Notes: generated by a model from the sequence alone, not told the origin. Numbered from the stretch's first letter, positions 1 through 64,000 are shown. The stretch is 64,000 nucleotides of DNA from Candidatus Latescibacterota bacterium (GCA_963422735.1 OY730476.1:1408001-1472000), one strand, 5' to 3'. Numbers and translations: made by a program.

Positions 1-225
1 AAAGCGCAGACGAGCCGGGGCCATCCACTGTTCGAGCAGGGTCGGCTTGCCAATCTGGCGGCCTCCGCCCACAGTATAAATGCCCGGCTGGTTGCGCGGC
101 AGGCGGTCGAGAAGGAGAAAGCGATAGATTAGGGGCTGATCGCGCAGGCGCCTGAGGTGCGGGTCGAGGTCGGAAAAGATGCCTTCGAGATGGCTATTGC
201 GAATCTGAAATTCTTCTAAACTCAT
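1..225 (-). CDS. AAA+ ATPase (AAA_14-like), N-terminal part, runs off window; Walker A degenerate
   Basis: Manual translation MSLEEFQIRN...GIYTVGGGRQIGKPTLLEQW; GxRQxGK motif with P where T/S is expected. Confidence 0.6.
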   Translation of the reverse strand, partial: MSLEEFQIRNSHLEGIFSDLDPHLRRLRDQPLIYRFLLLDRLPRNQPGIYTVGGGRQIGKPTLLEQWMAPARLRF

Positions 226-473
226 TAATTACTTATAGTTACGTTTATTGTTAAAATTTAGCCAATGCAAATCAGTAGCGCAATTTTGCGTTTTCCCGGG
301 GCTTTTCTCAATAGAACTGGCCGTCGTCGGCCAAATTAGGAGAAAAATTCTCGATGCCGTTTTGGGCTTGTGATTCATCTGGCTTATCTTTAATGCGTTC
401 TTAGCCGTCGGATAGCATCCTCAAAAAGCAGCTTTAATTTCTGCATCTTCGACCTGAAGGACGAAAAACGCCG

Positions 474-1703
474 ATGACCTTTCTCGAACCCCTCTTCGCC
501 GGCTTGGGCCAGATCCGGGCGCACAAGCTGCGCTCGCTGCTGACGCTGTTGGGCATTGTCATTGGCGTGGCGGCCATCATTGCCGTGGTGTCGCTCGGGG
601 AGGGATTGCGCCGCGAGGTGATTTCGCAGTTCATCTTCAGCGGCGGCGCGGGCATGATCGAGGTGGAGCCGCCGCGCCAGTGGGTGCGCAAGGATGGCCG
701 CTGGGTCCGCCGCTCCTGGCAGGAGCACCTGACCGCGGCCGACATGGCGGCTATGCAGCGGGAAATCGACGAACTGCACACGCTTGTGCCCAGGGTTCAA
801 GGCAGTGCCTCGCTACAGCGCGGCAAGACCACCGTGCAGGCGAGCTATACGGGTACTTCCGCCGCGTTCACCGAGGGCTTCAACTGGCCCTTGACCAGCG
901 GCCGGCCGCTGAGCGCGGACGACTTGCGCCTCGCCCGCAAGGTCTGCCTAATCGGCGGTGATGTGCATAAAGACCTCTTTCAGGAGGCCGACCCGCTGGG
1001 CAAGGAGATCTTGCTCAACGGCGACCGCTATGTGGTCGTTGGCGTGCTCGCCGAGCGCGTCCGCTTTGGCCAAAGCGAGGGCAATCTCGTGCTGGTCCCG
1101 TACACCACGGCCCAAAAGCGGTTGCAGGGCGTGGATTACTTCTCGGAACTCACGCTCTTCGTCGAGGATTTGGAGGCTGTCGAGCGGGTCGTCGAAGCGG
1201 TGCGCCGCGTCCTCCGACGACACCACGAGCACGGCGACGCCTTTGAGGTGGAAACCAGCGAGGGGCAAATAGACAACGCCAATGAGTTCTTCCGCGTCCT
1301 ACAACAAGTAGGCGGTGGGATTGCGGGGATTTCGCTTTTGGTCGGCGGCATTGGCATTATGAACATCTTGCTGGTGTCGGTGGCCGAGCGCACCCGCGAG
1401 ATTGGCATCCGCAAGGCCCTCGGCGCTAAGCCGCGCCACATCCTCGGCCAGTTCCTCGCCGAGGCCGTGGTCTTGAGCATGGTCGGCGGCTTGTTGGGCA
1501 TTCTCAGTGGCTTGGGCTTGGGCTTGGGGGCGGCCTTCGTTATTCAGCAGCTCGCGCCCGGCGCGCCTTTTACCAGCATTGTCTCGGCTGAGTCCGTGCT
1601 GTGGGCCGTCGGCTTTTCATCGGGCGTCGGCATCTTCTTTGGCGTCTATCCCGCCTTTCGCGCTGCCCGGCTCGATCCGGTAGAGGCGCTGCGCCGCTCG
1701 TGA
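474..1703 (+). CDS. MacB/FtsX-family ABC transporter permease
   Basis: KLRSLLTLLGIVIGV and [28 protein letters not shown] signatures; C-terminal LDPVEALR. Confidence 0.95.
   Translation: MTFLEPLFAGLGQIRAHKLRSLLTLLGIVIGVAAIIAVVSLGEGLRREVISQFIFSGGAGMIEVEPPRQWVRKDGRWVRRSWQEHLTAADMAAMQREIDELHTLVPRVQGSASLQRGKTTVQASYTGTSAAFTEGFNWPLTSGRPLSADDLRLARKVCLIGGDVHKDLFQEADPLGKEILLNGDRYVVVGVLAERVRFGQSEGNLVLVPYTTAQKRLQGVDYFSELTLFVEDLEAVERVVEAVRRVLRRHHEHGDAFEVETSEGQIDNANEFFRVLQQVGGGIAGISLLVGGIGIMNILLVSVAERTREIGIRKALGAKPRHILGQFLAEAVVLSMVGGLLGILSGLGLGLGAAFVIQQLAPGAPFTSIVSAESVLWAVGFSSGVGIFFGVYPAFRAARLDPVEALRRS
1314..1426 (+). repeat. 113-bp exact direct repeat, copy 1 (inside permease 1)
   Basis: ggtgggattgcggggatttcg...gccctcggcgc identical to 2537-2649. 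Confidence 0.9.
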
Positions 1704-2923
1704 TCTTCCTCGAATCCATCCGCATTGCTCTCGGGCAAATATGGGTCAACAAGCTGCGCACGGCTCTGACCCTGCTGGGTATGATGATTGGGGTCGGCGC
1801 GGTCGTCGGCATCGTGTCCATTGGCGAGGGGATGCGGCAGTTTGTCATTGACGAGTTCGGCAAGTTAGGCGGGGCCCAGTTCGTAATGGTTACGCCGCAA
1901 TACACGCAGCTCAAGGACGGCCGCTGGGTCCCCAACCCCCGCTATAAGCCCTTGACTATGGACGACCTGCGCGTAGTCGAGCAAGCCTCCGACCGCTTGG
2001 CGGCGGTTCTGCCATCTATGACGAATGGAGCCGATCTGCGCTATCGCAAGGCCAGCTACCAGAGCAGGGCGGCCGGGACCTTACCCGAGTTCGCCGAGGT
2101 ATACAACTGGCAGGTCGCCGAGGGCCGCTTCCTGATCAACGCCGACTTGGACAAGCTGCGCCGGGTCTGCGTGATTGGAGAAAAGGTGCGCGAGGAGGTA
2201 TTTGGCTTGGCCCCCTTCTTGGGCCGCGAGCTCAAGCTCAACGGCCAGCGCTTTACGGTCGTCGGCCTCATGGAGGATCGCCAGACCTTTGGCGAGAACT
2301 GGGGCGATCAAGTGCTGGTGCCAGTGACGACAGCCCAGCGACGCCTCGCCGGCAACAAGTACATCCAAGCCTTGGTAGCCCACGCCAAGGAGCAAGAAGA
2401 CGTACCCCACATTACCGCTGCCATTGAAAAGGCACTCAAAAAGCGCCACGGCCCGGAGGCGAGCTATCAGATCATCAGCGGTCGCAGCATCCTAGAGCAG
2501 GTCGAGCAGACTATTTTGCTGTTGAAGTTGGTCGTGGGTGGGATTGCGGGGATTTCGCTTTTGGTCGGCGGCATTGGCATTATGAACATCTTGCTGGTGT
2601 CGGTGGCCGAGCGCACCCGCGAGATTGGCATCCGCAAGGCCCTCGGCGCCAAGCCGGTGACTTTGTTGTGGCAATTCGTGATAGAGGCGATGGCCCTGAG
2701 CTTGACGGGGGGAGCACTGGGGGTGGCTGCGGGCTATGGGTTGGGCGAGGGCATTGCGCGCGTCATTTCCCATTACAGCGAATTGGACTTTCCCAGCATT
2801 GTCTCGCCGGAGGCCACGCTGCTGGTGCTGGGCCTGTCCATCGCGATTGGCCTTTTCTTTGGCATCTATCCGGCGGCCCGCGCCTCGCGGCTCGATCCGG
2901 TTAATGCTTTGCGCTCGGAGTGA
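1700..2923 (+). CDS. MacB/FtsX-family ABC transporter permease (second paralog)
   Basis: Same signatures; likely GTG start overlapping the previous stop (GTGA). Confidence 0.93.
2537..2649 (+). repeat. 113-bp exact direct repeat, copy 2 (inside permease 2)
   Basis: Identical to 1314-1426. Confidence 0.9.
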
Positions 2924-2927
2924 TCTC

Positions 2928-3608
2928 GTGCTGATCGAACTGAATGGCATTAGCAAGGTTTACGTGCGCGGCACCGAAGAGGTGCATGCTCTGCGCTCGG
3001 TGGATTTGGCGATTGAGGCCAACGAATACGTCGCGCTGATGGGTCCTTCTGGCTCGGGTAAATCCACGCTGATGAACATCCTCGGCTGCTTGGATTCGCC
3101 CACGGATGGGACGTACCGCTTGGCCGGCACGGATGTGTCGCGCATGAATGCCAACGAGTTGGCCGAAGCGCGCAACAGCCGCGTCGGCTTCATTTTCCAA
3201 ACCTTCAACTTGCTGCCGCGTGCATCGGCCCTGCAAAACGTCGAGCTGCCGCTGATTTACAACGGCCAACGCCGCAAGGTGCGCCGCGCTCGGGCGATGC
3301 AGGTGCTGGAGCGGGTTGGCTTGGCCGACCGCATGACGCACCGTCCAGCCGAACTGTCTGGCGGGCAATGTCAGCGAGTGGCCATTGCCCGCGCCTTAGC
3401 CAACGGGCCTTCGCTGATCCTCGCCGACGAGCCGACCGGCAACCTCGACTCCCGCACCGGCGAGGAGATCATGATCCTCTTCGACGCCTTGCACGACGAA
3501 GGCAACACCGTGCTCTTGGTGACCCACGATCCCGTTATTGCCCAACAGGCCAAGCGGTTGATCCGCATCCACGATGGCCGCATCGCTTCTGACGAGAAGC
3601 TGGCGTAG
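2928..3608 (+). CDS. ABC transporter ATP-binding protein (LolD/MacB-type)
   Basis: [32 protein letters not shown] motifs. Confidence 0.95.
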
Positions 3609-3654
3609 TTGCGTTTTATCTAAATCAGCGGAGAAATGACTGGATCGGCGACGA

Positions 3655-3850
3655 GGCGGGCACCACGGGCGAGATGGGTGGCCTCTGGCGTTTTCGCAAC
3701 CGGGCACCGCAAGAAATGGTCGGCGTTGGTTTTACCTCCCAAGGCGGAGGCCACAACCGCCCCTATAGACGGCAGCCGGACAGTTTGGACCCTAGGGCGA
3801 CCTTTATCTTTGAGGGCTTAGCCCCCGGGGAATTGATCGGCGACTACCGA
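3655..3850 (+). pseudogene. Internal fragment resembling N,N-dimethylformamidase beta-subunit family
   Basis: GEMGGLWRFRNRAPQEMVGVGFTSQG...PYRRQPDSLDPRATFIFEG...ELIGD recalls that family; no start or remainder. Confidence 0.55.
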
Positions 3851-3854
3851 GAGG

Positions 3855-4190
3855 ATGCACACACGGTTGGGCTCACCCGGGATTTATTCGACGCGGAGGG
3901 GCACTTCAACCAGCCCGGCCCCGGCCTAGAATTATTCGATGAAATGCCCGGGATCCAGTACCGGATATTGGCCGAGCAAGTCCGCGGCTGCGACGCGGCC
4001 ATCTCGGTCGCGTCCCGCTGGAGCGAGCGCTCCCTGGTTGGCAGTGGCCGTGCTCCTCACCGGCGTCGGGTACGACCACATCGATGTCGAAGCCCTGACC
4101 CGGGCCAATGCAATGCTCTGCTCGGTCTCCCACGCTGTGCGCCGGCCCATGGCCTGCACCATCATCACCTTTATTCTATCCTGGCCACGC
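3855..4190 (+). pseudogene. D-2-hydroxyacid dehydrogenase N-terminal fragment, frameshifted
   Basis: VGLTRDLFDAEG... then a second frame GVGYDHIDVEALTRANAMLC...VRRPMA. Confidence 0.65.
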
Positions 4191-4406
4191 GCCTTATCGA
4201 CATCGCATTCGAGGTCGAACAGCGCAAAGAAACGTTGGATGCGACAACTGTAGGATCTCGTTCGACCAAGTATCCGAGGCGACGGAGTACCAGAAGGTGC
4301 TCTATTTCTTTGCAAAGGAGAAGATCAAAAATCCATACCAGCCGTTCGACAGTGCCAAGTATCCACTGCCACCCAGATTAACATTCAAGAGGATTTGCTG
4401 TCAGCA

Positions 4407-5009
4407 ATGTCGTGCAACGAGACCAAGAGGCTCACTGGAAAACAGGGCCAAGAAATTGACTGGCTGAACCTGGAGATAGTTACCCCAAGACTCAGATTGT
4501 TTTCGATCTCGCGCAGACAGGCCGAGGACATATTCAGAGAGTTTACGACAGAAATCACGCGCTACATGGCTCCTTGTCCAAGTGAGTGTATAGATGATAC
4601 GTTCGCATTTATCGACGCTGCTCTTGAGAGAATGAAGACGGGGGACGAATACCAAGCCGTCGTTGTCGAGCGCGATTCAGGAGAGTTCCTTGGTTGTTGC
4701 GGACTTCACGGGGAGGGGAAACCCGAAACGCCCGAACTGGGCATATGGATCAAGAGGAGTGCTCACGGAAACGGTTACGGCAAGGAAGCGATCGTTGGTT
4801 TAAAGCAGTGGGCCGACAGTACTCTGCAGTACGAATATCTCACGTATTCGGTTGATCGACTCAACGAGTCCAGCATAAGGATACCGGAGGATCTCGGTGG
4901 TGAAGTCTTCGATAGAGAGACTTACAAGAAGGCGGATGGAACAACCTTGGAGTTGCTGGTCTATAGAATACTCCCGAAATCCAAACGACCATGGCGGATG
5001 ACTTTGTAG
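4407..5009 (+). CDS. GNAT N-acetyltransferase (RimJ/RimL-like)
   Basis: TPRLRL, FLGCCGLH, ELGIWIKRSAHGNGYGKEA. Confidence 0.88.
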   Translation: MSCNETKRLTGKQGQEIDWLNLEIVTPRLRLFSISRRQAEDIFREFTTEITRYMAPCPSECIDDTFAFIDAALERMKTGDEYQAVVVERDSGEFLGCCGLHGEGKPETPELGIWIKRSAHGNGYGKEAIVGLKQWADSTLQYEYLTYSVDRLNESSIRIPEDLGGEVFDRETYKKADGTTLELLVYRILPKSKRPWRMTL

Positions 5010-5356
5010 ATGCAAGGACATTCATCGACAAAACTGTCGATGTTACTATAGATCGACCTCTTGGCTCCAAACATCCTGAAGCAGGCTTCATCTATCCAGT
5101 CAACTATGGATTTCTCCCAAATGTGCCGGCACCTGACGGAGAAGATATGGACGCCTATATCCTCGGCGTTTTCAAACCGCTAGAGACGTTTACAGGCAAG
5201 TGTATCGCCGTCATTAAACGATCTGACGACAATGATGATAAGCTCATTGTCTCACCTGCCGGCAAGGATTACTCCGACGAGCAGATCCTCGCCTTGACGG
5301 AATTCCAAGAGCAATTTTTCGAGCCGTCCGTAACACGTGAAGCGATCGCCTCGTGA
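4991..5356 (+). CDS. Short family-I inorganic pyrophosphatase-like protein
   Basis: IDRPLGSKHP, YPVNYGF, DGEDMDAY, DDKLIV. Confidence 0.85.
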   Translation: MADDFVDARTFIDKTVDVTIDRPLGSKHPEAGFIYPVNYGFLPNVPAPDGEDMDAYILGVFKPLETFTGKCIAVIKRSDDNDDKLIVSPAGKDYSDEQILALTEFQEQFFEPSVTREAIAS

Positions 5357-5369
5357 AGGCCGCTGGGCG

Positions 5370-5402
5370 GGTTCGCAAACCGGCTACCTGAAAACGTTGG
5401 GA
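5370..5402 (+). repeat. Possible attC right-half remnant
   Basis: ggttcgcaaaccggc...aacGTTGGGA matches the 3' half of the attC-like site at 15764-15843 read on the minus strand (ggttcgcaagccggc...aacgtc). Confidence 0.4.
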
Positions 5403-5446
5403 GGAAACATCGGTGAAACGCACAACCCAGACTAGGAAAGAGACCC

Positions 5447-6109
5447 ATGACATTCAGGATCGCTAATGATCCGGAGACCGATTATCGGGAATTGGTAAGA
5501 ACCGCCTATAACCGGTGTGCGATAAATTACGCAAGACAAAGACGTACTACGGCCAGCACGGAGCTCAACTTAATAACTGAGCATCTAGTACCTGGTTCAA
5601 AGATCCTTGACGTTGGATGTGGTGCGGGTATCCCGGTCGCCCGACATCTTGCAAAGGCGTTCAGCCTTACAGGGATCGACATCTCCTCGGACATGATAGC
5701 TCTGGCCAAGAAAAACGTCCTCACAGCCAAATTCGTCATCGCCGACGTAATGGAGACCGAATTCCCCGCATGTAGCTTCGATGCAATTGTCAGCTTTTAC
5801 GCCATCTTCCATATCCCAAGACAGGAGCATCTAAACCTCTTTCGTCGATTTGCACAGTGGCTTCGGCCCGGTGGCCTCCTTCTGGTTACAGTTGCCAAGA
5901 AAGACGACGGCCCTGGATATACCGAAGACGACTTCTTCGGCGGGACCATGTACTGGAGCAACTTTGGCCCCTCGACCTACAAGAAATTTCTTACTGAGAC
6001 GGGGTTTCAGATTGAACAGGAAGGTATCGTAGGAGGGGGATACGAAAGTGTTGATGCACTGGAGGAGATCCACCCATTTTTCTTTGCTGTCAAAAAAGAG
6101 GGCTTGTAA
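5447..6109 (+). CDS. Class I SAM-dependent methyltransferase
   Basis: ILDVGCGAG, GIDIS, FDAIVS, LRPGG. Confidence 0.92.
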   Translation: MTFRIANDPETDYRELVRTAYNRCAINYARQRRTTASTELNLITEHLVPGSKILDVGCGAGIPVARHLAKAFSLTGIDISSDMIALAKKNVLTAKFVIADVMETEFPACSFDAIVSFYAIFHIPRQEHLNLFRRFAQWLRPGGLLLVTVAKKDDGPGYTEDDFFGGTMYWSNFGPSTYKKFLTETGFQIEQEGIVGGGYESVDALEEIHPFFFAVKKEGL

Positions 6110-6179
6110 ATCGGCAAACGTTGTGAGTTGAACTCATTAGACACAATCGGCGCACTCGTTTATCTGGAAAGGATTACCA

Positions 6180-6593
6180 ATGCCACTAACAGGTCGATGT
6201 CTTTGTGGGGCGATCAGTTATACAAGCGACGCGGAACCCCAATCTGTGACCTATTGCCACTGTGACGACTGCCGTAGGGTCACGGGCAGCGCTTTCAACG
6301 TTGGAGTTGGCGTACCAGCGTCCACATTTCAACTGAGCGGTAAAACCAAGGGATACGAATCTACGAATGACGAGGGCCGCACAAAGATTCGCGAATTCTG
6401 CCCAGAGTGTGGTTCGCAATTGTTCACACGTTACCCCAACACGGTGTTTATCAAGGCGGGCACCCTAGACCATTCTGAAGATTTGCGACCAACTCGGGAA
6501 ATTTGGACCGAAATGGCAGTCTCGTGGTCTAAAATACCTGACGGCCTAGATAAATTTCCCCGTGGGACAAGTTCACAACCCGGCATACGCTAG
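6180..6593 (+). CDS. GFA/CENP-V family Zn-binding protein
   Basis: GRCLCG, CHCDDCRR, FCPECGS. Confidence 0.92.
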   Translation: MPLTGRCLCGAISYTSDAEPQSVTYCHCDDCRRVTGSAFNVGVGVPASTFQLSGKTKGYESTNDEGRTKIREFCPECGSQLFTRYPNTVFIKAGTLDHSEDLRPTREIWTEMAVSWSKIPDGLDKFPRGTSSQPGIR

Positions 6594-6602
6594 AGGGTTC
6601 AG

Positions 6603-6680
6603 ATGAGAATTTCAGTCGTCAGCAGTAGTCTCGATCCCGACAGTCGCAGTAGGGTGCTTGCTACCCGGAGCCGGCCTAGG
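6603..6680 (+). pseudogene. Truncated N-terminus of an NADPH-dependent FMN reductase
   Basis: MRISVVSSSLDPDSRSRVLA after a GAGG RBS, then homology lost. Confidence 0.5.
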
Positions 6681-6809
6681 CGCGCTCAATTTTTAGTTCT
6701 AGACATCGGGCCTGAAGCAGCCCTAGCCTGACTGCTCTGGCCAGAGGATTCTGATCGCCATAGAGTCATATCGTCCCCTGCACATCTCTCCTTACCAGTG
6801 GACTTTGGA

Positions 6810-6962
6810 GCGGGCCTTTACGCGGCTGGACACAGTGGTGGCGACCGGCTTTTCCCAAATCGCGTACCTGTCCGGGCCTATCGAATAGCCAGTCGATCGG
6901 CTTGCCCAAGTCGGCACTGTCGTGCGGTTTAAACAGCAGACCGTTGCTGCCGGTTACTGATC
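6810..6962 (-). pseudogene. Glycosyltransferase (GT4-like) C-terminal fragment
   Basis: VTGSNGLLFKPHDSADLGKPIDWLFDRPGQVRDLGKAGR. Confidence 0.5.
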
Positions 6963-7185
6963 GGCAAAGAGCAGATTAAGACGGTGTGTCAAAAGACGTT
7001 TGGCTATCTTGCGTCCTCCGCAGAAAATAGCGTTATTAAAAAATCAATGAGCACATTCGAACATCAGAGTGGCTCTAGCTCTGATGTTTTTCTATGCCTA
7101 CCTGTCGTTTCAACTGCCTAGATGCCCAAGTAGGAACGGTATGACTACCTCGCAGATCGGAATTGGTTGCGAACGGCTTTTCCGC

Positions 7186-7620
7186 ATGGATCAAACTGGG
7201 AAATCTGATTCTGTTAAGCAGAGGCCTGACTGCGACTATAGTCTCATCTGGTATCATGGCTCTCAGAAAGAGCTGACGAAACTTCGAGTCGGAAGTTCGA
7301 TCACACAGGACAAAAATGTGGCGAAAGCGTTCTCTCACAGGCCTTCACTTGTTTCTATGTCTGACGAAGGTGAGATTAAGCACAACGGCGTGACACCTGG
7401 TTATCTCTACGCCGTTTCCGATGGCATGGGTCCCGACGATGTGCATCCTCATCCCCATCCAGTAAATGCCACTCGCTGGGAGTGGCTGACCAACCGGGAA
7501 TTGAAGCTGGAACTCATCGAACAGACTATCGCAACGGACAAAGAACGGCTGACAGACGAAGAAATCGCAGAGATAAGGCAGAAACAAAAGGAAAGGGGCG
7601 CGGAGTCATTCGCTGAGTGA
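7186..7620 (+). CDS. Hypothetical protein, possible ADP-ribosyltransferase fold
   Basis: WYHGS...GYLYAV...EWLT pattern; start inferred at ATG 7186. Confidence 0.6.
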   Translation: MDQTGKSDSVKQRPDCDYSLIWYHGSQKELTKLRVGSSITQDKNVAKAFSHRPSLVSMSDEGEIKHNGVTPGYLYAVSDGMGPDDVHPHPHPVNATRWEWLTNRELKLELIEQTIATDKERLTDEEIAEIRQKQKERGAESFAE

Positions 7621-7625
7621 TCAGT

Positions 7626-8405
7626 ATGCTGATAATCGACGCGCATTGCCACGCCGGAAGCAACTGGTTCGAGCCCATCGAGACACTTGAGTTCGAGATG
7701 AACCGCAACGGCGTCGCCAAGGCCGTACTCATCCAACACGGCGGAACATACGACAACTCCTACCTCTTCGAGGAAGCCACCAAGCGACCGGGCCGGTTCA
7801 AAGTTGCGGTCCTCGTGGATCCCGAGTCCCGCGATCCACTCGGCGATCTTGCGCGGCTTGCAGAGCAGGGGGCCGCCGGCGTTCGCATGGCCCCGGATGG
7901 CCAGTTTGCCAACGCTGGTCCTTACGACATCTGGCGCAGAGCCGGCGAACTCGGCCTCGTAGTCTCAAGCATCGGCAAGGCATCCCAGTTCGCTGCCGCC
8001 AGCTTCTCGCGCGTGCTCGAGGCTTGCCCCGACACGCACGTCATCCTCGAACACCTCGCAGGAGTGGGCCTTGCCGAGCCGCCCTATGCCGATTACGCCA
8101 AGGCCCTGCGACACGGCCAGCGCGACAACACCAGCATCAAAGTCCCCGGCTTGGGCGAAATCTGCGCCCGCCCGCCGCGCCTTCTTCCCGAACTCGAATT
8201 CGGCTGCGTGCCGCCACTTTTCGAGATGGCCAAAGACGCGTTCGGAGTGCAACGCATGATGTGGGGCAGCGACTTCCCGCCCAGTGCTGGCAGAGAGGGC
8301 TACGCCAATGCGCTGCGCGGTGTCCTCAAGCATCCAGCCTTTGCCGACGGCGATGATATCGAGTGGGTCATGGGAAAGACCGCGGCGCGTGTGTGGGGAT
8401 TCTAA
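7626..8405 (+). CDS. Amidohydrolase 2 family (sugar lactonase-like)
   Basis: IIDAHCH, ILEHLA, RMMWGSDFP. Confidence 0.9.
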   Translation: MLIIDAHCHAGSNWFEPIETLEFEMNRNGVAKAVLIQHGGTYDNSYLFEEATKRPGRFKVAVLVDPESRDPLGDLARLAEQGAAGVRMAPDGQFANAGPYDIWRRAGELGLVVSSIGKASQFAAASFSRVLEACPDTHVILEHLAGVGLAEPPYADYAKALRHGQRDNTSIKVPGLGEICARPPRLLPELEFGCVPPLFEMAKDAFGVQRMMWGSDFPPSAGREGYANALRGVLKHPAFADGDDIEWVMGKTAARVWGF

Positions 8406-8459
8406 GGATTGGAGCACTGCGGAAAAATCTAACTTCTCGGCGGGAAATAGCAGAGCGGA

Positions 8460-9083
8460 ATGGCCAAAGAAAAAAAGAAAACCGAGCGCCATGCGTATGG
8501 CATCACGGTGCTCAAAACCGCTGATCCCCGGGTGCGCACCCAAAAAAAGAAGCACGAACCCTGCATCCACGGCAACAAATTCTGGAGTTCGAGTTGGTGC
8601 GTGATGGACTTCCTCTCGCACCAAGGCTTGCCGCCAAAGACTCGGGTTTTGGATATAGGCTGCGGTTGGGGCCTCGCCGGGATATACTGCGCCAAAAACC
8701 ACGGTGCCAACGTCACGGGAATGGACGCGGATGCGGCGGTCTTTCCCTACTTGCAGTTACACGCCCAGATCAACGGAGTCGAGATAGAGACTTGGTGCTG
8801 TAAGTTCGAGAAGATAAAAAAGAAAGACCTGCGACAAACCAACCTGATCATCGGGGCCGACATTTGCTTCTGGGACGAAATGGTCAAGCCGCTCTACAAG
8901 CTGATCAAAAAGGCAGTCGAGGTCGAGGTCGGGCAGATCATCATCGCCGATCCAGGCCGACCACCCTTTCACGAGCTGAGCGAGAAGATCGTCGATAAGC
9001 TCGGCGGCGAGCTCAAGGAGTGGGAAATCAACGGCGAGGTAAAAGCCGACGCGTACTTGCTCATCGCGGGTACGCTGCCTTAG
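8460..9083 (+). CDS. SAM-dependent methyltransferase (Methyltransf_16-like)
   Basis: HGNKFWSSS, VLDIGCGWG, IIGADICF, IIADPGR. Confidence 0.88.
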   Translation: MAKEKKKTERHAYGITVLKTADPRVRTQKKKHEPCIHGNKFWSSSWCVMDFLSHQGLPPKTRVLDIGCGWGLAGIYCAKNHGANVTGMDADAAVFPYLQLHAQINGVEIETWCCKFEKIKKKDLRQTNLIIGADICFWDEMVKPLYKLIKKAVEVEVGQIIIADPGRPPFHELSEKIVDKLGGELKEWEINGEVKADAYLLIAGTLP

Positions 9084-9090
9084 GGATTGC

Positions 9091-10044
9091 TCAAAACCAA
9101 TTTTCTTTATCCACCACATTCACCAACGCCGCACCGCGGGCAAAGCGCTGGCAATTTTCCACCAGCAGGTCGCGCCGGCGCTCGTCTAAATAAGGGCCGG
9201 CCGCGGCCACGTGCGGGGTCATCAGGAAATTCGGGGCCGTCCACAGCGGGTGCTCCGGCGGCAGTGGCTCCTCCTCAAACACATCTAGGCCGGCACCGGC
9301 GATCTGGCCCTCGCGCAGGGCCTGGTCTAGGTCGGCTAACTTGACGTTCGCGCCGCGACCAATGTTGACGAAGTACGCGCTGGCTTTCATCTGCTCGAAC
9401 TGGGCGCTGGTGAAAAGGCCCTCGGTCTGCGGCGTCTGCGGCGCGGTGACTAAGACGAAATCCGCCCTCGGCAGGAGCTGGTCAAGTGCGTCCGGGCGAT
9501 GTAACTCGTCAACGCCCGGCGGCGACTCAACGCGGGGGTCAATGCCAATGGTCGTCATGCCCCAACTCTTGCACTGGAGCGCGGTTTCTGCGCCAATCCC
9601 GCCGACGCCGACGATCAGCGCGGTGGCTTCGGGCAGGTAGGTCGCAGGACTCGACTCGACTCCGCTGCGCCAATGGCCGGCGAACTGGTCGCGGAAGTAG
9701 TGGTGCATGCCGCGCGAAAGCGCGAGCACAAAGGCCATGATATGGGCCGAGATATGATCGTTGAAGATGCCGCGGAAATTGGTCACAACCACGTCGCTAG
9801 CGATGAGTTCCGGGAAATAATACCCCTTGGGCGGGCCAGCGGCTGGGGCGGCCAACCACTTGAGTTGGGTGGCCGCAGCCAACAGCTCTGGGTCCAAGGT
9901 GCCGAAACAGGCCTGAGCAGTGGGAAGAGCAGTGAGGGCTTCGGCGCGGCTTGTGCAGTGGACAATCTCCATCGCGGGGACAGCTTCGGACATGGCAACG
10001 GCTAGCTCGCTGGCAGGTGACAAAAAGACGAATTTGAAAGACAT
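9091..10044 (-). CDS. D-2-hydroxyacid dehydrogenase
   Basis: GVGGIG, NIGRG, LDVFEEEPLP, TPHVA. Confidence 0.93.
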   Translation of the reverse strand: MSFKFVFLSPASELAVAMSEAVPAMEIVHCTSRAEALTALPTAQACFGTLDPELLAAATQLKWLAAPAAGPPKGYYFPELIASDVVVTNFRGIFNDHISAHIMAFVLALSRGMHHYFRDQFAGHWRSGVESSPATYLPEATALIVGVGGIGAETALQCKSWGMTTIGIDPRVESPPGVDELHRPDALDQLLPRADFVLVTAPQTPQTEGLFTSAQFEQMKASAYFVNIGRGANVKLADLDQALREGQIAGAGLDVFEEEPLPPEHPLWTAPNFLMTPHVAAAGPYLDERRRDLLVENCQRFARGAALVNVVDKENWF

Positions 10045-10126
10045 GGGACTCCTTTCGCTGGTGAGGGCCTCTAAATTTAGCTAATCTTCGCATCGGACGC
10101 CTCTATGCGTATATTCTCGCAACATT

Positions 10127-11500
10127 TTGCTCACGCCAAGCCATGAGTTCCGATCGGTGCAAGACGCAGCGGCCTTACTCTACAAAAAAATTCCCCTGCC
10201 CAACGAATTCGTTCGCGAGCGCACCGGCGGAGACATTCGCATCGGCGACCTGACTGGAGACGGGCAAGTCGATTTCCTCGTGTACAATGCCCTTGGCGGC
10301 ATCAAGCCCTGTTTCTTAGGAGCCTTTTCGCTTTCTGGCGAGCCGCTCTGGGCGGTGGGGGATCGGGATTTCACCGCTCTCGACGCAGACAACTCAGGAC
10401 GCCTCACCGCGATTTCTCCTGACCGCCCGGGGCCGGTGGCCATTTGCGACATAGACCAAGACGGGCGGCAAGAAGTCCTCTGCCTCCTCATCGATCCCCA
10501 CGTGAAACGCACCAGCAAATGGAACCTCGCAGACGTTCACATCGCCGTTCTCGAAGGGCGCACGGGGGCGGTCAAACGCTGCGCTGCGCCCGAGGAACTG
10601 GCGCGCTGTAACGCCTACACGGACGGAGAAATGCACATCCCCAACTACGTGCATCAGCGGCTGCTGATCGCCAACTTCTCCGGGCACGACCAGCCGCGCG
10701 ATTTTGTCGTCAAGCTGGGCAGCGATGTCCTCGCGTTCAACGACCAGCTCGAAGTGCTGTGGCACTATCGCAGCAAGTGGCATCGCTATCCGGGGCACGC
10801 GGCATACATTCCGGCCGTCGGCGACTTGGACGGCGATGGGCGCGACGAGGTCAACGGCGGGCACTTCGGCCTCGACCACGACGGGCGCGTCTTGTGGGAA
10901 ACCTTTTTGGGCAACCATGCAGACAGCGCGTTGGTGGATAGGTGGGGAACGGAACCAGCGGCCATTGTCTCGGGCGGCGGTCAAGTACTCGACGGCAGCG
11001 GACGACGCCTGCTGCACTTGGGGGCGGACGTGGTGCCGCACGGGCAGGAGGTACGCTGCGGCAACTTGCGCCCCGAGCGGCCGGGCCGCGAATTGGCCAT
11101 CCGCTACAATGGGCACCATGCAGACGTGATGATCGTCGCCGACAGTGGCGCAGTACTCAGCCGTTTTCGGGTGGATGAGTCGCCGAACAACACCGGGCTA
11201 GAAATCGTGCGCTGGAACGGGCCGGAGCAAGGGGATTTACTGTACAGCCCCGCGGCCCTCTTCAACGGCCACGGCCACAAGGTTGCAACCTTCCCGGAGT
11301 TGCCCGCGCCGACCGGCGGCAAGATGGGGTGGTATCACTGCTTTCCCGCCGATGTGTGCGGCGACGAGCGCGAAGAAGTGGTGCTCTACGATCCATACAG
11401 CGATGCCGTGTACATCTACGCACCCGCACCGCTCGACGAGAGCCGATTTGGCCGCTATCACCACGGCCCGCGCCAGTACAACGCACGTCTAATCAATTGA
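10127..11500 (+). CDS. FG-GAP/VCBS beta-propeller protein, rhamnogalacturonan lyase (PL11)-like
   Basis: Repeated DxxGDG Ca-binding motifs (GDLTGDGQVD, DIDQDGRQE, DLDGDGRDE, DVCGDEREE); HAD and HGQ motifs. Start uncertain. Confidence 0.65.
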   Translation: MLTPSHEFRSVQDAAALLYKKIPLPNEFVRERTGGDIRIGDLTGDGQVDFLVYNALGGIKPCFLGAFSLSGEPLWAVGDRDFTALDADNSGRLTAISPDRPGPVAICDIDQDGRQEVLCLLIDPHVKRTSKWNLADVHIAVLEGRTGAVKRCAAPEELARCNAYTDGEMHIPNYVHQRLLIANFSGHDQPRDFVVKLGSDVLAFNDQLEVLWHYRSKWHRYPGHAAYIPAVGDLDGDGRDEVNGGHFGLDHDGRVLWETFLGNHADSALVDRWGTEPAAIVSGGGQVLDGSGRRLLHLGADVVPHGQEVRCGNLRPERPGRELAIRYNGHHADVMIVADSGAVLSRFRVDESPNNTGLEIVRWNGPEQGDLLYSPAALFNGHGHKVATFPELPAPTGGKMGWYHCFPADVCGDEREEVVLYDPYSDAVYIYAPAPLDESRFGRYHHGPRQYNARLIN

Positions 11501-11565
11501 CGAGTCGATTCTACATGAACAACCCAAATCCAAAATCCGGTCCATCCTCCTCATTCCATAAATCC

Positions 11566-12813
11566 ATGTCAAAATTCCTGATCGTATCCATCGACTGCTG
11601 GCGCTACGATGCGCTGAGCCGGACGAATCCGAGGATTAACACGCCCAAATTCGATCTGCTGACTCGGGATTACGCCTTTGCTGAGCGCTACTTTATCACC
11701 GCGCCGGCGACCCGCCCTTCGCACACCTCACTGTTCACTGGGTTGTATCCTTTTGAGCACGGGCTTTTTGGGCAAACCTACCTGAAGATGTTCGCCGGCG
11801 TGGTCAACCTGTTCGACGTTTTTGCCGCGGCCGGGTACGGCGTCCGGGGGTTTTCCGAGCGGCCGGACGTATTTCGCTTCCTCGACTTTGCGCCTTTTAT
11901 CGGGCCGGTCGATCCATCGGCCACCCAGCAGCACTTGGGGTCGCTCGAACGCCTGTGTACCGAACTGATCGAGCCGAGTGGGCCGCAGTTCAAGTTCCTC
12001 CACTTTTGGTACACGCACGGCGGCTACGGCCTAGGCGACATACCCCATCCGCCCGATTTGGGGCAGCTGGTGGCGGCTGGGCAGATAGAAGAAGCGCTGC
12101 GCTACTACGAAGCGGCTGTGACCCACGTGCTCGAGTTTTCCCTCGTCGAGCTACTCAAGCGAATTGACCTCGACGAGTGGGTGGTCTTTATCTGCGGCGA
12201 TCACGGCGAGGGGTTTTGTGGGGAGGTTATGGCGCATGGAGACCGGCTGCATCCCAACGTGGTACACGTGCCCATGCTGATGCACGTACCGGGCGGGTTC
12301 TCCTTTCCGCGCGACGGAGCGGTTTCCGCCATTGACCTCTTTCCGACAATCGCGGCGTTGGCCGGCCTAGCCGTTGACTACCGGGGGTTTGGGCAGAACT
12401 GGCTGGAGCCGAGCGCGGCGTTGGCCGAGCGTTGGGTATTATCTGAGCTAGACAGTCTGTACGGGGTGGGTTTTCTCAACGCCGACAATCTGCGCTTGCC
12501 CGAGGAGCGCGTCACTTCGCCTACTGCTATCGACGGCGAGGAAATAACGCGCTGTGCCGAGGGCATCCGCGAGTGGTGCCTGTGCGACGGACGGCATTTC
12601 TACCGCGAGAACGAACAAACGGGTGCATACGTCCTACGCGACTTGCGCCACGGTGACGACGATTTGGTTTGCGCGGAGCCATCGCACTACCGCTCGCAAT
12701 ATCGCGCCTTGCGGGATCGCTCCGCGTATCAACAGATGCAGGCTCAAGGTGCGGCGGCCGACGAGGCCGATATCCTCCAAGAACGCTTGCGCGCCCTCGG
12801 GTACCTAGATTGA
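11566..12813 (+). CDS. Sulfatase-like hydrolase (alkaline phosphatase superfamily, Thr-type)
   Basis: SIDCWRYD, TRPSHTSLFTG, GDHGE, C-terminal ERLRALGY. Confidence 0.85.
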   Translation: MSKFLIVSIDCWRYDALSRTNPRINTPKFDLLTRDYAFAERYFITAPATRPSHTSLFTGLYPFEHGLFGQTYLKMFAGVVNLFDVFAAAGYGVRGFSERPDVFRFLDFAPFIGPVDPSATQQHLGSLERLCTELIEPSGPQFKFLHFWYTHGGYGLGDIPHPPDLGQLVAAGQIEEALRYYEAAVTHVLEFSLVELLKRIDLDEWVVFICGDHGEGFCGEVMAHGDRLHPNVVHVPMLMHVPGGFSFPRDGAVSAIDLFPTIAALAGLAVDYRGFGQNWLEPSAALAERWVLSELDSLYGVGFLNADNLRLPEERVTSPTAIDGEEITRCAEGIREWCLCDGRHFYRENEQTGAYVLRDLRHGDDDLVCAEPSHYRSQYRALRDRSAYQQMQAQGAAADEADILQERLRALGYLD

Positions 12814-13886
12814 TCGCTGCAAACCTGTTAGTCTTGTTGCTCATCTTGGCCGGGTGCGGCGAGGACGCGGGCGTGGATATCACCTCGAACGGCGACTGTG
12901 AAGGCAACATTCTGCCGGGTAACCACATCGTGCGCTCGCGCGAAGACGCGGATGCGTTGGAGAAGGAGGGGAGATGCAATTACACCATTGCTGGCGACCT
13001 CGAAATTACGCGCATGAACCTCGCCCTTTTTAAGGGCTTGAATCAGCTCAGTGCCGTGGATGGCAACCTCACTATCCACGACAACGACGAACTCGAAAAC
13101 TTCGAGGGGCTGAACGATCTCGTCTCCGTGGGCGGAGATGTCGCCATCCACGACAACGACGAACTCGTCAATGTCAAGGGGCTATCCTTTCTCCACATAA
13201 TCGATGGCCACTTCAGCGTCTCCCGCAACGACAGGCTGACCGCCGTGGACGGCCTAATCAAACTCAATGCGGTCAGCGGCAACGTGCGCATCGACAACAA
13301 CAACCAATTGGCCAATGTCGATGGCCTGTTCGGCCTCGCCGCGGTCGGCGGCAGCTTCATCATCGCGTTCAACCCCTCTCTTGAGCTCATAGAGGACCTT
13401 TCGAATCTGAGCAGTGTGGGCGGCGACCTCGTCGTCGCGGACAACTTGTCCCTCACCGCGATAGAAGATGTATCGTCTCTAAAGGAGATTGGCGGCAGCT
13501 TGTGCATTGGGCGCAATGCCGCGTTGGACATTGTCGAGGACGTATCCAGCCTAACGCATGTCGGCCAAGACCTGAGCATTTACAGCAACCCGCGGCTGAC
13601 GAGCATCGCTGGGCTAGCGAATCTTAGCCGCGTCGGCGGCAACCTCAACCTCTACAACAACGAAAAACTGACCACGTTGGCGGGGTTGGAAAGCCTTGAG
13701 CAGATCGCCCAAGATCTCAACATCTACGAAAACGAAAAACTGACTAGCCTCGCAGAGCTAGCCAACCTCGTCGGCATTGGGGGCAACGTACTTATCGTCG
13801 AAAACGGTAACGTACCTACGAGCGAGGCCCAAGCTTTGGCCGATCGGGCGGCGGGCGAGATGTCCATCGCCGACAATGCGGATTAA
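12810..13886 (+). CDS. Receptor-L-domain-like repeat lipoprotein
   Basis: Lipobox LAGC; about 11 ~25-aa repeats LxxVGGxLxIxxNxxLxxxxGL. Confidence 0.8.
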   Translation: MIAANLLVLLLILAGCGEDAGVDITSNGDCEGNILPGNHIVRSREDADALEKEGRCNYTIAGDLEITRMNLALFKGLNQLSAVDGNLTIHDNDELENFEGLNDLVSVGGDVAIHDNDELVNVKGLSFLHIIDGHFSVSRNDRLTAVDGLIKLNAVSGNVRIDNNNQLANVDGLFGLAAVGGSFIIAFNPSLELIEDLSNLSSVGGDLVVADNLSLTAIEDVSSLKEIGGSLCIGRNAALDIVEDVSSLTHVGQDLSIYSNPRLTSIAGLANLSRVGGNLNLYNNEKLTTLAGLESLEQIAQDLNIYENEKLTSLAELANLVGIGGNVLIVENGNVPTSEAQALADRAAGEMSIADNAD

Positions 13887-13920
13887 CCGCGAGATTAGCT
13901 GCTAGTCATCCGGCCGGTGG

Positions 13921-14215
13921 TTGCTGATGGCTGTTGTTGCGTTTGACGACCTGCCGCCGCGTGAACCCGACGACTTCCTTGGCGTGGAGCATCTTGCCAC
14001 GGACTCCGATGGCCATATGCACTCGGGAAAGGATGTCGAGACCGTCCGCGTCAAGTGCCAGCAACTCCAACCGGCGGCCGATGAAGCAGCCAATGCGAGA
14101 CGACGTGAGCGTATCCGCAAGAAGCTCAAACATCTCGGCGACCGTGAGGCTCGCTTTCGTTGTACCACCAACCACGTACTCTCTAAGCGAACCGTTGAGA
14201 AGGCTAACCACCTCT
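13921..14215 (+). mobile_element. tnpB: IS200/IS605 TnpB remnant
   Basis: EPDDFLGVEHLATDSDG...KKLKHLGDREARFRCTTNHVLSKRTVEKA; the GVDLG catalytic motif appears deleted. Confidence 0.7.
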
Positions 14216-14300
14216 CCGCTGAGATGATCCCTCCTCTTCTTCAGCCGCACCATGAGACAATAGCCTTCTCCGGGTAAATCGCTCAACGTCAATACCATCG

Positions 14301-14815
14301 TCAGTTGCTCCCACCAAGCAGGGAATAGGGCCGGGCAGGGCACCGTGGTCGTAGGGCGCACCTTTCGCATAGCCTCTGGCCGCATCCCCGGTGATTCTCT
14401 ATGCAGTGACGGCGGGCCCTGCGCGTCACATCAGCTTGAACATCCATGGTCACAACCTGTCCACTAGGCTTTGCCAGATACGCCAAGAGGGCGGCATTCC
14501 ATCCCGTCCCTGTGCCGACTTCAAGTACGCGATGGCCGGGACTTTCTAGCATGTGAACGACAAGAGATGGCTGGGAGGTCGAACTGGGCGGATTTAGTTG
14601 GAATAGATCTGCTCTAGCTGATGTTTGGTAGGATCTTTCAGATCTACCTCAATGAAACGTTTTGTTTTACCTAACAGGTGCATTCGATCGACAAAAAGAT
14701 GTCTTGGTATTGATTGGAGAGCACGCTCTATCCCCTTCGACTTCAAATTACCCGTCGCATGGAGCATGTCGATGAAATTATGGAGCAGTTGTTCGATATA
14801 CGTGGTTTGGGCCAT
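14301..14815 (-). pseudogene. Protein-L-isoaspartate O-methyltransferase-like, broken
   Basis: IPRHLFV piece, stop/frameshift, then SSTSQP...VLEVGTGTGWNAALLA. Confidence 0.8.
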
Positions 14816-14883
14816 TAGTCTCCGCTCACGAGGTTGATCTGGACTACAACTTCTTTTTAGGCGAATACGAGCAGCTTTGCACT

Positions 14884-15018
14884 TCTTGTAACATGCTACC
14901 GATTTGCGACGTGGGCCTGTCCCGTATAGGGTTGGCGCGGTGGTTTCCGTAGGCAAGTACCGTGACAAAAGGCCCAAGCACCGAATGGCGAGCAGCGCAA
15001 AACGCGTTATTACACGAC
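14884..15018 (-). repeat. Degenerate attC-like site A
   Basis: Minus strand GTGTAAT...TTTTGCG...CGCAAA...GTTACAA; about 35 bp nearly identical to site B. Confidence 0.6.
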
Positions 15019-15032
15019 GTTGGCTTTCTCTC

Positions 15033-15737
15033 CTACAAATACGCTTGAGCCAACTCCAGAAACTCCTCCCAGCTCCTAACCTCTGCATCAACAGGGATAC
15101 CCGTATACTCTTGCTGTCGCCTGTTATACCAGATTACACTCATGTGGCACTGCTTAGCCCCCACCATATCGGTCTCCAATGTGTCTCCTACATACCATAT
15201 TTCTGAAGGTGCCGTACCCAATCGTGTGGCCGCTGAGGTAAAAATCACGGAATGAGGCTTTCTTATCCCATAATCGGCGCTGGAGATAACAAATTCAAAA
15301 TAGTTGAGCAGTTCATGACGTTGAAGTTCCCAAGAGAGTACCGTTCCAGATCCTGGATGGTTGCTTACTACCCCCATTCTCAAATTATGTGCAGATAAGG
15401 CGGTCAATACATCGGCAATGCCAGACTCAGGAGAGAAAAGCATACATTCTTTCCAGAATTCCAGTTCGATTACCTCCATGGGTTCACAAAAGGTGATGCC
15501 GAGTCGATCAAAGAGTAGTCGATTAAATTGATGATTAGTGAATTCGATGATTGAATTATCCTCAACAGAAACCTCACTATCGAACCTTTTTGCTTCAGTC
15601 GTTACCTCTTCAGGTGACACACCTTTTCGATCCACTGCATATTCGAGAAGGCGAGTGTTACCTGCGAGAGGATCGAACTTCAAATTGCTTACGAGGGTGT
15701 TTATGAAATCGAAGAGAATAGCCTGTGGCCTATTCAT
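15033..15737 (-). CDS. HAD-family hydrolase (cassette-like)
   Basis: ILFDFINTL, VVSN, KP, YVGDTLETD; AT-richer than flanks. Confidence 0.9.
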   Translation of the reverse strand: MNRPQAILFDFINTLVSNLKFDPLAGNTRLLEYAVDRKGVSPEEVTTEAKRFDSEVSVEDNSIIEFTNHQFNRLLFDRLGITFCEPMEVIELEFWKECMLFSPESGIADVLTALSAHNLRMGVVSNHPGSGTVLSWELQRHELLNYFEFVISSADYGIRKPHSVIFTSAATRLGTAPSEIWYVGDTLETDMVGAKQCHMSVIWYNRRQQEYTGIPVDAEVRSWEEFLELAQAYL

Positions 15738-15763
15738 CTATGTGCTCCATCGGGGTATCCAAT

Positions 15764-15843
15764 GTCGTGTGACGTTATGCCGGCTTGCGAACCGCGAATC
15801 GGTCGCCGTATGGCGTGCAGCGCAAAACGCGTTGTTACACGAC
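15764..15843 (-). repeat. Degenerate attC-like site B
   Basis: Terminal inverted repeats gtcgtgtgac/gttacacgac, inner TTGCG/CGCAA pairing. Confidence 0.65.
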
Positions 15844-15865
15844 GCGGGAAAGGATCGCGATAAGG

Positions 15866-16411
15866 CTAGTTCAAAAGTATTGTGCCCGGGACTCGAAGAA
15901 TTTTGCATTCTTTGAACGTACCTTCGTCGTATGTCAATCTTACCCCCTCGCAGTAGTTACACGAAGGTCCCCAAGTTTCATGGTCCGCATTGGGTACGCA
16001 ACTGACCGCACTGGCTTCGACAAAACCCCCATGAGAAACAAACAGTGCTTGGCCGCCTTCTTGGAGCGACCGAGCTATGCCGAGGTGAAACTCAGCCAGT
16101 CCTTTGGCAAAATTTGCGACGACGCTGTTGGGGTGTTGACGGATATAGGAAGAGAATCGGCCAAATCCTTCGTCGAAAGAAATCTCCACATCCTCGGGCA
16201 TGGAAGCGAGCAGTTCTATCTGTTGGTCGACCGCAAATCCCATGGCAATGCTGGTTTCAAATGCCCGAGGGACAGTACTAGTGTAGACCTTGTCGAATGC
16301 TGTCATTCCTTCCCCAACTCGCCTGGCAAGATCAACGCCGTCTTGAGAAAGATGCTGCCCTCGTTTCGTCCTCATAGAGTGTCGTCGATGTTCAATGAAT
16401 CTGGCGGCCAT
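15866..16411 (-). CDS. Histidine phosphatase (phosphoglycerate mutase) family (cassette-like)
   Basis: RRHS, LSQDG, STVPRAFET, VSHGG. Confidence 0.85.
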   Translation of the reverse strand: MAARFIEHRRHSMRTKRGQHLSQDGVDLARRVGEGMTAFDKVYTSTVPRAFETSIAMGFAVDQQIELLASMPEDVEISFDEGFGRFSSYIRQHPNSVVANFAKGLAEFHLGIARSLQEGGQALFVSHGGFVEASAVSCVPNADHETWGPSCNYCEGVRLTYDEGTFKECKILRVPGTILLN

Positions 16412-16450
16412 TCAGAGTTACCTCAGTCGGTTAAGAGGTTGTCGTCCATG

Positions 16451-16504
16451 TCGCCTAACTTAATTGTATCCGAACCAATTGTTCGAGTACAAGCAATTAG
16501 ATGC
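16451..16504 (-). repeat. Degenerate attC-like site C
   Basis: Minus strand ATCTAAT-TGC-TTGTACTCGAAC-AATTG-GTTCGGATACAA-TTAA-GTTAGGC imperfect palindrome. Confidence 0.6.
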
Positions 16505-16693
16505 TGTTTATGCGAAACGAAGGTACGTCTCTTGGTGCATAGTCGCAATCGCAACGAGCGGCCAGACCCCTAAATGCGGTGGGCTACGCGGCAGATGGTT
16601 GACGCACAGACACACATAGGACCGTCCCTCTGTCCGGTACTTCCTAAACTCAGCACTTGCACAACACTTCTGTTGTGTAATTATATATAAAAC

Positions 16694-16877
16694 ATGAACG
16701 CCAACGGACTCAGGCACTGGCTCAGGAGACGAGGCTGCACGTTTCATACGCACAAGGGTGGCAGTGGTCATATAACAGGGACCGCACGACTCCGTTGCCT
16801 ATGCATGGTGGCAGCAAGGAACTAGGCCGGAGGCTGGGCTGGTGGCGAAAATCAAGAAAGACTTGGGATTGAATTGA
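16694..16877 (+). pseudogene. hicA: HicA toxin, frameshifted
   Basis: MNANGLRHWLRRRGCTF..KGGSGH / LPMHGGSKELG / GLVAKIKKDLGL in different frames. Confidence 0.8.
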
Positions 16878-17264
16878 TGCTGACCTATTTTATTGTACTC
16901 GAAGACGACGATGGCACCCTGCTAGCTATGTCCCCGGATTTTCCGGAACTTACCACGTTTGGAATGGACAGAGACGAGGTGCTCGCACGGGCAGTTGATG
17001 CGATAGAGGAGGCCATAGCGGCCGGCCGGGACATTCCGTCCCCTTCGCACGGGCGGGAGGTCGCGGTGCTGCCTACGCTCACCGCTGTCAAGGGGATGCT
17101 GTATCAGGAGCAGCAGGGCATCGGCAAGGCCGAGGCACCTCCCTCAGGTAGATCGGGTATTGGACGTGCAGCACAACTCGCGCATGGATCAGCTAGACGC
17201 AGCAATGGGTGCCATAGGCATGCACCTGTACATTAGGGCTACAGCCCAACGGAGGGCATCTTAG
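16877..17264 (+). pseudogene. hicB: HicB antitoxin, frameshifted
   Basis: PDFPELTTFG...EEAIA...IPSPS, then second frame PQVDRVLDVQHNSRMDQLDAA; TGATG coupling to hicA. Confidence 0.8.
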
Positions 17265-17268
17265 AGAT

Positions 17269-17697
17269 ATGAGCGAATCTCGTCCCGTAATCGTGTACGA
17301 CGGCGAATGCCGTTTCTGCCTGTGGAGCGTCGGCCGCATTCGCCGCTTTGACCGCAACGGCCGCTTCGAGTACCTGCCGCGCCAAACGGCCGGCATCGAA
17401 GAGCGGTTTCCGGTCCTCTCCCATTCCGACTTTAACACCGGCCTGCGCCTCATTCACGCCGGCGGGCAGGTCGATGTCGGGGCGGATGCCGTGTACCAGA
17501 TTTACCGCCGGCTTCCTCCCTGGCACCTGCTCATCGGGGTGTACCGCATTCCGGGACTAAAGCAGCTATTTCGCGCCGGCTACGGCCTCGTAGCACGCAA
17601 TCGGCATCGATTCGGCAGGGTCGAATGCGCCGATGAGGCATGCGAAATCCCGTACGGCGAGCGGCACAAGGGCACCTCTGAGTCGGCTTCGGCCTGA
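17269..17697 (+). CDS. DCC1/DUF393 thiol-disulfide oxidoreductase
   Basis: YDGECRFC; YGLVARNRHR. Confidence 0.9.
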   Translation: MSESRPVIVYDGECRFCLWSVGRIRRFDRNGRFEYLPRQTAGIEERFPVLSHSDFNTGLRLIHAGGQVDVGADAVYQIYRRLPPWHLLIGVYRIPGLKQLFRAGYGLVARNRHRFGRVECADEACEIPYGERHKGTSESASA

Positions 17698-17716
17698 TTG
17701 CGCCACAAAGAACCCT

Positions 17717-19054
17717 ATGACTGCCCAGCGCAACGTCCTATTCCTCATCGCCGACGACTGGAGTCGCATCGCCGGCTGCTACGGCAATAGCGTCGTCCGC
17801 ACGCTCCGCATTGACGCGTTTGCCCGCGAGGGCACGACCTTCGACCAAGCCTTCTGCACCAGTCCTTCGTGCGCGGTCAGCCGCGCCTGCATCCTCACCG
17901 GATATCACAGCCATACCCACGGCCAGTACGGCCACTGCCACGGCATCCACGGCTTCTCCACGCACCCTCACATTACCTCCACGCCCTCTAGCCTCAAGGC
18001 AGATGGCTACGCCACGGCCTGTATCGGCAAAAAACACGTAGAACCGTCGAGCGTGTATCCCTTCGACTTTGAGCCTGAAGTCAATGCCAGAAGCGGCGTC
18101 GAACTGGCCCGTGCTGCTCGTGATTTCTGGGCCACTAATCCCGACCAGCCATTCTATATGCACGTGGGGTTTTCCGACCCCCACCGTGCGGGTCGAGGTT
18201 TTGGCAATGATCGCCCCTACTCCGACGTGCCTGAAACTCAGTACTGCCCCGACGACGTGTTGGTTCCGCCCTATCTGCCCGATGTGCCCGACGTGCGCAC
18301 CGACCTCGCCGAGTACTATCAGGCGGTCTCCCGCTTCGACTTTGGCGTGGGTTGTCTGCTCGACGCACTCGAGGAGTCGGGCCGAGCAGGCGAGACCTTG
18401 GTCATCGTCACTACCGACCACGCCATGCCCTTCCCCGGGGCCAAGGCATCCTTCTTCGACAGCGGCCACCACTGCCCATTTATTTTACGGGCACCAGGCA
18501 TCGCCGCCCCCGGCACCCGTAGTCAGTCCCTCGTCAATTGGACCGCCATCCGCCCCACTTTGCACGACTGGTGCGGGGTGCCTGTCCCCGAGGACTTGCC
18601 GGGCTGCTCCCTCCTGCCGGGCTTAGCCGACCCATCCGTCCCCGACTGGGATCACACGTTCTTTTCGCATTGCTTTCACGAGGTGGTCGATTACAATCCC
18701 TACCGGGTGCTGCGCGGACGGCGCTACAAATTCGTGCGCAACTTGGCCGCTGGTCTCACCACCCTGCTGCCCACCGACCTGTTCCGCTCGACCACCTGGA
18801 CGGCGGTGCGGCGCGACGCGATTCCCACTATGGGCCAGCGCCCCACCCGCCACCTTTTCGCACGGGAGCCCGAGGAGTTATACGATCTGGAGGCCGATCC
18901 CACCGAAAGCGTCAATCGGATCGACGACCCTCATTTACAGGAGGTAGCCGCCCAGATGCGCGCCCAACTCTACCAGTTCCGCCGCGACACGGCCGACCCT
19001 TGGTTGGAAGTGGACCTCCAAGAAGGGCTCATTGACCACCTCGAACCCAGATGA
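17717..19054 (+). CDS. Sulfatase (N-sulfoglucosamine sulfohydrolase-like)
   Basis: IADD, CAVSRACILTG, GKKH, DPHR, TDHAMPFPGAK. Confidence 0.9.
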   Translation: MTAQRNVLFLIADDWSRIAGCYGNSVVRTLRIDAFAREGTTFDQAFCTSPSCAVSRACILTGYHSHTHGQYGHCHGIHGFSTHPHITSTPSSLKADGYATACIGKKHVEPSSVYPFDFEPEVNARSGVELARAARDFWATNPDQPFYMHVGFSDPHRAGRGFGNDRPYSDVPETQYCPDDVLVPPYLPDVPDVRTDLAEYYQAVSRFDFGVGCLLDALEESGRAGETLVIVTTDHAMPFPGAKASFFDSGHHCPFILRAPGIAAPGTRSQSLVNWTAIRPTLHDWCGVPVPEDLPGCSLLPGLADPSVPDWDHTFFSHCFHEVVDYNPYRVLRGRRYKFVRNLAAGLTTLLPTDLFRSTTWTAVRRDAIPTMGQRPTRHLFAREPEELYDLEADPTESVNRIDDPHLQEVAAQMRAQLYQFRRDTADPWLEVDLQEGLIDHLEPR

Positions 19055-19182
19055 AGCTCTAAGTGGGGCCACTGCCCTAATGCGGAGGGTCTCTTGCCAT
19101 CTAGCATCCGCGTCGCCGCGCTGCGGTTCTTCCTTTTAGCTGCCGCCCATCCGAGCACTGCTCACTTCAGAGAGGTGACACA

Positions 19183-21551
19183 ATGAACATGCGTTCTGCT
19201 TGATTGCACTGGCCTTCTCTCTGGCGGCCATTGCCGCCCCCGCCCAACAAGCCCCATCCGCAGCCGACAGGACCCTAGCACCCTTCTTCTTCGTCGATAC
19301 CGACGATCCGTCAGTGGACCAACTGCCGCCCAAGTCCACATTGCCGGGGTCATCGCCGACGTGACCATCGAGCAAGTATACCACAACGAAGGCACTCGCC
19401 CGCTCGAAGCTGTGTACATATTCCCGGCCTCGACCCGGGCCGCAGTGTACGGCATGGTGATGCACACCGGCGACCGCGAAATCACCGCCGAAATCCGCGA
19501 GCGCGAGCAGGCCCGTCGGGAATACGAAGAGGCGCGTGAGCAGGGGCAGATCGCTTCCCTTCTCGAACAGGAGCGCCCTAACGTGTTCAAAATGAACGTG
19601 GCCAATATCCTACCGGGCGACTCCATTGCCGTGCGCTTGTCTTATACGGAATTATTGGTACCCACGGAAAAACAGTACGAATTCGTCCTGCCCACCGTGG
19701 TCGGCCCGCGCTATTCCCCCGAGGTTGTCAATGAAATTCTGGCCCCGGGCGGGGCCGAGCGCATTCCCTACCTGCACGAAGGCGAAGATCCCAACTACAC
19801 CTATGCGATCGAGATGAGCTTGGCCGCCGGCCTGCCTATCCAGGCCTACGACTGCCCCAGCCACGTAGTAATCGTTGAGCAGGACGCCCCGGAGGAATTG
19901 CGCCTGACTCTCGACCCAGCGGACGGTTTTGGCGGCAACCGCGATTGCATTCTGCACTACCAGCTAGCTGGCCAACAGGTCGAGTCGGGCCTGCTGTTGT
20001 ACGAGGGGGAAGAGGAGAATTTCTTTTTGTTCATGGCCCAGCCGCCCGCCCGTCCAGAGCCAAACCAGATCCCACCGGACGTATCCGGCTCCATGCGCGG
20101 CTTCCCCTCACAGTATCAAAGGGCCTAATGAGAAACCTGCTTGGCCAATTGCGCCCCGAGGATCGCTTTAACATCGTGCTCTTCGCCGGCAGGGCCGCCG
20201 TCTTGAGCGACCGGTCGCTGCCGGCCACTCAGGAGAATATTGACCAAGCCTGGGCCTTCATTGACGGTCAAGACGGCGGCGGCGTCACCGAGTTGCTCAC
20301 CGGGCTCCACCAGGCTTTCGGCCTGCCTTTGGCCGGGGAGGGCTATGCCCGCATCGTCGCGGTAGTCACCGATGGTGCCGTCGGCTTTGAAGCAGCCGCC
20401 TTTAAGCTGGTGCGCCAGCGTTTGGACCAAGCCAGCCTCTTTGCCTTTGGCATTGGCTCGTCGGTCAACCGCTTCTTAATCGGGGCCTCGCCCGAGCCGG
20501 CCAAGGCGAGCCTTTTGTGGTCATTGAAGAAGGGAAGGCCTCCGACGAGGCCGCCCGTTTCCAAGCGTATATCAGCACCCCCATCCTCACCGAGGTGGAG
20601 GCGGGCTTCGACGGCTTTGACGCCTATGCGGTGGAGCCGGCCTTCATCCCCGATATGCTAGCCGCCCGGCCGATCACCATCTTTGGCAAGTGGCGCGGCG
20701 CGGCCGCGGGCACTGTGCTGTTAGGAGGGCGCACCGGCGACCAAACATACAGCGCCCAATTCGACGTATCCGCCTTCCAAGCCCAGCCTACCAACAGGGC
20801 CTTGCGCTATTGGTGGGCCCGCCACCGCATCGACCAACTCAGCGACGATGAACGGGCCAGTCGCAGCGACGCCCTGCGTCCCCAGATCACCCAGCTAGGC
20901 TTGGACTACAACCTGCTCACCGAGTACACCTCGTTTGTCGCCATCGACCGCCGCATCCGCAACGAGGACGGCCTAGAGACCGTGGAGGTGCCTTTGCCTC
21001 TGCCCAAGGGCACCGAGGACTCGGCCGTGGGCGATGTGTTTGGTAATGCTGCGGTGGAGGGCGAGTTTGAAATGGCGACTTGGCTCGGCCGGTCTTTCTA
21101 CCGTCAAGACGCGCTGTGGATCGATGTAGCGTTTCAGTTGGGTATGCCCATCGTCGAGGTTGGCTTCGATGCTTCAAGCCCGGACGTGCTCGCTCCCTTT
21201 GTTGGGTTGGGGCTGGATATGGTGGTGGTGGTTGAGGGACAAGCGTACCGGTTGCGCGCCGAGGCCGCCCGCCCCTTCTTGCAGCAGAACGCGCCCAACC
21301 CCTTCAATGCCTCCACGGTCATCCCCTTCCAAATCCCCGCCAACATGGCCGGTCCCACGCGCTTGGTCATATACAACTTAACCGGCCAGACCGCGCGCGT
21401 ACTGACCGATGGCCATCTTGCGCCTGGGGCGCATGTAGTGGCTTGGGACGGCAGGGATGGGAGAGGCCAGGACGCGGCCAGCGGGGTCTATATCTACCGC
21501 TTGGAAGGCCCCTCCTTCGCCATCACCCGCCGCATGTTGTTGCTGCGGTAA
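19183..21551 (+). pseudogene. VIT + vWA + FlgD-Ig C-terminal protein, multiple frameshifts
   Basis: VIT (LEAVYIFP, ASLLEQERPN), MIDAS DVSGSM, VTDG, QNAPNPFNASTVI...WDGRD...ASGVYIYRL split over at least four frames. Confidence 0.85.
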
Positions 21552-21745
21552 AATCAGTGCTGGAAGGGCCGCTCGCAACTGGATGTGCGTCCGGCCGCGG
21601 GCGGCCTATCGAGGGTGGGGTCCAAAGCTTTGGTTCCTCTGTGGCGGGTCGGACCGACCTATTCGAATTGCTGTCTGCTCTGGCTGACCGCCTTGCCCTT
21701 GCCCCGAATTAAGTCTCTCTGTGCGCGATAAGATGAGCGGGTTGC

Positions 21746-21806
21746 CTTAGAGGTCCTAACCAAACGCCCGGCGTCGCGCGCTGGGCGTTTGGTTAGGACC
21801 TCTAAG
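21746..21806. repeat. 61-bp palindrome with 24-bp perfect arms (collapsed IS/MITE or terminator-like)
   Basis: cttagaggtcctaaccaaacgccc ... gggcgtttggttaggacctctaag. Confidence 0.8.
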
Positions 21807-21837
21807 TTGCGCTTCACGACAGCCGACATCATCGAGA

Positions 21838-21866
21838 TTGACCGCTTCTGGGCAGGTATCTATTAT
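21838..21866 (+). promoter_or_regulatory. Sigma70-like promoter
   Basis: TTGACC-17 bp-TATTAT upstream of the Kelch gene. Confidence 0.55.
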
Positions 21867-21952
21867 TGCAGCTCCTGAGCACTGAAACCCTCCTCCTACA
21901 TACCTTGATAAACAACAGAAGATGTACCATGCAAACGAAGAAAGTTGGCCAC

Positions 21953-23810
21953 AATGCTGCTTGATTCCATCCCACTCCGATCTCTCTATCGAATAGGTTG
22001 CCTCATGGTCATTTCCGCCTCACTTGCCGCGGCCGACACTTTGCACGAGGGCCTGCCCGATGGGCCGGGCCTTCTCTTCGACGATCTCGATGGCCGGATC
22101 TATGTCGCCGTCCTTGGCTCTGAGGGGATCGTCGTCCGCAACGCCTCTGACGACGCCGGCACTTGGGATACCCTCGGCGAGGGGCACGTCCAGGGCCTGC
22201 AGATTGCCCCCGACGGGGATGCGTGGATGGCCCTCGACGACGAGGTTCTGCGCTACCCGCGCCAAGGGGGCGAGCCGGTCTCCCGAACTCCCTCATTCCT
22301 TCTCCAAGGGTCGCCGGGATCGTTGCTGACGACTCGCTGGGGCGATGTCTGGTGCGCCGGATGTGGTGCCGTGCGTCGGGGCGATGCGATGTTCGAGTCC
22401 GCGCCTTTCTCCCCACTCGGATGGGAGATCACGCCGGTGTGCGACGACCCCTTCGGCAACGTGTGGGCTGTCGCCGAGGACGGCCAGCGGCGGGATATAG
22501 CCGTTCTGACCGATCGACACCCTCACGGCTGGCAGCGCCTCGGCTTGCCTGCGGATCAACTCGCTGGCTCTTGGCAGGGTGCCGTCACCGACGACGCTGG
22601 TTTCGTCTGGGTGGCCTTGGAGACCGCCGTTCTGCGCGTCGATCCTCGCTCGTCCGATCCTCGCTCCTTCGCCAACCCCAGCGATGCCCGCATCACTGCA
22701 ATAGCGCGCGGTGGCGGTCAAATCATAGTCGGCTTTGCCGATGGCAGCCTGCGCGAGCTAACCGTGGATGCCGCCGGTCCGCCGGCTTGGCGGCTGGTCC
22801 AGACGGGAGAGGACGGTCCGGTGCAGGCACTGCTGCATGCCCGGTCCGGCAGCCTCTGGGTGTTGAGGGCGGGGCGGGTTCAGCGTCTCGCCGACCTTGA
22901 GAGTCCTTGGCACGAGCACTGGGATGAGCAGCCGCGGATGCCGGCGGGCAACCACGACCACATCTTTGCCCGCATCGGGGACCGTCTGTACACCGCTGGG
23001 GGCAAGACCTTCTTCGGCTGGCCGGCATCGGAGTGGGTGAACCTCGACAACGTGTGGTCCTACCACATCCTCTCGGGGACTTGGCGCGTGGAGCCACCTA
23101 TGCTCGAGCCGGGCAAGGCTTACTCCGGCATCGCCGTCCTCGACGACGAGCTATGGCTTTTAGGGGGTCTCTTCCGCGCCGATGGCGGGACGCAGGCGAC
23201 GGCGACCGTCGAAATTTTCGACCCCCACACGCGGCGTTATCGCCTCGGCCCGCCGTTACCTCGCAAAGCAGGCCAAGTGGTGGCCCTCACTGTCAACGGC
23301 CGGTTGTACGCCGTGGGCGGTGCCGACGACGAAGGGCCGACGGCAGAGGTTCTGAGCATCGGAGCTGGGGAGACGAGTTGGCGGGTTGACGCCCCTGCGC
23401 CCGGCCCAGTGTTTCAGGCTAGCGGCTGCGTGCTGAATGGCAAGCTCTACATCGCCGCAGGTACCTCGTCCCAGTGCCTAGGTCTATTCGTCTATGACCC
23501 CGAGCAGGATAGCTGGAGCCAAATCGAGCACCCGTCGCGGCCTCCCAGTGCTCCTCTATGCACGGCTTTCGACGGCAGCGTCTGGGTCATGGGAGGGCGG
23601 GGGGCCGATAGCGGCCAGACGGCGGCCTTTGCCTACGTGCCGGATACCGGCCAGTGGCATCGCGGCCCCGACCTGCCCCTACCGGTTAGCTGGGCGGCGG
23701 CGGCTGTTGTCAACGGTCGTCTGCTGATCGCCGGTGGTGCCTACCGCGACGAGCGGGTCGGCGACTACTTCAACAGCGACCGCGTGTTCCTGCTGCGCGG
23801 CACCAAGTGA
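21953..23810 (+). CDS. Two-propeller protein with C-terminal Kelch repeats
   Basis: LYTAGG, LWLLGG, LYAVGG, VWVMGG, LLIAGG Kelch motifs; N-terminal DxxGxVW repeats; probable signal peptide. Start uncertain. Confidence 0.8.
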
Positions 23811-23998
23811 TCCTCCTAGACTGCGGCCGGTCCTGTGGTCATCGGCTAGGTTTGCAAGTGAAAGATGGAATTGCGCTGATGCCTCGGCCCGAAAACAGGT
23901 CGAATAGATCGTTGACATCGCACGCCTGCCGATGGATTGGAACCTTTCGATAGTAGGAAAACGACTCATACATATCGGATTACATGATTGAAAAGTCC

Positions 23999-25000
23999 AT
24001 GATTATATCTCGAATAGTCGTACACCAGCCCGCTGGTCTGTTGCGCATTCTGACCGACGCGGGCCTAGAAGGTCGCTGTACCGGTGTTGCAGCCACGGTT
24101 GCCGGGGCCGACGTGGCCGAGGCAGCCGCCATTCTCATCAATGCAAATCCCGTCGATCGCGAACGGATATGGCAGGCGTTCAACGAAATGGACGGAAGGC
24201 TTCGCGCCTGTATCGACGTCGCACTGTGGGACCTCACGGCCAAGGCCGTCGGCCAGCCGATTCATCGGCATGTCAACGGCTTTCGCAACCGCATTCCGGT
24301 TTGCAGGAGGGGTTCGGAGCGCAACTCGGCGGAAGAGATCGTCGAGGAAGCGCAGGAAGCACTGGGTGAAGGTTTCAGGGGGTACAAATTCGACGCCCTT
24401 TTGGACGAAGAATCGCTCATCAACCTGATACGCGACATGCGCAGGGCCGTAGGACCGGATTTCTGCCTGTTACTCGACGGCCGGACGCGGTGGATCATAG
24501 ACAAGGCGATACGGATCGGCAGGGTGCTCGACACCGCGGACTTTTTCTGTTTTGACCAGCCACGGCCCGACAACGATATGTCCGGAGGCAGGCAGGTAGC
24601 CGCCGCGATAGATACCCCGATAAGCATGGGGATTTCCAGTCCCATGGAAGCGGCCCAAGTCATGGCGGCCCAAGCGGCCGACCACGTTCGCACCGGGGTA
24701 ACCCGGGCCGGCGGCATGACGAATGTGCTCAAGGCCGCCCGCTGTGCCGAAGCCTTTGGAGCCTACTGCCATCTGGACGGTTTAGGGATATGCGACGGGT
24801 TCGCCCATCTGCATCTCGCGGGCACCATTCGGAATACGCCCTTTCTCGAAGTATCCGAGGGACCTTCCTCTGCGCCGTTCATCGGGAATCCGCCGCAGAT
24901 ATGCGATGGTTACATCGAGGTTCCCGATGCGCCGGGACTGGGCATGGAGATAGACATGGACATCGTCAACAAGTACACCACAGAACTGATCCAGAGCTGA
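23999..25000 (+). CDS. Mandelate racemase/enolase superfamily protein (degenerate active site)
   Basis: IDVALWDLTAKAVGQP, VPDAPGLGMEID. Confidence 0.85.
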   Translation: MIISRIVVHQPAGLLRILTDAGLEGRCTGVAATVAGADVAEAAAILINANPVDRERIWQAFNEMDGRLRACIDVALWDLTAKAVGQPIHRHVNGFRNRIPVCRRGSERNSAEEIVEEAQEALGEGFRGYKFDALLDEESLINLIRDMRRAVGPDFCLLLDGRTRWIIDKAIRIGRVLDTADFFCFDQPRPDNDMSGGRQVAAAIDTPISMGISSPMEAAQVMAAQAADHVRTGVTRAGGMTNVLKAARCAEAFGAYCHLDGLGICDGFAHLHLAGTIRNTPFLEVSEGPSSAPFIGNPPQICDGYIEVPDAPGLGMEIDMDIVNKYTTELIQS

Positions 25001-25030
25001 GGCTGACCGCCAACCGATTCAGGATGCCCT

Positions 25031-26224
25031 ATGCAGATTCGAGATATCAAGTGTTATCTATTGAAGGGTGAACCCGCGACGCGGCAGGAGAGTTGCCGGA
25101 GTAGAGGAAGCATCGCCCCCGTGCCGCCGGGTATCTCCGGGCTGCTTACCCACGACCAAGGATTCGGTGCCGCCGATCCCGAGGGATTCGCGTTCTCCGG
25201 AGAAGAACCCGAACCAACGTACCGCCTGATGCTCCGGCTCGTGACGGATGGAGAGTTGGATGCATATGCCGACTATGCCACGGGTTTCGATCCCCGGGAA
25301 CTGGAATGGCAGGCCAAGGCATTCTTGGCCCGGTATGCCCACATGCTCATCGGCGTAGATGCCTTCGACCGGGAATACATCTGGCAGCGGTTCTGGATGG
25401 CCCAGCGGTTCATGTACACGGGAAGGGGACTGCTCGACACTATTGACCGGATGTTGTGGGACTTGGCGAGTCGCTGTGCTCGCCTCCCGATCTACAAGCT
25501 GCTGGGTTCCTGCCGCGAAAGCGTACCCGCCTACTGCAACGTTGGCGGCCGGACCATTGACGATTTGGTGGCCCACGCGGTGAAACGCGTGGAAGAAGAG
25601 GGGTTCATCGGCTGCAAGGATCACTCTTACCGAGGGGTGAAAACCAATGGGGAGATGGCCGTAAAGATGCGGGAGGTGCTGGGCGACGATATCATGCTCT
25701 TTCACGATCCCGTCGAGTCGTACATGTTCGAGGAGGCTGTGAAAATCGGACGCATACTGGAGAAGTGCCGCTACAGGTGGATCGAAGAGCCGCTGCAGGA
25801 CTACGATATCATGAGTCTGAGGAAGCTGTGCGACGCCCTCGATCTTCCGGTTCTAACTCTCGAGTGGATCGGAGCCATCGGCGGACAGCCCTACAATGCG
25901 GCACCGTACTTGGCATTACAGGCCGCTGATATCGTCCGGCAGCGGGGCATCGGCATCACGGGCCAAGTCAAACAGGCCCAACTGGCCGAAAGCTTCGGGG
26001 TCGAGGTACACGGTGGCGATCCCCAAGTCATCTTGGCTGTTTGCAACGATCCCGTCTTTGAAGCCATGGGACTGCAGCCGCGTCCTCCCGAGGAGGAACT
26101 GGACTGCCGGGGTGCGCTCGTCGTAGAGAATGGTGCCATGTCGATAGCCTGGAGCGACCGTCCTGCGGCGGAACCAGACTGGGACGAGGTGGCCCGGAGT
26201 GCCGTTGCCGTCATTTGTAATTGA
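25031..26224 (+). CDS. Mandelate racemase/enolase superfamily dehydratase
   Basis: LWDLA...LPIYKLLG, KDH, HDP, WIEEPL, TLEW. Confidence 0.85.
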   Translation: MQIRDIKCYLLKGEPATRQESCRSRGSIAPVPPGISGLLTHDQGFGAADPEGFAFSGEEPEPTYRLMLRLVTDGELDAYADYATGFDPRELEWQAKAFLARYAHMLIGVDAFDREYIWQRFWMAQRFMYTGRGLLDTIDRMLWDLASRCARLPIYKLLGSCRESVPAYCNVGGRTIDDLVAHAVKRVEEEGFIGCKDHSYRGVKTNGEMAVKMREVLGDDIMLFHDPVESYMFEEAVKIGRILEKCRYRWIEEPLQDYDIMSLRKLCDALDLPVLTLEWIGAIGGQPYNAAPYLALQAADIVRQRGIGITGQVKQAQLAESFGVEVHGGDPQVILAVCNDPVFEAMGLQPRPPEEELDCRGALVVENGAMSIAWSDRPAAEPDWDEVARSAVAVICN

Positions 26225-26232
26225 AGGGTATT

Positions 26233-26865
26233 ATGAGCAAGATCAAAACAGCGGTGATAACCGGACAACATGCCTTTGATGTGCCGGGATTTCACGCATT
26301 GTTCAGGAGTATTCCCGAAATTGATTTTTATCTACAGGATTTAGAGAACTTTGCGGCAGATGCTGGCAAAGTCCGAGCGCGGTATGATGTCCTCGTATTC
26401 TATAACTTTCATCGGCAGACGCCAGACGAGGGGAGAGTCAGGGAAGCCATTGAGCAACTGGGTGAAAATCAGGCGGGTATATTGGTGTTGCACCATGCCA
26501 TCCTTGCGTTTCCGCAGTGGCAATTGTGGTCGGATCTGTGCGGCATTCAAGATCGCAGTTTCGGTTTCAAGATTGACCAAAACCTGCATGTTGACATCGT
26601 GGCTCCGCAGCACCCGGTCCTCCGGGGATTGACTCCGTGGGAAATGGTGGATGAGATTTATACCATGGCGGATCCGCGGGATGGCAGTGACTTGTTGTTG
26701 ACCACCGATCACCCCGATAGCATGAAAACGCTAGCGTGGGCTCGACAGTACAAGAACGCTCGTGTGTTCTGTTGTCAGCCAGGTCACGACAATCAGGTCT
26801 TTGCTGACCCAAATTTCCGCACGGTTGTTTCGCGGGGAATTCGGTGGCTGGCGGGAAGGATCTAG
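26233..26865 (+). CDS. ThuA-domain protein
   Basis: ITGQH, LHHA, DEIY, AWARQY..RVF..PGHD. Confidence 0.85.
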   Translation: MSKIKTAVITGQHAFDVPGFHALFRSIPEIDFYLQDLENFAADAGKVRARYDVLVFYNFHRQTPDEGRVREAIEQLGENQAGILVLHHAILAFPQWQLWSDLCGIQDRSFGFKIDQNLHVDIVAPQHPVLRGLTPWEMVDEIYTMADPRDGSDLLLTTDHPDSMKTLAWARQYKNARVFCCQPGHDNQVFADPNFRTVVSRGIRWLAGRI

Positions 26866-26879
26866 GGAGGGAATGGTCA

Positions 26880-27830
26880 ATGCGCACGTTGAGTATTCAG
26901 GGCTTACCTGATAAGAGAAGGCATAAAGTCCTCGTCCATGATTGGCCCGAGCCGGAGGGCCCAACTGGTAACGAAGTCAAAACCGAAACGATCTACTCCG
27001 GGATAACAAACGGCACGGAACGAAATCAACTGATTGGCGGAAACTACGCTCCCAAAGATGAACAACTGCCCACCGGTGGAGGCGGCTACCAAAATGTGGG
27101 ACGGGTGATTGGGGTGGGGCCCGATGTCAGCGAACTACAGATTGGAGATGTGCTGTATATGAGTGCCGTCCATGCAGAGTACGTCGTGATGCCAGAAGAT
27201 GCCTTACTCATCAAGCTGCCTGACTCGATCGACCGCAAGGAGGCTGCGCTTTTCGGGATGACCAGTGTCGCCATGCGCACCTGCCGCAACGCCGAGTTGA
27301 AAATGGGCGAACGGGTGTTGATCGTGGGGGCTGGCATCATCGGTCAGGTCGCCGCACAAATTGCTACCGGCATGGGAGCGTGCGCTACCCTTTGCGACAT
27401 CAGTGCCAACCGTCTGGAGATTGCCAAGCAGATTGATGCGGCTGAAGCCGTGCTGAATGTTGCAGGGGACGGATGGGAAAAAGAGATCGCTGACGGGACG
27501 TTCGATGTGGTGATTGACTTTGCCGGCGTACCGGGCATGGAGGACCAACTTATCAGTGCTTTGCGTCAGTGCGGCAGGGTTATATTCATCGCTGGACGAG
27601 ACAAAGTGACCTATACCTTTAACCTCGGTCAGGGACGCGAGATCCAGCTAAAACAAAACAGTCATTTTGATCGCGATGATCTACAGAATCTGTGTCGTCT
27701 GGTCGATCGAGGGTTGGTGAAAATTGCGCCCTTAATCCGCGATGTCGTCCCGGTGAGTGAAGCCAAGCGTATATATGATACACTGCGGGATACACCCAAT
27801 GAACTGTTGGGGACGATATTTGTATGGTAA
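26880..27830 (+). CDS. MDR-family (zinc-binding-type) dehydrogenase
   Basis: SGITNGTE, GYQNVGRV, GAGIIG. Confidence 0.87.
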   Translation: MRTLSIQGLPDKRRHKVLVHDWPEPEGPTGNEVKTETIYSGITNGTERNQLIGGNYAPKDEQLPTGGGGYQNVGRVIGVGPDVSELQIGDVLYMSAVHAEYVVMPEDALLIKLPDSIDRKEAALFGMTSVAMRTCRNAELKMGERVLIVGAGIIGQVAAQIATGMGACATLCDISANRLEIAKQIDAAEAVLNVAGDGWEKEIADGTFDVVIDFAGVPGMEDQLISALRQCGRVIFIAGRDKVTYTFNLGQGREIQLKQNSHFDRDDLQNLCRLVDRGLVKIAPLIRDVVPVSEAKRIYDTLRDTPNELLGTIFVW

Positions 27831-27853
27831 GCTAATTTGGAACCCATGACGTT

Positions 27854-28288
27854 ATGGTTGATCCACCTTCGCACGAGCCGGCCGGTTACTGCTGCCCGTT
27901 CTGTGCCATAGCAGGCGGCGCGGAATCCGAATTCACTGCGTGGCGCGACGAGCATGTTCTGGTGCAGATTTCGCTGCACTGGAACCCAGTCAACCCCGGC
28001 AAGGCACTGGTGATCCCGCTGGTACACTTTGAGAACATCTATACACTGCCCAACGAGCTGGCCGGCCGCATTGCCCACATGGTGACCGGGTATCCCAGCG
28101 ACGGCGTGACGGTGCGGCAAAACAACGAGCCGGCCGGCGGCCAAGATGTCTGGCATCTGCATACGCACGTGATCCCGCGATACACCGGTGATGAGAAGTA
28201 TCAGGGAGTGCCCGTGCGGGCCGACGACCGCGACCGTACGCGCTATGCGTCCCACCTACGCGAGCTTCTCCGGCAGAGTGCTGGGTGA
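27854..28288 (+). CDS. HIT family hydrolase
   Basis: CPFC, GQDVWHLHTHVIPRY. Confidence 0.88.
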   Translation: MVDPPSHEPAGYCCPFCAIAGGAESEFTAWRDEHVLVQISLHWNPVNPGKALVIPLVHFENIYTLPNELAGRIAHMVTGYPSDGVTVRQNNEPAGGQDVWHLHTHVIPRYTGDEKYQGVPVRADDRDRTRYASHLRELLRQSAG

Positions 28289-28307
28289 AGTGCTTCAGGC
28301 CAATTCC

Positions 28308-28696
28308 AATGGAAATCGTCAGAGCAGAACTCGCTGAACTGAACAAGCGGCTCATTGAGGATGGACGTGGCCCAGCTCACCCAACGGATGAAAGAATGGC
28401 TGGCAACCGGATACATCTGCTACCTAGTGAAGCAGAACGGGTGCATTATCGCCTACTGCTTATATAGGGATGACGATGCACGCTACTAATGCGGCAATTG
28501 TACGCGAGCAGAGCGAGCACATCGTCGAAGAGGCATCGCTAGGCAGTTGCTTAATTGGTTGTACGAGAATGCATGGATGGACGAGAAAGTCAGATTGGAC
28601 ATGCTCGCCCACAACGCGGATGCTGTTGCCTTTTACAAGAAATATGGCTTTCGCATCGGCGTCTTCAGACATGGAAAAATGAAGAGAGCATCTTGA
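28308..28696 (+). pseudogene. GNAT acetyltransferase, broken
   Basis: LAELNKRLIED / QRMKEWLATGY...Y* / HRRRGIARQLL...NADAVAFYKKYGF. Confidence 0.7.
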
Positions 28697-28797
28697 ATGA
28701 TCACAAGTAAATACTTCGCAAACCATGTCCTCACCACGCTACAGCAGCATCTGGCTCCGGGGGAAATGGCAGCGGGCGAGGTGTCCGGTCAGCCTCT

Positions 28798-30147
28798 TCA
28801 GGGCGCGACGACCCGCTTGAGTCGATCTTCGAAGTTGTCGCTCATCCTGTATATCAATCTACGTCTGCCCGTGTACTTGACGATGAACCCCATACTGTCG
28901 AGGGCACGGAGGTCGGTGCGTGCCGTCTCGTATGTGACGTTGTGGGATCGCCGGTGCCCATCTATGGTGTACAAGGCGTCCGAATGCTTGAGCATGTGCC
29001 CCAACAGGGCCACTTGGCGATGATTTAGCACCAATGCCGTATCGGAACCGCGGAGCATGGCCTCCAATCTGCTCGTCTCTTTGGTCTTGCGCGTCAAGTA
29101 CAGGTGCAAGAGGCGGATCGAGCCTAGGATCACTCTCAGGTTGTAGTCGAGGAAATACGTGACGTCGTTGTCGTCGATCTCAGAGAACACGTACGCACGG
29201 ACGTACTGAGCGGGTGCCTTCCGAATGACCGCCGAAATGGAGAGGAACTCGGTCAGCCAGTACCCCGATCTCGCCATGGACCAGTAGAAGAGTACTCTTG
29301 CGGTTCGTCCGTTTCCGTCTACAAACGGATGGTCGTAGCCGACCATGAAGTGAAGGAGGATGGCCTTGAGGACCGGATGCAGGAATTGGTCGTCCTCTGT
29401 GCGTCCATTGGCGAAATCCAAGAGCAGTTCGACGCGGTCGCTGAGCTGACTGGCGTCCGGGGGCGTGTGATCGACCTCGCCGTCGCGCTGGTCCACCACA
29501 GAGACCAAGTCGGTTGGCCGCCGGAGCCGCCCGACCGCATCCGGATCGAGCGTTTCTTCCGTCAGGGTCCTTTGCAGGTCCATGAGAATGGGGACTGTCA
29601 GTTCTTCGGCGACGTTCTCGCGTATAAACTCCATTCCCAGGTAGTTGTTGACGATCATCCGTTCGCTATTGTCGCGTGGCGGGCGGCCCGATCTCAGCAA
29701 CTCCTTGGCAACCCGGCGGATCGTGACGGCACCCTCTAGCTGACTTGAAGTGATCGCCTCTTCGATCAGAGAACTCATCAGATACCGTTCTTGGGAGCCG
29801 CTGTTGACCACATCGACATGGGGGGCCTCGATTCTCCCGCTCGCATCCCGATCCACCTGATGGAGCCGGCGGTACAGGTTCCCCGTGTCGCTGAATGAGA
29901 ACGGCCTGCCGCGAGTGTCCTTGAATGGCAGCGAGTGCCGCGAAACCATGCGCTTGAACTTGGTGGCAGTCCACCAGTCAAGGCTCGTAAACCCTTCCGG
30001 AGGGGGCAGATGACGAAGCTTGTCCTAATGCAGGTACCTGTCCTTGGGCAGGCTGCCAATGTCCGATCCCAGCAACTTGACCAAGTCATTTGGTTTGTAC
30101 GACGAGAATAACTCGCTGAAAAGCTTCGGGTTTTTGGGCATTCTCAT
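28798..30147 (-). pseudogene. Fic-family protein with C-terminal HTH and one in-frame TAG
   Basis: HPFVDGNGRTAR; the frame extends to ATG 30147 (MRMPKNP) through YLH*DKLRH (TAG at 30025-30027). Confidence 0.85.
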
Positions 30148-30212
30148 GGCTGAAGTCGCGCTTACATCTGATGGCGTGAACTGCTACGCTCAGGTGATGA
30201 CGAAATACCAAT

Positions 30213-30243
30213 TAATTACTGATCTGGGTCAAATTAGTAATTA
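30213..30243. promoter_or_regulatory. AT-rich inverted repeat, candidate operator upstream of fic
   Basis: TAATTACTGATCTG-ggt-CAAATTAGTAATTA (12/14 paired). Confidence 0.5.
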
Positions 30244-30455
30244 GCACAAACGACGGTCCTGTGCGACGGTTGGGGTCGCGCGGAACCGAGCGATCGGCCC
30301 TGCGGTCATCGGCTGGGGTGGCTGACCTTGCTAGCTCCAAGTGTTTGCCGCCGAGGTCAGCCCGTGCGCGGTCTATGGCGATCCCCTGAGGATCCTGACC
30401 GCCCGGACCGACGTTACTAGTGGGCCGCTGTGTCATAACAGCGAAGGCCTCCAAC

Positions 30456-31814
30456 TCACCCCACATCTGCCACCGCCTCGCCTAATACCCGCACCTGCCC
30501 CTCGTCCTCGGCATTGACCCTAAACAAACACCCGTCGCACCCGTGCCCAGCCACCGCCTCGCCCAAAGCCCGCACCAGCTCGGGGGCCGCTCCCGCTGAA
30601 AGAGGCGGATACAGCGGCACCGCTCCACTGGTCTGCGTTTTTAAGCGAGCTACTTCCCGCTCGTACAGGGCGGCGATGGGCAAAGGACCTTTCGCCACCC
30701 CGGTCGCTGTCTCTGGTAAGTCCAAGTCCTCCACTCCGAACATGCGCCACACCAAAGCCAACACCTCGCTCTCGTCCAAGCCTTGAGCACGACGACACAA
30801 AGCCGCAGTCCACTCCCGCGCCAAGTTGGTCACCCCGGTCGCCCAACCCACCACGCCTCCGTGCGAACTCCCCCCCGTGAGAAAATCCGTCGCCTCCTCC
30901 CACTTGCCGTACCAATGCCCGCCCAACAGCCCTGTGGAGGCGGGAAACACATCGCTGCCAAAGACTTTGTCGCGGCCCCCAGCCTCCTGCACGGCCGCGC
31001 GAAATTCTCTCATGCGCTCGGCCAGTATATGGGCGCGGAACTGCACCCAATCGAGCACGGCCCCATCTTGGGCTAATAAGCCCAAAAAGTCCATCAAACC
31101 TGGACGCCCCGCAGCCAAGGCCCGCACCTCGGCCAAAGTCAATTGCTCTAGGCGTTGGCGCAGGGCCAGTACGCCACGCCGCATAGCCGCAAAATCGTAG
31201 CCCAAGCGGACGGCTTCGTCTTGGCAGCTAGCACAGCCGCAGGCCATCAGGCTGTGCACATTGGCCGGAGCCGGATAGCGAGCGTGGTCCACATCAAAGC
31301 CGTCGATAGCGTAGCGCTGCACCGCTTCGACCAAGCAGTCGCACGTCCACTCGTTGATCGCCTTGCGGCTCGGACACAGGCCAATGCCCCACTCCTGATA
31401 GCGCCTATCCAATGGCCGCCCCTCCAGATCGCGCAGGGCGTATTCGGGATAGACCTCGCCGCCGTAGCTCCACAAGCCGATGTGCCCCCACACTTCGATC
31501 CCCGCGCCTTTGCACGCCTCGATGACGCGCCGCAAGGGCGCATCGTCAAAGCCGCTGATAATCCCCGCCACTGGTGGGTACACGCCCTCCGCCCCGGTCG
31601 GCCAAGCATCGAGACGCTGGCGCCAGTCCTCAAAAGGCCCTCGCTTGGCCAACTCTGCCGAGGCGCTAAAGCCCGAGGTATGGCACACCGGACTTTCGGG
31701 CATGATCGTCGTCAGGCCGACGGCGTCCTTGAGCTTTTGCAGGGACTCGGGATGCTGGGCCACGTATTCAGTGTGGCAGAACCAGATGCGGCGGGATTTG
31801 TGAGTGGGCTTCAT
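30456..31814 (-). CDS. Hypothetical protein, glycoside-hydrolase-like TIM barrel
   Basis: LCPS...YAIDGFDVDHARYP recalls GHL10-like proteins; ATG overlaps the nudix stop. Confidence 0.6.
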   Translation of the reverse strand: MKPTHKSRRIWFCHTEYVAQHPESLQKLKDAVGLTTIMPESPVCHTSGFSASAELAKRGPFEDWRQRLDAWPTGAEGVYPPVAGIISGFDDAPLRRVIEACKGAGIEVWGHIGLWSYGGEVYPEYALRDLEGRPLDRRYQEWGIGLCPSRKAINEWTCDCLVEAVQRYAIDGFDVDHARYPAPANVHSLMACGCASCQDEAVRLGYDFAAMRRGVLALRQRLEQLTLAEVRALAAGRPGLMDFLGLLAQDGAVLDWVQFRAHILAERMREFRAAVQEAGGRDKVFGSDVFPASTGLLGGHWYGKWEEATDFLTGGSSHGGVVGWATGVTNLAREWTAALCRRAQGLDESEVLALVWRMFGVEDLDLPETATGVAKGPLPIAALYEREVARLKTQTSGAVPLYPPLSAGAAPELVRALGEAVAGHGCDGCLFRVNAEDEGQVRVLGEAVADVG

Positions 31815-32410
31815 GTTTTGTCTGACTCCATCCAAGCGACCAACTGGCGCGCGATTCGAAAGGTCAGTCCCCACAACAGCGGCCGACCCGGCCCCAACAG
31901 GTCGAGCGCTGGAAAGGCCTGTTCTTCGCCGCGGCGTCGCAGCCGGTACTGGGTCCGGTTGCCGGGGTCGCGCAGTTGGTCGGCCCCCACCCAAAAAGCC
32001 TTTTCGACCTCTTGGCTGAGGACCAAGTCTGCTGGCGTCTCCAAACGATAGACAAAACCAGATACCACCACCGGCAGCATCTGCCCGGTCAAGTCGTCGA
32101 GCCGCCCCCAATACTCGGCAGCTAACAGATCGAGCCCGACCTCCTCCAAGGTCTCGCGCTCGGCCGCGGCTCGTGGCGAGGGGTCGTCTGCCTCAATGCG
32201 CCCGCCGGGAAAGGCGATGTGCCCGGACCAAGGATCGTCCGGGTGGCGGGCGCGTTCGATAAAGAGCAACTGCAAGTCCCTCGGCGTCGGTCCCAAGACT
32301 ACGGCTACTGCGGCCCGCGTCTTGTCCGTAGAGCCTACCAAGTGGGGCCGGTGCTGGGCGAGCCCCACCTGCACCGCGGCCCAAACGCCTAGTCCGATGG
32401 CCGCTTCCAA
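31811..32410 (-). CDS. Nudix CoA pyrophosphatase
   Basis: WSGHIAFPGG, AAERETLEEVG, LWGLT. Confidence 0.9.
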   Translation of the reverse strand: MEAAIGLGVWAAVQVGLAQHRPHLVGSTDKTRAAVAVVLGPTPRDLQLLFIERARHPDDPWSGHIAFPGGRIEADDPSPRAAAERETLEEVGLDLLAAEYWGRLDDLTGQMLPVVVSGFVYRLETPADLVLSQEVEKAFWVGADQLRDPGNRTQYRLRRRGEEQAFPALDLLGPGRPLLWGLTFRIARQLVAWMESDKT

Positions 32411-32413
32411 TCG

Positions 32414-33877
32414 CTAAATGTCGTCAAAAGGATAGAGTTTGCGGCCTAGTCGCTTAAAGGCCAGTTTGCCCTCAGCCGGAGCGTGTACCGACGGTTCGGA
32501 GATCACTTGGATCTGGCCAGCCCACGACTCAAAACCTGCGCGGAAGTGAGCCGCGGACTTGACGCCGACATAGCGCATTTGCTTCGGGTCCAAATCCAAG
32601 GTGCGGGAAAACGCCGTGCAAAACGGTTGCTCGCGCTTGTTCACCAACAGCACGTGTACCCCGCCTTGGCGGATGTGGGCCGAGGGCCCCATGGTGCCAT
32701 CTAGGCCAGCGTACATAGGCCCGTCGTAGCGAAAGCGGCCGTCAGTCAAAGCCACCACCTCGGCCCGCATAGAACGAGGCTCGCCCTGCAACGGGGACGC
32801 CTTGCCGCCTACCTCTAAATCGAGCACCGCACCGACGCCCGCTTGGTGGCAGGCGGCCACCGCTGCGGGATCAACGATGTACAGCACGCAGGCGTCTTGC
32901 AGGTCAGCCGCCAAAAAAGCTCGCAGTAACCCCGTGCTGTCGCCGGGCGATCCGCCGCCGGTATTGTCGTTGCGATCGGCCAAGATTACGGGGTAACGCC
33001 CCGTCCTTGCGGCCTCTTGCAGTGCTTCCGCGGTAGAGGGCATGGCCGCCTGCCAGTCGGCCCGGTGCTCCCAGAGCCAAGCGGCCAGCTCATCGGCGCA
33101 GGATTGGGCCAGAGCAGGGTCGTTGTCAGTGGCCACGTACACTGAAGCACCCATATCGGGAATGTCGGCTAGGGGGAAACAGGTGGCTATGGAGCCGCAG
33201 ATCACGCCGGGTCGCGCCTCAATTTGGTGCAAGTATTCGATGGCCTGGCGCATGGGCGGATGAGCCGTAACTTGGTTCATGCCCCAGACTAGGGGCAGTT
33301 GGTGCAAGGCCATGGTCGGCCGCAGGCCTTCCCGCACCATGCGCACCAGCACATCGGCGCACTCGCGGCCCCTCGGTGCCATATCGACCTCTGGATAGGT
33401 CTCCCGCCCAATCAGGACATCGGCGGCTTCGATCATATCTTGGGAGACATTGGAGTGGATGTCCAATTGCCCGACGATGGGCATATCCGGGCCGACCAAA
33501 CGGCGCACGGCAGCTAGGATATGCCCATCGGCATCGTCAATGCCCTCGGCCACCATGGCCCCGTGCAATTCCAATAAAACCCCGTCGATAGCACCCGCTG
33601 CCTCGATGCCGTCAACCAATTCGCCCACGAGCCCATCAAAAATGGAGCGGGGCGTCGGGGCGCTGGGAAAAGCCTCGGCTAAAATCGTCGGCACTACTTC
33701 AAAGCCGTGCGCCTCGGCCCCTTCGATAAAACCGCCGATGGGCGTATTGACCCCAGCAAAGCGCTCGACAATTTTCGCCCCGTGGAGATAGCTGCGCTCC
33801 CGGAAACTGTCCAACGTGGTGGCTACGTTCGTGAAGGTACTGCTCTCGTGGGAAATGCCTCCGATTGCTACGCGCAT
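32414..33877 (-). CDS. M81 metallopeptidase (MlrC family)
   Basis: ISHESSTF, LHGAMV, LDIHSN, DNTGGG, VKSAAHFRA. Confidence 0.92.
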   Translation of the reverse strand: MRVAIGGISHESSTFTNVATTLDSFRERSYLHGAKIVERFAGVNTPIGGFIEGAEAHGFEVVPTILAEAFPSAPTPRSIFDGLVGELVDGIEAAGAIDGVLLELHGAMVAEGIDDADGHILAAVRRLVGPDMPIVGQLDIHSNVSQDMIEAADVLIGRETYPEVDMAPRGRECADVLVRMVREGLRPTMALHQLPLVWGMNQVTAHPPMRQAIEYLHQIEARPGVICGSIATCFPLADIPDMGASVYVATDNDPALAQSCADELAAWLWEHRADWQAAMPSTAEALQEAARTGRYPVILADRNDNTGGGSPGDSTGLLRAFLAADLQDACVLYIVDPAAVAACHQAGVGAVLDLEVGGKASPLQGEPRSMRAEVVALTDGRFRYDGPMYAGLDGTMGPSAHIRQGGVHVLLVNKREQPFCTAFSRTLDLDPKQMRYVGVKSAAHFRAGFESWAGQIQVISEPSVHAPAEGKLAFKRLGRKLYPFDDI

Positions 33878-33958
33878 CGGATGCTCCTTTCTGTTCTATT
33901 TTTGCTCCTATCTGAAGCCATCTCATAGGTGCCCCGTCCCTGCGCTGGTCTAAACAGC

Positions 33959-33983
33959 GGGTGACCACAAGGGTCGCCCCTAC
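33959..33983 (-). repeat. GTAG-family REP-like element
   Basis: Minus strand GTAGGGGCGACCCTTGTGGTCACCC hairpin. Confidence 0.6.
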
Positions 33984-34022
33984 CTAGATGACGTATTTCA
34001 GAGTGTACGAGATAACTTCCTG

Positions 34023-34283
34023 TCACTTCGACTCCGACAGGCGGGCGAAGACTTCGCTTACCGTCATGTCCTCAATGAGCAGCCGCTTGTCCCGTGCCTT
34101 GTGTCCCCGCACAATATGCACCCTGCGCTTGGCAACCTTGAGCCGCTTCGCCAGCAGGGCCACCACCGCGTCGTTGGCCTTGCCGCCTTCCGGGGCTGCT
34201 GTCACCCACGCTGTTATCCTGTCGCCATCGACCTCGACGCTGTTGCGCCCGGCCTTCGGCTGCACTTTGATATCGAACTCCAT
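34023..34283 (-). CDS. DUF167/YggU family protein
   Basis: VQPKA, APEGGKAN, IVRGHKARDK. Confidence 0.9.
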   Translation of the reverse strand: MEFDIKVQPKAGRNSVEVDGDRITAWVTAAPEGGKANDAVVALLAKRLKVAKRRVHIVRGHKARDKRLLIEDMTVSEVFARLSESK

Positions 34284-34709
34284 GCGCTGTGCCCACTAAA
34301 TCAACGCAAACCAGTCCTTGTCCACTTCCACCACCTCGACCATCTTCGCGGACACGCCAAGATTGAGTTCCTTCATTTTATCCATCAGCAATTCGCCGTC
34401 AATTAAGTCTATCGGCGTCGCTCCGTCCCGCGTAGCTTCCTTCGGCTGGGGCGACTTTCCTAGTTTCGGCTTGTTTGCCAGATCGCTTCTGCTTCAGGTA
34501 TCGCTGATAAGAAGCAATAACTTCTTTGGAATCAACGCGTTGTGTCTCCCGCCCTGTATCGCTAAGAGACCACACGCCTCTCTCCAAATTATCAATTAAG
34601 CCGTAGTTTTTAAGGTAGGTTCCCGCAAAGCCCAATCGGTACTCTAGCTCTGTCATGCGTTTTCGCCCGCGAGGTATTTTTTGTCCTCGATTGCAAGGTA
34701 TTTGAGTAA

Positions 34710-34998
34710 CGGAATTTCCTAGTGTACGGTTGGGGATTCCGGTTTCATGTAGGCGGTATCACTCGGCTGGCCCGTAGCCCTCGTCCGGGCCAGCGCGGCT
34801 CCCCGCGTTGATGTTCCGAGGCCCGTCGCCGGGTACCCTTCGCCAAGGGGGCGGATGGAACGGACCACTAACCACTAACCACTAACCACTAACCACTAAC
34901 CACTGACCACTGACCACTAACCACTAACCACTAACCACTGACCACTAACCACTGACCACTAACCACTGATTAAACAATCCTTATTCTAGGAAAGTCCG
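34710..34998. mobile_element. 289-bp MITE, IS1595 family ISNha5-like ends
   Basis: TIRs CGGAATTTCCTAG / CTAGGAAAGTCCG; 8-bp duplication TTGAGTAA at 34702-34709 and 34999-35006. Confidence 0.85.
34864..34968 (+). repeat. Heptamer tandem array (ACCACTR)x15
   Basis: Direct count: 10 ACCACTA and 5 ACCACTG. Confidence 0.95.
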
Positions 34999-35197
34999 TT
35001 GAGTAATAGCATCAGACAGACCCATATCTTCAATTACTTGATTGGCGATTTCTCGCTTGGAAGCACTGCCTCCAAGCGCGTGGAGCGCAGCAAGTGTCGG
35101 ATTTAGTAGATCAGGATTCTTCGGGATGTCATCTGCATTGCCATTGTCAATCATCGCAAAAACTCCTTTTCAGATTTTCAGGATTACCCGCGTCCCT

Positions 35198-35986
35198 TTA
35201 CTGCCTAATATGCGGTGCCTCCATCACGGCTCGCTCCTCCTCAGTCATGTCCTCGATGTAGGAAAAATATGTCGTCTGGTGCGCTCCCGAGCCATAGGAC
35301 AGAGTGCCAGGGCCGAACTTGTACAGCAGCGCCCGCCGCTCGTGCGCGGCCGTCCACGGCAGCGTGCCGTGCGTCAAGGTCTCGGTGAAGATCACTGCGT
35401 CGCCGGCCTTGCCGTTTACTTCGAGCACGTGCTCTTGATGCTTTTCCCACTTAATCATGCTCTGCGGACAGGCGAGGTTGGCCTTGTGGCTACCCGGTAT
35501 CACGGCCACACCCCCGTCGCCCGGCCCCTCATTGGCTAGTAGATACTCGACCACGGTCAGCCCGGTGAAGATGCGGTCGTTTTTAAAGAAGTACACTTCC
35601 GATATATCCTTGCGCTCCACTCCGCCGCCGTGCAAAAGCCCACCCTCGCAGCCCGCGTCCATGGCGATCAGCCCCGGCCCGTGGTCGAGGCGATACCCCC
35701 GGCCCAGGATTTCTTCGAGATAGGGCTTGACCTTGGGATGTACCAGCAGCTTGCGAAACGGCTCGCACCAAGGATGCTCCCAAGCCAACATGCCGCCCAA
35801 GTCCTTGCGCCGCGAGGTGCCTTGCATCGCCTGTGAGTCTCCGGCCAGCGAGCGGTCTATCTCGCCCATAAGGTCGCGGTGGCAGTCGATGCCGGCGTTG
35901 AGTTCGGCCACCTCCTCGGCGAGCAGCACATCTTTGAGGACCAAATAGCCCGTCAGGTCAAAGAGGTATTTGTCGTCTGCGTTCAT
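35198..35986 (-). CDS. Phytanoyl-CoA dioxygenase (PhyH) family
   Basis: YLFDLTGYLVL, LHGG, IPGSHKAN, KAGD..IFTETLTHG. Confidence 0.9.
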   Translation of the reverse strand: MNADDKYLFDLTGYLVLKDVLLAEEVAELNAGIDCHRDLMGEIDRSLAGDSQAMQGTSRRKDLGGMLAWEHPWCEPFRKLLVHPKVKPYLEEILGRGYRLDHGPGLIAMDAGCEGGLLHGGGVERKDISEVYFFKNDRIFTGLTVVEYLLANEGPGDGGVAVIPGSHKANLACPQSMIKWEKHQEHVLEVNGKAGDAVIFTETLTHGTLPWTAAHERRALLYKFGPGTLSYGSGAHQTTYFSYIEDMTEEERAVMEAPHIRQ

Positions 35987-36083
35987 GGGAGGGCTCCTTA
36001 TAGAGAGGTAGGCTGAGAAGATGGCAAATTAGCGAGCAGCAGAGTAGCCCATTATCGCTGATTTTCCGTAATTATTGCAAGTC

Positions 36084-38014
<1,931 letters not shown>

Positions 38015-38018
<4 letters not shown>

Positions 38019-38401
38019 AACGCAAAAACATAGCGACCAGCAGCGCGTTTGGCGCGGAGTTCGGTTATTCGCGCGCCGTGCGCATAGACCGGCATGTCCA
38101 CATCGCTGGCACCTGCGCCCAGCCGCCTCATGACCAAGGCGATGCCTACGAGCAGGCCAAGGGTGCATTGCAGATCATATCCGCAGCCCTCGCCGAGGCC
38201 GGCGCTAGCCTCGGTGACGTGGTGCGGACGGTCGTGTACATCACCGATGTGGCCCATGCTGCTGGTGTCACCGGTGCTCACCGCGAAGTGTTTGGCGAGA
38301 TTTTGCCGGCTTCGACCTTGGTCGTCGTAGCCGCGCTGCTAAAGCCGCATCTGGTCGTCGAGATCGAAGCCTACGCCATTTTGCCCACCGAAAGCGCGTG
38401 A
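38015..38401 (+). CDS. RidA/YjgF family protein
   Basis: GYSRAVR, DVVRT, VEIEA. Confidence 0.9.
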
Positions 38402-39471
38402 ACAAAGATAACCAGCTCCTATCCATCGGCGTGTTGGGCTGCGGCCCCATCGCCCAATTCGCCCACTTTGAGTCGTGCATCAAGGCCCGCAATACGCGCC
38501 TGTACGCGCTCTGCGACCAAGCGCCGGACTTAGTCGAGCGCATGGCTGCCATTCACCAGCCGGAGAAAACCTACGCCGACTTTGCCGACATGCTCGCGGA
38601 TCCGCAGGTGGAAGCGGTCATTATCGCCACGGCCGACGCGTTCCACGTCCCGCTCAGCTTGCAGGCATTGGCCGCGGGCAAACACGTCTTCGTGGAAAAG
38701 CCCATGGGCATAAGCGTGGAGGAATGCGAAGCACTGCGTCGGGCCGTAGTCGCCTCGGGCTGCAAGCTCCAAGTAGGGCACATGAAGCGCTTCGATCCCG
38801 GCATGGTCTTTGCCCGGCAGTTCATCTGCGAGGAGATGGGGTCGCTTTTGGCCCTGAAGGCTTGGTATTGCGATTCGACCTATCGCTATACTATGACCGA
38901 CAACCTCCAGCCTCTGCCCCTGCACAGCGATCAGGCACGCAAACCAGCGGGCAATCCCAAAGGCGACAAGCGGCGCTACTTCATGCTAACCCACGGCTCG
39001 CATCTCATCGACATAGCCCGCTTTTTGGGCGGTCCGCTCGCGGCCGTGCGCGGGCGGTGCAAGGAGATGTTCGGGGCGTATTCTTGGTTTGTCGAAGTGG
39101 AGTTTGCCAATGGCGGCCAAGGGCATCTCGACCTGACGGTCGCCGTGCGCATGGACTACCACGAGGGCTTTCACATCTATGGAGAGCACGGCAGCGTCGT
39201 CGGCAAAACCTACCTGCCGTGGTTTCTGAAATCCAGCGACGTCGAGTGCTTCTCCACGCGCGATGGCCAATATCGTCGGCCGCTAGGGGCCGACGCGCAT
39301 TTCTATCGACTCCAGCTCGAAGATTTTGCCGATGCCGTCCTGCACGGCGCGCCCCAAATGGGGGCCGATGTGGAGGATGGAACCCAAGCGATGCGGGCGA
39401 TGGCCGCCATTGCCCGCTCGGTCACCAGCGGCGATTGGGCCCGTTTGGAGACCGTCACCGGCGGCATCTAG
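38398..39471 (+). CDS. Gfo/Idh/MocA oxidoreductase
   Basis: GCGPIA, GKHVFVEKP, HGSHLID. Confidence 0.92.
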   Translation: MNKDNQLLSIGVLGCGPIAQFAHFESCIKARNTRLYALCDQAPDLVERMAAIHQPEKTYADFADMLADPQVEAVIIATADAFHVPLSLQALAAGKHVFVEKPMGISVEECEALRRAVVASGCKLQVGHMKRFDPGMVFARQFICEEMGSLLALKAWYCDSTYRYTMTDNLQPLPLHSDQARKPAGNPKGDKRRYFMLTHGSHLIDIARFLGGPLAAVRGRCKEMFGAYSWFVEVEFANGGQGHLDLTVAVRMDYHEGFHIYGEHGSVVGKTYLPWFLKSSDVECFSTRDGQYRRPLGADAHFYRLQLEDFADAVLHGAPQMGADVEDGTQAMRAMAAIARSVTSGDWARLETVTGGI

Positions 39472-39483
39472 CACAGCGGATCA

Positions 39484-41025
39484 ATGCCCATGTCCTCGTC
39501 CAGTCCCCGCTTCTGGCCCCTCTATCTGCTCGGAGGAGGCATCGTCCTGGCACTCCTGCTGATATGGTTGCCCGAATCCTCCCATCGCCAGCGACAGGTT
39601 CAGGGCACTATGGCCATCTTCATTCTCGCCATTTTCTTCACTTTGCTCTGGTTGCTCTTCGCGTCGCGGCTGGCCTGGGGACAGCGCCTGCGCTATTTCG
39701 GCGGCGCCGTCCTTGTTATTGCGCTTGGTTTCGGGTTTTTTCGCATTAAAGGTATGAGCGGCGACTTCGCACCGATCCTCGAATGGCGTTGGAGTACCAA
39801 GGACGAAGCCGCCGTCGAAGGAGGAGACGCAACCGCGCTCGACGCCCGCGATTGGCCGCAATTTCTCGGCCCCGAGCGCAACAACCGGCTTAGCGGCGTC
39901 CACCTCGAGCGCGACTGGGACAAGCACCCGCCGCGCGAAATCTGGCGTCGCCCCGTCGGCTCAGCTTGGTCCTCCTTTGCCATTGTTGGCGACCGGGCCG
40001 TAACCCAAGAGCAACACGGCCCCGAGGAGCAGGTCGTCTGCTACAACTTGGCAACGGGCCGCAAGCTCTGGCATCGCGCCGATTCGACCCGCTACGAGAC
40101 CGTCATAGCCGGCATCGGCCCCCGCGCTACTCCTACCATTGCTGGAGACCAAGTTTTCACTATGGGCGCTACTGGCATCCTCAATTGCCTAGATCTGGCC
40201 AGCGGGGCGCTGATTTGGTCGCGGGACATCCTCGCCGACAACCGGGCTGAGGCCCATACGTGGGGCATTAGCTGTTCGCCGCTGGTCCTCGACACCTTGG
40301 TCGTGGTCAGCGCCGGAGGCCCGGATGAGCGCTCGCTAGTTGCCTACCACCGTCAAAACGGCGCGTTTGTATGGGGCGGGGGCGCAGACAAGGCCGGCTT
40401 CAGTTCGCCGCGTCTGGTCACTTTGGCTGGACGCGAGCAGATCCTGATCTTCAACAACTACAGCGTCGTCGCGCACGATCCGCAAAGCGGATCTCCCCTC
40501 TGGCGTCATCCCTGGAATCAGGTCGAATGCGTTGCCAACCCCCTGCTCTTGCCCGGGGACCGAATTCTGGCGTCCACCGGCTACGGCATTGGTGCCAAGC
40601 TGTATCAAGTGAACGCCGCGCCCGACGGCGGATTGACGAGCGATATCGTCTGGGAAAGCCCTCGGCTCAAGGCCAAATTTGCCAACATGGTCTATCGCGA
40701 TGGTTTTGTCTATGGCCTTGACGATGGAGTCCTGGTCTGCCTCGACCCGCAAGACGGCAAGCGTCGCTGGAAGCGCGGGCGCTACGGCCACGGCCAGCTC
40801 ATCCTGATAGACGATATCCTGCTGATAATGAGCGAATCGGGCGACGTGGTGCTGGTCGAGGCTCGCCCCGACCGCCACGTAGAACTAGCGCGCATGACGG
40901 CCTTCGCTGGCAAAACTTGGAATCCCCCGGCCCTTGCCGCGCCCTATCTGTTAGTACGCACTGACAGCGAGGCCGCCTGCTACGAGTTGGCACTTGCAGA
41001 CGGTGCCCAAGCGCAGCGCTTCTAA
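39484..41025 (+). CDS. Membrane-anchored PQQ-like beta-propeller protein
   Basis: Three N-terminal TM helices; DWPQFLGP, GPRATP, KTWNPPA. Confidence 0.87.
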   Translation: MPMSSSSPRFWPLYLLGGGIVLALLLIWLPESSHRQRQVQGTMAIFILAIFFTLLWLLFASRLAWGQRLRYFGGAVLVIALGFGFFRIKGMSGDFAPILEWRWSTKDEAAVEGGDATALDARDWPQFLGPERNNRLSGVHLERDWDKHPPREIWRRPVGSAWSSFAIVGDRAVTQEQHGPEEQVVCYNLATGRKLWHRADSTRYETVIAGIGPRATPTIAGDQVFTMGATGILNCLDLASGALIWSRDILADNRAEAHTWGISCSPLVLDTLVVVSAGGPDERSLVAYHRQNGAFVWGGGADKAGFSSPRLVTLAGREQILIFNNYSVVAHDPQSGSPLWRHPWNQVECVANPLLLPGDRILASTGYGIGAKLYQVNAAPDGGLTSDIVWESPRLKAKFANMVYRDGFVYGLDDGVLVCLDPQDGKRRWKRGRYGHGQLILIDDILLIMSESGDVVLVEARPDRHVELARMTAFAGKTWNPPALAAPYLLVRTDSEAACYELALADGAQAQRF

Positions 41026-41183
41026 CAAGGCCATGGGTCCGTTAGCTATTCCGTCCTTCGCCATCGGGCAAGCCAGCCCGCGCTCCCGCGTCTTTTATTT
41101 TGCTGTGCCGACGCAACCGGGCGGATTTGCCCGCTACCGCTATAATCTGAATTGGTAGTACCTCTTATATAAGGAAGAAAGTC

Positions 41184-42053
41184 ATGGAAGACTATTCACA
41201 CATTCAGAAGCCGAACTTGGGCTACCGCTATGAGTTCTCCACCGACGAACTTGACGCGATGGACGGATGCTTGGAGACGCACGGCTTCGCAGTGATCAAA
41301 GACGCGTTGCCGCCAGAGTTCGTCGCCAAACTCAAGCAGGCGGTGTGGGACGGCACGGACCCGGAGCACACGTTGCAACCGGGCGAGAGCCGCACGCGGC
41401 ACGCGTGGATCGAGTCTGGCCCAGGTGCTTGGGAGGTACTCGACTACGAGCCTTTCATGGACATTCACCGGCACCTGATCGGCACCGACGAACTGACGAT
41501 CCACCGCTCAGCTGCCATCATCCGCCGGACCGGCTCAGCTCCCGTGGGATGGCATACCGACTGGTGCGGTTATTCGACCGAGATCAAGCACTCGGGCGAC
41601 ATCCTCAACCGAGGGCTGTGGCCTTCGGGCAAGTGGTTTTACCTGACCGGTTCGCGGCCCGAGCACGGCGGCCTATGCGTCATAGAGGATTCCCACATCG
41701 AAGGCTGGGAGGGGCCGGAGGGATTCAGCATGACGGCCGATCGGCGCTCCTTCTATCCAGAGGGCACGGAGGAACGCGGCTACAATGGATTCGACATCCC
41801 CGGCCTCGTCCCCCTCTTCACCAACGGCGGCGACATGATCGTCTTCGCCCATCGCACGTATCACGGCGCGTTCCCCAACCGAATTGAAGAAACGCGCCTG
41901 TCTTGCGGCATCGGCTTCCGCGCCCGCAGCCACCGCATCGACATCCCTTGGGAAATCCCAGAGGAAGGCCAGTGGTTTTTGGCCAACCTACCCGATCGCT
42001 TGCGCCGCTATACGGACGGGTACACGAGCATCAACTTAGAGTGGCAGGGATGA
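41184..42053 (+). CDS. Phytanoyl-CoA dioxygenase (PhyH) family
   Basis: WHTD facial-triad start, VIEDSH, GDMIVF...HGA..N. Confidence 0.85.
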   Translation: MEDYSHIQKPNLGYRYEFSTDELDAMDGCLETHGFAVIKDALPPEFVAKLKQAVWDGTDPEHTLQPGESRTRHAWIESGPGAWEVLDYEPFMDIHRHLIGTDELTIHRSAAIIRRTGSAPVGWHTDWCGYSTEIKHSGDILNRGLWPSGKWFYLTGSRPEHGGLCVIEDSHIEGWEGPEGFSMTADRRSFYPEGTEERGYNGFDIPGLVPLFTNGGDMIVFAHRTYHGAFPNRIEETRLSCGIGFRARSHRIDIPWEIPEEGQWFLANLPDRLRRYTDGYTSINLEWQG

Positions 42054-42136
42054 TCGGAGTTTTTCGTTGCGCGGGATGTTGTAGCCCCGTCCTCATGACC
42101 TCCGAACAAAACGCCTTGGAACAGTACTACCTGCTG

Positions 42137-42714
42137 TAGTGAACTGACCAGGGCTAATCTTCGCGGCGCGGGCGTGCCACGGTTGATGGTAGATGTAGGG
42201 TGGCTCAAGCACCGCCTGCTGAACTGCGGTCAATTCCGAGACCCATGTCCGGCTGCGTGAACTCGTAGTGCAGATACTTCGGCGTGTAAAGGTGTAGCAC
42301 GACCGTTTTGGTGACATACCAAGACGTGATCCAGCTTGGTTTTGCCATCCCCTTCCGGATCGTAAAGCCGATAGTCAAGCAGCCAGAACCGATCCCGAAC
42401 CGGATGGACATAAACACAGGCGACCACCCCAAGGCTGTTGGAGGGCCCTTGGGCGTTACCGCTATATTGACGACGCCAGCGTACCGCTTGGCCAAAACCG
42501 TGTCATCGAAGAGGACATAGCCCTTTTGACTCTATTCGATGTGAGGTTGGACGTTTTCCCACACCCAGCGCGGCGGAATGCGATCACTGGATAGATACCG
42601 GTTTATCGTAGCATGACTGAACGCTTCGCTATGGTCTGCGAAAGGGGTGAGGGCATAGGTGATAGGGCCGCTGAGCAGATACGGACACTAATCGCGTCGA
42701 GGGCGTAAGTCCTA
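42137..42714 (-). mobile_element. IS701-family transposase remnant
   Basis: Fragments VWENV, GYVLFDDTVL, CVYVHP...DYRLYDPEGDGKTKLDHV; end resembles TAGGACTTACGC. Confidence 0.75.
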
Positions 42715-42791
42715 ATTAAGAACGAGATGCCGACGAAAAGAGGCTCCGTTCTGGCTATCTATCAAGCAATGATTCAATAGCCGACGAAAAA

Positions 42792-43202
42792 TCAGCGATT
42801 CGCCAACAACTCCTCTATCTCAGGCGGGAAGCCGCGCTGCCCGTCGCGGTTGAGGCTGGTGCCGATAAGGCGGCCGTGCAGCACGTGTGCGCCGTCGACT
42901 TCTCTGAAGATGTCTTGGACAAAGCAAAAGCGCAGGCGGCTCTCCCGCTCCAACCGCAACTCAACTGCAAAGCGGTCGCCGCTTCTGAGGGGGGCCTTGT
43001 AGTCGATTTCGGCACGGGTGAGGACCAAGTCGTGGCCCTGTTGGTGGAAGCGGGCAAAGCTGAGGCCGAGGCTTTGCAAATACTGGTGACGGGCGTGTTC
43101 GAGGTAGTATTGGTAGATAGCATTGTTGACAATACCCTGGAGGTCGCATTCGTAGTCGCGGACGTCTAAGGTCAGCGTGAAGTCGGCAGGCTGTGCTGGC
43201 AT
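42792..43202 (-). CDS. Acyl-CoA thioesterase (YbgC/4HBT)
   Basis: VRDYECDLQGIVNNA.Y..YLEHAR. Confidence 0.92.
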   Translation of the reverse strand: MPAQPADFTLTLDVRDYECDLQGIVNNAIYQYYLEHARHQYLQSLGLSFARFHQQGHDLVLTRAEIDYKAPLRSGDRFAVELRLERESRLRFCFVQDIFREVDGAHVLHGRLIGTSLNRDGQRGFPPEIEELLANR

Positions 43203-43293
43203 GTTTTATCGTCCTATGGACAAGCAGCGGCACCGCTGCTTGTTGGATTGGGGGGACTTGGCTATTTTGTGCCCCGCAAAAGGAGAGCGAGCT

Positions 43294-44256
43294 ATGCTAA
43301 AAATATCCGTCTGGCACGGCGATTTGTCGGAATCGTACCTGCGCTACGTCACCCAGCTCGGAGTCGATTGCTTGGACTTTGGCTCGGGCGACTATTTCCC
43401 CGGGGTCAAAGAGCAGGGCTATCCCGACTTGGACGCCGTGATAAAAATAAGAAAAAAAATCCGTTCTTGGGGGTTGGACATCAATCGCGTGACCCTGCCG
43501 GACATAACCAAAAAATTCATGGCCGGACAGGACGGCTGCGAGAAGGAGCTGGAAAACACGGCCGCTGCGCTGGAGGTCTTTGCCGAGGCCGGGGTGCCCA
43601 TTGCGCGGCAGCGATTTCACGGCGATGTGTTCCCCTCGATGCTCCGCCGCTGGAACTCTCCGCGCCGCGGCGGCTACCACTACCGGGCCGAAAGCCGCGG
43701 CTTGGCTGAGAGCGATCAAGGCCCTCCCTCGCCCGAGGCTTTGGACACGTGGTGGGCGCGCTTTTGCACCGTGTACGAGCGCTTAGTGCCCATTGCCGAA
43801 GACTGCGACATCAAGCTGGCGATCCACCCTTCGGACTCGCCGCTGCCGGATACGCCGCTGGGGGGCTTGGGCTTTCACAAGGTCATCGACGCCTTTCCCA
43901 GCCGCCAAGTTGGATACCTCTACTGCTGTGGCACCCGCGCCGAGGCCGGGGGCTTGCCCTTAGTGCTCGACGAGGTTCACAACTACGGACGCAAAGGCCG
44001 GATATTCATGGTGCATTTGCGCAATGTGCGCGGGAGCTTGGCCACGGCCGGGGGCTTTGAGGAGACTCTGCTCGACGACGGCGACATGAACATGGCCAAA
44101 ATTCTGCTGGAACTGGAGCGGATGGGTTTCGACGGGTGCATCAACCCCGACCACATTCCCGCACTAGAAGGGGATGAGGGGTCCTTGACGCGGGGATTGG
44201 CGTACTCGGTGGGGTACATCAAGGCGTTGTTTGCCGCGTTGGCAGCGATCAGGTAG
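43294..44256 (+). CDS. Mannonate dehydratase (UxuA)-like protein
   Basis: LAIHPSD, VHLRNV, FEETLLDDGD, PDHIP, AYSVGYIKA. Confidence 0.8.
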   Translation: MLKISVWHGDLSESYLRYVTQLGVDCLDFGSGDYFPGVKEQGYPDLDAVIKIRKKIRSWGLDINRVTLPDITKKFMAGQDGCEKELENTAAALEVFAEAGVPIARQRFHGDVFPSMLRRWNSPRRGGYHYRAESRGLAESDQGPPSPEALDTWWARFCTVYERLVPIAEDCDIKLAIHPSDSPLPDTPLGGLGFHKVIDAFPSRQVGYLYCCGTRAEAGGLPLVLDEVHNYGRKGRIFMVHLRNVRGSLATAGGFEETLLDDGDMNMAKILLELERMGFDGCINPDHIPALEGDEGSLTRGLAYSVGYIKALFAALAAIR

Positions 44257-44259
44257 GAA

Positions 44260-45456
44260 ATGGAACCAAAAAAAAAGAACATCGCGGCGATCATCACCGA
44301 ATACCGCCCCAGATCGCACGCCGACGTGATCGTCTCCAAATTTCTCAAGGGATTTCCCACGGATGAGGGCTTGTTCGCGCCGAGGGTCGAGATCGCATCT
44401 ATGTACATCGACCAGTTTCCCGAAAACGACATCGGGCGGGCGATGGCCCAAGAGCATGGGGTGCCGATTTTTAACAGCATCTCGGCAGCACTCGGTCTGG
44501 GGGGACGGGAGCTAGCTGTGGATGGGGTATTGTCCATTGGCGAGCACGGGGACTACGCTTGGAACGAGAAGGAACAACAGCTCTATCCGCGCCGCTACTT
44601 TATGGAGCAAATCTGTGGGGTGATGGCAACGTCGAAGCGGGGGGTGCCGGTGTTCAACGACAAGCACTTGTCCTATAGCTGGACCGATGCGCTGTGGATG
44701 TACCAACGGGCGCAGGTGTTGGGGGCGGCGTTTATGGCTGGGTCTTCGCTGCCGGTGTGTTGGCGGCAGCCTTGGCTTGAGCACGAGTTGGAAACTCCTG
44801 TGGAGGAGGCGGTGGCGATCGGGTTTTCCGGGCTGGATATCTACGGGTTCCACACCCTTGAAGTGCTCCAGTGCATGGTCGAGCGGCGGCGAGGCGGCGA
44901 GACGGGGGTAGCGGCGGTGACCTGTCTGGAGGGGGAGGCCGTGTGGCGAGCCGCCGATGAGGGATTGTGGTCGCGAGACCTAGCACAGGCTGCCTGCGCG
45001 ACGATTGACGACAAGCCCGAGGGAACCATGGAGGAACACTGTCAAAATCCGGCACTTTTTGTGGTGGAATACAGCGACGGATTGCGGGGGGCCGTGCTGA
45101 TGCTCAATGGCTACGTCCACGATTTGGCGTACGCGGCGCGGATTGGCGGACAGGTGCAAGCCTGCGAGTTCCATGCCCAAGGGCACGGCGGGCCGGACGG
45201 GGCGTACGCACATTTCAGCTATCTGTCGCTCAACGTCGAAGAGATGTTCCTAACCGGCGAGGCCCAATATCCGGTCGAGCGCACACTGCTGACTAGCGGC
45301 ATCCTCGAGGCGGCGCTGACGTCTCGCTACGAGGGCTACAAGCGGCTGGAAACGCCGTGGCTGGACGTAGAATACTTGTCGTATGATACGTTGTGGCGAC
45401 CGACTGGGCTGCGACCGACCGGAGCTTGTCTGGATCCGTGGCCGCCGAGTGCGTGA
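44260..45456 (+). CDS. Conserved hypothetical protein (Rossmann oxidoreductase-like)
   Basis: SHADVI, GEHGDY, FNDKHL, YGFH.LE, YPVERTLL; long clean ORF. Confidence 0.7.
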   Translation: MEPKKKNIAAIITEYRPRSHADVIVSKFLKGFPTDEGLFAPRVEIASMYIDQFPENDIGRAMAQEHGVPIFNSISAALGLGGRELAVDGVLSIGEHGDYAWNEKEQQLYPRRYFMEQICGVMATSKRGVPVFNDKHLSYSWTDALWMYQRAQVLGAAFMAGSSLPVCWRQPWLEHELETPVEEAVAIGFSGLDIYGFHTLEVLQCMVERRRGGETGVAAVTCLEGEAVWRAADEGLWSRDLAQAACATIDDKPEGTMEEHCQNPALFVVEYSDGLRGAVLMLNGYVHDLAYAARIGGQVQACEFHAQGHGGPDGAYAHFSYLSLNVEEMFLTGEAQYPVERTLLTSGILEAALTSRYEGYKRLETPWLDVEYLSYDTLWRPTGLRPTGACLDPWPPSA

Positions 45457-45641
45457 GCAGTAGAAGCTGTCTGGAAACCCCCGGCGGCTGTACGGTGCGG
45501 TGTTTTATTAAAGGAGCCACCTGCTTCGCTTCACCGCGCCTTTAGGCGCGACCTCCGCTGCGCTCAGCATGTCAGCACCTGCGAACGGGAAGGACAATGA
45601 AACGCCAGCTTTAGCCTTCGCATACTCCAAGGAGAGATACC

Positions 45642-46679
45642 ATGATGCAATGTCTCGCCACAATCGCACTGGTTTTGGCGGCCGGCACGGCCTTCGCCCA
45701 AGAGCCGCTGGGCGATCCGTCGATTATACCCGAAGGTGCTAAGCTCGAAGTGCTCTTCGACGGCGCGTTCTTTTCCGAGGGGCCGGCTGTAGCCCCAGAC
45801 GGCTCGGTTTTCTTTAGCGACATTACCTTTTCCCAGACCTCGGGAATGCAGGCCGGGCACATCTGGCGCTACGATTCCAAGACCGGCAAGACCGTGATCT
45901 ACCGCTCGCCCAGCGGCATGTCCAACGGCCTCAAGTTCGACGCGATGGGCCGGCTGATCGCCGCAGAAGGCGCTGATTTCGGGGGACGGCGCGTGACGCG
46001 CACCGACTTAGCTACCGGCAAGGCCGAGATCATCGCCGGGCTGTACGAGGGCCGCCCCTTTAACGCCCCCAATGACATTTCCATCGACGAAAAGGGCCGC
46101 ATCTACTTCAGCGACCCGCGCTACCTCGGCCACGAGCCGATCGACCAGCCGGTGATGGGGGTCTATCGCATTGATCCAGACGGCACTATCGAGCGGATCA
46201 TCACCGACGCTGGCAAGCCCAACGGCGTCTGCGTGTCCCCGGATCAACAGTCGCTGTATGTGGTGAGCAACGACAACGGCAACACGGGTATCTTCCGCTT
46301 GGAGAACGCGCTGATGCACAAGGGCCGCATGGCCCTGTTGGCGTACGATCTGCACTCCGACGGCACGGCCACATTCCGCGAGGTGCTAGTTGATTACTAT
46401 CCAGAAGACGGGCCGGACGGCCTAGTCGCCGATGTCGAGGGCAACCTGTACGTGGCGGTGCGCGACGTGACGCGCCCGGGCATTGTCGTGTATTCGCCGC
46501 AGGGCGAGGAACTGGCCTATATCCCCACGCTTGAGGTCCCGACCAATGTGGCGTTTGGTCGCGGCGAGAAAAGCAAGACGCTCTACGTCACCTACGGAGG
46601 GGGCGCACCGCCGGAAAATCCAGGCATCTTGGCCAAGATAAAAGTCGGCAAGGACGGATACCACCTGCCGGTCCCATAA
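45642..46679 (+). CDS. SMP-30/gluconolactonase family, secreted
   Basis: Signal peptide; FSEGP, SNG, PND, PNG, PDG motifs. Confidence 0.92.
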   Translation: MMQCLATIALVLAAGTAFAQEPLGDPSIIPEGAKLEVLFDGAFFSEGPAVAPDGSVFFSDITFSQTSGMQAGHIWRYDSKTGKTVIYRSPSGMSNGLKFDAMGRLIAAEGADFGGRRVTRTDLATGKAEIIAGLYEGRPFNAPNDISIDEKGRIYFSDPRYLGHEPIDQPVMGVYRIDPDGTIERIITDAGKPNGVCVSPDQQSLYVVSNDNGNTGIFRLENALMHKGRMALLAYDLHSDGTATFREVLVDYYPEDGPDGLVADVEGNLYVAVRDVTRPGIVVYSPQGEELAYIPTLEVPTNVAFGRGEKSKTLYVTYGGGAPPENPGILAKIKVGKDGYHLPVP

Positions 46680-46683
46680 TTAG

Positions 46684-48393
46684 ATGACCACATTAGACTG
46701 GGCCGTCGTCTTGGTCCTCAACGGCGGCATTGTCACCTACAGCCTGATTGCCTTCCGCAACAAGGGCGAGAGTTTCGATTGGTACTTGGCGGCCAAATCC
46801 ATGCCTTGGTGGGTGATCGGGCTGTCGGCGTTTGGCACGGCCGTCGATAGCGGCGATTACGTCGGTATTGTCGGCGGGTCTTATAAGCTAGGGCTGTCGC
46901 AGTTGGCGCAGTGGTGGCTGGGCATCGCTGTGGGCTGGACCGTGCTCAGCTTCTTCGTCATCGTGCCGATGTACCGCTCTGGGGTTTTTACGAACGCCGA
47001 GTGGTTGGAGTTCCGCTTCGGGCCAGCGGCCCGCCTGCTGGCGGTCTTGATAAACGTCCAATCGCGAACCAACGTGCTGGGCAACATCTTCTTTTCCATG
47101 TTTCTAGTGCTTAATGTCATCGCCGGATTCGAGGAGATGACTTGCTGGTTGGTGGTAGTGGGCGTGGCACTCAGCTCGGTGCTCTACATCGTGCGCGGCG
47201 GCTTGCGGGCCGGGGTGCTGACCGACGCGCTACAAAGCGCGACGATGATCGTGGCCTCTTTTGTGCTCTGGGGATTCGTCTATTCGGGCTTGGGCGGCTG
47301 GGACGGGGTGACGACGCGACTGGAGGCAGTAGAGGAAGGGCTGGCGGATACGCTGCTGCGCGTAGGGGGCTATTCGCCGCCCGGTGTGCCTACTTTCATC
47401 GTGATATTTGGCTTTTTGGTGGTGTTGACTACGTATGCAGTCATCAATCAGTACGAGGCCATCCGCTTCCTCGGCGCACGCTCGGAGTGGGATTTCAAGA
47501 TGGCCGCGCTAGTGGCTAGCATCGCCACGGCGATATGCTTATTCTTCAACGTCAGCTTGGGGCCGATGGCGCGGGCGCAGTTCCCCGGCTTGGAAATCGT
47601 CGATCAGGCCTATCCGCTGATGATCGAAGCGTACCTACCCGCCGGGTTGGTAGGGCTGGTGGTCGCCGGGCTGGTGGCGGCTGGGTACTCGACCTTTGAC
47701 TCCATCGGCATTGGCATTTCCTCGCTCTTTGTGCGCGATGTGTACGCGCGCTTTATCGTCAAAGACGCCACGGACGCACACTACACCAAGGTGGGGCGGA
47801 TCTCGGTGCCGATTATTCTGGCGCTGGGCTTTGCGTATGTGCCCTTTTTGGGTGAGCAGGGGATGCTGCTGTTCTATCTGCGGCTGGCCGGGGCCATTGC
47901 TGTGCCGCTGATGACGGTCATTTTGATGGGAGTCTTCACGCGCGTACATCGCGAGACCGGGATCGTCGGCTTGCTAGTGGGGCTTGGCTACGGAATGTCG
48001 GCGATCTTGGCCGACTTCAACGAGTGGCCGCTGCCGGTGTGGTACCAAAACACGTGGTGGACCTACCTTTGGAACTTGGTGCTGCCCGCAGTAAGCATGT
48101 GCGTCGCTTCAAAGCTGATTGACTGGTGGCGCGGTCCGGTGCGCGACGAGGAACTGCGCGGGTTAATTTACGTCCGCCACGAGGACCTGGTCGCACTGCG
48201 CCCGCTAATGGCCCGGCGGCTCGCGGCGCTAGAAGGCACTTGGCTGCAGAAGACCCTGACCGAAGCACCCATCCGGCCGGAGTATCCCTTCGCAGTCGGC
48301 GAGGATGGTCCTAAGTGGTATCTGCGGCCGGGGGTATGGATCGGAGTCTATTTGGCCGGGGCCAGCTTGCTGCTCTTTGTGGTGATGTGGTAG
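46684..48393 (+). CDS. Sodium:solute symporter (SSS)
   Basis: AKSMPWW, EWLEFRF, GGLRAGVLTDALQ, STFDS; many TM helices. Confidence 0.92.
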   Translation: MTTLDWAVVLVLNGGIVTYSLIAFRNKGESFDWYLAAKSMPWWVIGLSAFGTAVDSGDYVGIVGGSYKLGLSQLAQWWLGIAVGWTVLSFFVIVPMYRSGVFTNAEWLEFRFGPAARLLAVLINVQSRTNVLGNIFFSMFLVLNVIAGFEEMTCWLVVVGVALSSVLYIVRGGLRAGVLTDALQSATMIVASFVLWGFVYSGLGGWDGVTTRLEAVEEGLADTLLRVGGYSPPGVPTFIVIFGFLVVLTTYAVINQYEAIRFLGARSEWDFKMAALVASIATAICLFFNVSLGPMARAQFPGLEIVDQAYPLMIEAYLPAGLVGLVVAGLVAAGYSTFDSIGIGISSLFVRDVYARFIVKDATDAHYTKVGRISVPIILALGFAYVPFLGEQGMLLFYLRLAGAIAVPLMTVILMGVFTRVHRETGIVGLLVGLGYGMSAILADFNEWPLPVWYQNTWWTYLWNLVLPAVSMCVASKLIDWWRGPVRDEELRGLIYVRHEDLVALRPLMARRLAALEGTWLQKTLTEAPIRPEYPFAVGEDGPKWYLRPGVWIGVYLAGASLLLFVVMW

Positions 48394-48448
48394 ATAGGCG
48401 TTTCGTTTTGCACTAAAACCAAATTTGCTAGAAGAAGGTACAAGTTAA

Positions 48449-49007
48449 ATGGCTGCCGGCTTGCAAGGGCCTTTTGGTTGGTTTGACGATGCTGGCATTT
48501 CCCCTTTAGAGAAGGCCAGTAAAAGGGGCGTCTATTTGTGGACTATTCCCACTGAGCTTGGCGAATTGGTTTACTACGTCGGAGAGACAAAAAGGGGCTT
48601 TTCCAAAAGAATGAAAGAGCATTTGAAGGAGCAGCTTTCGGGTATGTACCACATCTACGAACCCACTTCATTCGCATCGGGCGTTAAGCGCGACCTATGG
48701 AGCGGAATGTACAGACCGGACGTAGAGGAAGGAGGATTGGGGGAATTCGTAAATCGCCTGCCGAAGCTAGTTGATAGCCTAGTTGAATTTGTCCATCTCA
48801 TGCGTTTTCGAGTTGCCTCACTTGACTGCGAGGATCGAATCAGCACTCTCGCAATACCTTAGAAAACAGCCAGAACCTATTGGATCGTTTCAGGATGACG
48901 GAATCCGCTATGCGCTACGGAAACCAGACGAAGAACCTATTTTGATCAGATGCAGTCCGACGGGAAAAATTCGCGGACTGCCTGCAACTATTGACGGACT
49001 TTCCTAG
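48449..49007 (+). pseudogene. GIY-YIG nuclease-like, frameshifted, 3' end formed by the MITE
   Basis: GVYLW...YYVGET...KRMKEH; continues in another frame (IESALSQYL); stop TAG lies in the MITE TIR. Confidence 0.65.
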
Positions 49008-49181
49008 TGTACGGTTGGGAATTCAGGTTTCATTTAGGCGGTATCACTCGGCATGCCCTTAGCCCTCGTCCGGACCAGCGCGGTCCCCCGCGTCGATGTT
49101 CCGGGGCCCGTCGCCAAGGGGGCGGATGGGACTGACCCCTAACCCCTAACCCCTAACCCCTAACCCCTAACCACTAACCAC
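48995..49181. mobile_element. Second, right-truncated copy of the MITE
   Basis: CGGACTTTCCTAGTGTACGG...; aligns with 34710-34870 apart from substitutions and a 14-bp indel; then (ACCCCTA)x5 + ACCACTA; no right TIR seen. Confidence 0.85.
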
Positions 49182-49226
49182 AAAATTCGGCATTCCTCAC
49201 GTTTGTTCCCCTCTCACAGGTTATCG

Positions 49227-51575
49227 ATGACCGATACCACAGACCTCACTCCCGTCGAGCACCGCGCCGTAGCCGCCTCGCCCTTCGCCGCCCTCTATCC
49301 GTCCACCGAAAAGATCAAAACCATTGTAGTGGAGCACTTCCCAGCACTGGGCAAGCTAGCGGCGATGCGCTTTGTCGAATGGGTCCAAGACCATCCCGGC
49401 GGCGTGGTCTCGCTGCCGACGGGCAAGACTCCCGAGCACTTTATCCGCTGGATCGAGCGGCTGCTGAGGCATTGGGACGAGGCGGATATCCGCTGCCAAC
49501 TCGAAGAGGCCGGCATTGACCCAAGGCGCAAGCCGGACCTGCGCAGCTTGCACTTTGTGCAAATTGACGAATTCTACCCGATCGATCCCCGGCAGGACAA
49601 CAGTTTCTACGCGTATGTCAACCGCTTCTACATTGATGGTTTTGGGTTGGACCCGGCCAAGGCCCTGCGAATCAACTGCGCTGAGATCGGCCTGCAGGCC
49701 GGCCAAACTTTAAACGAGGTGTGGCCAGACGGCAGCGTGGATCTCTCGCTGCGCTACCGGGCCGCCCGCACCTCGCTTGAGCGAGTACAGCAGGACGCGC
49801 TGCAAAGGATCGACCAGTGGTGCCAAGAGTACGAGGAGCAAATCCGCGCCCTCGGAGGCATTGGCTTTTTCTTAGGAGGCATCGGCCCGGACGGGCACAT
49901 CGGCTTTAACGTGCGCGGCTCGGACCACTTTTCGACGACGAGGCTGACGGGGGTCAACTACGAAACTCAGGCTGCAGCCGCTAGCGACTTGGGCGGCATT
50001 GAGGTGGCGCGCAAGCGGCTGGTAATCACCATCGGTCTAGGCACGATCGTTGGCAATCCCGACTGCTGTGCCCTGATCATCGCCGCTGGCGAGGCCAAGG
50101 CTGGCATTGTCGCCGCCGCGGTCGAACAAGCACCAGACGTGCGCTATCCGGCCACGGCGTTGCATCGCCTACCCAGGGCGCGGTTCTATATTACCCAGGG
50201 AGCGGCCAAGGCACTCAGAGCTAGGCGGCTCGTACTCGTGCAGCAGCGGGTAGCCATGGACGACGAGATGGTGGAAAAAATTGTCATCGATTTAGCCTGC
50301 GGCTTGGGCAAAAAGATCATCGACCTGACCGAGGCCGACTTTGCCCAAGATGTCTTGGGAGCCGTGCTGTTGCGCCAGCACCCAGAGGGAATCGCCGCAC
50401 TGACGCAGCGGGTGAGCGATCGCCTAATAGGCAAAATCGAGCGGGGCTCCCAGACCCTTTCCGGTACGCGCTTCCTGCACACGGAGCCGCACCATGACGA
50501 CCTAATGCTGGGCTATCTGTCCTATATTGTCCGCCACGTGCGCGACGCCACCAACGTGCATTATTTCGCCTGCTTTACTGGCGGTTTTACTGCGGTGACT
50601 AACCGCTTTATCGAGGCTCATTTGCAACGGCTGCGGCACTTTTTGCCCAGTGCCGAATGCACGGCGCTGTGGGCGCAGGGCTACTTTGACCCCAGCTATG
50701 AAAATGGCCGCAACCGCGATGTTTGGCAGTACCTCGACGGGGTCGCTGCCGCAGATCCGCTCTTGTGCGATGAAGGAGCGGCACGGCGCTTTTTGCGGAA
50801 CCTCGTCGCGCTGTACGGCGTTGAAGACTTCGAGGGCATCGAGCCCCGGCTGACGGCGTTGGAGGCTTACTTTGCCAACCGCTATCCGGGCCAAAAGGAC
50901 GCGCCGGAGGTACAGATGCTCAAAAGCAAATGTCGCGGGTGGGAGGCCGAGTGTCTCTGGGGGTATTTTGGCTGGGATTGCGCCAGTGTCAAACACCTCA
51001 GCCTCGGCTTTTACACCGGCGACCTCTTCACCCAAGAGCCGACGCTCGAAGACGATGTGCCGCCCGTACTGGCGCTCCTCGACCAAGTATCCCCCGACGT
51101 AGTCGGCGTAGCTCTAGACCCAGAGGCTAGCGGGCCGGACACCCATTACAAGGTACTACAGGTGATCACCGAGGCACTCCGCCGCTACGAGCGACAAAGT
51201 GGACGCTCCGGTATCAAGGTCTGGGGCTACCGCAATGTGTGGTATCGCTTTGACCCCAGCGAGGCCAATATCTTCGTGCCGGTTTCGCTCAATATGTTCT
51301 CGGTCATGCACAGCGCCTTTATGAACACCTTTATCTCCCAGCGCGACTCCTCGTTCCCCAGTTACGATCACGACGGTCCCTTCTCCGAACTAGCGCAGCG
51401 GGTACAGGTCGATCAGTACCAGAAGATCAAAACCTGCCTTGGCCACAAGTGGTTCCACGAACACCCCAGCCCCCTGATCCGCGCCACGCGGGGTCTTGTC
51501 TTCCTCAAGGAAATGGATTTAGCTGAATTCTACGAGCGCAGCCGAGCACTCAAACAAGTGGCTGAAAACTGCTGA
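49227..51575 (+). CDS. nagB: Glucosamine-6-phosphate deaminase fused to PIG-L deacetylase-like domain
   Basis: LPTGKTP, QIDEFY, GGIGPDGHIGFN; C-terminal EPHHDD, DPEASGPDTH, WGYRNVW. Confidence 0.85.
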   Translation: MTDTTDLTPVEHRAVAASPFAALYPSTEKIKTIVVEHFPALGKLAAMRFVEWVQDHPGGVVSLPTGKTPEHFIRWIERLLRHWDEADIRCQLEEAGIDPRRKPDLRSLHFVQIDEFYPIDPRQDNSFYAYVNRFYIDGFGLDPAKALRINCAEIGLQAGQTLNEVWPDGSVDLSLRYRAARTSLERVQQDALQRIDQWCQEYEEQIRALGGIGFFLGGIGPDGHIGFNVRGSDHFSTTRLTGVNYETQAAAASDLGGIEVARKRLVITIGLGTIVGNPDCCALIIAAGEAKAGIVAAAVEQAPDVRYPATALHRLPRARFYITQGAAKALRARRLVLVQQRVAMDDEMVEKIVIDLACGLGKKIIDLTEADFAQDVLGAVLLRQHPEGIAALTQRVSDRLIGKIERGSQTLSGTRFLHTEPHHDDLMLGYLSYIVRHVRDATNVHYFACFTGGFTAVTNRFIEAHLQRLRHFLPSAECTALWAQGYFDPSYENGRNRDVWQYLDGVAAADPLLCDEGAARRFLRNLVALYGVEDFEGIEPRLTALEAYFANRYPGQKDAPEVQMLKSKCRGWEAECLWGYFGWDCASVKHLSLGFYTGDLFTQEPTLEDDVPPVLALLDQVSPDVVGVALDPEASGPDTHYKVLQVITEALRRYERQSGRSGIKVWGYRNVWYRFDPSEANIFVPVSLNMFSVMHSAFMNTFISQRDSSFPSYDHDGPFSELAQRVQVDQYQKIKTCLGHKWFHEHPSPLIRATRGLVFLKEMDLAEFYERSRALKQVAENC

Positions 51576-51589
51576 GAAAGGAACAGACA

Positions 51590-52093
51590 ATGCTTAGCAA
51601 AAAAATACAGCAAGCCCTCAACGACCAGCTTAACCTTGAGTTTTCCTCAGCCTATACGTACCTGTCGCTGGCGGCCTACTTCGAGGACCTCGACCTCAAC
51701 GGTTTTGCCCACTGGATGAAGATCCAGTACCAAGAGGAGCTGATGCACGCGGAAAGGATCTATGCCTTTATCAACGACCGCGATAGCCGCGTGCGCTTGC
51801 AGGCCCTAGCGGCACCACACAGCGAATGGGGCTCACCGCTGGACGCCTTCAAGTTCGCCCTAGAAAGCGAGCGGGCCTTGAGCGAGAAAATCTATGCGGT
51901 AGTAAATGAGGCTCTCGCCGAGCGCGATCACGCCACGCACACTTTTATGCAGTGGTTTGTCAAAGAGCAAGTGGAAGAGGAGGCCATCGTCCGCAACATC
52001 GTCAGCGATATGGAAATGATAATCGAAAGCCGCGACGGTCTCTTTCTGATGGATCGGGACCTAGCGGGAAGGCAGCCTCAGTCCGAGGAGTAG
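51590..52093 (+). CDS. ftnA: Non-heme ferritin
   Basis: LNDQLNLE, QYQEELMHA, WFVKEQVEEE. Confidence 0.93.
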   Translation: MLSKKIQQALNDQLNLEFSSAYTYLSLAAYFEDLDLNGFAHWMKIQYQEELMHAERIYAFINDRDSRVRLQALAAPHSEWGSPLDAFKFALESERALSEKIYAVVNEALAERDHATHTFMQWFVKEQVEEEAIVRNIVSDMEMIIESRDGLFLMDRDLAGRQPQSEE

Positions 52094-52409
52094 ATTAGGC
52101 TGCTTGCTCAGGCGCGTTGGAGGGACTTCCAAAGGCTGCGGGCAAGCCGGCGCGTACTGCGTCGTCAAACAAAAGTTGGCAATGGAGTATCCCCGCTCGG
52201 CAGATTCATGTTGTTGCGCTTCTGTCCGCATCTGCTTGGTCCTCGTTAGAAGTGAAACCGCCGTGCGCCAAGGCCGCGGCAAGGCGAAAAACCCCACCGA
52301 ATCCATTGAAGCCAATCCAAACAGGCCAATCCCCCCTCCGCTTGAAAGAGGGGCCGCTCCGGCCAAGCCGCCAAAGCCCCCCATCGTCGTTAACGCTAGA
52401 GCGAGCGCA

Positions 52410-52625
52410 CTTGAACCAACTGTGCCCCAGCGCGTACACCTTCGCCAAATTGCGCCCTTCAAACAGCAGCCGCAACGCCAAGTCCCTTTGCAGCAGTCCA
52501 TAACGATACTGGGTCGCCCACACGAGATGATACTCAATCTTATATTTCGTAGGACGGCCTTCCCAATCAGCCATCGCGCAAGCATAACGCAGCCGCTGGC
52601 TGAAAGACGGGGGTTTTAACCCAAT
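52410..52625 (-). mobile_element. tnpA: IS200/IS605 tnpA 5' remnant with end sequence
   Basis: YKIEYHLVWATQYRY; end AAAACCCCCGTCTTTCAG. Confidence 0.65.
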
Positions 52626-52678
52626 CTTCGGACGAAGTCCATTTGTGCTGCGCCCATTCTGCGCTATCTTGCTCTCAC

Positions 52679-52978
52679 ATGGAAAACACATACTTCGTCC
52701 CAGCCGACGCCGAGCACGTCGCCCGAGAGAAAAATAAGGCCAAGGTGCTGCGCCGCTCTCAGTGGTGGAAGCGCACACGGGCCGCTGGCCAGTGCTACTA
52801 CTGCCAGCAGTCGTTTGCGCCCGATGAACTGACCATGGACCACGTGGTGCCACTCATCCGCGGCGGCCGCACCACCAAATCCAACGTGGTGCCTTGCTGC
52901 AAGCACTGCAACAGCCAAAAGCAGCACCTGCTCCCCGTCGAATGGGCGGCCTTAGAGCGGCTGCGCGGCAAAGCCTAG
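52679..52978 (+). CDS. Small HNH endonuclease
   Basis: CYYC, TMDHVVP..RGG, NVVPCCKHCN. Confidence 0.9.
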   Translation: MENTYFVPADAEHVAREKNKAKVLRRSQWWKRTRAAGQCYYCQQSFAPDELTMDHVVPLIRGGRTTKSNVVPCCKHCNSQKQHLLPVEWAALERLRGKA

Positions 52979-53916
52979 TGATAATGCACAATGTCGGCTA
53001 TGGCCTCGGCCACTTCCTCAGCCACTTCCGCTGGCACCCGCGGATTGAACGGGCCACCCTCGCCGCCATCTACATCGCTAAATCCTCCCAAGTGCATGGC
53101 CTCAACCACCGCTGAATAGTTGTACATGCGGCCGTTGCGGAAGCGAATTTCCTCTAGGGCCGCGAGCTGGTTTTCAATTTGCTGAGAGGTCGCAAAATCG
53201 CCCCGGCGCTGGGCGTTGTTGATCTCGTCTGAGGCGCGGGCAAAGGCCACGTTGATCCCCGAGGTATGCCCTTTGGTGCCGCGCTCGGCCGGCCCGGTCG
53301 AGCGGTCGCCCACTCCCCATATCACCAGCGCAGCTCCCTCCTCCACACCCGCGACAATCGGCTCGACATCCTCGACCGTGGTGCCGATTTTCAGCCCCAC
53401 GAAGTGCTCGGACTCGTTCATCAGCCGCACGGCTATCTCGCGCTCGGCTTGGTTGCGAAGGTAGTAGAGCAACTTGGCCCCGCACGAGCACCCCAACCGC
53501 TCGGCAAAATCCGCGTAGTACGCGAAAATGCCCTCTGGATTGGCCACGCCAGCAAGCGGCATGACGAGATAGACATCCGGGGGATATTCGAGCGCGGCCT
53601 CCCGCTCGATCAACCGCTCGGCATCTCCAACCGGATTGGGAGCAATCCCGGACATCAGCACCCCGCGCCCCCCCATCTGCTCGCCGGTAAAGCCCAACAG
53701 CCGCACTTGCTCGTCCGCGCTAATGTGGTGGATCAAGCTAGTGCCGGCGATGCCGATAACCCGGGGCCGGCTGCCGTCTAAGTGATTGTTCTCCATCAAG
53801 TAGTTGATGTTCTTGGCGTGGGCGTCGTAGTCGATTTGCCCCGTGCGAAAAGGGACCACCGGGATGGAGGTAACCGAGTTTAGCGCGGTGAGTAGGTTTT
53901 CTTTTTGCAATGGCAT
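52975..53916 (-). CDS. Divergent DHDPS/NanA-family lyase (KDG-dehydratase-like)
   Basis: IPVVPF, LLYY, VGLKIG (Schiff-base Lys), GHTSG; lacks GxxGE. Confidence 0.75.
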   Translation of the reverse strand: MPLQKENLLTALNSVTSIPVVPFRTGQIDYDAHAKNINYLMENNHLDGSRPRVIGIAGTSLIHHISADEQVRLLGFTGEQMGGRGVLMSGIAPNPVGDAERLIEREAALEYPPDVYLVMPLAGVANPEGIFAYYADFAERLGCSCGAKLLYYLRNQAEREIAVRLMNESEHFVGLKIGTTVEDVEPIVAGVEEGAALVIWGVGDRSTGPAERGTKGHTSGINVAFARASDEINNAQRRGDFATSQQIENQLAALEEIRFRNGRMYNYSAVVEAMHLGGFSDVDGGEGGPFNPRVPAEVAEEVAEAIADIVHYH

Positions 53917-53949
53917 TTTTAACCTCGACTTTGTTAGGTGGAGATGGAT

Positions 53950-55026
53950 TCAACGCTCGGGCGCGAAGCGGCGCATGTCGCGCCCCGGGGTTCCCTCGGC
54001 GATCCAGCGAGCGACGATTTGGCCGGTAATCGGGCCTAGCAAGACGCCGCTTTTGTAGTGCCCAGAGGCCACGAAGACTCGCGGCGCATCTGTCAGCGGG
54101 CCGATAAGCGGACGCCCGCCTCGGGGCTTGGGCCGCAGACCGGCCTGCTGGCGCGACAGCGGCAAGCACTTCCCCAGCGCAGAGCTTACCTCCGAGGTGA
54201 ACTCCGCCGCGGCCGCGCGAGTCGTTTCCAACCGAAAGCCGACCTCCTCCAACGTCGATCCCACGACCGTTTCGCCGTCGCTTGGAATGAGGTGGCGTCC
54301 GTTTATCCTCACTAGGTGGCGCAGCGGGGCACCGACAAAACGCGCTTGTTGGCCCCGCACCGGGCGCAGCGCGACTCGGGCACCGATCTGGGCGGCCAAT
54401 TCGCCGGTCCACGCCCCAGCCGCCAAGACCGCAAAATCGGCACGGTGAGTTCCGCGATTGGTGGCGACCTCGACGGCCTCGCCCTCTTGGGCAATGCGCC
54501 AGACGCGCGCTCCCCAAGCGGCGGATGCTCCCTGCTGGACGGCAGCCGCCCAAAGCGCCGCGCCCAATTTGAGGGGATCCACCCGGTGATCATCGGCAAA
54601 ATACAGACCCTCGCAGCCGCCGTCCAACGCCGGCTCCGCACCGCGCAAGGCCCGCTCGTCAAGACGCTCGACCCGACAGCCGCGCGCGCGGTTGAAGTGC
54701 CATACCTCCTCTAGCTGGGATGCGTCGGTAAAAAGCTCGATGCCGCCGAGGGGACGCCAGCTCACATCCGCGTCCATATCTTCGGCTAGGTCGCGGGCCA
54801 GCCTCGTATGCAGAGCGTGGCCGTCGCGGAAAAGCTGAGCGTAGGGATTGTCACCGCCGTTGCAATGGGTGAGGACGCCCAAAGAGGCCCGACTCGTGGG
54901 CGAGCCTGCGGCGCTCCCCTCGTCGAGCAGGACGACCTTCGCACCCTGCCGCACGAGGAAATAGGCGGTCGAGCGGCCGATGATACCAGCCCCGACCACC
55001 AACACGCGCCCGCCCGCCAAGGTCAT
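53950..55026 (-). CDS. FAD-dependent oxidoreductase (glycine oxidase/DAO family)
   Basis: GAGIIG, PVRGQ, AGLRP, GHYKSGVLLGPITG. Confidence 0.9.
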   Translation of the reverse strand: MTLAGGRVLVVGAGIIGRSTAYFLVRQGAKVVLLDEGSAAGSPTSRASLGVLTHCNGGDNPYAQLFRDGHALHTRLARDLAEDMDADVSWRPLGGIELFTDASQLEEVWHFNRARGCRVERLDERALRGAEPALDGGCEGLYFADDHRVDPLKLGAALWAAAVQQGASAAWGARVWRIAQEGEAVEVATNRGTHRADFAVLAAGAWTGELAAQIGARVALRPVRGQQARFVGAPLRHLVRINGRHLIPSDGETVVGSTLEEVGFRLETTRAAAAEFTSEVSSALGKCLPLSRQQAGLRPKPRGGRPLIGPLTDAPRVFVASGHYKSGVLLGPITGQIVARWIAEGTPGRDMRRFAPER

Positions 55027-56196
55027 CTAACGACCGATTATCGGCGGCAGGTTGGTAGTTGGGCAGGCGCGAGGGCCGCTCACCGGATAGCCCATATCCG
55101 CGAGGACGCAGTTGATTTGGGCCTCTAGCTTGAGCAGGTACTCTTGCTCGGCCGCGCTGCTCGACGCACGCGCTGGGCCTACGTCAAAGCCGCGGGCGGC
55201 CACGCCGGTCTTGAAACCCTCTGGGAAGTTGACTCCTAAGAGCATGAGGTTAATTAGGTCGAGGATGCGGTATTGCAATTTGCGGGCGCGTTCGACGTCG
55301 CCGCTTTTGGCCTTTTCATAAAGCTCGACGATGACTTCCGGGACGATGCCCGAGGTGGCGATGGTGCCCCCGCTGGCACCCATCAGCACCGAGGGGAAGA
55401 CGATCTCCTCGCAACCGGTCATTACCACGTAGTCGGGGCGTTGTTGGCGCAGGCGATGCATGGTGTTGAGCAGCCGCGGCAGGTCGCGGCTGGAGTCCTT
55501 GGTACCGAAGATCCGCTCGTAGGGCAAGAGCCGCTCCATCAAATCTATCGACAGCTCTTGGGTAAATTGCGGGATGTTGTACAGCAAGATGTCCAACGGC
55601 GACTCTTCGGCGATTTCGGCGAAGTACTCGAAGAGGCTCTCGCTGGAAATCTCATAGTAATAGGGGGGCATCAGCGCAATGGCATCCACGCCGAGCGAGG
55701 CGTAGTATTCGGCCATCTTGAGCACGTCGCGCAAGTTGGCCTCGCTGGCTCCGGCCAATACGGGTACGCGTCCCTTGTTGACCTCGCAGACCAGCCGCAC
55801 CACATCTTGGCGCTCCTCCCGCGACAGGCGCGCGAACTCGCCGGTGCTGCCATTGGGGTACAGCCCGTGGATCCCGACCTCTATAAGCCAGTTGATGTAG
55901 CGCTCCATCTCGGCGTGGTTGATCTCGTTCTGACTATCGAAAAGGACGACATTAGGGCAGAAGATGCCAGCAAATGCCTTGCGGCCGACGGCGCGGGGAA
56001 CCGCTGGTGCCGGTGCTGGCACTGGGGGGGCTTGGCCGTCGGCCTCCCGACGCATCACCTCGACGCCTTGGACGCGCAAAAAGTCCTGTGCCGAGGGCGT
56101 CAGCTTGGCTCCCGGGCCAAGCTCGACCTGCCGTTCGCCAGCTAGGCAGCCCTCCAAGGTCTGAGCGGTAATTACTGCATCATCAATCCGAATCAT
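55027..56196 (-). CDS. DHDPS/NanA-family aldolase with extra N-terminal domain (probable BMC signature enzyme)
   Basis: NGSTGEF, YNIPQF, GTKDSS; ~50-aa N-terminal domain plus Pro/Ala linker. Confidence 0.88.
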   Translation of the reverse strand: MIRIDDAVITAQTLEGCLAGERQVELGPGAKLTPSAQDFLRVQGVEVMRREADGQAPPVPAPAPAVPRAVGRKAFAGIFCPNVVLFDSQNEINHAEMERYINWLIEVGIHGLYPNGSTGEFARLSREERQDVVRLVCEVNKGRVPVLAGASEANLRDVLKMAEYYASLGVDAIALMPPYYYEISSESLFEYFAEIAEESPLDILLYNIPQFTQELSIDLMERLLPYERIFGTKDSSRDLPRLLNTMHRLRQQRPDYVVMTGCEEIVFPSVLMGASGGTIATSGIVPEVIVELYEKAKSGDVERARKLQYRILDLINLMLLGVNFPEGFKTGVAARGFDVGPARASSSAAEQEYLLKLEAQINCVLADMGYPVSGPRACPTTNLPPIIGR

Positions 56197-56210
56197 TCTT
56201 CGCGTCCTCG

Positions 56211-57365
56211 CTAAACGTGCGGCAGGCGGCCTTCGAGGCCTCTATAGGGCTGCGGAATGGCGTAGGCCGAGACCAGTTCTCCGTGAGCGACGGCCTCCTG
56301 CCGGCCCGCCTCTATGGCGACCTGCACAGCGCCGACATCGCCGCGGACGACGGCGGCAGTCAAGTAGTACCCCACTTTATAGGCTCCCTCGTATTCGACG
56401 GCCGCGGCCTTGAGCATCCGATCGACGGCCCGCACTAAGGCCACGGTGCTGCGCGTCTCGATCAGCCCCATAGCCTGCCGCGCACCCGGGCCAAGGCCCT
56501 CAGCTGCAGTGGCAAAACGGGCGACTAGCGCGGGATCGGGCCTAGAGACTACGGCCGAGGCGTCGAGCTGCCCCAAGGCCGTAGCGGCCGCGGCACCGGC
56601 GCGCACCGCGACCTGCACATCGTCGAGTTGGCCGGTGGCCAGCACGACAATCCGCCCGCCGCTGCCCATGCTCAAGCGCTCGATTTGGACATCCGCGGCC
56701 TTGAGCATGGCGTCGGCGCTGCCCACGATCGCAGCGTAACCAATGGTCTCTACGAGACCCAAGGCACCAGTGGAGCGCGGCGCGGACGCCGGCGCGGGCG
56801 GCAACAGAGGGCCTAGCCCCTCGCTGGGCTGGGGCAAAACAAGGGTCGCGTACACTGTGCCAATCCGCTCGGCTGCTTGCCGGCCAGCTTCTAGCGCCGT
56901 TTGCACGGCCGCCACATCGCCAAAGACCGGCGCGTGGCACAGAGCACCACCGATGAAGGCCCAGCCCCCTAGTTCCACTTGGGCGGCCTTGAGCATGGCG
57001 TCGGCGCCAGCCACTAGCGGCGTCAGGCCCTGCGTTTCCAACAGGCCAATCGCCTGCGGCTGTACCTGTTCGGCACCGAGGCCGGTTGCGTGGGGCATAG
57101 CATCCACGGCGCGCGCGTCCGGCCGCGGCACCACTTGCGCACCAATTAATTCGCCGGTGCGGTTCGCCTCGACCTCGCCGACGCGAATAGCTACCTCCAC
57201 GTCAGCCACTTGGCCGGCAATTACTGCGGTGAGCCAACCCGAGCCGATGCCGTGCCGACCGCAGAGGCGTATCTCAGCGGCCTTGAGCATGGCGTCGGTG
57301 GAAGCCATTAGCGACGCCATGCCGCACGTCTCCAGCATGCCGATTGCTCCGCTAGACACCGCCAC
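56211..57365 (-). CDS. BMC shell protein with four BMC domains
   Basis: Four repeats of A(I/L/M)G(M/L)xET...DxMLKAA...G(D/Q)(V/L)xxV...(P/S)(R/Q)P. Confidence 0.9.
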   Translation of the reverse strand: MAVSSGAIGMLETCGMASLMASTDAMLKAAEIRLCGRHGIGSGWLTAVIAGQVADVEVAIRVGEVEANRTGELIGAQVVPRPDARAVDAMPHATGLGAEQVQPQAIGLLETQGLTPLVAGADAMLKAAQVELGGWAFIGGALCHAPVFGDVAAVQTALEAGRQAAERIGTVYATLVLPQPSEGLGPLLPPAPASAPRSTGALGLVETIGYAAIVGSADAMLKAADVQIERLSMGSGGRIVVLATGQLDDVQVAVRAGAAAATALGQLDASAVVSRPDPALVARFATAAEGLGPGARQAMGLIETRSTVALVRAVDRMLKAAAVEYEGAYKVGYYLTAAVVRGDVGAVQVAIEAGRQEAVAHGELVSAYAIPQPYRGLEGRLPHV

Positions 57366-57936
57366 CCCCTATCGGCACGGCATATGCGGCCAAGACCTCT
57401 GGCCGCGGCTGCGGGATCAGTGCCGTGCTCAGCAAGCGCTCGCAGTCCGCGAGCAGCTTTTGTGCGACGGCTATGGCTTCGGTGACGGCTCCTACGTCCC
57501 CCAAGACCAGCGAACATACCACGCGGTCGTGGACCGTCAGCACGTTGATTACTTCGACGGCAACCGTCTTGACCATCTGATCGTTGGTGTGGATATGGCC
57601 CCCGTAGCCGCGCGTCTCGACCAGCCCCAAGGCACCGGCGGGAAAGTCGCTGTGGGCACGGACCGGAAAATCGACAAAATGGAGGCAGGCGGGAGCGGGT
57701 TGGTGTAGGGACACCGCCATCACGTGTTCTATTACTCCGCGGGCCGCTTCTTCGCCGCTTTGCAGCGCGGCGGCCACATCGCTGATCGACCCGGTAAAAA
57801 AGGCAGTGGTATAACCGCCGATCGACGCCCAACCTGCGAGCTTCACGTCCGCGGCTTTGCAGGCCGCATCTGCACCCACAATAGCGGCAGCCACGCCTTC
57901 CACTTCGATCATGCCGACTGCTGGGAACCCCGCCAT
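57352..57936 (-). CDS. BMC shell protein with two divergent domains
   Basis: AVGMIEV...DAACKAA and ALGLVETRG...GDVGAV...IPQP. Confidence 0.88.
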   Translation of the reverse strand: MAGFPAVGMIEVEGVAAAIVGADAACKAADVKLAGWASIGGYTTAFFTGSISDVAAALQSGEEAARGVIEHVMAVSLHQPAPACLHFVDFPVRAHSDFPAGALGLVETRGYGGHIHTNDQMVKTVAVEVINVLTVHDRVVCSLVLGDVGAVTEAIAVAQKLLADCERLLSTALIPQPRPEVLAAYAVPIGGGGV

Positions 57937-57939
57937 AGC

Positions 57940-58389
57940 TCAGTCTGCCAGCCGATGAGTTACCAGCTCGGCGACCTGTTCGACTAAGGCTTCCGGGTCA
58001 GTGGCTTGGCCCTTCTCGATTTGTTGTAAAAGCGTCTTGTAGCGGTTGCAGCCGGCGCAACTCGCCTCGAGGTCGCCCGCCTTCTTGCGCTGGTGAACGG
58101 CGCAATCGCCGCAGTGCGCCGGCTCGACGTACCCCGAGCCAAATTCCTCGTGCTGGCAGCCGCAGGCGCGGTCGGGATGCTCGCACCGGCCCACGTCCGC
58201 AGTGCCGGCGGCGGCTGCCGCAACGGCCTCCCCACGGCTCAACTGCAACCGGTGCTGGCGGATGTAATCCCAAGCCGTCGGGGTCAAGATGGCACTGGGG
58301 GCCACGCTGAGTGCCCGCTCGCCCTTGTGCTCGCGCCCGAGTAAGTCCCCAGTGACGACCGGGGCGTCAATGTGCAAAGCCTCGGCCAC
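57940..58389 (-). CDS. Cys-rich BMC-associated hypothetical protein
   Basis: LTPTAWDY domain; 7 Cys; C-terminal amphipathic helix DPEALVEQVAELVTHRL. Confidence 0.75.
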   Translation of the reverse strand: MAEALHIDAPVVTGDLLGREHKGERALSVAPSAILTPTAWDYIRQHRLQLSRGEAVAAAAAGTADVGRCEHPDRACGCQHEEFGSGYVEPAHCGDCAVHQRKKAGDLEASCAGCNRYKTLLQQIEKGQATDPEALVEQVAELVTHRLAD

Positions 58390-58393
58390 CTAG

Positions 58394-58657
58394 CTAACCA
58401 ATGTGGTCTGTCAGCCCCTCAGTCGGGCGGGGAATCACGTGGACACTGCGCAGCTCGCCGATGCGCTGGGCGGCTTGCGCACCCGCATCTACGGCCGCTT
58501 TGACAGCCGCTACGTCGCCTTCGACTAGCACGGTAATTAGGCCACTACCCACGCGCTTTTGGCCCGCATAGCTCACGTCGGCGGTCTTCAACATGGCGTC
58601 GAGGGCTTCGACGACGCAGACCAAACCGCGGGTCTCGACCATGCCCAATGCTTTCAT
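58394..58657 (-). CDS. BMC-H hexamer shell protein (EutM/PduA-like)
   Basis: [33 protein letters not shown]. Confidence 0.95.
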
Positions 58658-58672
58658 TTTTGTCTCCTCTCT

Positions 58673-59233
58673 CTATAAGTACAGCGCGACGAGATCGTCG
58701 TGGGGGCGGGGAATCACGTGCTGCGATACGAGCTCGCCTACGCGCTCGGCCGACTCAGCACCAGCACTGACCGAAGCCTGCACCGAGCCGACATCGCCGC
58801 TGACTATGACGGTGATGTACCCGCCGCCGATGTCTTGGAGCTTGATGACCTCCACATCGGCGGCCTTGCTCATAGCGTCGGCCGCTTCGACCACGCCGAT
58901 GGCCCCTTTCGTTTCAATGAGGCCCAAGGCGCGGACGCGGTCATCGCTGTCGCTGCTGTCGCTGCGCTCGGGCACGACGGCCGTCAACTCGCTGTGCGGG
59001 CGGGGAATCACGTGTACCGAATGCACCTCCCCGACCTTGGCCGCAGCGGTCGAGCCGGCATCCACGGCCGACTTAACAGCCGCCACATCGCCCGAGCAAA
59101 ATACGGTCACCAAGCCAGAGCCGACTCTGTCCCAGCCCAAAAGCTGCACGCTGGCGGCCTTGGCCATGGCGTCGCCGGCCTCGACGACCCCGACTAGTCC
59201 CACGGTTTCTACCATGCCTATTGCATCCGACAT
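58673..59233 (-). CDS. Tandem BMC shell protein (two canonical domains)
   Basis: Both halves keep KAA, GSG/GGG, GDV and VIPRPH. Confidence 0.93.
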   Translation of the reverse strand: MSDAIGMVETVGLVGVVEAGDAMAKAASVQLLGWDRVGSGLVTVFCSGDVAAVKSAVDAGSTAAAKVGEVHSVHVIPRPHSELTAVVPERSDSSDSDDRVRALGLIETKGAIGVVEAADAMSKAADVEVIKLQDIGGGYITVIVSGDVGSVQASVSAGAESAERVGELVSQHVIPRPHDDLVALYL

Positions 59234-59269
59234 CCCTTACCTCCTGAAGTAATTGTGCGGATTTTGCGT

Positions 59270-59944
59270 TCAACGCTCCAAATATACCTTGTGGGCATGT
59301 ACCAAATCAATCGCATTGCCCTCGTCCGTGTCGATGTGAACCTCCAAGCGCTCGCGCTCGCTGACTCGGCAGATCAATCCTTCCAAGACCCCGCCCTGAT
59401 CGCCTTCTATTACCAGCCGCAGTAAGTCCCCCGGGCCGACCCCGTAATACGCGGCTTCTGCCGGGTTTAGATGCACGTGGCGGGCCGCCCGGATCACCCC
59501 ATGATCTAACTCCAGCCCCCCAGCCGGCCCCACCAAGTAGCAGCCCGGCGTCCCCTCGATGTTGCTGCTGGGCCGCACCGGCGCGTCAATGCCCAAAAAG
59601 CGGGCATCTGTAAAGGCCAGCTCCACCTGGTTGTAATCGCGCAATGGGCCGAGGATTCGGACATTGGGAACCACCTGCTTGCGCGGACCGAAAACCGACA
59701 CCGTCTGCTCGGCGGCAAAAGCGCCCTCTTGGTACAGGGCCTTCTGCACGGTTAGCTCAGCACCCGCGCCGAAGAGCGCGTTCAGCGCCTCTTGGTTGAG
59801 GTGGACGTGGCGGGCGGACATATTGACAACCAGCCTCGGGGCTGAGGGTGCCTGCTCTAGCTGAGCGTCGGGCAGGTGATCGTACACCACTCGGCGCACC
59901 AACGCCTCAATCTGCTTGCGGTCCAGTCCAGCCGCTTCCATCAT
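59270..59944 (-). CDS. pduL: PduL-type phosphotransacylase with N-terminal encapsulation peptide
   Basis: SARHVHL, RHVHL, HIDTDEGNA; IEALVRRVV helix. Confidence 0.95.
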   Translation of the reverse strand: MMEAAGLDRKQIEALVRRVVYDHLPDAQLEQAPSAPRLVVNMSARHVHLNQEALNALFGAGAELTVQKALYQEGAFAAEQTVSVFGPRKQVVPNVRILGPLRDYNQVELAFTDARFLGIDAPVRPSSNIEGTPGCYLVGPAGGLELDHGVIRAARHVHLNPAEAAYYGVGPGDLLRLVIEGDQGGVLEGLICRVSERERLEVHIDTDEGNAIDLVHAHKVYLER

Positions 59945-60259
59945 CTACTCTTCGCGGCTCAGTTGCCGACAGTCGAAGTCCTTGCCCATAGCCTGTAGCG
60001 AATCGACGATCCCGACGATTACCGCGTCGGCTGGCACATCGCCCAAGTTCGGGGCGATCCGCGACGAACTGCCCTGCACCAAAATCACCAGCTCGCCCTT
60101 GCCCGCTTGCACCGCGTCGATGCAGACCATATCCCGCCCCGTCAGCACCAAACCGCGCTCGCGCACCGACGCGATTTCGACGACTAGGAGCTTCTTGCCG
60201 TTGAGGCTTGGGACCTTGGCCGTGGAGACCAAATGCCCTTTGACTTGGCCCAAGAGCAT
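59945..60259 (-). CDS. eutN: BMC-P vertex protein (EutN/CcmL)
   Basis: MLLGQVKG..VSTAK, DAVQAGKGE.V, GSSSR, DAVIVGIVD. Confidence 0.95.
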   Translation of the reverse strand: MLLGQVKGHLVSTAKVPSLNGKKLLVVEIASVRERGLVLTGRDMVCIDAVQAGKGELVILVQGSSSRIAPNLGDVPADAVIVGIVDSLQAMGKDFDCRQLSREE

Positions 60260-61671
60260 CAGGTGATGCGGAAGTAATCGACGAGGGCGCAGCGGCGCTG
60301 GCGGGTAAAGGTTCGCGGCGAAGTCAGGCCCTCGCCCGTAGGCCCGGCAATGGAGTACGTCCCAAAGCCCTCGCCGCCCAAGCCAACCCCGGCGTAGGAA
60401 GGGCCGTTCTTGACGAAAATAGTGGTATCTACGGCGCGGGCCATGTTGTGCATGTTTTCGATGTTGCGCGAATGGATTACGGCCGTGTGCCCGTAGCCGT
60501 GCTCGGAGATGACGGCCTCGCGGATGGCTTGATCGATGTTGGGAACCCGCACGACCGGCAGAAAGGGCATCATCTGCTCCTCGCGCACGAAAACGTGATT
60601 GGCATCGGTCTCGCCAATGAGCATGCGCAGCGACGAGTCGAGCCGGAGGCCAATGCGCTCGCCCAGCACGGCGGCGTCGCGCCCCACTAGCTCGCGGCTG
60701 ACGGCGAGATGTCCGTCTGGCCCTTCGACAAAGGCCACCTGCGCGAGAGCCTCGATCTGCCGCGCATCGAGCTCATAGGCATTGTACTGGACCATCAGCC
60801 GCTTGAGCTCGTCGGCAACTGACGCGACGGCAAAAACCTGCTTCTCGCCGATGCAGAGAATGTTGTTGTCAAAGCCCCCCCCGTCGATGATGTCGCGCGC
60901 GGCCTTGGCCAAATCGGCCGTTTCATCAACCACCACGGGCGGATTGCCCGGGCCGGCGATGATGGCCTTTTTGGGACTGCCCAGCGCGGCCTTGGCCACG
61001 CCCGGCCCGCCAGTGACCAGCAGAAGGCGGACGTCCGGGTGGTTGAACAACTCGTTGGCCGTCTCAATGGTCGGCGTTTCGACCGCGGTCACCAAGTTGG
61101 CCGGCCCGCCGACTGCGACGATGGCTTGATTAATCAAGCCCACCGCGAATATGGAGACCTTTCTGCCCGCCGGATGTACGTTGAAGACGACCGAGTTGCC
61201 CGCGGCGACAATGCAAATGGCGTTGTTGACCATCGTTGGCACGGGATGCGTCGATGGGGTGACCGCGCCGATGACCCCATAGGGCGCCATTTCGACTACG
61301 GTCAGCCCGTGATCGCCGGTCCACGAAATTGCCTCTAGATCTTCGACGCCGGGTGTGGTGTCGGCCGCGACTTGGTGCTTGATAATCTTGTCTTCCAACC
61401 GCCCCATGCCCGTCTCAGCCAAGGCCCGCCGCGACAATTCCCCGGCGTGGACGTGCGCCGTCTGCCGGAGGGCCGCGACGATTTTTTTGCGCTCCTCCAG
61501 CGACAAGGCGACCAACTGCTGCTGGGCGCGGGTCGCTCCTTGGACGGCCGCGTCAATTGTCGCGAAGACGCCGGTGTTCCCGCCCTCGCTGCTGCCCCCG
61601 CCGCTGACGACTCGCTGTACTACTTCCTCGACTATTTTGCGTACGTGTTCTTCGCTGACGTTTTGGGGCAC
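60259..61671 (-). CDS. eutE: CoA-acylating aldehyde dehydrogenase (EutE/PduP) with encapsulation peptide
   Basis: PYGVIGAVTPSTHP, AGPGNPP, FDNNILCIGEK, GPTGEG; VRKIVEEVVQRV. Confidence 0.95.
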   Translation of the reverse strand: MPQNVSEEHVRKIVEEVVQRVVSGGGSSEGGNTGVFATIDAAVQGATRAQQQLVALSLEERKKIVAALRQTAHVHAGELSRRALAETGMGRLEDKIIKHQVAADTTPGVEDLEAISWTGDHGLTVVEMAPYGVIGAVTPSTHPVPTMVNNAICIVAAGNSVVFNVHPAGRKVSIFAVGLINQAIVAVGGPANLVTAVETPTIETANELFNHPDVRLLLVTGGPGVAKAALGSPKKAIIAGPGNPPVVVDETADLAKAARDIIDGGGFDNNILCIGEKQVFAVASVADELKRLMVQYNAYELDARQIEALAQVAFVEGPDGHLAVSRELVGRDAAVLGERIGLRLDSSLRMLIGETDANHVFVREEQMMPFLPVVRVPNIDQAIREAVISEHGYGHTAVIHSRNIENMHNMARAVDTTIFVKNGPSYAGVGLGGEGFGTYSIAGPTGEGLTSPRTFTRQRRCALVDYFRIT

Positions 61672-61710
61672 GCTCTTTCCTCGCGTTGGGTTTAATATTT
61701 AAGAACGGGG

Positions 61711-61774
61711 AAAATAGGCGGCCCGACCCCAAGCGTCAAGGTTATTTGACGGACTGCCAGCCCTGCCTTAAGGT
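61711..61774. promoter_or_regulatory. Back-to-back sigma70-like promoters
   Basis: Minus: TTGACG-17-TATTTT (BMC operon). Plus: TTGACG-17-TAAGGT (FAH gene). Confidence 0.6.
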
Positions 61775-61808
61775 TTGTGCAAGTGCTGAAAAAACAAAGG
61801 AGAAAGAC

Positions 61809-62612
61809 ATGCGCATCATCCGCTTTATAGACGCTGACGACGCCGTCTGTTGGGGCCTTGAAGCCGAGGGAAGTCAAGCCTCCGTACTCACCGGCGATCC
61901 CTTCAAAGACCTAGTGCCCACGGGCGAACAGGTGGTCGTCAAAAGGCGACTCGCCCCGCTCGCCCCGACCAACATTTTCTGCATTGGGCTAAACTACCGA
62001 GAACACGCAGCCGAATCCGGCCTTGCGCCGCCCGATCAGCCCGTAGTTTTTGCCAAGCCCACAAGCGCGGTCTGCGGCTCGGGAGACGCGATCCTGCTGC
62101 CAGCCTGCTGTCGCCGCGGCCCGGAAGTTGACTACGAGTGCGAGCTCGCGGTGGTGATCGGCAAGGCCGCCCGCAACGTGGCTCGGGCCGACGCCCTCAG
62201 CTACGTATTTGGATACACGTGCGCCAACGATGTCTCGGCCCGCAAGTGGCAGCTAAACGGCGGCGGCGGCCAATGGATCCGCGGCAAGGGCTTTGACACC
62301 TTCTGCCCTTTGGGGCCGGTGCTGGTCACAGCCGACGAAGTTCCCGACCCGCAAACCCTCGGAATCCGCACGATCCTCAACGGCGCGACTATGCAAGACC
62401 ACACCACCGGCGACATGATCTTCACGGTCGCCGAGCTGATCGAATTCCTCAGCCAAGATACGACCTTACTGCCGGGCACGGTCATCCTCACCGGCACCCC
62501 GCAGGGCGTGGGTTTTGCGCGCAAACCGCCGGTGTGGCTCGCGGCCGGCGACGAGGTAATCGTGGAAATAGACCAGATCGGCCGGCTGCAAAACCCGGTG
62601 GAAGCGGCCTAG
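61809..62612 (+). CDS. Fumarylacetoacetate hydrolase family
   Basis: CIGLNY, DYECEL, ANDVSAR, GKGFDTFCP, TGTP. Confidence 0.93.
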   Translation: MRIIRFIDADDAVCWGLEAEGSQASVLTGDPFKDLVPTGEQVVVKRRLAPLAPTNIFCIGLNYREHAAESGLAPPDQPVVFAKPTSAVCGSGDAILLPACCRRGPEVDYECELAVVIGKAARNVARADALSYVFGYTCANDVSARKWQLNGGGGQWIRGKGFDTFCPLGPVLVTADEVPDPQTLGIRTILNGATMQDHTTGDMIFTVAELIEFLSQDTTLLPGTVILTGTPQGVGFARKPPVWLAAGDEVIVEIDQIGRLQNPVEAA

Positions 62613-62615
62613 CGT

Positions 62616-62936
62616 TCACGCTTCCTTGAACATCCCGAACGCAAAGGCTTCGGGTAACTCCTCGAAGATGATCTGCCCCCCATCGTCGGTCTCCAACAAC
62701 TGGGCCATGTAGTCGTACCACTTTTCCAAGATGGGAACTTGGCGGCTCTTGAGCCAGTCTTCCTCGGTGGGGGCAACCGCGTGGATGACGAGGTGTTCGC
62801 CCAAGCGGTAGATGGCCATGCTGACCTCGTTGTCGGTCATGCTCTCGGCGATTTCGGGCCACAGGTCGTCGTGGGCCTGTTTGTACTCGGCGTACGCATT
62901 GGGGCGCAGCCGCATGGCCAAGCCAATCGAATGCAT
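62616..62936 (-). CDS. L-rhamnose mutarotase family
   Basis: EYKQAHDDLWPE, KWYDYM. Confidence 0.75.
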   Translation of the reverse strand: MHSIGLAMRLRPNAYAEYKQAHDDLWPEIAESMTDNEVSMAIYRLGEHLVIHAVAPTEEDWLKSRQVPILEKWYDYMAQLLETDDGGQIIFEELPEAFAFGMFKEA

Positions 62937-63614
62937 AATGATCTCCTTAGACTTTAGGGAATTCGCTCCGTTTTGACGCAGATGGCGAAGCGGATTGATA
63001 AATATGCGGATTGATCAAGAGATATTCAGAAAATGCCGTAACGTTCTTTTTTTTCTATTCTTAGGCATTTTTTCCTTGACAATATATCACCTTAAAAGTG
63101 AAACTAAAAGGCAGTCAAAAACCGTGCAAGCAAACTGCACATCACCATAGAGAAGGAGGGCCTCGAAGAATGATTCTCTTCGCACGTCGATTCTCGCGTA
63201 TTCTCAAGAGCCAACTCCCCGATGGGAGCGGCCATACGGTCCCAAACATGCGGGCTACGAACTGCATCCGCGCGTTGCGCGTTCGTCCCAAGCCCTAGGA
63301 TATACGCACGACTCTTCAGGTTGCGTACATCGGCTGGCTAAAACACCCAGCCGAATCGGGGATTCACCTCGCATTCGCAATGTAATCGTCTCAGGCGATT
63401 GGCTGCGCGTGCCAGGGCTTTCCCACGGGGTTTTCGGGATAGCGCTTTCGATAAGGAGGGCACTTTTGCGTCCCGGAAACCGGCGATACATCGAACTCGA
63501 TACAGCCGCTTTCCAGCGGCTTTTTTGATGGCCGTGGCGCAAAAATGCTGCGGCTTTTTTCGTTGAATTTCGTCGAACTTCGCACCAATTGAAGATCTGG
63601 AGAGAAAACAACCC

Positions 63615-63869
63615 ATGCGCAAAATCGAGCCAGAACGCATCAAGCGCGCGGCGCGCATCTACGCGAGTAACCAAGAAGCCAGCCGCGCGCTGGGTATCGC
63701 CCCGGGCAGTTTCAGCCGGCTCTGCCGGCTCTACAACATCGAAACGCCCTATGCGCGCAAGCGCCGGCGGCGTGAGGAGTTCTTCCGCCAGCGCAACGCC
63801 GATCTCTTAGACATCGACATCGACCTGCAAGAGATGGAGGCGATAGAGGAGGTACTCGACCTCAACTAA
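63615..63869 (+). CDS. Small HTH DNA-binding protein
   Basis: EASRALGIAPGSFSRLCRLYNIETP; basic then acidic tail; GGAG RBS. Confidence 0.65.
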   Translation: MRKIEPERIKRAARIYASNQEASRALGIAPGSFSRLCRLYNIETPYARKRRRREEFFRQRNADLLDIDIDLQEMEAIEEVLDLN

Positions 63870-63894
63870 TAGGCATCGCATACCGCGCTCGGCC

Positions 63895-63942
63895 AGCGGG
63901 GAGCTGGTGGACTTTTCGTCCGCTAGCTCCCCGCTTTTTTAT
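63895..63942 (+). terminator. Rho-independent terminator
   Basis: agcggggagctggtggac-loop-gtccgctagctccccgct followed by a T-run. Confidence 0.85.
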
Positions 63943-64000
63943 TGCAAGCGGTGCGCGACGAGTCTTTTGAGGGCAATTGAGGGCAGTTGAAGGGAGAGGG

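Follow-up and report, generated by a model that had tools for sequence, protein, structure and literature searches.

A Latescibacterota microcompartment operon that appears related to the PVM fucose/rhamnose organelle, with a DHDPS-family lyase as a second candidate signature enzyme

The PVM (Planctomycetes-Verrucomicrobia) microcompartment is said, in work by Erbilgin from 2014, to serve the use of L-fucose and L-rhamnose, with lactaldehyde as an intermediate. Two further systems invite comparison with the locus described here: the 2-keto-3-deoxy (KD) acid aldolases (for L-2-keto-3-deoxyrhamnonate, KDG, KDGal or KD-xylonate; 4uxd and YagE), of whose family we know no described member that is encapsulated, and the enzyme pair at the core of bacterial hydroxyproline catabolism, in which a DAO-family D-hydroxyproline dehydrogenase is joined by a DHDPS-family pyrroline-4-hydroxy-2-carboxylate deaminase. 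In the passages of Axen 2014 (PMC4207490) used here, the known aldehyde of the PVM organelle is lactaldehyde. The main text of Sutter et al. 2021 (PMC8217296) describes MUF2, a "metabolosome of unknown function", as an AldDH-containing type with no obvious signature enzyme, and in the parts used here gives it neither a function nor a link to PVM; the passages of both papers drawn on here make no mention of a DHDPS-family enzyme.

The locus lies in a 64,000-nucleotide stretch of DNA from a Candidatus Latescibacterota bacterium (the window) and is a real bacterial microcompartment operon, its eleven ORFs being co-oriented on the minus strand (52975-61671) and tightly packed, with intergenic gaps of -14 to +36 nt. 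It begins with a CoA-acylating AldDH of 470 aa (60259..61671; NF011927, 649 bits against a cut-off of 403; PF00171), which overlaps by 1 nt a 104-aa BMC-P pentamer (vertex) protein (59945..60259; PF03319, 84 bits), itself abutted by a PduL-type phosphotransacylase of 224 aa (59270..59944; PF06130, 216 bits; NF011652, 218 against a cut-off of 209). There follow a 186-aa two-domain BMC shell protein (58673..59233; PF00936 in two stretches, 176 bits), an 87-aa BMC-H hexamer protein (58394..58657; PF00936, 94 bits), a Cys-rich protein of 149 aa (57940..58389), and a second two-domain BMC shell protein of 194 aa (57352..57936; PF00936 in two stretches, 106 bits), whose gene overlaps by 14 nt that of a 384-aa four-BMC-domain protein, here 4xBMC (56211..57365; PF00936 in four stretches, 251 bits). 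The operon closes with a DHDPS/NAL-family class I (Schiff-base) lyase of 389 aa (55027..56196; PF00701, 199 bits), a DAO-family FAD oxidoreductase of 358 aa (53950..55026; PF01266, 193 bits) and a divergent DHDPS-like protein of 313 aa (52975..53916; PF00701, 40 bits). The first-pass annotation was right about the ORFs, span and packing, but it placed the Cys-rich gene after four shell genes, when it lies between the BMC-H gene and the third shell gene; the last of the four BMC-domain shell genes that it listed encodes a four-domain fusion.

The arrangement is not due to chance, for loci in public MAGs with a lyase 65-95% identical to this one show the genes in the same order. Metatranscriptome contigs that are 90-99% alike, from four libraries in four studies, reach 24-29 of the 30 bins, these being relatives' contigs in which DNA carry-over is possible; with the same proviso, single RNA-library contigs from relatives span 55513-61671, 57665-61662 and 57194-61577. 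Upstream of the operon lie a divergently transcribed FAH-family hydrolase (61686..62612, plus strand; PF01557, 257 bits) and a 106-aa L-rhamnose mutarotase-family protein (62616..62936, minus strand; PF05336, 56 bits). A small HNH endonuclease-domain ORF (52643..52978, plus strand; PF14279, 58 bits) converges on the operon end and is found just downstream of it in 20/27 close loci.

The resemblance to PVM begins with the core enzymes. The closest solved relatives of the AldDH are the BMC AldDHs 5jfl, 4c3s and 6gvs (E 1e-128 to 1e-132), and it shares 50% identity with its counterpart in a Verrucomicrobiota PVM locus (L030), a full PVM locus that is itself abutted by a lyase and a two-domain BMC gene. 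The N-terminus of the present AldDH, where a Gly/Ser linker comes after an amphipathic helix, was judged by eye to resemble an encapsulation peptide (EP-like), as was an N-terminal helix of PduL. PVM likewise has PduL, more BMC-P genes than usual (a triplet), a tailed class II aldolase and acetate kinase, and all of these are encoded by the present genome. Three BMC-P genes beyond that of the operon make up a satellite triplet at G000:C1:4930449-4931244; a satellite BMC-H that has a basic tail is found next to rpsR; and a class II aldolase starts about 0.8 kb downstream of a satellite BMC-H, with a membrane-protein ORF between the two. This aldolase is 43% identical to a PVM aldolase and ends in an amphipathic EP-like tail. 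The earlier observation that class II aldolase and acyl kinase are absent thus holds at the locus but not genome-wide, and the claim of an organelle without the aldolase is not supported. In the sister genomes G001 and G002, the main locus comprises PduL, BMC-H, BMC-P, AldDH, two further BMC-P genes, class II aldolase and acetate kinase, which is a PVM-like architecture, and their lyase is encoded away from it in a separate module of two-domain BMC, 4xBMC and lyase genes.

The locus also departs from PVM. Here the class II aldolase, BMC-P triplet and kinase are all at other loci, the host phylum is not PVC, and the main locus carries instead the DHDPS-family lyase, two two-domain BMC proteins, the four-domain fusion, the Cys-rich protein, a ThiO-like oxidase and a second DHDPS-like gene. 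By domain alignment, both domains of the 186-aa shell protein are canonical and not permuted, and 4xBMC consists of four tandem canonical BMC-H-like domains (residues 5-91, 103-188, 199-284 and 296-382). The domains of the 194-aa protein are more divergent; its gene is the first of a conserved three-gene lyase module and is kept upstream of the 4xBMC gene in 25/25 loci whose contig reaches that far. In surveyed lyase loci of this type, the 4xBMC gene is always directly upstream of the lyase. A fusion of four BMC domains is an unusual shell protein; it is also a single ORF in L014 and L019 (386-395 aa) and L017 (488 aa). Given the tailed class II aldolase in the genome and the PVM-like main loci of the sister genomes, we regard the lyase as a second candidate signature enzyme rather than the sole one. 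The locus type is probably one that has been catalogued but remains unsolved, MUF2 being a candidate assignment only, so that the possibly uncharacterised type first proposed probably overstates its novelty.

The lyase comprises an N-terminal domain of about 55 aa, a Pro/Ala linker and a TIM-barrel core from about residue 75. It shares with the KD-acid aldolases the fold family, the Schiff-base Lys and the Tyr: Lys233 (GTKDSS) and Tyr206 (YNIPQF) align with the matching motifs of 4xky and 4uxd, as the first-pass annotation had described them, and the YNIPQF stretch is identical in 4uxd, an archaeal KD(P)G aldolase. PDB neighbours of mixed functions score alike. It differs from these aldolases in falling below all NCBIfam equivalog cut-offs (NanA 167 against 281, KDG aldolase 128 against 390, KdgD 99 against 374), in forming its own clade, and in its shell-targeting appendages and BMC linkage. 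DapA was ruled out, in agreement with the first-pass reading, since the lyase scores 155.5 against the TIGR00674 cut-off of 206.15 and a separate gene in the genome (G000:C1:4897949-4898986) passes at 224.1. In a FastTree phylogeny built from the best 80 of 570 matches, with SH-like support only, 79 lyase homologs form one clade (support 100, stem 1.03) apart from nine DHDPS paralogs encoded in this genome. Within this clade, homologs in MAGs labelled Latescibacterota or Gemmatimonadota carry the N-terminal domain, which matches the N-terminus of one PVM aldolase of class II (43% identity across 35 aa, E 2e-4), and 48 of the 53 homologs from Planctomycetota and Verrucomicrobiota (PVC-type) carry a C-terminal amphipathic, EP-like motif that was seen in 0/26 tails of the N-domain clade and 0/11 DHDPS-family ORFs of this genome, the lyase included. 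Such features suggest that the clade consists of class I aldolases with shell-targeting appendages, which would place them inside the organelle.

Distribution argues in the same direction. In 27/27 close loci no more than 0-40 nt separate the lyase from its nearest BMC ORF, and a BMC ORF lies within 500 nt in 34/53 distant PVC-type loci, so that the lyase is indeed conserved with shell genes, as the original proposal needed. Its partners are two-domain BMC and 4xBMC proteins in this phylum and two-domain BMC proteins in Planctomycetota and Verrucomicrobiota. Among 121 sampled genomes of the phylum, the lyase was found in 47, all 47 with BMC domains, and was absent from each of the 15 BMC-negative genomes.

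The Cys-rich protein may belong to the same arrangement. It has no match in Pfam or NCBIfam even at E 10, and a Foldseek search of the PDB returned none at E <= 1e-3. Orthologs occupy the same position in 19 loci, and a 15-row alignment contains five invariant Cys (GC, CxxC, CxGC). An N-terminal alpha/beta domain of about 52 aa (AF2 pLDDT about 90 for residues 1-52, below 50 for residues 55-90) is followed by a variable linker and a C-terminal amphipathic helix. Because the protein combines the lyase's N-domain (36% identical over 50 aa, E 2e-8) with an EP-like helix at its end, it may anchor the lyase at the shell; we consider it a possible adaptor or scaffold, although it could instead bind metal.

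As to what the lyase might cleave, we surveyed the neighbourhoods of its homologs and found them among sugar-acid pathway genes, including sugar dehydrogenase, lactonase and dehydratase genes that adjoin the lyase. At least one such gene is present in 25 of the 53 PVC-type loci and none within the flanks of the other 28. Seventeen loci have an enolase-superfamily dehydratase (12 within 3 kb), which directly adjoins the lyase in L039, L041, L052 and L054; the other genes counted are SDR (13), RhaT (4), FAH (2) and Amidohydro_2 lactonase (2). L049 reads SDR, dehydratase, lactonase, lyase, two-domain BMC, and the sole NCBIfam match of its lactonase is L-fucono-1,5-lactonase. Against such a link, the window's two enolase-superfamily genes are some 30 kb away from the operon. 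The FAH protein beside the AldDH has as its best NCBIfam match 2,4-didehydro-3-deoxy-L-rhamnonate hydrolase, below cut-off (NF053535, 221 against 500); it keeps this position in 10/27 close loci by blastp or 13/27 by phmmer, with the mutarotase-family gene next to it in 5/27. The first-pass suggestion that a 2-keto-3-deoxy acid is split into pyruvate and an aldehyde such as lactaldehyde fits the sugar-acid neighbourhoods.

We therefore favor, at a probability of roughly 0.55, a reading in which the lyase is a class I aldolase that would convert 2-keto-3-deoxy (6-deoxy)sugar acids to pyruvate and an aldehyde, probably L-lactaldehyde, in a PVM-like organelle. Its substrate would be supplied by an enolase-superfamily dehydratase, the likeliest candidates being 2-keto-3-deoxy-L-fuconate and 2-keto-3-deoxy-L-rhamnonate. 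Judging from family membership, aldehyde made in the lumen, whether by this lyase or by the satellite class II aldolase, would be oxidised by the AldDH to acyl-CoA, from which PduL would recycle CoA and form acyl-phosphate; ATP could then come from an enzyme of the acetate kinase family whose gene lies outside the operon. The same enzyme class and organelle could serve another aldehyde, 2-keto-3-deoxy-galactonate, -gluconate or -pentonate being cleaved and D-glyceraldehyde or glycolaldehyde handled by the BMC. Most of the dehydratases next to the lyase fall short of every equivalog cut-off, and those that reach or near the cut-off of 311 (L054, 323; L014, 398; L079, 310.9) match D-galactonate dehydratase and not fuconate or rhamnonate dehydratase, so the aldehyde could be glyceraldehyde or glycolaldehyde; among the nearest solved relatives of the lyase are, moreover, aldolases of the KDG, KDGal and KD-xylonate type (4uxd, YagE), and the L041 set lies among uronate and pectin genes. 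We nonetheless think this unlikely, as the AldDH, aldolase and shell set are akin to those of PVM, with its lactaldehyde (in the passages of PMC4207490 used here), and as rhamnose- or fucose-specific neighbours recur across the window and homolog loci (RhaM, RhaT, a GH106 rhamnosidase, the fucono-lactonase-like gene and the rhamnonate-route FAH). Very unlikely, in our estimation, is that the class II aldolase is the sole source of aldehyde, as in PVM, and that the DHDPS-like protein is encapsulated for some other reason, such as pyruvate consumption or supply, the condensing direction, or partnership with the extra shell proteins. The basal organelle does work without the lyase, to judge from class II aldolase homologs (E <= 1e-35) in 105/121 sampled genomes against a lyase in 47, 43 of which also have an aldolase match. 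However, the lyase keeps all class I aldolase catalytic motifs checked, is highly conserved (mean column identity 76% over 15 sequences) and directly follows acid-sugar dehydratases in several loci, and a family search of the genome gave no match to RhaA or FucI, so that an isomerase/kinase route to fuculose or rhamnulose phosphate is not evident.

One could also envision an amino- or imino-acid route, in which the oxidase acts on D-hydroxyproline or another 4-hydroxy amino acid and the DHDPS-like protein or proteins turn the resulting 4-hydroxy-2-oxo acid or cyclic imine into 2-oxoglutarate semialdehyde, glyoxylate or an amino-aldehyde for oxidation by the organelle. The oxidase sits between the two DHDPS-like genes, its start codon abutting the lyase stop, and adjoins the lyase in 22/27 close loci, a pairing reminiscent of that in hydroxyproline catabolism. 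It is nearest to the glycine oxidase ThiO (TIGR02352, 174.8, below the cut-off of 250.8; PDB top matches glycine oxidases, E about 1e-28) and has preserved the GLRP motif's Arg, which we take to bind the substrate carboxylate. In the second DHDPS-like protein (PDB top match 3e96, E 1e-9), the Lys of the motif G-[LV]-K-[IV]-G-T is retained and is invariant in 16 orthologs, and its gene is present in 19/26 assessable loci. Several observations make this route quite unlikely. A full BMC and the lyase module are present in the complete genomes G001 and G002, which have neither an oxidase ortholog (best identity 32-33%) nor the second DHDPS-like gene; the latter is also absent from G005 and from G004, where the oxidase is present; no PVC-type locus has an oxidase match; and the genome has no match to the Pro_racemase/hydroxyproline epimerase family. 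No targeting extension is seen on the oxidase or on the second DHDPS-like protein, whose C-terminus is a normal fold end rather than an EP. The BMC setting and the sugar-acid neighbours of homologs do not fit a hydroxyproline pathway either. The oxidase and second DHDPS-like protein are thus dispensable, co-transcribed accessories rather than core parts, although the abutment of lyase and oxidase suggests a functional tie that a sugar-acid model leaves unexplained.

The operon thus appears to be the principal locus of an aldehyde-oxidising metabolosome encoded at several loci, a relative of the PVM fucose/rhamnose organelle that appears to have gained a second, shell-targeted aldolase. If the lyase does cleave 2-keto-3-deoxy sugar acids as we favor, a non-phosphorylative route of deoxy-sugar breakdown would feed the same organelle.

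We conclude that the 389-aa DHDPS-family lyase encoded at 55027–56196 is a conserved, shell-linked class I aldolase, very probably encapsulated in a bacterial microcompartment (BMC). The eleven genes of the operon in which it lies were recovered as predicted by the first-pass annotation, all on the minus strand (52975–61671) and separated by anything from a 14-nt overlap to a 36-nt gap; the gene order given there was mostly right, but the Cys-rich gene really lies between the BMC-H gene and the third shell gene. Families were identified by Pfam and NCBIfam scans and judged against NCBIfam equivalog cut-offs. On this basis the operon encodes a CoA-acylating aldehyde dehydrogenase (AldDH; NF011927, 649 bits, cut-off 403), one BMC-P protein (PF03319), the phosphotransacylase PduL (NF011652, 218 against a cut-off of 209), a 186-aa protein with two BMC domains, a BMC-H protein of 87 aa, a Cys-rich protein of 149 aa without a family match (57940–58389), another two-domain BMC protein (194 aa), a four-BMC-domain protein of 384 aa (56211–57365, minus strand), the lyase (PF00701, 199 bits), a 358-aa FAD oxidoreductase of the DAO family to which ThiO is nearest (53950–55026; TIGR02352, 174.8, below the cut-off of 250.8), and a divergent DHDPS-like protein of 313 aa, hereafter the second lyase (52975–53916; PF00701, 40 bits). 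AldDH and PduL, both above their cut-offs, supply a metabolosome core, and the shell genes, with nine PF00936 domains and one PF03319 domain, are clustered as in a metabolosome; no member of the alcohol dehydrogenase family was found among the eleven genes in these scans. The AldDH end of the operon is flanked by a rhamnose-mutarotase-family (RhaM) gene and a divergent gene for an FAH-family hydrolase, which among NCBIfam models scores highest on 2,4-didehydro-3-deoxy-L-rhamnonate hydrolase (221 bits; cut-off, 500).

A promoter and terminator scan gave site counts no higher than in shuffles. Contigs from four metatranscriptomic libraries, belonging to four studies, are 90–99% identical to the stretch and cover 24–29 of 30 bins, with single contigs spanning 55513–61671, 57665–61662 and 57194–61577; coming from relatives, and with DNA carry-over possible, they are a weak hint of co-transcription. 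Convergent on the end of the operon is a small ORF with an HNH endonuclease domain (52643–52978, plus strand), which is kept just downstream in 20 of the 27 closest loci and has no obvious link to the organelle. The window also holds two sulfatases, two PhyH-family dioxygenases and one 790-aa glucosamine-6-phosphate-deaminase-like protein (11329–12813, 17633–19054, 35198–35986, 41184–42053 and 49203–51575), a set consistent with a polysaccharide-degrading lifestyle.

The count of four BMC-domain shell genes in the first-pass annotation stands, but the fourth is a fusion: domain alignment resolves it into four BMC-H-like domains, canonical and non-permuted, joined by linkers of 10–12 residues. 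It is a single ORF in the relatives except at one locus (L020), where there are two ORFs. A hexagonal BMC tile is filled by six domains, so a four-domain chain tiles unevenly and would bridge two tiles, with three chains per two tiles; in the catalog of Sutter 2021 (PMC8217296), the main text has shell forms of one and two domains only. Further shell genes are scattered over the window genome, a single contig of 4.95 Mb estimated to be 95% complete. They comprise a BMC-P triplet outside the window, adjoining lytB; a 149-aa BMC-H protein with a basic helical C-terminal tail, whose gene directly adjoins that of ribosomal protein S18, rpsR (L083:6995–7444, minus strand, corresponding to G000:C1 near 3.909 Mb, where G000:C1 is the window's own contig); and a 93-aa BMC-H protein whose gene is followed by a membrane-protein ORF and then by a class II aldolase gene.

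As the first-pass annotation had maintained, the lyase is not a true DapA: its TIGR00674 score is 155.5, below the cut-off of 206.15 (the second lyase scores 30.1 against the same cut-off). The N-acetylneuraminate lyase cut-offs are likewise missed by the lyase (NF003164, 167.4 against 281; TIGR00683, 137.4 against 382). Its membership of the DHDPS/NAL class I aldolase superfamily is apparent from the 199-bit PF00701 match, the Schiff-base Lys and the YN-x-P Tyr; Lys233 (GTKDSS) and Tyr206 (YNIPQF), both unchanged across 15 homologs, align with the motifs of the solved structures 4xky and 4uxd, and the hexapeptide YNIPQF is also present in 4uxd, an archaeal KD(P)G aldolase. Among solved structures, neighbours that differ in function, namely DHDPS-annotated entries, KDG aldolase, YagE, NanA and HOGA1, score alike against the lyase, so its sequence alone does not fix the substrate. 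In a FastTree phylogeny of 79 homologs and nine DHDPS-family paralogs of the window genome, with SH-like support only and leaving out two broken or partial rows (L025 and L043) and one paralog shorter than 250 aa, the homologs form one clade (support 100, stem length 1.03), divided into a subclade of 27 rows bearing an N-terminal domain (support 98), a Verrucomicrobiota-dominated subclade of 31 (support 99) and a Planctomycetota-dominated subclade of 21 (support 85). The nearest paralog from its own genome is the true DapA (C1:4897949–4898986; TIGR00674, 224.1 against 206.15). Another DHDPS-family paralog, at G000:C1:1299967–1300777 on the minus strand, is in two pieces with an in-frame TGA and may be a pseudogene.

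Full-length homologs of the lyase are numerous, at 66–92% identity. A scan of relatives, with one genome per species, confirmed 570, and the window proteins were compared with the ORFs of the best 80 of these 570 loci. In the 27 closest, from metagenome-assembled genomes (MAGs) titled Latescibacterota or Gemmatimonadota and with lyases 65–95% identical to that of the window, the lyase gene directly follows the four-domain BMC gene without exception, the nearest BMC ORF being 0–40 nt away; the link to shell genes on which the first-pass annotation had staked its reading is thus kept in 27/27. The oxidase gene directly follows that of the lyase in 22 of the 27; 19 of the 26 close loci that could be assessed carry the second lyase, and an AldDH gene is in the lyase locus in 18 of 23. 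Five loci (L013, L014, L015, L017 and L019) have only a module of two-domain BMC protein, four-domain BMC protein and lyase, and in the complete genomes searched for two of these five (G001 and G002) AldDH is encoded elsewhere in the genome. At one module-only locus a gene for an aldehyde:ferredoxin oxidoreductase, which may be an alternative aldehyde sink, lies ~0.6–0.9 kb upstream (L017:4119–5990, plus strand), with sulfatase and heparinase-like genes in the surroundings. The lyase of one complete Latescibacterota MAG is divided between two overlapping ORFs (L025:10001–11181; ORFs 10001–10876 and 10627–11181), through a frameshift or an assembly error.

The operon is only one part of this organism's microcompartment gene set. 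The first-pass annotation had proposed a possibly novel BMC type with a DHDPS/NanA-family lyase as apparent signature enzyme, free of class II aldolase and acyl kinase. Scans for PF00596 confirmed that the operon has no class II aldolase, in which it departs from a PVM locus (the Planctomycetes-Verrucomicrobia fucose/rhamnose microcompartment, with lactaldehyde as intermediate). However, the genome encodes a 240-aa class II aldolase (G000:C1:726628–727350) starting ~0.8 kb downstream of the satellite 93-aa BMC-H gene, and one acetate-kinase-family gene, also outside the window, so the claimed absence is true of the operon and untrue of the organism. The last ~16 residues of this aldolase form an amphipathic helix preceded by a short linker. 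There are thus two candidate aldehyde-generating enzymes, the lyase and the satellite aldolase, both of them below every equivalog cut-off. Among 121 genomes of the phylum, 52 of them high-quality, BMC domains are present in 106, a class II aldolase homolog (E ≤ 1e-35) in 105 and the lyase in 47 (17 of the 52 high-quality genomes). All 47 lyase-positive genomes have BMC domains and 43 also have an aldolase match at E ≤ 1e-35; three of the remaining four were rechecked, with PF00596 proteins of greater divergence in two (G065 and G090) and none in G067. These counts of aldolase and lyase indicate that in this phylum the basal organelle is a metabolosome with a class II aldolase, and that the lyase and its extra shell proteins are an added module, merged in the window genome with the AldDH/PduL core.

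Comparative evidence ties the locus to the PVM organelle. With its counterpart in a PVM locus from Verrucomicrobiota (L030) the satellite aldolase shares 43% identity, and the window AldDH is 50% identical to the AldDH of that locus and, also by pairwise comparison only, 57–73% identical to those of relatives in the phylum. At L030 itself, a pair of lyase and two-domain BMC genes abuts a complete PVM locus. The AldDH locus of G001 and G002 runs PduL, a 494-aa protein, BMC-H, BMC-P, AldDH, two BMC-P genes, class II aldolase and acetate kinase, continuing with further genes and then a second BMC-H, an order that is the PVM architecture given in the PVM section of Axen 2014 (PMC4207490). The window operon, in contrast, has neither class II aldolase nor acetate kinase nor BMC-P triplet; G000 does possess the PVM set of BMC-P triplet, acetate kinase and PduL, but the parts are scattered over several loci.

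Two different devices appear to direct the lyase to the shell. Lyases of the N-domain subclade begin with a conserved segment of ~55 residues, followed by a variable Pro/Ala linker. This N-domain shares 36% identity across 50 residues with the N-terminus of the Cys-rich protein (E 2e-8) and, by pairwise BLAST, 43% across 35 residues with that of the class II aldolase of L030 (E 2e-4), which an HMM of the domain does not pick up. Searched against six-frame ORFs of the window genome, the HMM retrieved the lyase and the Cys-rich protein only, and in the fetched loci only their orthologs. An AF2 model of the Cys-rich protein confidently gives its N-domain as a beta-alpha-beta-alpha-beta unit (pLDDT ~90), and Foldseek of the model against the PDB returned no match at E ≤ 1e-3; nor did Pfam at E 10 for either the lyase N-domain or the Cys-rich protein. 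Besides this domain, the Cys-rich protein has a linker that is disordered, five cysteines that do not vary and an amphipathic helix at its C-terminus, a layout that suggests an adaptor or scaffold. The 53 Planctomycetota- and Verrucomicrobiota-type (PVC-type) homologs are without the N-domain. A tail of 29–58 residues past the fold is present in 51 of them, and 48 of the 53 carry a C-terminal amphipathic i, i+1, i+4, i+5, i+8 motif, seen in 0/26 tails of the N-domain subclade and in 0/11 DHDPS-family ORFs of the window genome, the lyase included. In 34 of the 53 the gene lies within 500 nt of a BMC gene, mostly one for a two-domain protein of ~200 aa immediately downstream. Our tentative reading, to which we give a probability of roughly 0.4, is that this is a hitherto unrecognised clade of dedicated BMC cargo, found under MAG labels of at least four phyla (Latescibacterota, Gemmatimonadota, Planctomycetota and Verrucomicrobiota), that has separately acquired a folded N-domain of ~55 aa and a C-terminal encapsulation helix and is always accompanied by its own extra shell proteins, here including the tile-bridging four-domain protein.

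The neighbours of the PVC-type lyases, taken from Pfam and NCBIfam scans of nine loci and a blastp survey of all 80, bear on the substrate. At least one sugar-acid pathway gene lies beside the lyase in 25 of 53 loci, with none within the flanks in 28: an enolase-superfamily dehydratase in 17 (12 within 3 kb, and directly adjacent in L039, L041, L052 and L054), an SDR in 13, RhaT in four, and FAH and an Amidohydro_2 lactonase in two each. The sole NCBIfam match of these lactonases is L-fucono-1,5-lactonase (167 and 258 bits, cut-off 400). One locus (L049) reads SDR, dehydratase, lactonase, lyase, two-domain BMC; another (L066) has a GH106 rhamnosidase, and L055 an SDR with RhaT. The adjacent dehydratases mostly fall below all equivalog cut-offs, and those that pass or nearly pass (L054, L014 and L079) match D-galactonate dehydratase. 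The neighbouring genes make up the set of the non-phosphorylative route, which employs a sugar dehydrogenase, a lactonase and an acid-sugar dehydratase to yield a 2-keto-3-deoxy acid, and such acids are the substrate class of DHDPS-family aldolases. RhaA and FucI families had no match in the window genome. Taken with the operon-flanking FAH and RhaM genes, the relationship to PVM and the neighbouring genes, this absence points to 2-keto-3-deoxy-L-fuconate or -L-rhamnonate, which the lyase would cleave to pyruvate and L-lactaldehyde. Some Verrucomicrobiota-type loci have extra genes beside the lyase pair: another two-domain BMC gene, accompanied by one for a PduS-like flavoprotein, or else genes for GlcD/GlcF-like FAD/Fe-S oxidases (L049:11773–13640, minus strand; L033:7143–9820, plus strand), which may serve redox recycling or lactate oxidation.

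Alternatively, the oxidase and the DHDPS-family genes could belong to a hydroxyproline-type route. The oxidase start codon abuts the lyase stop, and its best alignments are to glycine oxidases, with the GLRP arginine kept; the protein differs from ThiO in the stretch aligned to the ThiO active-site segment, and the TIGR02352 cut-off is missed. Homologs of the oxidase and the second lyase carry only the automatic labels "glycine oxidase" and "DHDPS/NAL", and a protein-cluster atlas searched with the second lyase gave generic DHDPS-family clusters only. The hydroxyproline-type route is weakened, however, because the 4-hydroxyproline 2-epimerase/Pro_racemase family (PF05544) has no match in the single-contig, nearly complete genome. 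Neither gene, moreover, is core to the operon: an oxidase ortholog is missing from the complete genomes G001 and G002 (best 32–33% identity), as is the second lyase, a further genome (G004) has the oxidase and not the second lyase, and both proteins are accessories, lacking in genomes where module and organelle are retained. No targeting extension was seen on either. The C-terminus of the second lyase was considered as an encapsulation peptide and rejected, since an alignment of orthologs and the ends of paralogs show a normal end of the DHDPS fold. The second DHDPS-like genes of the window and of L030 are unrelated by BLAST, and in 151 Verrucomicrobiota genomes searched the second lyase was not found at E ≤ 1e-25.

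Cleavage of a sugar-acid derivative by the lyase thus remains our preferred reading, and the first-pass interpretation survives in part: the lyase is conserved, shell-linked and a credible aldehyde source, but the organelle is not free of class II aldolase. The locus type itself is probably catalogued already, without a function, as a member of MUF2, described in the main text of Sutter 2021 as an AldDH locus without an obvious signature enzyme (PMC8217296). Term searches of the main texts of Axen 2014 (PMC4207490) and Sutter 2021 turned up no BMC for which a DHDPS-family enzyme is mentioned, and full-text searches pairing microcompartment with dihydrodipicolinate, DapA or 2-keto-3-deoxy, like those of the sponge and Latescibacteria literature, returned nothing relevant. 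The class II aldolase route is the only one named for fucose/rhamnose BMCs in the relevant passages of PMC8857213 and PMC11685898, where Planctomycetota and Verrucomicrobiota are described as degraders of fucose- and rhamnose-rich sulfated polysaccharides.

Many AldDH-containing organelles in BMC catalogues are without a known aldehyde source, and the present locus type is apparently one of them. From the comparative data this unsolved type gains an enzyme that can be tested, a substrate class and a connection with PVM, with the lyase a tagged, shell-linked cargo in Planctomycetota and Verrucomicrobiota too. If the reading is true, a signature enzyme and substrate class would be assigned to a catalogued BMC type of unknown function, oxidative, non-phosphorylative catabolism of fucose and rhamnose (or of related sugar acids) would be organelle-dependent, and the Cys-rich protein, in which the two targeting devices are combined, would represent a novel type of adaptor between cargo and shell. 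If confirmed, deoxy-sugar oxidation via sugar acids would be an encapsulated pathway alongside the phosphorylative one, and compartment engineering would gain useful parts in the folded N-terminal targeting domain, the four-domain shell fusion and the candidate adaptor.
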